Of a stretch of DNA of 33,401 bases, positions 1 through 33,401 are shown piece by piece. How positions within the stretch are numbered: the stretch's first letter is position 1; every line of letters begins with the position of its first letter. The notes below the pieces were generated by a model. The model worked only from the letters and a program-made list of their open reading frames with translations, ran no database searches and was not told where the DNA came from. Source of the DNA: Candidatus Hodarchaeum mangrovi (GTDB taxonomy: Archaea > Asgardarchaeota > Heimdallarchaeia > Hodarchaeales > Hodarchaeaceae); the NCBI GenBank assembly GCA_016839515.1, contig JAEOUE010000044.1, forward strand, positions 1 to 33,401, written 5' to 3'. Both the position numbers and the translations under genes were made by a program.

Positions 1-2
1 AT

Positions 3-554
3 ATTGGAAAACAGTTCTATGGAAATTTCATAAATCAATCCAAAGCTCTCTTAAAATTTGCAAGCCCAATAATACCTCTGGGCCAGTTTTGGGAACAATG
101 GGGAATTGAACTGCAACCGTTCTTCAGTTATTGGTCTACTGAAACACTAACTCTTGTCGATATCATGTACATCCATCAGGTAACTATTTCTTACCATGGC
201 CCCCGATTCGTACGTTACACACAACCTTTAATAGTAGAGAGATTTCCTCCATTCGCTTATGAATATCCATTTCTTAAATTAATTTATTATCAATCTGATG
301 AACTGATAACTTCAGAAACTACCTTAACTCAATTAACTGAAGAACCATCAACATCACAAACTACCACAACCCAATCTACCGAAGACTTATCAACATCGAA
401 AATTACCTCAATAAAATCAGCAATAAACCCAACAACGACCCTAAGTACCTTAACCCAAATCCCTCTTATTACATTTGGGTTTTCTTGGATTGTTTCAATC
501 ATTTTGCTATCAGTGCTAACTTTACATCGCTTGAAAAAGAAAAAGAAATTTTAA
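3..554 (+). CDS. 3' part of a cell-surface protein with Ser/Thr-rich linker and C-terminal membrane anchor (gene starts before the window)
   Basis: The frame is open from base 3 through the tracked ATG at 165. It has a T/S-rich stretch (TSETTLTQLTEEPSTSQTTTTQST), then TFGF, a hydrophobic helix and a poly-Lys tail, the layout of archaeal CTERM-type sorting signals. Confidence 0.75.
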   Translation: MGKQFYGNFINQSKALLKFASPIIPLGQFWEQWGIELQPFFSYWSTETLTLVDIMYIHQVTISYHGPRFVRYTQPLIVERFPPFAYEYPFLKLIYYQSDELITSETTLTQLTEEPSTSQTTTTQSTEDLSTSKITSIKSAINPTTTLSTLTQIPLITFGFSWIVSIILLSVLTLHRLKKKKKF

Positions 555-827
555 ATCATAAAAATAAAACAGATTTAAACAGTGTTAAGGAATCTAGAAT
601 TCTTATTGTTCAATTTTTTTTCATTTTCAATACTAGCAACATAAGAATGGCTCCACTTAGTTGAAAAACATAAAAACTTATCTCAAAGATCATCTTTTCT
701 TCGGTTTATGTAACTATGTATGCATAATGCAGAATGATATTTCCATAAATGTAGCTATTACATGATAAAATTCTTATGGATCCACCCTCTTTAAAGAACC
801 AAATTCTGATATTGGATATTAACGAAA

Positions 828-1454
828 ATGACTCAAGCTGATTGGGATCACTACGCACATATCAGTTATTCACCAATTATTCGAGCTCATTACTTTTTCA
901 CAGTTTGGCGGAATTATAGGATTTTATTATCAGGATTGGACATACCAAAAGGTCAATTACTAGAACTTGGTTCATCAACAGGTCAAATTTCTCTTCGTCT
1001 TGCTAAAAATTTTCAATTAATCCCCACATTAGTTGATCACTCTAAACAGGCTCTTTCTATGGCGGTATTTACCTATTCTCAGGCAAAAATTAATGTAATA
1101 ACGCATTTAGAAAGCGTCTTAAGAATAAATCTCTATAAAAAGTTCGATTTTGTTCATTCCCATGGTCTTCTTGAGCATTTTACAGAAAAAGAACAATTTA
1201 TTGTGTTTGAAAATCATGTAAAACATGTTAAAGTAGGAGGTTGGCTAATATGCTGGGTACCAACTCCTGATTTGTTTTACAAAATCAATAAAATGTATCT
1301 TGTTGGCACGGGGCAATGGATCTTTGGCTATGAAAAACCTTTAAGCCTTAAGGAGTTTCTAAGCCTTTTTTATAAGTTTAAATTAAAGATTGTAAAAACA
1401 CGACATGTTCCTGGATGGCTTGGAGTAGCAGCGAAAAAAATCATTTTTGATTAA
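828..1454 (+). CDS. Class I SAM-dependent methyltransferase
   Basis: Motif I LLELGSSTG, acidic LVD after strand 2, FDFVHSHGLLEHF and VKVGGWL. Confidence 0.9.
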   Translation: MTQADWDHYAHISYSPIIRAHYFFTVWRNYRILLSGLDIPKGQLLELGSSTGQISLRLAKNFQLIPTLVDHSKQALSMAVFTYSQAKINVITHLESVLRINLYKKFDFVHSHGLLEHFTEKEQFIVFENHVKHVKVGGWLICWVPTPDLFYKINKMYLVGTGQWIFGYEKPLSLKEFLSLFYKFKLKIVKTRHVPGWLGVAAKKIIFD

Positions 1455-1486
1455 TCATATGGTTGAATTAAAGTGCTAATAATTCC

Positions 1487-2485
1487 TTATAAAGAAGACT
1501 TTATTCGAGCTTTTAATTCGCTTCTTAATTTCCGATATTCAATTATTGGTCTATCTCCATGAATTAATTTCTGTTCAACCATTGAATATGAGGATTTTTT
1601 CGGATTCTGAGTAAGTACTACTCTTTTATCCTGTCTAAGTATGATTCGATTACCTAGAGCTCCTAATTTTCCAAAAAAGGATCGGAAAAATGAAAGTCCT
1701 CCCTTTTGATAAAATCTAACATACATAAGTGTATTCATATCATCTATAGGACTAAATGCAACAAAAATTCTTATATTATCACTGATTCTATTCATCCAAA
1801 TGTTTGGAAACCTGAAATAAAGCATCGCATTATTGATTCTTGGAATTTCCTTTTGAATGGAGTTTTGCCCTACATCTTGTTCATTACGAACCCAAACTTG
1901 GAGTTCATTTACCCCATTTTCATCTAGTAGCTCAACTCCTGGTCCAAGAACAACTGTACGATTTCCTCTCCCAATTGTAGTTTTGTGGACAAAAGGTAAG
2001 TGAACGACATCAAGTTGGTTTTCAATTGCCAAAGAATAATGAACTGCCCAATGATCAGTTATTGTATTATATTTAAAGCTTTTTTCAGTTAATTCCTTAA
2101 ACATTGGAATCGTTGGAAGATTCTTTGGATCAATTTCAGGTTCACCCCACCAAAGAAATACTAATCCACCGATTTCTTTTATAGTAAAGGTGTCTTGTTT
2201 AAAATATTCTGGTACTTTCGAATTTCTTCCTATAGCTGGAATTATCTTTACTTTCCCAGTATAATCATACTCGAATCCATGAAAAGGACACTGTAAATGA
2301 TGATGAATCACATCTCCTTTACTCAAGGCTGCTCCTCGATGAATGCATTGATCTTTAATGCAATAAAGGCTATTATCACTCGTTCTCCAAAATGCTAATT
2401 TCATTCCCATTCGGGTTACTCCTAGAACCTCTCCTCTCTTTATCTCACGAGATTCTATAACTGCGTACCACTGGTTAGGTATCAT
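1487..2485 (-). CDS. Rieske non-heme iron oxygenase, alpha subunit (VanA/PAO-like)
   Basis: Rieske ligands CIHRG and CPFHG, mononuclear Fe motif ENQLDVVHLPFVH, and a C-terminal QD. Confidence 0.92.
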   Translation of the reverse strand: MIPNQWYAVIESREIKRGEVLGVTRMGMKLAFWRTSDNSLYCIKDQCIHRGAALSKGDVIHHHLQCPFHGFEYDYTGKVKIIPAIGRNSKVPEYFKQDTFTIKEIGGLVFLWWGEPEIDPKNLPTIPMFKELTEKSFKYNTITDHWAVHYSLAIENQLDVVHLPFVHKTTIGRGNRTVVLGPGVELLDENGVNELQVWVRNEQDVGQNSIQKEIPRINNAMLYFRFPNIWMNRISDNIRIFVAFSPIDDMNTLMYVRFYQKGGLSFFRSFFGKLGALGNRIILRQDKRVVLTQNPKKSSYSMVEQKLIHGDRPIIEYRKLRSELKARIKSSL

Positions 2486-2500
2486 AATAATTACTCCTGT

Positions 2501-3499
2501 TTAAAGAAGCTTTTCAAGATTTGCGAATGGTAGCAAAGTAGCTTGATCCTTAATTATTGGTAGTACTTTTTCCTGTTGTTCTTGAAAAAATGTGTAAAAA
2601 TTTATTCCAAATTCACTCATTGGCATTTGGTCATGTAGCTCATCTCGAAGGCTTTCCAAGCATAATGGTTCCTTTATGAATAAACTTGATAAAGGTAGAG
2701 CCTTATTTTCAAGATTTTGTTCTATTAAAATCTGTCTCCAATTTTTATCTCTTAGAAAATGATGATCCAGATAAAATTGATTATTTAAGATTCTTTTAAT
2801 TCTATTAAATGCCATTCTTGTGTCCTCTTCAGTTTGTTTTGGATGATAAGTTGAGGGACCATCCAGAATTAAATGGTTTGATTTATATTTCAAGATAAAG
2901 TTAAGGGCTGCCTCACTTTCTAAACCATGGACATCGGATGTAAATAAGACACTATCCTGCGAATCTTCAATGAAAACAGAAATAACCCATCCAGAATGAG
3001 ACCCTTCTTTCCCATGGGGTAAGGGAAGAGAACATATTATTCGTGTCTTACCATATATGAATTGATTATTATCTGCTGAATGGATTGTAATCTTTTTTTT
3101 CCATAACCAGTATGCTCTTTTCTTCTGATTATAATTAATATTCTTCTTAGGATCTTTGGCTAATATAATTTTGTCTGTATTTCCATAGATTTTATTTTGC
3201 ATTTCTTGATTTGTAAATTCATATGGCCTATTAACCCCTAATGTAAAATGATCTCCGTGATAATGTGTTTGTATGATTATCGAGGTATTTTTTACTGCTT
3301 TCAGGATCAATTGGCGTGATAAATAGGCTGCAGCGATTTCCTTTAAGTGTGGTTTCAAGCTATATCTTAACGGCCCTAGGGAAACTGAAGGATCTATTAA
3401 AATTTTCTGATCTTCTGTTTTTATAAAAACGCACATTCCTCGTGAACCAAGAGACTCAGCTGCAAGTGGAATAATCTCCATTGTTACTGTACCACTCAA
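2501..3499 (-). CDS. Archaeal metallo-beta-lactamase-fold hydrolase (UPF0282-like)
   Basis: PLAAESLGSRGM, ILIDPSVSLGP, THYHGDH, PHG, FTSDVHG, LDGP and DHHFLRD motifs. Confidence 0.85.
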   Translation of the reverse strand: MSGTVTMEIIPLAAESLGSRGMCVFIKTEDQKILIDPSVSLGPLRYSLKPHLKEIAAAYLSRQLILKAVKNTSIIIQTHYHGDHFTLGVNRPYEFTNQEMQNKIYGNTDKIILAKDPKKNINYNQKKRAYWLWKKKITIHSADNNQFIYGKTRIICSLPLPHGKEGSHSGWVISVFIEDSQDSVLFTSDVHGLESEAALNFILKYKSNHLILDGPSTYHPKQTEEDTRMAFNRIKRILNNQFYLDHHFLRDKNWRQILIEQNLENKALPLSSLFIKEPLCLESLRDELHDQMPMSEFGINFYTFFQEQQEKVLPIIKDQATLLPFANLEKLL

Positions 3500-3565
3500 G
3501 GATATTTATTGAGAATTAATACTAAGATAATTTCTCTATTTAGTTTGATCTTATCTTTTATTCGA

Positions 3566-4387
3566 TTATAACCTTGTTTTAATCCAATTTTGGATTCCAG
3601 TAATTCTTTCATAACTCCTCTGTGAAATAAGTAATGATAATCCAAATGTGATCAGAACATTTGTAACTAAGAAAAATGTGAATTCTTCAATAGGTAGGAT
3701 GCCACCTAAGAGAATATTTATCGTTTGAAATGGTGAGATTTCCCAAATTCCATCTTGAATAGCAATTGCATCGGTAATAGCAAAATAAATTGTACCTAGT
3801 CCTATAGTTAATGAAACTGGAATTTTCATTTCCCACAATATATCTGCTCCAAAGAGAAGTTGAACAGAGATGGGAGGTAAAGCCCATAGTAGTATCAAAT
3901 TTAAATAATTTAAACTCTCAATTTGCGAAAAAAAAGTGACTAAAGAGATTACCCAGATTGAGAGAACTGGAAGAATCACCAATAGATTTTTTAGACCCAT
4001 TTTCATTACTGACTCCTTACTCTTTGAGATTTTTCCAGAAAATTGCCTATATATCAGGATGAATGTCAAACCTATTAAAAAGGTCTGTAAAATAAAAAAC
4101 ATGTACTCTTCAAATGGAACATATCCGATGATTATACCTAAGATTTTATCAGGATCATAACTCCATACTTCAGAAGCAACCAGATAATTATCCCAAGGTG
4201 TAGTATAAATTATAGCAATCAAAGCTAGGAAGAATATTAAAAATCCTATTCTTTGAAAAGTTGGAAAATAACTCTGATTATTTGATTGTTTTAATCGCAC
4301 GATGCCTATGAATAATATAAAGCCAACGATTAGAGGTATAATAACAAATAAAATTAAGAAAAAGGGATAATTCAACATACTTGGCAC
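3566..4387 (-). CDS. crtY: Membrane lycopene cyclase with two tandem CrtYc/Yd-type domains
   Basis: Two repeats of the D..W..P.EE..FF signature (PWDNYLVASEVWSY...VPFEEYMFF and DAIAIQDGIWEI...LPIEEFTFF). Multiple TM helices; lies directly downstream of crtI. Confidence 0.88.
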   Translation of the reverse strand: MPSMLNYPFFLILFVIIPLIVGFILFIGIVRLKQSNNQSYFPTFQRIGFLIFFLALIAIIYTTPWDNYLVASEVWSYDPDKILGIIIGYVPFEEYMFFILQTFLIGLTFILIYRQFSGKISKSKESVMKMGLKNLLVILPVLSIWVISLVTFFSQIESLNYLNLILLWALPPISVQLLFGADILWEMKIPVSLTIGLGTIYFAITDAIAIQDGIWEISPFQTINILLGGILPIEEFTFFLVTNVLITFGLSLLISQRSYERITGIQNWIKTRL

Positions 4388-4407
4388 CTCAGGTAAACGT
4401 AATTCTT

Positions 4408-5940
4408 TTAGGGATTATCATTCTTATTATAATTGTCATAAGCTTTTAATATTAAATCAGTAGTAACTTTAGCACTAGAAACTACTCCTGGTAAACCTGC
4501 TCCTGGATGAGTTCCTGCACCTACAAGATACAATCCTTTAATATCTTCAGATTTGTTATGGGGTCTAAACCATGCTGACTGAGTAAAAACCGGTTCTAAG
4601 GAAAATCCAGTACCTTTATAGCTACTATAATCTTTCTTAAAATCCAAAGGAGTTAGAATTCGATCAGTAACAATATTATCAAGTAATCCTGGCAAGTAAT
4701 TTTTATCTAAGAATTTAAGTATCTTTTCTTTAAATGGGGTAGCAATTCTGGTCCAATCGTCTTTAGAATCCAAATTTGGAACAGGAATAAGAATATAAAA
4801 GGCTTCATGACCTTCAGGAGCTAAACTTGGGTCTGTTCGTGTTGGAACATGTAAATAAGAACTGAAATCCTCACTTAAAACTTTTTTATTAAAGATATCT
4901 TCCAATAGTTCCTTGTACCGTGGACCTAAAATGATTGTATGATGTTTCATATCTGGATATTGCTTTTTTGTCCCAAAATAGATAACAACAAGACTCATAG
5001 AATATTTTGCTTTTGAATATCGTTTATCTTTATTCTTTTTCCTCCATTTTTTATCAATTAATTGAGTATAGGTGAATGCAGGATCAATATTTGAAACTAT
5101 AAGATCTGCAGAAATTGTTTCCCCAGATGTCGTCTTTACACCTCTTACCTCTCTATTTTCAATTAAAATTTCCTTCACTTCGCTATTAACAACTATTTTT
5201 CCCCCTAATTCATGAAATAACCTTGCTAATGCGTGAACCAGTGATGTTGTTCCCCCTTTAGCAAACCAAATACCAAATTCTTTTTCTAAATATTGAATAA
5301 GACTATAAATAGACGGAACGGAAAACGGATTTCCCCCGATTAATAATGGATGGAAGCTAAAAACCATTCTAAGCTTATCATTCTTAATATATTTCGAGAC
5401 AAATTCATAATTAGATCTGTATGATTGCAATCGAATAAGGGCTGGAGCAACTTTTAACATTGACCAGAAGGAAATAAAGGGTTGAAATGATAGCTCTTCA
5501 AAACCTTTCTCATAAATTGGTTTAACAGCCCTAATCATCTTCTTATAGCCCTCAACATCCTCGGGACTAAGAACTTCGATTTGAGGAATATTTTTATCTG
5601 GATGTGAATAATCAAAATATGTCTTATCATTAAAATAAACCCGATAGTAGGGTTCTACTGGAAAGAATTTTACGTAATCATCAATATTTTTTCCAGCTAA
5701 TTCGAAAAGATTCTTAAATATTTGAGGGGCAGTTATTACTGTTGGACCTGCATCAAATACAAATCCATCTTGTTTGAACACCCTTGCTCTTCCACCTATC
5801 TGATCTAGTTTTTCTAGTATTGTTACATTATATCCTTCGTGCTGTAATCGGATTGCAGCTGCTAGCCCACCGAATCCAGAGCCTATAATTACGATTCTTT
5901 TTTTTGTATTCAATTTTTTCATTAAAATTTCCGCCTTCAC
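4408..5940 (-). CDS. crtI: Phytoene desaturase
   Basis: FAD motif IIGSGFGGLAAA, GGRA, FDAGPTVIT, HPLLIGGNPF and the C-terminal signature LYLVGAGTHPGAGLPGV. The start may be the ATG at 5922. Confidence 0.95.
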   Translation of the reverse strand: MKAEILMKKLNTKKRIVIIGSGFGGLAAAIRLQHEGYNVTILEKLDQIGGRARVFKQDGFVFDAGPTVITAPQIFKNLFELAGKNIDDYVKFFPVEPYYRVYFNDKTYFDYSHPDKNIPQIEVLSPEDVEGYKKMIRAVKPIYEKGFEELSFQPFISFWSMLKVAPALIRLQSYRSNYEFVSKYIKNDKLRMVFSFHPLLIGGNPFSVPSIYSLIQYLEKEFGIWFAKGGTTSLVHALARLFHELGGKIVVNSEVKEILIENREVRGVKTTSGETISADLIVSNIDPAFTYTQLIDKKWRKKNKDKRYSKAKYSMSLVVIYFGTKKQYPDMKHHTIILGPRYKELLEDIFNKKVLSEDFSSYLHVPTRTDPSLAPEGHEAFYILIPVPNLDSKDDWTRIATPFKEKILKFLDKNYLPGLLDNIVTDRILTPLDFKKDYSSYKGTGFSLEPVFTQSAWFRPHNKSEDIKGLYLVGAGTHPGAGLPGVVSSAKVTTDLILKAYDNYNKNDNP

Positions 5941-5971
5941 AGTAAATATGTCATTAAAATCATTTATTAAT

Positions 5972-6040
5972 TATGAACGAGAATTTTAAGTTTCAACAAA
6001 ATATTTATATTCATGAACTAAATTATACTACATGAACTTA
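5972..6040. promoter_or_regulatory. Repeated ATGAAC boxes in the divergent crtI/crtB promoter (candidate operator)
   Basis: ATGAAC at 5973, 6013 and 6032; CATGAACT at 6012 and 6031; palindrome TTCATGAA at 6010-6017. Confidence 0.45.
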
Positions 6041-6087
6041 AAAATTTTATCTAGTGTTCTCAAAAGTCAAAAGAGAGTTTACAGAAA

Positions 6088-7029
6088 ATGTATGCTAATG
6101 AAAAGCTGGAAAATATACAGTTACTCCCTGAAAGAATTAATGCTAAGTATAACGTGATTAGTTCATTAGATGAATCCTATAAATTTTGTCTTGATTGGAT
6201 GTCAGTTCATAGCAAATCATTTTTCTTTGCATCAAGGTTTCTCCCAGATGATCAACGTAAAAGTGTTGCTGCTTTGTATGCTTTTTGTCGCTTAACTGAC
6301 GATATTGTAGACGAAGCTTCTGAAGAGACATCAATCGAAGAAATTAATGCAAGCTTAGATCATTTAAAGCAAATAGTGATCAACCTTTCAAATGGATATA
6401 CCTCAACAAATCCAATCCTTCATGCATTTGGAGACACAATTAAAAAACACCGTATTCCTGTCGAATATATGCATGAACTAATTGAAGGCGTCCGAATGGA
6501 TCTAAATAAATCTGAATATTATTCTGAGGATGAACTAGACCTTTATATGTATCGTGTTGCATCTACTGTAGGATTAATGATGACAACAATCTTCATTAGC
6601 AATCCTGAACCCCAAGTTCTTGCTAGAGCTGCTGATTTAGGAAAAGCTATGCAATTGACCAATATTCTACGAGATATAAAAGAAGATTACAATAAAGGGC
6701 GTATTTATTTACCTGAAGAAACACGAAACCTCTATGGGGTTACCAAAGCAGATTTAGAAGACAGAGAGATTTCGAAGAACTTAATTGCACTAATCAAATT
6801 TGAAACAAAAAAAGCACGATCATATTACAATCGTGCGGATTTAGGAATTAAAAAATTACCCCCCAGCGCTGCTTACACTGTCAAAGTTGCATCACGTGTC
6901 TATGGTGAAATATTAAATGAAATTAAACGTCGCAATTATCAGATATTGAAACAAAGAGCCGTCGTTTCAAAGCTTAGAAAAGTTATAATTGCTTTAAAAG
7001 TTCGATTGTCCTTCATTGGAAAATTATGA
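6088..7029 (+). CDS. crtB: Phytoene synthase
   Basis: SKSFFFAS, LYAFCRLTDDIVD, YRVASTVG and QLTNILRDIKED..GRIYLP; divergent from crtI. Confidence 0.95.
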   Translation: MYANEKLENIQLLPERINAKYNVISSLDESYKFCLDWMSVHSKSFFFASRFLPDDQRKSVAALYAFCRLTDDIVDEASEETSIEEINASLDHLKQIVINLSNGYTSTNPILHAFGDTIKKHRIPVEYMHELIEGVRMDLNKSEYYSEDELDLYMYRVASTVGLMMTTIFISNPEPQVLARAADLGKAMQLTNILRDIKEDYNKGRIYLPEETRNLYGVTKADLEDREISKNLIALIKFETKKARSYYNRADLGIKKLPPSAAYTVKVASRVYGEILNEIKRRNYQILKQRAVVSKLRKVIIALKVRLSFIGKL

Positions 7030-7220
7030 TCATCTTCCCTGATTCTTTGTATAGAATAAAGATGAATTAAGTTATATAGAAAAAAAATGATAAAAAATTG
7101 CTTTTACACACAATAAAAAAATTATTTATGACGTAATAAGGGATTTAAACTGACAGAAAGTAAAGTAGTAGCTTTTACAGGAATAGATTAGCAATAATTT
7201 TTTGAACAGAGAAGATTTTT

Positions 7221-8366
7221 ATGCTTAAACTTGACGAAAAAATTATTCTGTCTTTAAGAAAGAATCGAAAAATTATTGTACATTATGATGAGTTAAAAAA
7301 TGAGTTCAAGGTAGACAATTCTAAAATCAAAGGAATTATTTCCCGATTAATGGAAAAAGGCTTCATTACTGAAGAGGAAACCGAATCATCACACCCAGTT
7401 TTTAAAGTAGTCAGTTCCCAAGACTTTATTTTAAATTATTTAAGGAAGAATCGTAATCGTGAAATTCCAGTCTCGGAAATAGTTAAAAATAGCTTTCTTA
7501 AACGGAATACTATTTCTAATGCAATTCATGAACTTCAATTAAAAAATCTTATTGAAATTTGTCGACGACCCCTTAAGAGAGGTAGATATACCGTTATTTG
7601 GTTAACGGGAGACATAATTACCGAAAAGTATCGTCATAAAGATGAATTAGTAGAAGAAGAATTTATTGAGGAGAAATTTCAGAAAAGATTATCTAAAGAA
7701 CCAGTAATTATAGATAGGAATCTAAATGAAGATATTTCTTATTTAAGTTCAAATTCATATGATCATGTTGAATTTTTTAAGAATTTATTACCATTAACAC
7801 ATGATATTTTCACTTTTGTAACTGGTTACCTTAGTCCTTTAATGACCCAAGTTGGTAATCTCTGGGAAAGTGCTGAATTGTCAACTGTAGACGAACATAT
7901 TATTTCTGCTAGGATGGAGAAAATAATGATTGAATTAATTAATCAACGGAATAACATCAAAGGGGAAGTAATCATTTTAGTCTCAGTTGAAGGAGAATTT
8001 CATACATTAAGTTTACTCGCTTTAGAATTACTATTTACAGATTACTCATACTATGTGATTAATCTTGCTAAACCCCTCCCTATTAAGGCTTTAATTCGTT
8101 ACCTTCAGGAAAAAGGAACTCCAAAATGGATTTTTCTTTCTATTACCCAATCTATATATCGGGGTACATTGAAGCGTGACATTATTTTACTTCGAAAAGA
8201 GTTTGGAGACACTGTTGGAATAGTGATTGGAGGAAAGGGTCTATTAGAAGAGGATCGAAATAAATTTCCAGGAGCAAATAATGTAATTATTACCCCTGAA
8301 GATCTTTTTCAATTTTTCACTAGTTCTTTCAAAAGAAGGAAAAATGACAATGATTCCTGCTATTGA
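7221..8366 (+). CDS. Cobalamin-binding transcriptional regulator (CarH/LitR-like sensor domain with N-terminal tandem wHTH)
   Basis: W-x9-EH motif (WESAELSTVDEH), EGEFHTLS (ExHxxG variant), LSIT and IVIGGKG. Two N-terminal wHTH-like units, both containing LRKNR. Adjacent to crtB. Confidence 0.8.
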   Translation: MLKLDEKIILSLRKNRKIIVHYDELKNEFKVDNSKIKGIISRLMEKGFITEEETESSHPVFKVVSSQDFILNYLRKNRNREIPVSEIVKNSFLKRNTISNAIHELQLKNLIEICRRPLKRGRYTVIWLTGDIITEKYRHKDELVEEEFIEEKFQKRLSKEPVIIDRNLNEDISYLSSNSYDHVEFFKNLLPLTHDIFTFVTGYLSPLMTQVGNLWESAELSTVDEHIISARMEKIMIELINQRNNIKGEVIILVSVEGEFHTLSLLALELLFTDYSYYVINLAKPLPIKALIRYLQEKGTPKWIFLSITQSIYRGTLKRDIILLRKEFGDTVGIVIGGKGLLEEDRNKFPGANNVIITPEDLFQFFTSSFKRRKNDNDSCY

Positions 8367-8388
8367 TTTTTTGAGATAAAAAATAACT

Positions 8389-9381
8389 TCATCCAACAAT
8401 ATTTGGGTAAATAGACGGTTCTTGCTCTGGATTAAAGTTTAAAATTTCCTGAGTTGAGAGAATACGTGCGATACGTCCTGTTTTACCATGGATTGAGAAA
8501 GGTAGACGCAGTAATCTCCGTGTATCAATTGTTACTTTATGATCAATTCGTGGAACCCAACGACGAAGTATTTCATCATATTTATTGCTTCTCGCAAGAT
8601 TTATGTTGAATTCTCTGAAAACTATTTCATCAATTTTCCCATCTTGATGTTTAATAAGACTAATAATGTTTGATGCTCTGGAAGTAGTTAAACCTACATT
8701 TAATAAATCCTTCCGTTTAACATCTGTGAGAAAAGCCCGAAAAACGTTATACTCGACACGTTTTCGAAATTCCTCGGGAAGTTCTTTACGATCCTCTACC
8801 CGTGCTGTTTCTTCTTCACCATGAATTACGGTGAGATAATCGATAATCGACATCCGTTGTTCTTGGGTTAAATTAAAACCACAGGAATCAGTTACCCACC
8901 CGTGAATACCACGTCGACCTGAAAAAACCCAAACAATGTCTTCCATACCGAAATCTAGCCGAAGTGTTTCATCGATGATGTTAATAGCAAGAGTAATTAA
9001 TTGCCAACATCGATTGCAAAGCTGATCTGCTCCCTGACATGTACAGATATAATTTCTTACAGCATCATATTCATTAAGATCAATGTCAAATACTAATTCA
9101 TGACCTAACCAACCTAGCGTATGAATTGGAGATTGGCGTGTTGGAGGATTGTCATAAACAGCTCCGACATATGCATGAAGTGGTGTACGATCAACAAGAA
9201 AATCATGCAGTGCTGAGGGATCTTCAAAGGAAATATTTCGGAAGAATTTGTTGTCTGAAGAAGCAAATCCAAATTCACGTGTACGAAAAGTTTTGAAATC
9301 AATAACTCTTTCTAACCCTTTTATGTCAAAAAAAGAAGCATAATAATCACGAATAGCCATTTCTCTTGAACTTTGACTCAT
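8389..9381 (-). CDS. priS: DNA primase small (catalytic) subunit
   Basis: REFGF, ELVFDID, Cys cluster CTC..CNRCW, VFSGRRGIHGWV and PRID...RLLRLPFSIHGKTG. Confidence 0.95.
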   Translation of the reverse strand: MSQSSREMAIRDYYASFFDIKGLERVIDFKTFRTREFGFASSDNKFFRNISFEDPSALHDFLVDRTPLHAYVGAVYDNPPTRQSPIHTLGWLGHELVFDIDLNEYDAVRNYICTCQGADQLCNRCWQLITLAINIIDETLRLDFGMEDIVWVFSGRRGIHGWVTDSCGFNLTQEQRMSIIDYLTVIHGEEETARVEDRKELPEEFRKRVEYNVFRAFLTDVKRKDLLNVGLTTSRASNIISLIKHQDGKIDEIVFREFNINLARSNKYDEILRRWVPRIDHKVTIDTRRLLRLPFSIHGKTGRIARILSTQEILNFNPEQEPSIYPNIVG

Positions 9382-10706
9382 TGGGTCTCCCTCTTTGTTT
9401 CTTCCTTGGGTTCTTGGTTTTCTACATTATAAATTCCAATTATTTTACTAGAAATCCGTACCCATTGTAAGGGATGAACAATTTTTCTATAGGGGGTTCG
9501 ATTATAAATATATGAAAAATATTTAGTACATGAGGAAGTAGGATCTTTTGAACTCTGTTCAACTAATTGATCAATTAAATTAGAAGAAATCTCTACTGAA
9601 TGAGCTTTTGTTAAATGATTTTCAGCCAAAAATTCATGTAAAGATTCTGGATCAAGATGAATGAAAGGACAGAAATAGCTTGTGGCAATTGTCGAACATT
9701 TAGGAACATTATAATCCTTTTTTCCTCCCTCTAAGCCATAAAGATGACGGATTTGATAACCTGATGTACGAAGAAATTCACTGTAACTTATGTTCACATT
9801 GTCAATAGACTTTTCAAACCAGTAGTTCAATTGCTCTTCTACAGACATCCCTACTCGTTTTAAAAAAAACCCAAGTTGAAGTCTCTTGGTATGAGTCAGT
9901 CTTCTAGTGGATTCTAGTTCAGTTGAAAGATAAATCATACAAGGAGGAAAAATTTCAGGGTGGTTATGAAGCAAAGAACCTACTAAATCCTCGGATGAAA
10001 ATCGAGAACGAATTTGGGTATGTTTTGCTAATTGTTGCTCCAGTTCTTGGACAGCTTCGTCAATATCCTCCCTTACACCGAGTAAATTCTGACTACTTTC
10101 AATTTCCATCTGAAGAGATTTTTCAAACGCCTTTTTAAGGCTCCCCCGGAATGAATTTTCGTTTGATACAACCCATCCTTTTCTCAAATACCCTTTTCGG
10201 TTGGAAATCATCCATGGTACTTGTGAAAAGTGAACACAAATTAAAAAGTCCCGTGATGCCCCTCTCCGTAATCCTGAAATATAATCATTGTATAATTTTG
10301 CCAGTATCACATTCTTAGATTCATCTCTTGAATTCTTAAATTCTTCATATTCCATGACATTTTGTTCCCCAAATACCCTTTTAAATATCGCTCGTTTTTG
10401 GTCAGGAGTGGTTCGATCAAAATAAAGTCTTTCGAACAAATCTCCTTCAGATTCAATTAACCAGGCTTCCAAGCTCCTATTTGTTGCTGCTACAAGGCGA
10501 AGAAGGTAAGCTCCTAAACGGTACTGTTCATAAATTTCATTTAATGAATCCTCATAAGTTGGAAAATTATCTCGTATTACTTGAGATGGATTTGACGGTA
10601 AATTTTCTAGTAATTTGACACGATGCAATGCAAGTTGTTTCCATTCCCGAATTTCAATATTAAGATTAGGAGGGGATTGAAGAATGAACCAATTTGGGAG
10701 TGACAC
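9378..10706 (-). CDS. priL: DNA primase large subunit with Fe-S domain
   Basis: FPPCM, RLQLGFFLK, YQIRHLYGLEG, PKC..FCPF, CTKYF and HPLQW. Overlaps priS by 4 bp (ATGA). Confidence 0.93.
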   Translation of the reverse strand: MSLPNWFILQSPPNLNIEIREWKQLALHRVKLLENLPSNPSQVIRDNFPTYEDSLNEIYEQYRLGAYLLRLVAATNRSLEAWLIESEGDLFERLYFDRTTPDQKRAIFKRVFGEQNVMEYEEFKNSRDESKNVILAKLYNDYISGLRRGASRDFLICVHFSQVPWMISNRKGYLRKGWVVSNENSFRGSLKKAFEKSLQMEIESSQNLLGVREDIDEAVQELEQQLAKHTQIRSRFSSEDLVGSLLHNHPEIFPPCMIYLSTELESTRRLTHTKRLQLGFFLKRVGMSVEEQLNYWFEKSIDNVNISYSEFLRTSGYQIRHLYGLEGGKKDYNVPKCSTIATSYFCPFIHLDPESLHEFLAENHLTKAHSVEISSNLIDQLVEQSSKDPTSSCTKYFSYIYNRTPYRKIVHPLQWVRISSKIIGIYNVENQEPKEETKRETQ

Positions 10707-10927
10707 AGCAAATACCTACAAAATTTTTTAAATTTCCTTTATAAACCTATTCTATTGGCATTTCTTTTCAAGTGGGGGAGAATAAGGCTTTTATATTACT
10801 CAATATTTCTGATAACTTTTCTCTTTTTTGATCATTAAATAATTTAATAGGACAAAAAATATATTTGTATAAAATAAGGAAATCTAATTACTTAAAAAAA
10901 TTTTATCTGTATTATTAATTTAATTAG

Positions 10928-12004
10928 TTAGAGAAGTAATAATTCTTCATCAGGGTAAGAGAGTTCTGAGGGGGAATATTGATGGTTTTCATTTAACCCC
11001 TGATAATCTATGAGAGAACGAAATAAATAAAGCTCTTTTTTAGTTGTTCTTTGCTCCATACGTGGTGCCCATATTTTTAATCCTGCTTGTAGTCCCCAAT
11101 AGAAATATGGTAATGCAGCCTGAATAAGAATTTTTGGTAACATAGGTGTATCAAAAAATAATCGGTCATAAACTGGATCTTTTATGTTAAGCTGTTTTTG
11201 GATATTTAAATGACGATAAATATCAAAACGAATATTATGCTCTAAATGCTGGAGTAAATAAGTAAACCAATCTGACCAAATTTTATAATGTGACCCAGTT
11301 CCGAATGTCTTGAGATTAATTCTTGAAGGAGATTTCTTCACCTTTCTGAGAAACTCCAGAATTTCCTCTTCATTAAATCCGTTTACATAAGTATAACAAC
11401 GACCAACCATCTTAGGTTGGTGATTATCCCCTCCCGCAATACCAGGTAGGTCAAGTTCTCTGGCAATAATCTGAGCAAGGTAATTGTGACGTTTTGGTTG
11501 TAAACCATTTACAACCTCAATCATCCCAAATCGTTTTAAGACAGAAAACTTAATTTTATAGGTTTTTCGATCATATCCTCCAGCTGGTGCACTTTGGGAA
11601 AGATCAAAAGGATGAGCTAAAACATAGACTGCATTGTTGTCATCTAGGTACTCTAAAAATTCAGGTAATGGTTTAAATCGAATTTCCCATGGAATTTTTC
11701 TGAGTCCATATGTTAAAACGTGTGCCCAGCCACGACCTTTTCGATCATATTTTGTAACTTCTTGTCCAACGATAGGGATAATATCCTTGTATTTTGAGGC
11801 ATAATGTAGGAAAGAATTGACTCCGTTCATATTATCATGATCAGTAATAGCAATAGCACCAAGTTTTTTATGTCGAGCAAGTTTAACTAAAAGCTTTGGT
11901 GAAATTGCTGAATCTTGAAAAAAGTGGTCTCCTCTTAATCGGGGAATCCGTAGTAGAGAGTAATGGGTATGAGAATGGAGATCTGCTTTTATCATTTCGC
12001 TCAT
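10928..12004 (-). CDS. PHP-domain metal-dependent phosphoesterase
   Basis: DLHSHT, AITDHD, GQEV, LAHP and GGDNH metal-ligand motifs. Confidence 0.88.
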   Translation of the reverse strand: MSEMIKADLHSHTHYSLLRIPRLRGDHFFQDSAISPKLLVKLARHKKLGAIAITDHDNMNGVNSFLHYASKYKDIIPIVGQEVTKYDRKGRGWAHVLTYGLRKIPWEIRFKPLPEFLEYLDDNNAVYVLAHPFDLSQSAPAGGYDRKTYKIKFSVLKRFGMIEVVNGLQPKRHNYLAQIIARELDLPGIAGGDNHQPKMVGRCYTYVNGFNEEEILEFLRKVKKSPSRINLKTFGTGSHYKIWSDWFTYLLQHLEHNIRFDIYRHLNIQKQLNIKDPVYDRLFFDTPMLPKILIQAALPYFYWGLQAGLKIWAPRMEQRTTKKELYLFRSLIDYQGLNENHQYSPSELSYPDEELLLL

Positions 12005-12191
12005 AACTAAATACTCTCACCAGATTATCTTTGAATACTTGCAATAATCTTCCGACTTTTATCTGATTTTAAAGTTTCGTTTTAATTTTCATTTTTTTCC
12101 ATTTAAAACTGATACTTTGCTATGACCGAGGATAGATATTACCTTTTAAAAATGGAATAACATACAGACTAGTCCTTATCTCTTAGATTTC

Positions 12192-13346
12192 TTAAGTTTC
12201 GTTTACATTAAAGGGATGAGTCTTAATTCGGGTTTTACCAAAAATATAAACCATGATTCCCACGATAATCAGAAAATAAAACTTTACTAGCTGAACCAAT
12301 ATTGCTCCGGATGTTGCCAAGGTTGAGCTTATACCAAAATTTGTTTCTTTTAAAAAAACCGATAAAGAAATTTCTTTGAGTCCAGCCATACCGGGAATTC
12401 CAACTGGAATAAAATCAACTGTACCGCCAAGGAAATTTACTGCAGCAACTTGATCTAAGAATATTGGGATGTCGATAGCGTGCAATATAAATAATATTGA
12501 ACCCCAATGGGCAAGTTGTGAAAAGAAGGTCAAAATAAGAGCAAAGAATGACAGTAATTTATTTTGAGCTAAATAGGTAAATTGAACTCCAAAATCCTCA
12601 ACTATTCTTTGGGAAGGAACAATTGCCTTCTCGGCATAGTTTCCAATTAAAGGTAAATATGATAGCATTTGGAGTAATGTAGAAATAAACCCATTTGCCT
12701 TTATAGGAGATTTAGCTATTAAAGCAATAAGGGTCAATACAATTAATGAAATCAATGAAATTATTGCTACAAACAGAACCGCAAATTCCGCTGATAATGC
12801 AACTCCACTCCGTCGTTCTACAATGTCACTTAAGTATTGTAAAATAGCTATAGAAACAAAAGCAGAAATTGGAATGAATGAAAGTAAACCACATAATTTA
12901 TGAGCAACTACACTAGATAAAATTTCTCCGCTGGTTGCATTTCGGTTATCTTTTTCATTAACGAATTCCTGTGTTCCTAATGCCACTCTCATAACTGCTT
13001 CAACTGCTCCTGCACTAGGTATAAGCAATCCATATGAAAAAGAGGATAACTGAATGCGATAGGTAGATAGTATAGAAGGATTGATGGAGGAAATCCCCAT
13101 TAAAATCTTCCAAGCCAGAGTATCACATAATACTGCAATAAATGTAAATAATGCTCCAATAATAAGCAATATTAAATTTGCATCCAAAATTACATTAATC
13201 ATATTGAAAATATTGATTTTTTCAAGAAATAAATAGAATAAAAGGGCTATGGCAGCAAATCCAATTAGTATTATAGTTTTTTTATCAAAAGCTTGACGAA
13301 GAGAGTAAGACGGTTCGGAAGTTAATGTCTCTGATGATCTATCCAA
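12192..13346 (-). CDS. Lysylphosphatidylglycerol synthase TM / UPF0104 flippase-like membrane protein
   Basis: Multi-TM; LIPSAGAVE and IPVGIPGMAGLKE match the family's P..GG.E motifs. Confidence 0.75.
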   Translation of the reverse strand: MDRSSETLTSEPSYSLRQAFDKKTIILIGFAAIALLFYLFLEKINIFNMINVILDANLILLIIGALFTFIAVLCDTLAWKILMGISSINPSILSTYRIQLSSFSYGLLIPSAGAVEAVMRVALGTQEFVNEKDNRNATSGEILSSVVAHKLCGLLSFIPISAFVSIAILQYLSDIVERRSGVALSAEFAVLFVAIISLISLIVLTLIALIAKSPIKANGFISTLLQMLSYLPLIGNYAEKAIVPSQRIVEDFGVQFTYLAQNKLLSFFALILTFFSQLAHWGSILFILHAIDIPIFLDQVAAVNFLGGTVDFIPVGIPGMAGLKEISLSVFLKETNFGISSTLATSGAILVQLVKFYFLIIVGIMVYIFGKTRIKTHPFNVNET

Positions 13347-13441
13347 AAGATTGGCCTCATCAAAGGGTACGAGGCGAGAGCTTCAAATATTCTTCTGGAT
13401 CATATTGATATTTGAATCCCATTCATAAATGAGGGATATTT

Positions 13442-14590
13442 ATGGATCTCTCTGAATTCATTTTCACCTCCTTAGGCCCCATCTTATATAATTCAATTTT
13501 TATCACATTATGGATTGCTTGGTTAGTCTATCATACAGGTTCTAAGGAAGGTCGCTTAAAAAGACTATTTAATATATACTTAACTCAGAATATAATTTTT
13601 TATTTAATTACTATAATTACAATTATTCTCTTCCTTTTTCTTCTTTTTTCTTATGCGATTTGGAACACTGATGTCGATGATGCGATTACTTCAGGAGTCC
13701 AAGCTTTCTTACAAGGAAAAAATCCTTATGTTGATAATGTAGTAGTTCATCATACTCCTTCTGGAGTAATTCTGGGTCGATATCATTATTTCCCTCCTGA
13801 CCTTCTTACTTATTCACTTTTCTATGTGCTTGCAGGGTCTTTTTTCTATCCATTTTTAGCCACTTACTGGTTTGTTCCTCTTCATTTAGGTCTTGTTATC
13901 CTTGGGTATTGGTTTGTCACACAAATTGTAAAATGGCCACATGCGAAACTAGCTCCATTTTATCTTCTTTTAATCATTCCTTTCTTATTTACCAATTCTA
14001 TCCTTATGTGGTTTTTTTTCACAATAGGATATTACTTTCATGAAATTAAGCAAAAAAAGAATCTCGGAATGATATTATATGTTTTTGCTGCTTCTGTTAA
14101 ATACATGGTAGGAATAATCATTGTTATTTATATGATTGAATCAATTAAGGAAGTAATATTCTTAAAAGATAAAAAAAATAACTGGAAAAAAGGACTAGAA
14201 CTATTAAGCCCTTATATCACCTCTAGTTTATGTCTATTCTTGATTTCTTTTCCTTTTAATGTATTTGAGGTATTTATTTCGGTATTTATTTATCAAGGTG
14301 TTGTTGGAGTCCGGGAAGAGGTCGCTCAATCAGTAGGCCCATTATTGATAGAAATTCTAAAATTTTTTTCTCTTGAAATGCTATATTTATTCTTTGTGTG
14401 CTTCATTCTTTTTGGAACAGCTATTATTCTTCGAAAAAAAACCTCATACGAGAAAATTATGCATTTCTCATTTTTAGTTATGTTAATTCTTCCTTTCTAT
14501 GCAACAGAACTATTTATTACAATTCCTTTCTGGTGGTTATTCAAGGAAGGGTACAAATCGTTTAACTTAAATAAGGCTCTGGATGATTGA
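13442..14590 (+). CDS. Multi-pass membrane protein, probable GT-C fold glycosyltransferase (GT87-like)
   Basis: First loop TDVDDA...FLQGKNPY...YHYFPP, and a later AASVKY motif in a TM hairpin. Confidence 0.55.
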   Translation: MDLSEFIFTSLGPILYNSIFITLWIAWLVYHTGSKEGRLKRLFNIYLTQNIIFYLITIITIILFLFLLFSYAIWNTDVDDAITSGVQAFLQGKNPYVDNVVVHHTPSGVILGRYHYFPPDLLTYSLFYVLAGSFFYPFLATYWFVPLHLGLVILGYWFVTQIVKWPHAKLAPFYLLLIIPFLFTNSILMWFFFTIGYYFHEIKQKKNLGMILYVFAASVKYMVGIIIVIYMIESIKEVIFLKDKKNNWKKGLELLSPYITSSLCLFLISFPFNVFEVFISVFIYQGVVGVREEVAQSVGPLLIEILKFFSLEMLYLFFVCFILFGTAIILRKKTSYEKIMHFSFLVMLILPFYATELFITIPFWWLFKEGYKSFNLNKALDD

Positions 14591-14622
14591 TTTTAGAAAT
14601 TAATAACATTATTTTTAATCTA

Positions 14623-14865
14623 TTATTTAGGAAGTATATCAGCGATTGTTGAAATAACTGAAATACTACGAACTGAAAATCGTTCGTCTACATATAAGAT
14701 CCGAACATGTCTTTGAGGTTCTTTTAATCCATGAATATCAACGACTTGACATACACCTGAAATTGATGGTTTATAATCTGATCTTTTCATCTTTAAGGGT
14801 ATAGCTCGTTTACAAATAGAACAGGGTTCGCAATTTAGATTGACAATGTCATCTTTTGGGGACAT
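14623..14865 (-). CDS. Small putative Zn-binding protein
   Basis: CSIC knuckle plus DIHG..HVRILYVD..FSVR; 80 aa and non-overlapping. Confidence 0.65.
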   Translation of the reverse strand: MSPKDDIVNLNCEPCSICKRAIPLKMKRSDYKPSISGVCQVVDIHGLKEPQRHVRILYVDERFSVRSISVISTIADILPK

Positions 14866-15029
14866 GATCGGTTTCGCCTAAGAAAATTCAGTGAAAAAAC
14901 CTCTTAGATTCAACTTGAAAAAGGTTTGCTTATAATCCTCTTTTTCCAATATTATAGATATAAAATCCTAATTATAGTTATCTTTAAATAAATGATTCAC
15001 CTTATTTTACTCAAGACCAGTTAGCTTAT

Positions 15030-15407
15030 TTGATATTTTTATATGAGGCCTTGAATTTGAATGATAAAGATCAAGAAGAAAATATTGTTGTAGATACGCC
15101 TTGGGGTAAATTAGTTACAGCTAAGGGATTAAAAGTTCTTCTTGAAGGTGTAAATAATGATCTAGAAGATTTAAAAGATAATATAACACGAGTAGAAGAA
15201 CAATTACGAGCTATAGAATCTTCTTTTGAAAATAGAAACGCTAATAGTCGAATTCAAGCTTTAGAAGGATCTCTTAAATCACTAGAAGAGAATATCAAAG
15301 AATTTAGAGAAAATCAGACGCGATTTGCTGCTCACATGAAACAAACTTTAGAAATGTTTTACACTCGGTTAGAAGAAGTTGTTGTTCAGATTGAACAACA
15401 AAAATAA
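15030..15407 (+). CDS. Small coiled-coil protein of unknown function
   Basis: Continuous heptad pattern (VNNDLEDLKDNITRVEEQLRAIE...LEGSLKSLEENIKEF); the start may lie slightly downstream. Confidence 0.7.
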   Translation: MIFLYEALNLNDKDQEENIVVDTPWGKLVTAKGLKVLLEGVNNDLEDLKDNITRVEEQLRAIESSFENRNANSRIQALEGSLKSLEENIKEFRENQTRFAAHMKQTLEMFYTRLEEVVVQIEQQK

Positions 15408-15409
15408 GT

Positions 15410-17695
15410 CTACAAGGATAATTTTTCTTTGCTGGAAGAAATAAATACTTTTTTAATTCGGTTAGCCAGTTTCTTGCCAATACTCGGTACCGAGGCAAGT
15501 TCGTCTAAGGTGGCATTAGCAATTTCTAACAGTGATCCAAATTTTTCTAATAGCCTGTGAGCTTTATTGATATTTATACCAGGAATTGCTGCTAAAATGA
15601 GCAATTGAATATCTTCTATTGTTTGTTCTTTCCTTGTTACAGATGGTAATTGATAATCTGAGGATCTTTCTTCTTGTTCACGTCTGGCTAGCTGGAAAAG
15701 AAATATTGCTGATTCTCTTAAATTACGAGTAAAAATAACAGATAATTGATAATCTAAAAGAATAGACCCTAATGCACCCATAAGACTATTAATATGAATT
15801 TGTCTTGGTATTTCTTCGAATTCCTGCTCTATAAGAAGAATAGCGATTTTTTGTTGAGCTAACCTTACTAATTGTGATTCTTGACCTGAAGAAGAGGGTT
15901 TAAATAATCTGCCATCTATAATTGAATCAATAAAATCTGAATAAGTTTTATATTCAACTAAAACACGATCAGATAATAAATAATCTCCTGCTTCTAAATC
16001 CTTTGATTCTAAAATAGCTCCCATCTTTTTCAATAGCTTAGGAAGGCGATGAGAGGTCTCTCGTGTATCAATGATTATTCTTGGATAAAATTCTTGTTTA
16101 ATCTGTTTTGAAGATTTTTCTGAAGGTTCTTCATCTTGTTTAAAAAATTGATCTAACCTTTTTTGAGGTTCTAATTTTACTTGTTTATTAAGTAATTTGG
16201 GTAATTCCTCTTTCAAAAACCGTTTCATTTTAGATTGCTTTCGTTTTATAGCCCAATACATAGCTTCGTCTCGTGTTCCCTTTGTAACTAAGTGTATAAC
16301 TCGAGATCTTCTTTTTCGACCTCTTCCTTTTCGTTGGATGGATCTTACTACTGAAGGGACTGAATCATAAAAAACGACTAAGTCACAGTTGCCAACATCT
16401 AATCCTTCTTCCCCTACAGAGGTACTTAATAGAATTTGAACATTTCCATTCTTAAATTGTTCAACAACATTTACTTGCTCTTTTTGAGAGAGTCCTTTAT
16501 CCTCTTTGGTACTTGAATGTCCCACAAAGATAGCAGAGTCATAACCTGCATTTTTTAGCTCACTAAAAAGAAATCGGACAGTATCTCTATAATTACTGAA
16601 GATAATAATTCGTGAATCATTTTTCTTATTTTCAACTAGGACATCTTTTAGTTCCGCTATTAAATGATTTAATTTAGGATGAAGAAGTGGATTTTCAATA
16701 AGTCGATCCTCAATAGCTATTAATCGTTCATCTTCTAAAAATAATCTTAATGCCTTCGAGGATGTTTTTTTTCTCCATTTATCTATACTATTTAGAGCCT
16801 GAGGAAATCCTTGACTTTCAACTAATTCTTTGAGATGTTGAACTCGAATCAAATTTGCGCTGACAACTAAAAGTTCTCCAAATACAGAATCCTTTTTTGT
16901 TAGCCCTACTACTTGTTGATGAATGGCTAGTGCTTCCCGTTTTCCGATATATTTTGTATTAATTGATATAGGAACCTTATTTTTCAGAAGAGAGATTAAA
17001 TTGTCTTCAAAAGATTGTAAATCTTTTAAAATTTCATTGTAAATTAAAGGTAATTCAATCCATATAACTTTAGGGGTGTGTGTAGAGATATATTTACCAA
17101 CATCATAATCGTTCTCATCAGTGACAGATATCTTTGAGATTCGTAAATTTTCACAGACTTCTAGAATCTTATCGGGATTATTTCCAGGAGTAGCAGTAAA
17201 ACCGACAATTTGACATTTTGCTTGAGCAGCAATCCCTACATAGGCATAATCACCAGTTGCACGATGAGCCTCATCAATACATAAGAGACTAATGTTTTGA
17301 ATATCCAATCGATTATATGTTAGATCATTTTCTATAGTTTGAGGAGTACTAACAATAATTTTTATCCCTTGATACATTTCAGTTCTTTTTTCAGGAGAAA
17401 CTTCTCCAGATAATTCTAAGACTAAATCAGGAGTCAGATTCCCAATATATTCAAGAAACATTTCCTTAATTTGATGAACAAGAGGGCGAGTGGGAGTAAG
17501 AATGAGTATCTGTTTAGATCGTTCTTTCTGTAATTTATACGCTGTAAGATAAGCCATGATCACAGTTTTGCCTAGTCCTGTGGGTAAAACCACTAGTGTG
17601 TTTCCAGAATTAGCTACACACTCGGAAAAGATCATCTGTTGATAAACCCGAGGTTCAGCCTTTTCAGATACTAGATTTGTCATAAATTTTACCAC
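15410..17695 (-). CDS. hef: Hef (FANCM/Mph1-like SF2 helicase + ERCC4 nuclease + HhH)
   Basis: LPTGLGKT, DEAH, TATPG, TSVGEEGLD, the ERCC4 domain (IIIDTRE...GDY...VEYK..SD) and tandem HhH (IPGINI...VPSIGKKLA). Confidence 0.93.
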   Translation of the reverse strand: MVKFMTNLVSEKAEPRVYQQMIFSECVANSGNTLVVLPTGLGKTVIMAYLTAYKLQKERSKQILILTPTRPLVHQIKEMFLEYIGNLTPDLVLELSGEVSPEKRTEMYQGIKIIVSTPQTIENDLTYNRLDIQNISLLCIDEAHRATGDYAYVGIAAQAKCQIVGFTATPGNNPDKILEVCENLRISKISVTDENDYDVGKYISTHTPKVIWIELPLIYNEILKDLQSFEDNLISLLKNKVPISINTKYIGKREALAIHQQVVGLTKKDSVFGELLVVSANLIRVQHLKELVESQGFPQALNSIDKWRKKTSSKALRLFLEDERLIAIEDRLIENPLLHPKLNHLIAELKDVLVENKKNDSRIIIFSNYRDTVRFLFSELKNAGYDSAIFVGHSSTKEDKGLSQKEQVNVVEQFKNGNVQILLSTSVGEEGLDVGNCDLVVFYDSVPSVVRSIQRKGRGRKRRSRVIHLVTKGTRDEAMYWAIKRKQSKMKRFLKEELPKLLNKQVKLEPQKRLDQFFKQDEEPSEKSSKQIKQEFYPRIIIDTRETSHRLPKLLKKMGAILESKDLEAGDYLLSDRVLVEYKTYSDFIDSIIDGRLFKPSSSGQESQLVRLAQQKIAILLIEQEFEEIPRQIHINSLMGALGSILLDYQLSVIFTRNLRESAIFLFQLARREQEERSSDYQLPSVTRKEQTIEDIQLLILAAIPGININKAHRLLEKFGSLLEIANATLDELASVPSIGKKLANRIKKVFISSSKEKLSL

Positions 17696-18085
17696 TCAGG
17701 ATTTAGTTTTTACAAATCTTTCTTGAATAAGTTCAAAATATACTTTTAAAAAATCATCTCTCATATGATTCAGAGAAAATTTCTTTCTTTAGAACCTGAA
17801 ATACTATTATTACTTTTAACCAGATTAATTGAGATTATGAGGAAATGAATACTTTACAAAATCGAAATTTAATACCGATTACCAATCTTAATCCCTTTAT
17901 ATCTTATAAAGGCAAATTAAATGTCATTTAGTGGTATATTTTTTATTTTCTAAAAAAATGGGATATAGGTTATTAAGATCTTTTCCTAACATTTATGCAA
18001 ATTTGAAGCTGTTCTATGACTAAAATTAGAAATAGCTTTAAAAGAATAAGTTCTCTTAAAATCACTATATATAAGAGAAATCGAA

Positions 18086-18922
18086 TTGGGAAAGAATATG
18101 GCTAATCAAGAAGAAATAACTAAAAAAGAAGAACCATTAGTTGAAATTAAAAGAAAAATCATTGTTGACTTATGGCGTACTCGTTTACATGGAGAAATTA
18201 TTGGAATAAAGCAAAAAGAAGAATATATGGCAAAGTCGAGACAATTCAATCGAGATCTTGAATTATTTGGTGAAGTAAAGGAGGAGAAAAATGGCGAAGA
18301 AGAGACAATTGGTTATGTGGGATATCGTCAAGGCTTATGGGACGAAGAACAGGATAAACTAAATCGTCGCTTAGTCATAAAACTCTTTTCAAAAAGCATG
18401 TATTATCAAGGAACTATTGAAGAGCTGATTGGTAGAGAATTTACACGATCTATTTCAGCACGAAAAGATTTTCCATGTTTCACAGTATTATTAGATAATC
18501 ATGATTATCTTATCTCAGTAAATAAGACTCGTGGAGGGATATTTGTTCCAGAATGGTTTGTTTTCCGACTTACTACCGAAAAAGGATTGATTCCCATAAT
18601 ACTAAAACATAAAATAGGCCCAGGAATAGACTATCGCGTAGTTAACGCCATAGGACAGAAACAATTTGGTATGATTGATGGGAAAAAGTTTGACATTGGA
18701 GGAAAGTTTGTAATCACATTAAAAGCTAAAGAAGACCTTTTGGATAATAATATAATTAGAACGCTGATTTTATTCGCTGCTTCGTTGAAATTCCATAAAG
18801 ATATTTATGATAAAATCAAAACAGGTGTCAAGAAAATGAGAAAAGGAGAATGGGAAGGTCCTACACTCTCAAATGAGGAGCTCTTACTTCTTCGAAATCC
18901 AAGGGCTATCTTAAGAAAATAA
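18086..18922 (+). CDS. Hypothetical protein, possible Tubby-C/LURP-one-like beta-barrel
   Basis: Repeated beta hairpins (IGYVGYRQG, FGMIDGKKFDIGGKFVITL) followed by a hydrophobic helix (IIRTLILFAASL). An in-frame ATG at 18098 is the likely start. Confidence 0.5.
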   Translation: MGKNMANQEEITKKEEPLVEIKRKIIVDLWRTRLHGEIIGIKQKEEYMAKSRQFNRDLELFGEVKEEKNGEEETIGYVGYRQGLWDEEQDKLNRRLVIKLFSKSMYYQGTIEELIGREFTRSISARKDFPCFTVLLDNHDYLISVNKTRGGIFVPEWFVFRLTTEKGLIPIILKHKIGPGIDYRVVNAIGQKQFGMIDGKKFDIGGKFVITLKAKEDLLDNNIIRTLILFAASLKFHKDIYDKIKTGVKKMRKGEWEGPTLSNEELLLLRNPRAILRK

Positions 18923-19100
18923 CACATTCAAATTTAGATAAAATTTATTTCAATATCTAATTAATAAGCTTGAAGGGAGATCCTTCATTCTTTTTTTATC
19001 TCACATATTATCAAACATGAATACAAGGAATCAAGATCAAACAAATCAAATAGAGAAAATTCTTTTAATAACAACAAAATAGATGATAATCAAAGACAAC

Positions 19101-19244
19101 TTATTGCCCGAACCAATTATCCTCGATTATATCATCCATCGACCATTCACGGAGGATATCAGATATTGCTCTATGTATATATCTTTTACCAAAGTTTAGA
19201 GCAGACCTTATTAGACTAGGCATAATTTCGATTTGTTCTTGCAT
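19101..19244 (-). CDS. Unannotated 47-aa small protein MQEQIEIMPSLIRSALNFGKRYIHRAISDILREWSMDDIIEDNWFGQ
   Basis: Translated by hand. GTGAGGGG lies 5 nt before the ATG, and the ORF occupies an otherwise empty 550-bp gap. Confidence 0.55.
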   Translation of the reverse strand: MQEQIEIMPSLIRSALNFGKRYIHRAISDILREWSMDDIIEDNWFGQ

Positions 19245-19471
19245 GTAAACCCCTCACTTGATATCTGGATTTAATTTATTTAAAGCTAACTAATTGGGTA
19301 TCTATTATTTCTTCTAACGGATTTTTTATCAATGATCCTTAGATTTTTTAAAAGTTCTAAAATAGGATTTTGCATTAGCAAATAGTAATTAATTCTAACA
19401 ATAACTATTAAAGGGATTAAATGGCATGAGACAGTTATATTCACTTTAAAATTCATCATGAGGAATTTTAT

Positions 19472-20107
19472 TTGGAATTATATTTCATACGTCATGGAGA
19501 AAGTACTGCAAACCAAAATCAGCTTTACCAGGGTTGGACGGAAGTTCATTTAAGTGAGATAGGGCATGAGCAAGCAAAAAAATTATGTGATTATTTCCTA
19601 AAACAAAAAATCATGTTTGACTCTATTTATTCTAGCCCACTCCTTCGAGCATCCGAAACTGCCTCTCATTTACTACCTTGTACATTAGAACCTAATATTA
19701 ATTTAAGAAAAGGATTAAAATCGATAAATGTAGGCCAATGGAGCGAACTACCAATTGACTTTGTGAAAAAAGAATTTAGAGAATTATATCGGATTTGGAA
19801 GACTGAACCCAAAAGATTTCAATTTCCTGAAGGAGAATCTGTTTATGATGTTTTAAATCGTGCAAAATCAACCTTAATTGATATTATTTCTCATCAATCA
19901 ATGACAAGTCGTATCGCAATTGTCTCTCATATGATAACAATTAAAGTTATGGCAATGTGGATGCTTCAAGAAGACCTTGATAAGATTTGGGATCCACAAT
20001 ATTCAGTTCCCAATACTGGTCTTATTTTATTTACTATTCGTGGAGAAAAGAATGAGGGATTTATTTTTTCACGTGAAAATCTGGAAAGTCCAATCCCTCA
20101 TCTATAA
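19472..20107 (+). CDS. Histidine phosphatase (phosphoglycerate mutase/CobC-like family)
   Basis: FIRHGES, YSSPLLRA.ETA, FPEGES and IVSH. Confidence 0.92.
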   Translation: MELYFIRHGESTANQNQLYQGWTEVHLSEIGHEQAKKLCDYFLKQKIMFDSIYSSPLLRASETASHLLPCTLEPNINLRKGLKSINVGQWSELPIDFVKKEFRELYRIWKTEPKRFQFPEGESVYDVLNRAKSTLIDIISHQSMTSRIAIVSHMITIKVMAMWMLQEDLDKIWDPQYSVPNTGLILFTIRGEKNEGFIFSRENLESPIPHL

Positions 20108-20369
20108 TATTAATTCTCAAGAAGCTCTCTTTAGAAAAAAAAGGGGTAATATGTTTTATACGTTTCTTTCACATATCTATTGAATGTTTGTGATAAAAAT
20201 ATTCAATATTAAATCCTTTTAAATTAATTCTATAGTAATGATATTGTCAATGAGGAAATTTGCTATTAATTGATCATTATTTGTAACAAATTATTTAAAA
20301 AGTTAATAGCTAAAAAATTTTGTAGCTGATTCAAAGTTAAAAATGACATATATTAAATAAGGGAGAATA

Positions 20370-21554
20370 ATGATTGCCGAAATAAAACCTAATATCTATA
20401 TGTTAAGAACGCTAGACTGGGAACGACGTCTATTTGATGAACTAATTCCTCTACCTGATGGGACAAGTTATAATGCTTATTTGATTAACGGAACGGATCG
20501 AAATGCGTTGATTGATTCATCTGATATCAGAAAAATTGATCCTTTCCTCAATGATTTGCGTGAATTATCCTTAAATAGACTGGATTACGTCGTGGCTAAT
20601 CATGCTGAGCCAGATCATTCAGGAGCTATCCCAGCTGTTTTAGAATTATACCCTGATGCAAAAGTTGTTTGTACTGAACAATGCAAAGATATATTAGTCG
20701 ATTTACTTCATATTCCAACTGAAGCATTTCATACGGTAACAAATGGGAGTACTCTTGATTTAGGTGATTTTACATTAAAATTCATCGTTGCACCATGGGT
20801 TCATTGGCCTGAGACTATGTTCACATATATACTTGACAAAAAAATACTCTTTACTTGTGATTTCTTAGGAAATCATATTGCTTCAAGTGAGATTTACTCT
20901 TCCAATGATATTCGAGTATATAACGCAGCAAAACGATATTACGCAGAAATAATGATGCCTTTTAGAAGGATAATTGAAAAGCATTTGAATATTATAATGA
21001 ATTTAGATCTTGATCTCATAGCTACCAGTCATGGACTGATCTATAGTGAACCAGATTTTATCATTAATGCCTATAAAGAATGGGTATCTGATGGTGTGAA
21101 GAATGAGGTTGTAATCCCTTATGTCTCGATGTATGGCAGTACGGAGAAACTTGTGAAATATCTAGCAGAGGGGCTAATTAAAAAAGGAATAAAAGTAAAA
21201 CCATTCATGTTAACTGCTACTGACATAGGTGAGTTGGCAATGGCACTTGTTGACGCTGCCACGATTATCATTGGTTCACCCACGGTTCTAACTGGGGCAC
21301 ATCCAGCTGTTATCTATGCTACATATCTTGCTAACTTGATACGACCTAAAGCTAAGTATGCAACTGTAATTGGTTCCTATGGCTGGAAGGGAAAACTTGT
21401 AGATCAGATTGTAAGCTTGTTACCTAATCTTAAGGTTGAATTGTTCAAACCCGTTGTGATTAAAGGTAAACCAGATAAAAAAGATTTCCAGGAAATTGAT
21501 CGGTTAATAAATGATATAACCTCTAAACATCAAGAATTAGGACTATTATCATAA
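20370..21554 (+). CDS. fprA: Flavodiiron protein (A-type flavoprotein)
   Basis: GTSYNAYL, NHAEPDHSG, HWPE, FTCD, SHG, the flavodoxin domain YVSMYGST, GSPT and GSYGW. Confidence 0.93.
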   Translation: MIAEIKPNIYMLRTLDWERRLFDELIPLPDGTSYNAYLINGTDRNALIDSSDIRKIDPFLNDLRELSLNRLDYVVANHAEPDHSGAIPAVLELYPDAKVVCTEQCKDILVDLLHIPTEAFHTVTNGSTLDLGDFTLKFIVAPWVHWPETMFTYILDKKILFTCDFLGNHIASSEIYSSNDIRVYNAAKRYYAEIMMPFRRIIEKHLNIIMNLDLDLIATSHGLIYSEPDFIINAYKEWVSDGVKNEVVIPYVSMYGSTEKLVKYLAEGLIKKGIKVKPFMLTATDIGELAMALVDAATIIIGSPTVLTGAHPAVIYATYLANLIRPKAKYATVIGSYGWKGKLVDQIVSLLPNLKVELFKPVVIKGKPDKKDFQEIDRLINDITSKHQELGLLS

Positions 21555-21612
21555 ATTTTATACATTTATATGAGTTAAAAAAGAAAAAATTAACCAACCC
21601 AGTGAATTTAAG

Positions 21613-22740
21613 ATGGAAGTTAAATTTGATAAACAAGTTTTTGGAAAACGAGTAGAAAAATGTACAAAACTTATGAAAGCTGAAGATTATGTTGTTCTAT
21701 TGTTAACCAAACCCTCAAATATGTATTATTTGACAGGCGATGGACGATTATGTGCTTATACTATGATTACTGCACAGGGTCAGGTTGCAATTGGAGTACC
21801 AGAAACAGATGGAGACGATGTACAGGAATTAGCACACTTCGATAACCTTGCTACTTTTAAAGACGAAATTGGAATGATTCACTCCATAGCTGATTTCTAT
21901 AAACATTTTGAGATCAATAAAGGAGTTGTGGGTTTAGAATACACTTTCCTGACCAATTCGATGCTAGGTATGATGACTCATCCACACGCTAAACCGGATG
22001 CAGTAATAGTCAAAGATTGTACGAAAATTATGTCTGAAATGAGGATGGTTAAAGAACCTATTGAAATTGAATTGATGCAAGATGCTGCTAGAATTGCTGA
22101 TATTGGTATGGAGGCTGCAATAGCTTCGATTAAAGCTGGAATGACAGAAAGCCAAATTGCGGGAGAAGGGGAATATGCCATGCGTCAAGCTGGTGCTGAA
22201 GGCTTTTGGCGTTCCTATGTGGCGAGTGGAGTTAGAACACGAATTGCTCATGGGATTCCAACTAATTATAAGGTTAAACATGGAGATATTATAATCATCG
22301 ACCTTCACCCAATTGTAAACAACTATTCTTCGGACATTTGTAGAATGACTTGTGTGGGAAAAGCATCAGTAAACCAAGTTAGAGCATATGAGACATACTT
22401 AGAAGCATTGCAAAATACTATAGCAAAAGCTATAGATGGAGTAGGAATGGTTGATCTTGAACAAACACTTCACGGTGTAATACAAAATGCTGGGTATGGA
22501 AATAACATCTTTGGCCCACCCATTCATGGTATAGGAATAAATTTCGAAGAAGCGCCTTTACCACCTGGTCACGCCTTCTTTCATGGTGAAAAAGCTCCTC
22601 CACCATTGGTAAAAAACATCCCTATTGCTATTGGTAACTGTGGTATCTATACCAAAGATTGGGGTGTACGAATAGAAGATACTGTGGTCGTTGGTAAAGA
22701 TAAACCATTGATTCTAACAACTTATCCATATGATCTATGA
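21613..22740 (+). CDS. M24 family (Xaa-Pro peptidase/creatinase-like) hydrolase
   Basis: N-terminal creatinase-like domain, MRMVKEP.EI, IDL...YSSDICR, HGIG and GVRIEDTV. Confidence 0.88.
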   Translation: MEVKFDKQVFGKRVEKCTKLMKAEDYVVLLLTKPSNMYYLTGDGRLCAYTMITAQGQVAIGVPETDGDDVQELAHFDNLATFKDEIGMIHSIADFYKHFEINKGVVGLEYTFLTNSMLGMMTHPHAKPDAVIVKDCTKIMSEMRMVKEPIEIELMQDAARIADIGMEAAIASIKAGMTESQIAGEGEYAMRQAGAEGFWRSYVASGVRTRIAHGIPTNYKVKHGDIIIIDLHPIVNNYSSDICRMTCVGKASVNQVRAYETYLEALQNTIAKAIDGVGMVDLEQTLHGVIQNAGYGNNIFGPPIHGIGINFEEAPLPPGHAFFHGEKAPPPLVKNIPIAIGNCGIYTKDWGVRIEDTVVVGKDKPLILTTYPYDL

Positions 22741-22895
22741 ATAGAAATCCAAACATTGCTGAAAAGTTTCTGAAATTAATTTAAGGAGTAATAATACTGT
22801 CAATGGTTAATTTTGCTATAATTTATAGAATTTCATAAATTCCGAATTTATAATATTGATGAAATTATTATGTATTCTTGGTACTTGTGAGGTTC

Positions 22896-23378
22896 TTACT
22901 TTTGCTTTCTTCCTAGTAATTTTGAGACAAATCTGCTCCATAACGACTTTTTAGGTACTATTCCCGAAATATCACCCATACTAGGATTGGATACTACATT
23001 TAACTCTATTAGATCTTTTTCAAAATCTTGGTATTGACCCTCTATAATAATGTCTCCTATTTTATCACTAAATTTTTCAAGAAATCGCTCCATTGCTCTA
23101 TTCAACTGTTCTTTAATAATTTCAGTACCAAAATTTACAGGATTTGCAAAAACTAATATAATTTCCTTTTCTTTGTCGATTTTAAAATCCAGTTTAATTT
23201 CGTTAAAAATAACACATTGTATTTCATCGCCAAAAGACTCCTGTGAATAAGAATATATAGCTGCTAAAAATCCTGTTTGGAGAGAATGATCGGGGTGGAG
23301 TTGACAATAATTACCACCAAAACATTTTCCGAATAAAGGAATTCCACTAGTTTTAAATATGAAAACGTCATCTACCAT
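22896..23378 (-). CDS. Longin-like domain protein
   Basis: VFIFKTSGIPLF, then a helix SLQTGFLAAIYSYSQE, beta strands, and ERFLEKF..QDFEKDL, the pattern of Asgard longin-fold proteins. GGTGA RBS upstream. Confidence 0.7.
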   Translation of the reverse strand: MVDDVFIFKTSGIPLFGKCFGGNYCQLHPDHSLQTGFLAAIYSYSQESFGDEIQCVIFNEIKLDFKIDKEKEIILVFANPVNFGTEIIKEQLNRAMERFLEKFSDKIGDIIIEGQYQDFEKDLIELNVVSNPSMGDISGIVPKKSLWSRFVSKLLGRKQK

Positions 23379-23893
23379 ATGACATCACCATGTTTACATT
23401 TGTATAATTCTACTCAAACGATTTATTACTAAAAGATTCCAAATTTTCCCTTAAGAAAGGTTAGTTAATAAATAACTTTATTAGCTTGCTGATTGGAAAT
23501 CGAAAAAAATGTAAACATTTATTTCTGTAATTTATATCCCAAATATGTAGAATAATATATATAGACTCATTCAAATAATTAAATGCCCCTAATTATATTG
23601 AATAGAATTTTTAATACATCCAATATCTTAAAGGAAGCTCTTTGTATTATGTTTTCATTTTTTGCTCCATCTAGTCTTCAAGATTTGCTTAAACGTTAAA
23701 AATCAAATATAAGGATTATTTCGAGGCATTTAGAAATGTCATTTTATACAAGATGCAGATCTTAATCATTAGCCATTTGAAATAAAGGATTATCAATTGT
23801 TTCTCTTGCCTTAAAAAAAAATTAGATAAAATACAATAAAATATAATTTTAAATGTAAAAGAAATTATATTTGAACAAATGATGTGATAAATT

Positions 23894-24418
23894 TTGTCTA
23901 AAATGTACTCTTGTCCAAATTGTGGAGCTTCTATTACTTCAAATGACTTATTTTGCCAGACTTGTGGTCTAGATTTAACTAAAACCCAACCACCTCAGTT
24001 TACAAAATCATCTGATCGAACTAATGAATATAGAGGATATATCCAGATTTTAGGGTATGTTGAAATGGTTTTTGGTGTTCTATCATTAATAATTGGGGTT
24101 TTTGCTGCAATTATTGCAGTTTTTATCCCTATCTTAATGCTTCAAGGTATCGCAGCAGATGATTTAGGATCTTCAACAGAAATAATTGCTGTTTTTGTTG
24201 GAGTTATTGTCTTTATTGTTGCTTTATTGTTTTTAATTTTCGGGATAGCACAAATTGTCTATGGAAGACGTTTACTTCAGCACAAAAGTTCTGGCCGTAC
24301 TGGTACAATGGTTATTGGCGCATTACATTTATTTGATATACCCTTTGGAACCGCTTTTGGCGCTGCAGCATTGTATATTCTAAGTCGACCAGAAGCTATT
24401 GATTTATTTGAAGGTTAG
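23894..24418 (+). CDS. Zinc-ribbon-containing membrane protein
   Basis: CPNCG...FCQTCG followed by several TM helices and a PFGT motif. Confidence 0.8.
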   Translation: MSKMYSCPNCGASITSNDLFCQTCGLDLTKTQPPQFTKSSDRTNEYRGYIQILGYVEMVFGVLSLIIGVFAAIIAVFIPILMLQGIAADDLGSSTEIIAVFVGVIVFIVALLFLIFGIAQIVYGRRLLQHKSSGRTGTMVIGALHLFDIPFGTAFGAAALYILSRPEAIDLFEG

Positions 24419-24434
24419 CAAAATTTCATCAGTA

Positions 24435-25340
24435 TTATAAAAAGAAGCAACCTTCAGCTGTTTTTTTTACTGTTCCTCCAACAATTATTTCGGCAAAATC
24501 GCTATTTTGGAATTGACATTCTGCAATTAATTTACTAGGACGATTTAGTTCATATCCTTGTTCCAGAATAATTTTTGATCCTTTTATTTGATCAGAAAGA
24601 ACTTTATTTGCCTCAAGATATGCTGCAATTGGACCCGCTGCACTTCCTGTTGCTGGATCCTCAAAAACACCAGCAGAAGGGGCAAACATACGTACATGAG
24701 CGTGAGAATCATTATGAATAGTCTCTGGGGAAAGAACAACTAAATCTTGGGCTGGAAAATCCTTCAGGGTATCTAATAATAATTCAGTATTTAATCTAAT
24801 CTTCTGAATTATAGCTAATGAGGTGATTGGAACTATTAGATAGGGAAATCCAGTTGAAATGAATTGCATTGGCCATTTATCAGAAATTGCTGTGGGGGAT
24901 ACTCCTAGAACTTTAGCTATAATTTCTTTATCCTTGAAAACTTCTATGAATTGGGGGACTGGTTGATACATTTGAACTTGATCTTTTTCACAAAATTTTA
25001 CCTCAATTGGACCAATTCCCAATTCTAAAAAAGCATGGTTTTCATTAGGTTGTATGACGCCTTGATTTCTCAATACAAATGCTGTTCCAAGAGTTGGATG
25101 CCCAGCAAATGGTATTTCAAGCCCTGGAGTAAAGATTCTTACTTTACGAACACATTTTTTGGTCGTAGAACTATAAACAAAGGTTGTCTCAGAGAAATTC
25201 ATTTCTCGTGTGATTCCCTGCATTTCTTCTTGGGTTAAATCAGTATTAGAAAGCTTCCAAAAGGTTGCAAGTTGATTTCCAGAGAATAAATAGCGTTTAT
25301 CAGTGAAAACACTTGTTTGTATAAAATTTAATGAACGAAT
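24435..25340 (-). CDS. PhzF-family isomerase/epimerase (start extended to a probable ATT at 25340)
   Basis: NFSETTF, EIPFAGHPTLG and EDPATGSAAG. The family N-terminal motif VFTD..FSGNQLA is encoded in frame upstream of the tracked ATG at 25223. Confidence 0.88.
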   Translation of the reverse strand: MRSLNFIQTSVFTDKRYLFSGNQLATFWKLSNTDLTQEEMQGITREMNFSETTFVYSSTTKKCVRKVRIFTPGLEIPFAGHPTLGTAFVLRNQGVIQPNENHAFLELGIGPIEVKFCEKDQVQMYQPVPQFIEVFKDKEIIAKVLGVSPTAISDKWPMQFISTGFPYLIVPITSLAIIQKIRLNTELLLDTLKDFPAQDLVVLSPETIHNDSHAHVRMFAPSAGVFEDPATGSAAGPIAAYLEANKVLSDQIKGSKIILEQGYELNRPSKLIAECQFQNSDFAEIIVGGTVKKTAEGCFFL

Positions 25341-25890
25341 AACAAGACCTCCTGCATTATCATTAAGATTTTAATTGCTGATTTAATTTTCTTTATTATC
25401 TTAATAGTTCTGGGGCGAGTTTTTCTTGTGATTAGATATAGTAGTTTATAATTCAATACTTCAATTATAGGAAATCCTTCACCCAATAATTAAGCATTAA
25501 ACTTCTTAGTTTTAATTACTGCAGTAATGGTTATATTTTTATCGTTTTTTACTATTCTTGTTCCATATAAAAAAACTATCTTTTGATTAATCTTTTTTCT
25601 CGTTAACTTGAGAGATATAACGGTTATGTATTATCCTGACCATGATAATACTCACATTCTTTCATTATTTAATTAGATCATGAATTAATTGAGAATCTGA
25701 GTTAATTTGCATTAGAAAAAATGACTTCATTCCTGGCTATTATAAATAAATGTAATATCCCTCTATCCCCTAGATATAATTTACAAGCTTTAAATTTCTT
25801 TTAGTTTAATATCCATCGTTAAGTGTAGAAACTGCGCCCTCTCGTACATTTAATCATTGGAATCAGACATTGGAATATTCTCTTTTTAAT

Positions 25891-25910
25891 GTAGTCTTTT
25901 TTTAGACTAC
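25891..25910. terminator. Hairpin downstream of peptide gene 1
   Basis: GTAGTCT-T6-AGACTAC, a perfect 7-bp stem about 65 bp past the peptide stop. Confidence 0.3.
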
Positions 25911-25973
25911 TTTTATATAGCAATTGATTCGTCCATTCTTTTATTAAAATGTAAGAGAATTGGAGTTTTTTCG

Positions 25974-26126
25974 TTAATCTATTGCTGGAGGGGCTACAGC
26001 GGGGTTTGCACTAGCCAATGATGAAGATAGGAATAACATTATTAGTAGAAATATGATTGGAAGCAATTTCCAGAATGTTAATTCCACATCGAATGATTTA
26101 TTTCTTATTCTTAAAGTTTTTTCCAT
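25974..26126 (-). CDS. Unannotated 50-aa signal-peptide/Pro-tail peptide 1 MEKTLRIRNKSFDVELTFWKLLPIIFLLIMLFLSSSLASANPAVAPPAID
   Basis: Translated by hand. GGTGA lies 5 nt before the ATG. Basic n-region, hydrophobic h-region, A-S-A site. Divergent from the 26300 regulator and homologous to peptide 2. Confidence 0.8.
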   Translation of the reverse strand: MEKTLRIRNKSFDVELTFWKLLPIIFLLIMLFLSSSLASANPAVAPPAID

Positions 26127-26190
26127 TTCTTTCACCTTATTTCTGTTTTTTTTAGTTTTGGTGTTTAGAGTCGCCGTTCCTATTCATCTC

Positions 26191-26223
26191 AAATTTTGCG
26201 GATTGGTTCTCTAGACAAAATTT
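26191..26223. promoter_or_regulatory. Inverted repeat AAATTTTG-N17-CAAAATTT (candidate operator, module 1)
   Basis: Perfect 8-bp arms at 26191-26198 and 26216-26223 between the divergent peptide and regulator genes. Confidence 0.45.
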
Positions 26224-26299
26224 ACGTATTTAACAGCTAACTTTAAATGTTATGGTGGTAGATATCAAGCTACAGCACACTGTCAGACTGTGATTTAAG

Positions 26300-27754
26300 G
26301 TGGAAGGCTCACAAACGAAACAGTTTATAGATCAAATCCGACAAAAAGGAATTGACGCTGAGGCAGATGACTTTGTCATAGATCTGATCTATATATGGGA
26401 AAAAATCCACAATGATGCTCCAAATATCACTCTGGCAGAAATTAAGGACTATTCTGAAAGTATCCTTTCAAATGTTACTCTTCCTTTCTATGAAAAATAC
26501 AAACATGATCCAACAATCAAAAAGTATGATTTATGGTTGAAAGATTATTATTCAATTGTTGTTGAATGGACAGGGCAGGGAGCTATAATGTTCCCCTCTA
26601 GACTGATCAATTATGAAGTTTTCAATCATAGAGACCAAATGTTTGAATATTTTATAAACAAACTTAAAACAGGTGAGTTTAGACTTAAGAAGGAAGATCT
26701 CTTTTCTTTTCTCTTTCCACGACTAATCCATGTTACAGTTCCTTTATCAGAGACTGACATTCTGATATTAAAATCACTTCAATATCTACAAAATACTCAC
26801 AGCCCTGATCCTTTAAAAATCCCTAAAGTTGAGGATTATGCGAGACATTTGGATGTATCTACCCGTACAATAATTCGTAGATTCAATATTATCAGATTTT
26901 TCCAAGTTTACATCAATATTGGTTTATTAAATATGAGTAAGCTAGGTTACGAGACTTTTTTACTATCTCATTTTGATCCAATACCTCCTGATCTTGCCAA
27001 GTATGTAGTTTTATCTGCAGATCTGGATATAAGTAATTTTACAATAGTTCAGATGCCAATAAAAAATACAAAACTATTTCTCGAAGCACAAGAGAGTTTT
27101 CAACCAAAAATTTTCCATCAGATGTCTGATCGTATACATTCGTGGTCATTATCTTTACTGGGAGCAGATGGTAAAGGTTGGACTTCCCCCCCAGCATTTA
27201 TTCATTCGGATCCTCGTGTCAATATTATAAATCCTTCTCCAGATTTTCATTTTGACCTCAAACCAGGACTAGATGTATTTCGACTTTTAACTCCTGCTGA
27301 CTTTAAAATTCTCGATTTTCTTATCACAAGAGGGGCAATCTCAAGCCTTAAAGATCTAAGTCGAACAGTAAATGTTTCTCCTTCTGAGATTACAAAGCGG
27401 ATTCAAGAATACGAAGCTCATAATATTCTTTTTAAAACATATCAATTCTATAACCTAGGATTAGATTTACACATCCTCTTCTTTATAAGCTCCCCAAATG
27501 ATCTAGGAATTCCGTGGCTCAACCATTTCTTGACATTTCCAAAATGCGACGTTTTTTATAGCGAAGAAAATGATTCTTCATTCTATTTTGGATTTCTGAA
27601 ATTACCACCTCAATGGATCAAAGAACTTACGCGTAAAATACACCAGATTAAGAAAGAGTTTAAGGATATTAAATTTTATTATACACTAGAACCTCCACTT
27701 GAGCTAAAATGGAATCTTTCTCTTCCAGAGACTTATCCGAAGGAAAATATGTAG
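26300..27754 (+). CDS. Large regulator with tandem Lrp/AsnC-like wHTH modules (paralog 1)
   Basis: LSETDILILKSL...YARHLDVSTRTIIRRF...NMSKLGY and LTPADFKILDFL...LSRTVNVSPSEITKRI...YNLGL. Confidence 0.75.
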   Translation: MEGSQTKQFIDQIRQKGIDAEADDFVIDLIYIWEKIHNDAPNITLAEIKDYSESILSNVTLPFYEKYKHDPTIKKYDLWLKDYYSIVVEWTGQGAIMFPSRLINYEVFNHRDQMFEYFINKLKTGEFRLKKEDLFSFLFPRLIHVTVPLSETDILILKSLQYLQNTHSPDPLKIPKVEDYARHLDVSTRTIIRRFNIIRFFQVYINIGLLNMSKLGYETFLLSHFDPIPPDLAKYVVLSADLDISNFTIVQMPIKNTKLFLEAQESFQPKIFHQMSDRIHSWSLSLLGADGKGWTSPPAFIHSDPRVNIINPSPDFHFDLKPGLDVFRLLTPADFKILDFLITRGAISSLKDLSRTVNVSPSEITKRIQEYEAHNILFKTYQFYNLGLDLHILFFISSPNDLGIPWLNHFLTFPKCDVFYSEENDSSFYFGFLKLPPQWIKELTRKIHQIKKEFKDIKFYYTLEPPLELKWNLSLPETYPKENM

Positions 27755-27849
27755 AGTTAATAATGATCTTAATTTTAATGGTCTTTGGAGGAGACTTATT
27801 ATATTAATGTAAGTGATTCCAATAAAATCTGTATTAATCATTAATAGAA

Positions 27850-28359
27850 GTGAGTATAGTGGTTTCTAAATTAGAAAATGTGAAAGGACAATTGCATTAT
27901 GCCCTTAATATGGCAATGAAGCCCCTTGATAAAGCAATCGAGTTAATTCCCAAGGATAAATTAGACTATAAACCGTTTGAAGAAGCAATGACCGCAGCAG
28001 AATTGGGATATCATATTTATGCAGTCAGCTTTGTTTACACAACGGGAACGATTAAAAGGGAATTTTCAAACGAGGATTATGCTATTATCCCTTTTGATTT
28101 CTCCAAAGTCAAAACAGCAAGGGAATTTCTAGAATATGGCGCAAAAGTTCGAGAATTTATTCAGAAAGCATTGGATGAAACCCTTACTGAAGCAGATATG
28201 GATAAAGAAGTAACCTACACATGCTGGGGAGGAGTAAAGATCAAAGGATTTGAATCATTAAGTAATATCTTGGAAGAAGTGATTCACCATCGTGCGCAAT
28301 TATGTCTTTATTTACGAATGCTTGGTATTAAACCTCCTTTTATTTATGATTTTTCTTAG
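27850..28359 (+). CDS. DinB family protein
   Basis: LDYKP...MTAAELGYHI and IHHRAQLCLYLRMLGIKPP. Confidence 0.88.
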   Translation: MSIVVSKLENVKGQLHYALNMAMKPLDKAIELIPKDKLDYKPFEEAMTAAELGYHIYAVSFVYTTGTIKREFSNEDYAIIPFDFSKVKTAREFLEYGAKVREFIQKALDETLTEADMDKEVTYTCWGGVKIKGFESLSNILEEVIHHRAQLCLYLRMLGIKPPFIYDFS

Positions 28360-28685
28360 ATATGATCTTTCTCATGACTTTATTATTGGATTGATTTAAT
28401 TTAACCAGTAAAAATATCTATAAATCAACCAAACAACCCGAAAATGATAAGAATTGAACCTCTTAATATTTTAAATCTGGGAATATTTATTTATTTTTAC
28501 TCTGTATGGATTCTAAATCGAATAAACTGAACTTAGAATCAAACCAAATTGGATCAGTCTTAAATTAACCGATTCCAACTAGTTAAACATAGATCAAGAA
28601 TAGAATCTTTATCAATTGTGAATATTTAATTCAGGCACGTTTTAATATTTCCTTTGTATCATGTTCATTGATTTTAATCAATAGG

Positions 28686-28832
28686 ATGAGTGAATTTATG
28701 GTTTGTCCAAATTATGATGATAAGAATTCAATGTGTACTGCTTTGGGACAGAAATTCTATACAGGAATGCAAAAGCCTTGTTTGGATCTAGATGACCCAG
28801 AAAAATGCCCAATTCTCACAATGAGAGGATGA
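28686..28832 (+). CDS. Unannotated 48-aa four-cysteine protein MSEFMVCPNYDDKNSMCTALGQKFYTGMQKPCLDLDDPEKCPILTMRG
   Basis: Translated by hand. CP-x9-C-x14-C-x8-CP pattern in a 630-bp gap; alternative start at 28698. Confidence 0.7.
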   Translation: MSEFMVCPNYDDKNSMCTALGQKFYTGMQKPCLDLDDPEKCPILTMRG

Positions 28833-28989
28833 AAATCTGTTTTAGGTTATAATGAAGTTTTTATCTGTAATTTAACTCAACTTTCACAAAATTCCCCTAA
28901 TTTGTAAGAAAGATATATCACTTTCTTTTTTTAAACTAATAACTCCTTGTCTTTGCTGATTACTAAATTTCACCTAAAAATTGTCAAAT

Positions 28990-30453
28990 CTAATTAAATA
29001 AGGTACCCAAGATACTTATAGCTCTTTTGATGTGATTCTGCTCATCAGCCACTCCCAAATGGATATTAAATCCCAAATTACCTAATTCATTCCATTTTCG
29101 AGTAAAGATCCTAAACCAAGTCTGGGGGATGGTGAGAGTTCCAAGTAATAAACGGGGAGAATAATAGAGACTGACAAAGGGAAATTGACTTAAATGATCA
29201 CAAATATGTTGTGTTATTTTAGTTTCACCCCAATCTGAAATTAGAATCATCCATATAGTTAGATCCAAGCCAATATTTGAAACAATGCTAATTGGGAGAG
29301 TTATTTCTTTCTTTAAGATTTCTCGCCATAACCGAGTTATACTATCTTGATTCACACCAGCATATTCAGCTAATTGGATTTCCTTGGTTGTACCATGAAT
29401 TTGATAAAAATTAAGCAATCTAGCTTGGGAGACGGTGAGTTTCACTGGATCTAAATTTGGAGTTAATTCCATTTTCAGACCTGAATGATCAAGAATAATC
29501 TCATCATCCCAATTATTTTCCCGTAATATTGGGGGTGGTATTTTCCAGCGCTTTTCAGGTCTTTTATGGATAGGGGATAAATGCCAGCCAATATATTTTG
29601 AATATAACTGAAATTCACGTAATGGATTTAAATCTTCTTGAATTTTGGAGAAAATGAAGTGTTTCCAATAGGGGATTTGATAAATTTGTAACATTCCTTT
29701 CTGTAATCCTAAATTGAAAGGTAGTTTCCCTAAACAATATTCATCATAGCTCGAAATTGTCTCTTCATGATCAAATAAATATGCTATAGTTTGATACCCT
29801 AATTGTGCCATTTTAACTAAATAAGTGTGTGTAAGTATATATTGATCATATAATCGACCACAACGTGTAGAAATGGTTTTGGGTTCACAATCAATCGCTT
29901 TAGCAAGTTCTTTTTGACTTGGAAATCGTTTCCAATGGTGACAGAATGCTGAATCAGTATAATAGAGTATAATTTTTCTATCAGTGTTATTTAGAGGTAA
30001 GTTTGAATCATCAAATACTTTCCAAAGTGTTGATAGAAAGTCTTGTATACTCTCTTTCTTCTTTAGATCTGTTATCTTCCAATCCATATCATAGATAAGT
30101 TTTGAGGCTAATTTATGCGGAAATAACATAATACTACCCTCAAATAACAAACCAAATGAATAATAGTCCTTAGCATACTTTATTCGCCATATAAAATAAT
30201 GTTTAAATTCTGGGATTTTTATCCATTTATTCATAAAGGGTAGGGTATGGCTCTTAAATAGAAGTTTACTTACTTCTCGGGCATTATGAGTTGACGTAAA
30301 ACAGTATTTTTGTAATTTGCTAATAAAATCTAGAAATTCTTGGATGAAAGTGCTTTCTAATTCACTCTTAATATCTTCAGAAAGTTGGGTTTGTTTTGGA
30401 GCCAAGATCTTACTACTCAATCCTTTATTTTTAGATTGGATTATAAAAATCAT
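28990..30453 (-). CDS. Large regulator with tandem Lrp/AsnC-like wHTH modules (paralog 2)
   Basis: LNNTDRKII...SQKELAKAIDCEPKTISTRC...MAQLGY and LTVSQARLL...LAEYAGVNQDSITRL...SNIGL. Shares G.I..FP..L and W.L...W..PP motifs with paralog 1. Confidence 0.75.
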   Translation of the reverse strand: MIFIIQSKNKGLSSKILAPKQTQLSEDIKSELESTFIQEFLDFISKLQKYCFTSTHNAREVSKLLFKSHTLPFMNKWIKIPEFKHYFIWRIKYAKDYYSFGLLFEGSIMLFPHKLASKLIYDMDWKITDLKKKESIQDFLSTLWKVFDDSNLPLNNTDRKIILYYTDSAFCHHWKRFPSQKELAKAIDCEPKTISTRCGRLYDQYILTHTYLVKMAQLGYQTIAYLFDHEETISSYDEYCLGKLPFNLGLQKGMLQIYQIPYWKHFIFSKIQEDLNPLREFQLYSKYIGWHLSPIHKRPEKRWKIPPPILRENNWDDEIILDHSGLKMELTPNLDPVKLTVSQARLLNFYQIHGTTKEIQLAEYAGVNQDSITRLWREILKKEITLPISIVSNIGLDLTIWMILISDWGETKITQHICDHLSQFPFVSLYYSPRLLLGTLTIPQTWFRIFTRKWNELGNLGFNIHLGVADEQNHIKRAISILGTLFN

Positions 30454-30496
30454 TTCTAATTTAAATTCTTACTTAAGAGTCGATTAGATAAAAACG

Positions 30497-30534
30497 AGAC
30501 TTTGTCATCCTTACTTACATCAAAGTCTTGATGT
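30497..30534. promoter_or_regulatory. Inverted repeat AGACTTTG-N16-CAAAGTCT overlapped by palindrome ACATCAA-N4-TTGATGT (candidate operator, module 2)
   Basis: Arms at 30497-30504 and 30521-30528; second dyad at 30517-30523 and 30528-30534. Confidence 0.55.
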
Positions 30535-30579
30535 GGATTATATTAGGTGGCATCCGGCTTTCATTAATTGTGATAAATT

Positions 30580-30735
30580 ATGAAAGCTCTCAAGCCACGT
30601 TTAGTTTTAAACCAATCTAATTTAATTCGACTTATACCTATTAGTTTTTATATGGCATTACTACTTTTAGGAATTATATTGGGAATAACTGACCCAAATC
30701 CTCCCCCACTTCCTCCACCATGGACTGGTGGTTAA
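30580..30735 (+). CDS. Unannotated 51-aa hydrophobic-helix/Pro-tail peptide 2 MKALKPRLVLNQSNLIRLIPISFYMALLLLGIILGITDPNPPPLPPPWTGG
   Basis: Translated by hand. GTGAT upstream; divergent from the 30453 regulator; aligns without gaps to peptide 1. Confidence 0.8.
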   Translation: MKALKPRLVLNQSNLIRLIPISFYMALLLLGIILGITDPNPPPLPPPWTGG

Positions 30736-30783
30736 ATCAAATACAGGGTCGAGTGAGGGGATCCACAGATTAAGGAGAAATAG

Positions 30784-31098
30784 ATGATTTTGCAGGAGAA
30801 AAATGGAGTTGGGTTTTTGAAAAAGACCCAAACTCCTATTATATTTTCTATGCTTACTTTATCCTTATTTAATAATTTTAATATGAAATCAAATCACCTA
30901 ATCCTTGAAACAAGGGATACAACGGAGAAACAATACTTAAAATATTGGTTACGATTATTAAAAATAATTTCAGGTTTAGATTATTATTTGAAGCCGATAA
31001 AGGGAAATAAATCATACGAATTATTTTGTTCAAGCGACTCCAATTACTTTCAGCAATTATGGGAAAAAATAATCACAGTACCATTAAGGATGGATTGA
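30784..31098 (+). CDS. Hypothetical protein (104 aa)
   Basis: AAGGAG RBS upstream. Its stop TGA overlaps an in-frame TTG of the next gene. Confidence 0.55.
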   Translation: MILQEKNGVGFLKKTQTPIIFSMLTLSLFNNFNMKSNHLILETRDTTEKQYLKYWLRLLKIISGLDYYLKPIKGNKSYELFCSSDSNYFQQLWEKIITVPLRMD

Positions 31099-31916
31099 AA
31101 GTTCTAAATTTGAAATTAATAGATTCAACTGAAATTTACAGACCTTTCACACCAATTCTAGTTGTAGATTATAATAAAATAGTTTTTTTTTCGCAGACTC
31201 TTGCTAAGCTCTGTAGATTCCATCCTTCGACTGTCATTCCTACTTCTTTATCTGCAATTTTGAAAATGTTACCATATTTTCGAATAATAAATATTAACCC
31301 ATTAAAAATATTCCTTGGACAACAAAACAAACCTCCATTTATGGAGATTCCGGCTTGGGGAACGGAAATTATACATGAACTACGTACTTCGGTTTTACAC
31401 CTTGATTTAGGAATAAATGCAGTACTTAAAGATACTGAAGCAACTCGAAAGATAGTTCAAGCCAATAGAAGAATAAAAATTTCAACTCTATTGGCTTCAG
31501 ATTTCATACAACTACACTCTACACCTCCAGAGATCGAATTGATTTCCTTGGATAAAGTAATCCAAGATATCCTTACAATTGTTGATAATGGAAATGTGAA
31601 ATACTCAATAATCCGACAAAACACTCCAGATATTTGGGCAAATCAGACTTTTTTAAGTTCATTCTTTATAAATATCATCACATGGTTAAATACGTATTCT
31701 TTAATCATTGAATTTGAATTACTCAATCTAGTTTCTATAAAAATTCGAATAATCACACCTGATGATTATATGATAGCTTTACTCCCTGGATACAGAATGG
31801 TTACTTATTATATTGATTATATCGCATCGTATTTTAACGCACGAGCGTGGTTTGATCAAAATTCTCTCAATATAATTTTTCCCTCATTATCTCATTTATA
31901 TAAGAAATTAACATAA
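31095..31916 (+). CDS. Degenerate PAS-HisKA histidine-kinase-like protein
   Basis: PAS-like PILVVDYNKIVFFSQTLAKL, H-box IIHELRTS and an eroded N-box (DIWANQTFLSSFFINII); no G1/G2 boxes. The TTG at 31095 is preferred over 31026 because it gives a TTGA overlap. Confidence 0.6.
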   Translation: MKVLNLKLIDSTEIYRPFTPILVVDYNKIVFFSQTLAKLCRFHPSTVIPTSLSAILKMLPYFRIININPLKIFLGQQNKPPFMEIPAWGTEIIHELRTSVLHLDLGINAVLKDTEATRKIVQANRRIKISTLLASDFIQLHSTPPEIELISLDKVIQDILTIVDNGNVKYSIIRQNTPDIWANQTFLSSFFINIITWLNTYSLIIEFELLNLVSIKIRIITPDDYMIALLPGYRMVTYYIDYIASYFNARAWFDQNSLNIIFPSLSHLYKKLT

Positions 31917-32164
31917 CATAAAAAAAAAGAATAATTAATATATCTAGAGATCAACCCAAGAATATTTTTAGCATTATATCTATTATATTAAGTCAATATT
32001 AGTTTTAAGACTCTCCAATTGAATTTCTACTTTTGCTTACATTTTATTGTTTCTTTTAAAGACTCATAAATATTATAGGACTTATAAACTCAGAAAAGGA
32101 GAATCGAAAGCTTTTATAACATTTTAAATGTTAAATTCACAATTAATTTCTGGGAGATTCGTTC

Positions 32165-32821
32165 TTGAAGCTTATAATTGGGAAGGTTATTGGTCTTCCT
32201 TTCCTATTTGTTTTTATGAATCTTGGTTTTTTTCTATTTTCACCTGAAATTTTTACACAGCTATCTATTTTACTACCAATTTTACTCCTGTTTGTATTTA
32301 TTAGTATTGATATTCTCATTCGTCCCATATCCGCTGAGAAGGATGCTTTTCAAAGATTAATTTTAATAATCTCTTTTTTGATATTTCCAATCTTCCTCTA
32401 TTTACCATATGTCGAATTTTCCTATTGGGAGAATTCACTCTTTATGAGTAATATCTATTGCTATTTGCTTATTCTAGGAAATTTTCTTTTATTTTCGGGA
32501 GGAACGATTCTGTTTTGCAGTCGATTACAGCTTGGGAAGTTTGGTGGTCCAAAACTTGTCATTGAAACCGATCATATATTAATCCAAACAGGATTTTATC
32601 GATTTATTCGTCATCCCATGTATCTAGGTTTTCTTTGTCTTTTCTTAGGGTACAATATAGCAGTAGGAGGGCTTTTTGTAGCCTTTCTTGGTACTTGTTT
32701 TTTCTTTTTACTCTTTAGATATAGAATGATCATTGAGGAGAATCAATTATTAGAAGAATTTGGGAACGAATATTCTGTTTATAAGAACAGAACCAAACGG
32801 TTAATTCCGTTTTTTTATTAA
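32165..32821 (+). CDS. Isoprenylcysteine carboxyl methyltransferase (ICMT/Ste14/PEMT) family membrane protein
   Basis: HILIQTGFYRFIRHPMYLG, RMIIEENQLLEEFGNEY..Y and RLIPF. Confidence 0.9.
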   Translation: MKLIIGKVIGLPFLFVFMNLGFFLFSPEIFTQLSILLPILLLFVFISIDILIRPISAEKDAFQRLILIISFLIFPIFLYLPYVEFSYWENSLFMSNIYCYLLILGNFLLFSGGTILFCSRLQLGKFGGPKLVIETDHILIQTGFYRFIRHPMYLGFLCLFLGYNIAVGGLFVAFLGTCFFFLLFRYRMIIEENQLLEEFGNEYSVYKNRTKRLIPFFY

Positions 32822-33124
32822 GTTTTGAAATTGACCATCCATTACTCTTAAGACATATCTACGTCCTTTCAAACCCCAAAGGATTTTATGTCCTGTCTGA
32901 GCTTGTTTTGCCCAATGTGAGTCCTTGTTAGGATTCTGTTCAATAAAAAAAATCCCTTCAATTGTAACATTTCTCAGTCCACTCTTAGTTTTATGAATTC
33001 GATATATTTCTTGACCTATTTGAACGTTTTTTTGCTCTCCAAAAATTGCTTTAAACACATGTAAGGAAACTGATTCTAATTGGTCTATTTCGATTGAAGA
33101 CATTTTTTCTCGAGAACAAGACAT
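32801..33124 (-). CDS. Conserved-looking hypothetical protein
   Basis: FIEQNPNKDSHWA..A..GHKILW looks like a conserved motif. The start is probably the second Met; convergent 21-bp overlap with the ICMT gene. Confidence 0.7.
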   Translation of the reverse strand: MSCSREKMSSIEIDQLESVSLHVFKAIFGEQKNVQIGQEIYRIHKTKSGLRNVTIEGIFFIEQNPNKDSHWAKQAQTGHKILWGLKGRRYVLRVMDGQFQNLIKKRN

Positions 33125-33276
33125 TAATTATAAGTTTTATAGTTTCCTTGATATTTTCAAGATCGCAGGATTTTGAGCATATAGCGTACTGAAATTCCAT
33201 ATATAATTGCTAGAAGTATTATAACCTGAAATATTAAATATTTTGAGAATGATTATGAGTAAGAGGGGGGAGGGAG

Positions 33277-33332
33277 GGAGGTTGTTTTGATGCTAGCTCA
33301 AAAACGTGTTTAAGTCGCTCAAACCAACCTCC
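33277..33332. repeat. 14-bp imperfect inverted repeat preceded by a G-rich tract
   Basis: GGAGGTTGTTTTGA (33277-33290) against TCAAACCAACCTCC (33319-33332), 13/14 complementary. Confidence 0.6.
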
Positions 33333-33401
33333 ATTTTAATTAAGGAGATTTTACTTTCTCAAATTGATTTTATTCTATGAAGAAATTCTTCTTCCACAAC
33401 C

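Follow-up and report, generated by a model that had tools for sequence, protein, structure and literature searches.

The described systems closest to the locus analysed here are the RRNPP(A) systems of Firmicutes and phages (Rap-Phr, PlcR-PapR, NprR-NprX, Rgg-SHP, and AimR-AimP). In its accessible part, one article (PMC12700828) describes RRNPP-type receptors as paired with adjacent propeptides, which are exported by Sec or PptAB. Our locus lies in a 33,401-nucleotide stretch of the genome of Candidatus Hodarchaeum mangrovi (hereafter, the window) and shares several features with these systems. The gene of a putative DNA-binding receptor stands beside a gene of about 40-60 codons, the small gene encodes a short C-terminal peptide behind a Sec-type leader, a genome holds many diverged pairs of paralogues, and the two genes are divergently oriented, as in Rgg-SHP. 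However, the host is an archaeon, and the putative receptor, here called c0, has no TPR domain and is instead predicted to combine tandem Lrp/AsnC-like modules with an N-terminal domain that has no PDB match. Moreover, the leader is more conserved here than the presumed pheromone, whose export, cleavage, and re-import are putative.

The effector domains of Lrp/AsnC regulators bind small ligands, and the genes of these regulators classically share a control region with a divergently transcribed target gene. The micro-protein gene is likewise divergent from c0 across a shared control region, and the winged-helix plus alpha/beta fold of Lrp/AsnC and NirDL/AhbAB proteins is predicted twice within one c0 chain. 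On the other hand, c0 adds a 145-residue N-terminal domain without a PDB match, its family is confined to one genus, and the divergent target is a putative membrane peptide of 50 residues. While NirDL is an enzyme, nothing suggests that c0 is one.

MgrB and SafA, which act with PhoQ, are small single-span bacterial proteins encoded next to, or controlled by, the signalling system that they modulate. The micro-protein resembles this type (about 30-65 residues, one span) in size and in its regulator-linked encoding, whereas its sequence is unrelated and its partner would be a soluble transcription factor or, in sister cassettes, a soluble H-box protein. The arrest peptides SecM, MifM, and VemP differ: their export signal lies tens of residues upstream of a C-terminal arrest motif compared with 10 residues after the hydrophobic block here, and their regulated gene follows directly downstream while none was found within 750 bp here. 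A literature search, short of full texts, returned no description of the peptide/c0 cassette and no ribosomal-peptide signal described in any archaeon. The combination of a small exported or membrane peptide with a regulator is known from bacteria. What is new is the class of receptor, the occurrence in Archaea, and the pattern of conservation.

The micro-protein gene and its family

The micro-protein gene occupies positions 25974-26126 on the minus strand (50 codons and a stop), with its ATG at 26126 and its TAA stop at 25974-25976. It is supported by its sequence, by conserved short homologues, and by purifying selection. The initial annotation, which gave no strand, had described a GGTGA ribosome-binding site, a basic N-terminus, an h-region, an A-S-A motif, and a 10-residue tail before the stop, and all of these are present on the minus strand. 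The Shine-Dalgarno-like GGTGA (26132-26136, minus strand) is separated from the ATG by a 5-nt spacer, and such a tetramer also stands 3-12 nt upstream of the ATG in 18 of 26 homologues. An alternative in-frame GTG at 26135 would give a product of 53 aa and falls within the GGTGA motif. The alignment of the homologues begins at the ATG, and the public protein collection holds the 50-aa form, not the 53-aa form, as a predicted, unnamed protein.

The product consists of a basic N-region (residues 1-20, five K/R vs. three D/E), a hydrophobic core of 13 residues (21-33), a small/polar stretch of 7 residues that ends in A-S-A (34-40), and a 10-residue tail (41-50) with three prolines, a single P-P pair, and Asp as its last residue. 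The residues at -3 and -1 of the junction are both Ala, and the one at +1 is Asn. The 750 bp 3' of the stop codon contain no ORF longer than 52 aa and are followed by a PhzF-like gene. The G+C content of the window is about 32%. The Rfam search of positions 25100-26400 returned no match, no RNA sequencing run was listed for positions 24400-31000, the peptide had no match in Pfam, and the protein atlas offered no usable relative of it.

To judge from its relatives, the gene is well conserved within the genus. The peptide query gave a match in 20 of the 21 other genomes, the significant matches lay in open frames of about 38-91 aa, and in the same proportion of genomes the peptide is kept as an ORF of 48-56 aa. 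Profile A1, made from 27 homologues, recovered 1-6 copies per genome in 20/21 genomes of the genus. When the search was extended to 378 more genomes of the phylum, the same profile gave weak matches only (E > 3e-4), and 15 of the 23 matches outside the genus fell inside long ORFs of 241-998 aa. Among 1.84 billion representative proteins, the profile search returned 19 relatives, all of 48-81 aa and 17 of them of 48-55 aa. The reading as a truncated remnant of a longer gene, which the initial annotation had raised by asking whether homologues continue as long ORFs, was ruled out because every one of these relatives is short. The dN/dS of 15 close orthologue pairs was 0.07-0.34, and the differences were mostly at third codon positions. 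These results indicate that the ORF is a genuine conserved gene and not a chance one. Such ORFs already appear in NCBI-derived records as gene-caller predictions, labelled hypothetical or left unnamed, and the family is therefore easily overlooked.

The family alignment comprised 50 divergent small ORFs with 49 distinct sequences; its filter removed three true members with a Pro-free tail as well as one doubtful and one spurious ORF. All aligned members have a basic N-region with a common hydrophobic-R-x-R motif and a K or R that directly precedes the hydrophobic block. This block spans 20 ungapped columns in 49/49 members, 13 hydrophobic and then 7 dominated by S/A/T/G. It starts with hydrophobic-hydrophobic-Pro (Pro in 42/49) and closes with a signal-peptidase-like G-x-A. 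Position -3 is G in 35 members, A in 6, S in 3, T in 3, and another residue in 2, so that G, A, S, or Thr stands there in 47/49. Position -2 is variable, while position -1 is A in 36, G in 8, S in 1, T in 2, and V in 2, and is thus small (A/G/S) in 45/49. After the junction, position +1 is Asp in 18, Pro in 7, and another residue in 24, and position +2 is Pro in 28.

Two subfamilies were recognized. Subfamily A, which holds the 25974-26126 peptide, has a tail that starts near G-P and ends in hydrophobic-Asp. Subfamily B, which holds a second peptide of the window (30580-30735), has a D-P or P-P junction and a longer Pro-rich tail, and many of its members carry 4-7 Pro in a run immediately before the stop. 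The tail sequence also differs between paralogues within one genome. Among the 27 homologues, R6, R8, and P23 are invariant and K20 is nearly so. In six orthologues, pN/pS was 0.11 for the N-region and 0.13 for the hydrophobic part, compared to 0.77 for the tail. The comparison indicates that the constrained parts are the N-region and the membrane block, and that the tail evolves almost freely between conserved ends. The G-P start and the hydrophobic-Asp end kept by subfamily A suggest that the tail itself matters.

Partner regulator, control region, and sister cassettes

The partner gene c0 (26300-27754, plus strand) encodes 484 aa, and its assignment draws on weak Pfam matches, an AF2 model, Foldseek, and the divergent pairing. 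In Pfam, c0 had weak HTH_AsnC-type (E 6.8e-6, just below the cut-off) and HTH_24 matches and no TPR match. The AF2 model (pLDDT 88.5) consists of a helical N-domain (residues 1-145) and two tandem modules, each of a winged helix and an alpha/beta domain; the Lrp/AsnC feature of a winged helix-turn-helix followed by an alpha/beta effector (RAM) domain is therefore present twice in the model. The top Foldseek match was 4czc, the fused tandem Lrp-like NirDL (E 5.9e-8), and further matches were Lrp/AsnC regulators including LrpC, AsnC, and Pyrococcus FFRPs. When the N-domain was modelled alone (pLDDT 89.3), Foldseek found no match for it in the PDB (best E 2.4). Because the model shows two consecutive modules and the search returned NirDL and Lrp/AsnC proteins, c0 is best read as two ligand-responsive DNA-binding modules of the Lrp/AsnC type, predicted to form a "dimer" within a single chain, together with a family-specific extra domain.

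The window carries two peptide/c0 cassettes. The second c0 paralogue (28990-30453, minus strand; 487 aa) is 25% identical to the first and is divergent from the second micro-protein gene (30580-30735, plus strand; 51 aa, subfamily B). The second peptide has the same build, a G-x-T-D-P junction, and a Pro-rich tail of 14 residues, and its exact sequence is recorded publicly as a predicted protein. A divergent c0 neighbour of about 480 aa was found in 28 of 29 peptide loci, and the exception was a truncated peptide copy of 36 codons. Conversely, the retrieved loci contained 78 distinct c0 ORFs, 67 of which were usable (N-terminus and upstream DNA present). A divergent peptide gene accompanied 53 of these, its start mostly 128-165 nt from that of c0; one had a peptide gene downstream on the same strand, 2 were doubtful, and 11 had no peptide, these being mostly inner members of tandem c0 arrays. 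All three c0 genes of the window's own genome have a peptide gene.

The distribution of c0 follows the same boundary. It was found in 21/21 other genomes of the genus with 1-12 matches each, while elsewhere in the phylum (400 genomes) there was one weak match in the sister family (E 2e-17) plus domain-level matches. The source labels of c0 relatives are mostly Candidatus Hodarchaeales or Hodarchaeota, and a scan of viral contigs found no relative of c0. The divergence of the peptides was correlated with that of their neighbouring c0 proteins (Spearman 0.39-0.73; 990 and 325 pairs); the two diverge together, and the cassettes therefore duplicate as units. When parts of the peptide were compared with domains of c0, all distance correlations were positive (0.33-0.73) and no domain was prominent, so that they show co-inheritance and not which mechanism links the two. 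These results indicate that the cassette arose as a lineage-specific invention within one genus and was duplicated there as a unit. A predicted complex between c0 and the peptide (from alignments A2 and A1) scored 0.00, which gave no verdict and was counted neither way.

The two genes share a divergent control region of 173 bp (26127-26299). The alignment of 26 such intergenic regions revealed a TATA-like box, a CTAG-centred near-palindrome just peptide-ward of the box, and a conserved CGAC-containing block; in the window these lie at about 26241-26248, 26206-26218, and 26169-26177, respectively. The CTAG is located 60-115 nt upstream of the peptide ATG in 21/26 regions. The CGAC block lies about 31 nt before the ATG and matched the search pattern in 16/26, and the window's variant escapes this pattern. 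Archaeal repressors usually act on palindromic sites located between TATA box and transcription start. The near-palindrome may thus be an operator and the TATA-like box a promoter element, as far as the alignment allows these roles to be assigned.

The sister cassettes have a richer context. In 19/19 subfamily-B loci, the peptide gene is the first gene of an operon and is followed on the same strand by a k1/k5-family protein; in the window, this is a protein of about 100 aa (30784-31098, plus strand) directly after the second peptide. A k0-family protein is present in 13/19 of these operons, and the window's copy (31026-31916, plus strand; about 295 aa, start codon uncertain) has the invariant H-box columns of the family. 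The k0 proteins carry an invariant histidine-kinase-type H-box, H-E-L-R-T, and match the CpxA phospho-acceptor helix weakly (E 0.011). A longin/roadblock-like protein, k4, is interleaved in seven subfamily-B operons; a k4 relative also lies within the window at 22896-23378. Distant k1/k5 relatives follow 9 of 28 subfamily-A peptides. Two subfamily-A operons hold an ORF that, as read from its sequence, may be receiver-domain-like. Pfam gave no match for k0, for k1/k5, or for the genes downstream of subfamily-A peptides, and k5 had sub-threshold leads only in the protein atlas. A decayed k1/k5 gene was sought in the 750 bp downstream of the 25974-26126 peptide and was not found. This cassette has no downstream operon, and the minimal conserved unit is therefore c0 plus the peptide.

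Readings of the cassette

The peptide has the features of a Sec signal peptide as well as those of a membrane anchor. Like Sec class I signal peptides, it has a basic n-region (net positive over residues 1-20), a 13-residue core, a 7-residue polar c-region, and small residues at -3 and -1, the last in the window peptide and most of the family. The signal peptides of this genome's substrate-binding proteins begin with a basic n-region, continue with 10-13 residues of h-region, and close with an A-x-A-type motif, and the genome encodes one archaeal signal peptidase I. Since its junction and 13+7 build match these true signal peptides, the junction resembles a good signal-peptidase site and the protein may not stay whole. 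In contrast to class I signal peptides, the cargo is just 10 residues, the n-region is 20 residues long and conserved in sequence, the length of h- and c-region is invariant, and some members have Pro at +1. Proline at this position blocks type I signal peptidases; it is absent from the window peptide and present in 7/49 family members. The whole block of 20 uncharged residues also has the length of a membrane span, and a single predicted span at residues 21-40 of 50, near the C-terminus, is a tail-anchored feature. The constraint on the N-region and the block speaks against a mere leader.

Other kinds of signal were considered and rejected. There is no Cys at +1 in 49/49 members for a lipoprotein signal, no domain after the hydrophobic block for a class III (pilin) signal, and the conserved motif is R-x-R and not the R-R of a Tat signal. 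A mirror image of PEP-CTERM or PGF-CTERM was excluded too, as the order of the parts is reversed and no cargo lies ahead of the signal. A translocon or transporter subunit was ruled out by the lack of such neighbour genes, and the window positions considered for an oligopeptide transporter (1487-5940) hold a carotenoid and oxygenase cluster instead.

We tentatively favour, at somewhat less than an even chance, a membrane-inserted adaptor or co-sensor micro-protein paired with c0, of which the conserved N-region and span are the working parts. According to this proposal, c0 would bind the CTAG-centred near-palindrome in the shared control region of 130-170 bp, and would thereby govern transcription of the peptide gene along with any operon that follows it. 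At release of the 50-residue chain, the hydrophobic segment would still be in the ribosome; insertion or export would therefore be post-translational, as the peptide is too short to leave the ribosome before termination. We infer a topology with the basic N-region in the cytoplasm, the 20-residue block across the membrane, and the short Pro/Gly-rich tail on the outside. Through the N-region and the membrane segment, the membrane would be linked to c0, to the cytosolic signalling proteins that follow the peptide gene in sister cassettes, or to both. The variable tail would be exposed and specific to each paralogue, and it may also be clipped at the G-x-A site. The operons of cytosolic signalling-type proteins in the sister cassettes count for an adaptor, as far as their sequences can be interpreted. 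At the 25974-26126 cassette no such operon follows, and an adaptor would there have to work with c0 alone or in trans.

The peptide could also be a pheromone precursor, which we regard as possible though rather unlikely. Signal peptidase I would cut after the G-x-A and free a Pro/Gly-rich peptide of 10-17 residues outside the cell; an oligopeptide ABC importer would take it up again, and c0 would bind it and then alter the transcription of the cassette. The tight pairing of regulator and peptide, their joint duplication, and up to 6 peptide and 12 c0 matches per genome agree with this, and the pairing with a ligand-binding-type regulator and the joint multiplication fit signalling in general. 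The signal-peptidase-like junction, built as in the genome's true signal peptides, the single signal peptidase I together with 13 matches to the oligopeptide-binding family PF00496, the small-ligand binding of Lrp/AsnC effector domains, and the shortness of all homologues point the same way, and the tail varies between orthologues (pN/pS 0.77) and paralogues like the specificity regions of pheromones. However, the constraint on the leader is far above what export needs, and c0 lacks a TPR-type peptide-binding domain. In addition, the subfamily-B gene heads an operon of cytosolic proteins, and no peptide is known to us as a ligand of an Lrp/AsnC protein. The pheromone-precursor layout proposed in the initial annotation thus stands as a layout, being typical of the Sec signal peptides of this genome, whereas the stronger constraint on the leader than on the tail and the Pro at +1 in 7/49 members tell against the function. 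Peptide-based communication between cells, in which every c0 paralogue would sense in the cytoplasm the short Pro/Gly-rich peptide cut from the precursor encoded beside it, appears doubtful.

A membrane-active toxin or stress peptide that is repressed by c0, in a selfish or defence-like two-gene module, is improbable. The product is a small hydrophobic peptide with a single predicted span, the candidate operator overlaps the peptide promoter region, and the cassettes are lineage-restricted, form tandem arrays, and vary in copy number from 1 to 12 between close genomes. But a three-domain regulator of 480 aa is unlike known antitoxins, c0 was absent from the viral contigs scanned, the cassettes lie in ordinary chromosomal neighbourhoods, and the subfamily-B peptide is co-operonic with signalling-type proteins.

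It is very improbable that the gene is a regulatory leader ORF that works like an arrest peptide, with ribosomes stalling on its Pro-rich C-terminus and the expression of downstream genes being tuned in this way. Its place as the first small ORF of the operon in 19/19 subfamily-B loci and the runs of 4-7 Pro just before the stop in many subfamily-B members would suit such a role. The 25974-26126 peptide, however, has no downstream operon and one P-P pair only, selection acts chiefly on the N-region and the membrane block, and a membrane segment 10-17 residues from the stop, unlike that of SecM, MifM, or VemP, is out of reach of a translocon as long as the tail occupies the ribosome tunnel. A chance or decaying ORF without function is hardly credible, since the want of a Pfam family or protein-atlas relative for the peptide is set against conservation in 20/21 genomes, a dN/dS of 0.07-0.34, a constant length, and the conservation of both the SD-like motif and the partner gene.

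Meaning for the genus and the Asgard archaea

The ways in which Asgard archaea perceive their environment or one another are poorly known. The cassette is a defined object in this respect, with an exported or membrane peptide of 50 residues, a dedicated regulator of about 480 residues, and a conserved candidate operator, and work on it needs no genetics in the organism, since synthetic peptides, recombinant c0, and assays of DNA binding can be used. If the communication reading were true, there would be several private channels per genome (up to 6 peptide and 12 c0 matches), and the cassette would be the first ribosomal-peptide pheromone system in Archaea, with an Lrp-type receptor instead of a TPR receptor. 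Such a system would then exist in the order of archaea that is regarded as nearest to the eukaryotes. Whether the peptide is a membrane co-sensor or a secreted pheromone, the cassette would in either case be a lineage-specific signalling invention that was multiplied within one genus.

A second cassette and the k4 family

A second, diverged cassette was found in the window at 28990-31916. It contains a paralogue of c0, the regulator with two Lrp/AsnC-like modules, on the minus strand (28990-30453), and a divergently oriented peptide gene of 51 codons (30580-30735). Behind the peptide gene, two further genes share its strand: one encodes a ~100-aa protein (30784-31098), the other a ~295-aa protein (31026-31916) with an invariant histidine-kinase-type H-box. 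For this H-box protein, the Pfam search gave no match, and no membrane span was noticed.

Genes of the k4 family were interleaved in the subfamily-B peptide operons of other genomes. The family includes a 160-aa protein encoded in the window on the minus strand (22896-23378), whose match to the longin domain Fuz_longin_1 was weak (E 0.0048).

ORF-poor stretch and other genes of the window

Between the subfamily-A peptide gene and a PhzF-like gene (24435-25223), there is a stretch of unusual length, 750 bp without any ORF longer than 52 aa (25224-25973). It contains several AT-rich inverted repeats. The Rfam search of this stretch gave no match, and a remnant of a k1/k5 gene, the ~100-aa family that directly follows subfamily-B peptide genes, was sought there and not found.

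The region 1487-8366 is a carotenoid-type cluster encoding a Rieske oxygenase, a metallo-beta-lactamase-fold protein, a lycopene-cyclase-like protein, a phytoene-desaturase-like amine oxidase, and a phytoene synthase. A regulator with winged-helix and B12-binding domains (7221-8366) adjoins these genes and would suit light-dependent control. The window also encodes a Hef-like protein of 761 aa (15410-17695, minus strand), in which a DEAD/Helicase_C helicase is fused to an ERCC4 nuclease and HhH motifs. Downstream of the second peptide gene, at a distance of approximately 1.4 kb, lies the gene of an ICMT/PEMT-family membrane methyltransferase (32165-32821). Two subfamily-A peptides, both from other genomes, end in Cys, and no evidence connects the methyltransferase with them.

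Regulators of the c0 family

In other genomes, c0 genes also form tandem arrays of three to five genes, at the loci L061 (G020:C234:7000-14008) and L063 (G001:C14:72000-76600). The inner genes of these arrays have no peptide gene and were therefore regarded as "orphan" regulators. In two subfamily-A cassettes, an ORF of ~150 aa lies in an operon behind the peptide gene (L027, 1187-1645, minus strand, and its counterpart in L029). Judged by eye from its sequence, this ORF looks like a candidate CheY-type receiver domain.

The N-terminal domain of c0 (residues 1-145, window 26300-26740) was modeled confidently by AF2 (pLDDT 89.3), and Foldseek gave no PDB match for it (best E 2.4). This domain may be a new fold or a sensor domain.

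Follow-up and report, generated by a model that had tools for sequence, protein, structure and literature searches.

A probable, strongly diverged short peptide gene facing a predicted tandem Lrp-type regulator gene and its likely place among Hodarchaeales peptide-regulator pairs

Does a short open reading frame (ORF) in AT-rich archaeal DNA, here called peptide 2, encode a real peptide related to a second short ORF of the same stretch, peptide 1, and what could the two be for? The window, by which we mean the whole stretch of 33,401 bases that was analysed, has a G+C content of 32.1%, and about seven other ORFs of about 50 or more codons overlap or sit within long ORFs in 4.9 kb (32% G+C). 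Since such short ORFs are plentiful in AT-rich DNA, the open frame alone means little. Our preferred reading, to which we assign a probability of roughly 0.5, is that peptide 2 is a real, strongly diverged paralogue of Hodarchaeales-specific peptides of about 50 aa that are paired with tandem-Lrp regulators in a peptide-regulator circuit. The features on which this reading is built are listed in Table 1.

Table 1. Positions and properties of the features of the two gene pairs; domain contents and regulatory roles are predicted.
Feature	Position	Strand	Description
Peptide 1 ORF	25974..26126	-	50 aa plus stop; typical member of the conserved family, HMM E = 1e-23
Operator-like box	26193..26222	+	in the peptide 1/big1 intergenic region; CGG..N..TCTCTAGA type; position weight matrix (PWM) score 23.9
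big1	26300..27754	+	484 aa; helical N-domain, then HTH-RAM-HTH-RAM (modelled)
big2	28990..30453	-	487 aa; distant big1 paralogue, presumed cognate regulator of peptide 2
Peptide 2/big2 divergent intergenic region	30454..30579		126 nt; 8-bp inverted repeat 30497-30504 / 30521-30528
Hairpin/palindrome over the peptide 2 start	30547..30598	+	AUG 30580-30582 in the stem, SD-like GUGAU in the loop
Peptide 2 ORF	30580..30735	+	ATG start, 51 aa plus stop

Peptide 2 is composed of a basic n-region, a 20-residue uncharged span that opens with a [KR]L[LI]PIxF motif, and a 14-residue Pro-rich tail with a terminal GG. The first-pass annotation had proposed that it aligns without gaps with peptide 1, that the two share this motif and carry [ND]P 18 to 19 residues past its proline, that their tails diverge, and that comparison with shuffled peptides would be a fair check. 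The alignment holds up: the best gapless diagonal lies at offset 3 (BLOSUM62 local score = 41, 9 identities, 47 positions overlapping). Of 5000 full shuffles, 7 score 41 or more; when the n-region, the hydrophobic region, and the tail are kept apart during shuffling, 73 of 5000 do. The shared pattern, written as [KR]L[LIV]P[ILV]xF, has two occurrences in the six-frame translation of the 33,401 bases, which are those in the peptide 1 and peptide 2 ORFs, and the tails indeed diverge, that of peptide 2 being the Pro-rich one with the GG end. The [ND]P dipeptide is present at the proposed spacing in both peptides (P23/N41-P42 and P20/D38-P39), but it is not a feature of the wider family described below, as only 1 of 19 aligned peptide-1-type sequences, namely the window's own, has it at those columns. 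Judged from sequence, the likeness between the two peptides appears real and modest, slightly above chance when taken alone. It carries weight because both ORFs lie divergently upstream of paralogous genes of about 485 aa. The first-pass annotation was silent on the head-to-head tandem-Lrp regulator gene, which is the defining feature of the locus.

Each short ORF is placed head-to-head with its large neighbor, peptide 1 with big1 and peptide 2 with big2, and the two large proteins are 25% identical over 419 columns (BLASTP, E = 5e-22). In Pfam, big1 has an HTH_AsnC-type match of 26.2 bits, which is under the cut-off of 27, and big2 has sub-threshold matches to HTH_36 and MarR, while NCBIfam gives no match for the big proteins. 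The AlphaFold2 model of big1, obtained with a 22-sequence alignment (pLDDT = 87.6, pTM = 0.83), contains an N-terminal helical domain of about 140 aa for which no match was found. A Foldseek search of the model against the PDB returned as best match the siroheme decarboxylase NirDL (PDB: 4ch7, E = 1.9e-7, 362 columns), followed by many single Lrp/AsnC regulators with probabilities of 0.97 to 1.0. As modelled, big1 is an N-terminal helical domain joined to a fused double Lrp/AsnC unit. Across the big family there is almost no variation at the recognition-helix residues S187, R193, and R194. A predicted complex of big1 with peptide 1 gave a score of 0.01, which weighs neither for nor against binding.

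There are 28 database homologues of big1, and all their source names are those of Asgard metagenome-assembled genomes (MAGs), mostly Hodarchaeales. The relatives of big2 are P0031 (99% identical, partial), P0032 (39%, tag ACFFFG_07570), and P0033 (26%), of which P0032 alone is informative, and the names given to the proteins at source are "hypothetical" or "Lrp family regulator". In a quick tree, midpoint-rooted for display only, the deepest split sets big2 and P0032, on a long branch, apart from the remaining 30 family members (SH-aLRT = 100). Among those 30, the 20 peptide-bearing regulators are spread over all main clades, a distribution that fits an ancestral pairing of peptide and regulator; 8 of the 30 are full-length family regulators with no detectable peptide, nested as tandem duplicates, from which it follows that the regulator can work without one. 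We read the peptide 2/big2 pair as an old inherited pairing that later diverged.

A single scan of species-representative genomes with big1 gave 23 loci, 3 of which start inside the gene and 20 of which could be examined upstream. In 17 of these 20 the matched gene has a peptide-1-type ORF of about 50 aa upstream of it in divergent orientation, and with two more pairs at second paralogues in loci L010 and L011, and that of the window, the total comes to 20 pairs. Upstream of the matched gene in L018 there is a 43-aa divergent ORF of similar build with a Pro-containing tail, unrelated in sequence to the family HMM and with no significant likeness to peptide 2 (E = 0.49); in L020 and L021 a divergent peptide ORF is absent from that position. 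The family HMM was built from 18 distinct peptides and run on the six-frame translations of all loci and the window, 8048 segments in total. At E ≤ 9e-20 it recovers 20 members, which come from 17 loci plus the window (18 genome stretches), every one from a Hodarchaeales-type MAG, and the second copy of L010, which is outside the training set, still reaches 9e-20. The peptides thus form a family, which the profile search suggested in the first-pass annotation was right to look for, and its pairing is fixed, all 20 members being divergent from a gene of the big family. Two pairs with different tails are present in each of L010, L011, and the window. Neither Pfam nor NCBIfam has a model for these peptides.

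In the family alignment (A2, 19 distinct sequences) the mean pairwise identity is 0.47 in the n-region, 0.50 in the h-region, 0.38 in the c-region, and 0.28 in the tail. The leader is conserved, including the charged n-region of about 20 residues, and the tail is the least conserved part. Residues R6, R8, and P23, as well as M1, are invariant in 19 of 19 sequences, which share the core [KR][LM][LI]P..F. A Ser-rich c-region follows, with G, A, or T at column 39 (18 of 19) and A, G, or S at column 41 (19 of 19), and then a tail of 10 to 12 residues in which Gly, Ala, and Pro are frequent; G46 is present in 17 and a C-terminal Asp in 14 of the 19. By inspection, this is the n-h-c architecture of a signal peptide with small residues at -3/-1. 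Tat signals are defined by a twin arginine and class III/prepilin signals by a [KR]-[GA] motif; both were rejected by inspection, as the peptides lack a twin arginine and their hydrophobic stretch is not preceded by a [KR]-[GA] cut site. The peptide-1-type ORF is under purifying selection, with pS of 0.28 to 0.39 vs pN of 0.03 to 0.11 in the close pairs L006-L009. Most of the 19 starts have GGUGA or GUGAU before the AUG (GGTGA lies 5 nt 5' of the peptide 1 ATG), and the start regions are unstructured (MFE of 0 to -3.5).

All 20 peptide-1-type intergenic regions contain, in fixed orientation, a box of the type CGgAgA..TT.TCTAGA, with best PWM scores of 16.0 to 34.6; in the peptide 1/big1 region the box is flanked by an 8-bp inverted repeat (26191-26198 / 26216-26223). 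On both strands of 282,549 bases, 26 of 26 hits with a PWM score of at least 15 fall inside the intergenic regions of the 20 peptide-regulator pairs; as these regions also served to train the PWM, their recovery is circular, but the absence of hits elsewhere is still informative. The hexamer TCTAGA is found 16 times in about 6.7 kb of these intergenic regions vs 96 times in the remaining 276 kb or so, and no second target with the operator box is present within the sampled 6 kb of the loci. The box is limited to the shared intergenic region, and this confinement speaks for the predicted binding of the big protein to DNA and for a predicted closed regulatory loop on the pair. The CCGrA half of the box resembles CCGAAA-type half-sites that parts of one article describe for archaeal Lrp-like proteins (PMC2715240).

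The 126-nt region between big2 and peptide 2 is different. The family operator box is absent from it (best PWM score = -8.0). Neither at the DNA level nor in translation do the window's intergenic and gap regions resemble any locus, and Rfam and tRNA scans of the window are empty. Over the start of peptide 2 lies a hairpin with an MFE of -20.4 kcal/mol (z = -4.69, 0 of 200 shuffles as stable), within which a 13-nt inverted repeat (30557-30569 / 30575-30587) is found; a comparable start hairpin is seen in 0 of 19 peptide-1-type starts.

These features can be arranged into a circuit as follows. The big regulator would bind the shared intergenic region and control both the peptide gene and itself. 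The peptide would be inserted with its N-terminus inside, as its basic n-region suggests, and the peptide-1 type would probably be cut after the small-x-small site, so that 10 to 12 residues, in most cases ending in Asp, are set free outside the cell. Feedback on the peptide's own regulator could then come from this freed tail or from the leader that stays behind. Peptide 2 and big2 would be a second, insulated module with an oligo-Pro GG tail of 14 residues, which may be released or stay anchored, and with a different operator, and the hairpin over the peptide 2 AUG could add a translational or operator control. In this arrangement the peptide would act as an exported signal or as a membrane-anchored partner. 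In its strongest form the proposal is that the pairs are ribosomal-peptide signalling cassettes, in which the leader exports a peptide of 10 to 14 residues for detection by the cognate tandem-Lrp receptor. Peptide 1/big1 and peptide 2/big2 would then be two insulated channels ("pherotypes") of one genome. We regard this strong form as unlikely. A variant of the same idea would make the leader fragment left in the membrane after cleavage, not the tail, the intracellular ligand.

The main rival is that peptides of both types are uncleaved, N-in, single-pass membrane proteins, with the cytoplasmic n-region as the active part and with no exported signal. Such a protein could be a membrane tether or anti-regulator of the adjacent Lrp-type protein, or a small membrane effector under its control. 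Its best argument is the conservation of the n-region, which equals that of the hydrophobic core (0.47 vs 0.50, with R6 and R8 invariant) and is unusual for a disposable export signal. The uncharged span of 20 to 21 residues in both types is also long enough for a membrane helix, and its last part is strongly hydrophobic in peptide 2. The absence of a peptide transporter near the pairs points the same way: no exporter, signal peptidase, or Opp-type peptide importer was recognized in the window or in the 6-kb surroundings sampled at the loci. However, a tail with no role would hardly account for the small -3/-1 residues (in 18 of 19 and 19 of 19 sequences), a tail length held at 10 to 12 residues, and a C-terminal Asp in 14 of 19, and we consider the uncleaved form somewhat unlikely as the account of both types.

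The preferred reading also requires peptide 2 to be a gene. The family HMM gives it 11.2 to 11.3 bits (E = 0.098, rank 21 of 8048 six-frame segments), so that membership judged by sequence alone is marginal. It is nevertheless the top scorer among the 8028 non-family segments, which include 156 natural small hydrophobic segments, and its score is equalled by 10 of 2000 segment-preserving shuffles and by 1 of 2000 full shuffles; hhalign against alignment A2 gives a probability of 65.8% (pairwise E = 5.7e-5, 34 columns). The length agrees with that of the family (50-53 aa), as do the basic n-region, the [KR][LM][LI]P..F core, and the short tail, and the position, on the opposite strand to big2, is within the family's divergent layout of about 115 to 175 nt. 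The invariant R6 and R8 have no match in peptide 2, where A and K stand in their places (by eye, on the offset 3 diagonal), and neither G46 nor the terminal hydrophobic-Asp is present, the tail ending in T-G-G. It had been proposed at first that peptide 2 lacks a clean A-x-A and may therefore stay anchored or use another protease. This is partly right: it does have G-I-T at the -3/-1 columns, but its relative P0029 has G-I-A there (by eye, at offset 3), and the residues of both are compatible with the small-residue columns of the family. The first-pass proposal of one family with a conserved leader and a variable tail is right in that the family exists and its tail is the least conserved part; it is weakened by the marginal standing of peptide 2 (E = 0.098) and by its having a single relative. 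The tails may, as was further suggested there, be specificity variants.

That relative, P0029, is 98% identical to peptide 2, has an intact frame, and is an NCBI "hypothetical protein" of Candidatus Hodarchaeum mangrovi. A word-based search of 5.8 billion clusters found only P0029, and an exhaustive phmmer search of 1.84 billion representatives found only P0029 and P0030. P0030 was rejected as a relative, being a 551-aa protein with seven repeat copies whose summed repeat scores make the match an artefact. Of the ORFs downstream of peptide 2, neither the one at 30784..31098 nor that at 31026..31916 is related to the big family (hhalign probability 0.1%) or has a Pfam or NCBIfam match.

Could peptide 2 then be an ORF that arose by chance in the 330-bp spacer separating big2 from the ORF that follows, with the palindrome at its start, as an operator or an RNA hairpin, as the real feature and the likeness to peptide 1 as mere hydrophobic composition? 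The abundance of chance ORFs of similar size in this DNA would agree with that, as would an AUG buried in a hairpin unseen in the family, the missing R6 and R8, and the lack of an independent orthologue in the searches above. Against it, strand, distance, length, and the three-part architecture all fit, and the HMM score is the best of the 8028 non-family segments and is matched by few architecture-preserving shuffles. The codon-usage log-odds of the frame, +17.7 bits, is the highest of the six frames and exceeds the off-frame 95th percentile of 16.0 (in-frame gene windows have a mean of 14.3 ± 5.4), and the frame is intact in P0029. We therefore hold a chance ORF to be improbable, and peptide 2 to be very probably a real, homologous gene.

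The genes around the related loci suggest one more possibility. Two Peptidase_M16 genes lie within 6 kb in 6 of the 23 loci (Pfam, E = 1e-10 to 3e-26), and two unknown families (clusters 1 and 2) are found in 8 of 23, in varied arrangements on either side of the pair. The cluster 2 proteins end in GG plus one residue in 11 of 11 cases; a ubiquitin-like fold was considered for them and rejected, the model being alpha-beta-beta-alpha-beta-beta with 0 PDB matches at E ≤ 0.001, and an Atlas search with it gave scores that are all below 0.8. A RiPP-like precursor, in which the leader serves for enzyme recognition, the tail is the core, and the M16 pair and the unknown neighbors mature the product, would explain the conserved leader with a variable tail and the company of these genes, but it is very unlikely, as the 33-kb window has no M16 pair, no cluster 1 or 2 gene, and no recognized RiPP maturation enzyme, most loci lack the neighbors within 6 kb (15 of 23 have neither cluster 1 nor cluster 2 and 17 of 23 no M16 pair), the operator box is not found upstream of the M16 or cluster genes, and the tails, in which Gly, Ala, and Pro are frequent, have little of the Cys, Ser, and Thr on which common RiPP chemistries act and follow a membrane-spanning hydrophobic core that is atypical for RiPP leaders.

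The peptide-regulator gene pair seems to be undescribed: searches of the literature on archaeal peptide signalling, on small proteins of Hodarchaeales and Asgard archaea, and on Lrp/AsnC proteins found no description of it. Archaeal cell-cell signalling is barely known, and the Hodarchaeales belong to those known archaea that are most closely related to eukaryotes. The module, conserved and specific to this lineage, can be tested directly: its peptide is very small and made of leader and tail, its fixed partner is encoded head-to-head and has a ligand-binding Lrp fold, its operator is private, and a genome holds several diverged copies. Even the conservative reading yields an unannotated small-protein family and a new Lrp-type regulator architecture, neither of them recognized by Pfam or NCBIfam. 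The signalling reading, if true, would give the first archaeal gene-encoded peptide signal with a cognate receptor, of a fold unrelated to that of the bacterial RRNPPA receptors; the parts of a 2025 account that deal with true archaeal quorum sensing list three cases, none of them with a gene-encoded peptide (PMC12240190).

Several known systems share parts of this arrangement. With its basic n-region, hydrophobic core, short polar c-region, and small -3/-1 residues, the peptide is built like Sec signal peptides and type II signal anchors. Unlike in Sec signal peptides, only 10 to 14 residues would be left after the presumed cut, with no mature domain, and there is a conserved n-region of about 20 residues. 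RiPP precursors that go with M16 pairs have a similar conserved leader and variable C-terminal core, M16-family peptidase pairs of the PqqF and AlbE/F type being known from RiPP processing, and an M16 pair is near 6 of the 23 loci; the present peptides differ from them in having no identified modifying enzyme and in their hydrophobic, membrane-spanning leader.

On the side of the regulator, the model of big1 resembles Lrp/AsnC (FFRP) proteins in combining a winged HTH with a beta-alpha-beta-beta-alpha-beta RAM domain behind it, here twice. A typical Lrp/AsnC protein is a single unit of about 150 aa that forms dimers or octamers and responds to amino acids, whereas big1 would carry two units in one 484-aa chain behind its helical domain of about 140 aa. 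The siroheme decarboxylase NirDL/AhbAB has a fused double-Lrp fold like that of big1, but it is an enzyme and not a regulator.

The closest likeness in gene arrangement is to the Rgg/SHP and other RRNPPA systems of Firmicutes (PlcR-PapR, ComR-ComS), where the gene of a short hydrophobic pro-peptide is beside, and in many cases divergent from, that of a cytoplasmic HTH regulator. PapR, for example, has about 48 aa with a signal peptide, and RRNPPA receptors are defined by a TPR-type peptide-binding domain. The present pairs differ in their Asgard host, in a peptide of 50 to 53 aa vs 17 to 35 with a long conserved charged n-region, and in that no counterparts of Opp, PptAB, or Eep were seen nearby. 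In Rgg/SHP-type systems, according to parts of one source, the active portion comes from the C-terminal end and a genome may have several paralogous, receptor-specific pairs (PMC13361665). The predicted receptor differs as well: big1 is modelled as a fused double Lrp/AsnC unit with its N-domain, and no TPR protein is among its best 50 Foldseek matches. As big1 would thus lack the RRNPPA receptor fold, the pair is best regarded as an analogue of Rgg/SHP and not as a member of that class.

Among the 23 related loci from the scan of species-representative genomes, the peptide-regulator pair (a ~50-aa peptide gene divergent from a gene of the big family, which comprises ~485-aa tandem Lrp/AsnC-fold proteins) is adjoined by a recurrent gene set, which lies on either side of the pair and varies in order between loci. 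Besides L001 and L006, the set was found in L002, L003, L004, L007, L008, L012, and L017. It combines 72-105-aa unknown proteins (cluster 2) paired with 125-162-aa unknown proteins (cluster 1); a third unknown protein of ~146-158 aa; a protein of ~510 aa that has a Pro-rich linker and, at its C-terminal end, membrane segments; and, as fifth component, two Peptidase_M16 genes. All 11 cluster 2 proteins end at the C-terminus in GG plus one residue. The predicted fold of cluster 2 is alpha-beta-beta-alpha-beta-beta, which differs from the ubiquitin fold, and the model has no significant match in PDB. None of the genes of this set lies within the window.

Local amplification of the big family was also noticed, with four copies within 13 kb in L002, three each in L003 and L011, and two in L010. 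The tandem extra copies are mostly without a peptide gene, which is absent for three of the four copies in L002 and two of the three in L003. In the quick tree of big-family proteins, members from records titled Thorarchaeota, Hermodarchaeota, and Promethearchaeota nest among those from Hodarchaeota and Heimdallarchaeota records; the phylum labels of the MAG records with divergent titles (L002, L005, L008, L009, and L020) look inconsistent.

Features of the window and of related loci
Feature	Location	Strand	Remark
Carotenoid gene set with adjoining 381-aa protein	3566..8366		three carotenoid genes
160-aa protein	22896..23378	-	FUZ/MON1/HPS1 first longin domain, sub-threshold
Stretch with no ORF above 52 aa	25224..25973		3' of peptide 1
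Cys-rich ORF, 54 aa	28668..28832	+	between DinB-family gene and big2
ORF, 104 aa	30784..31098	+	downstream of peptide 2
ORF, 296 aa	31026..31916	+	overlaps 30784..31098
Membrane methyltransferase, PEMT/ICMT family	32165..32821	+	Pfam E 1e-10 and 6e-10
Recurrent gene set	L001:2128-4278 and 7037-12060; L006:1-5184		

Directly 3' of peptide 2, the window's second peptide gene, lie two mutually overlapping ORFs on the same strand, which match nothing in Pfam or NCBIfam and are unrelated to the big family. They may represent a single gene split by a frameshift, or else two orphan genes that share a transcript with peptide 2. The methyltransferase follows 1.4 kb 3' of peptide 2. The Cys-rich ORF beside big2, the big-family gene divergent from peptide 2, has no family match. 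Downstream of peptide 1, the other peptide gene, 750 bp hold no ORF above 52 aa, match neither Rfam nor a tRNA, and show no similarity to the related loci, which is unusually long for non-coding DNA given the dense window.

The 160-aa protein scores 17.6 bits (cut-off 26.1) against the longin domain, a trafficking domain that is eukaryote-like and characteristic of Asgard genomes. The carotenoid genes encode a lycopene-cyclase-like protein (match below threshold), a flavin amine-oxidase-family protein whose Pfam match we read as being of the phytoene-desaturase type, and a phytoene synthase. They adjoin the gene of a 381-aa protein that carries two B12-binding domains and also gives winged-helix matches, a layout that we take to be reminiscent of B12-dependent light-responsive regulators.
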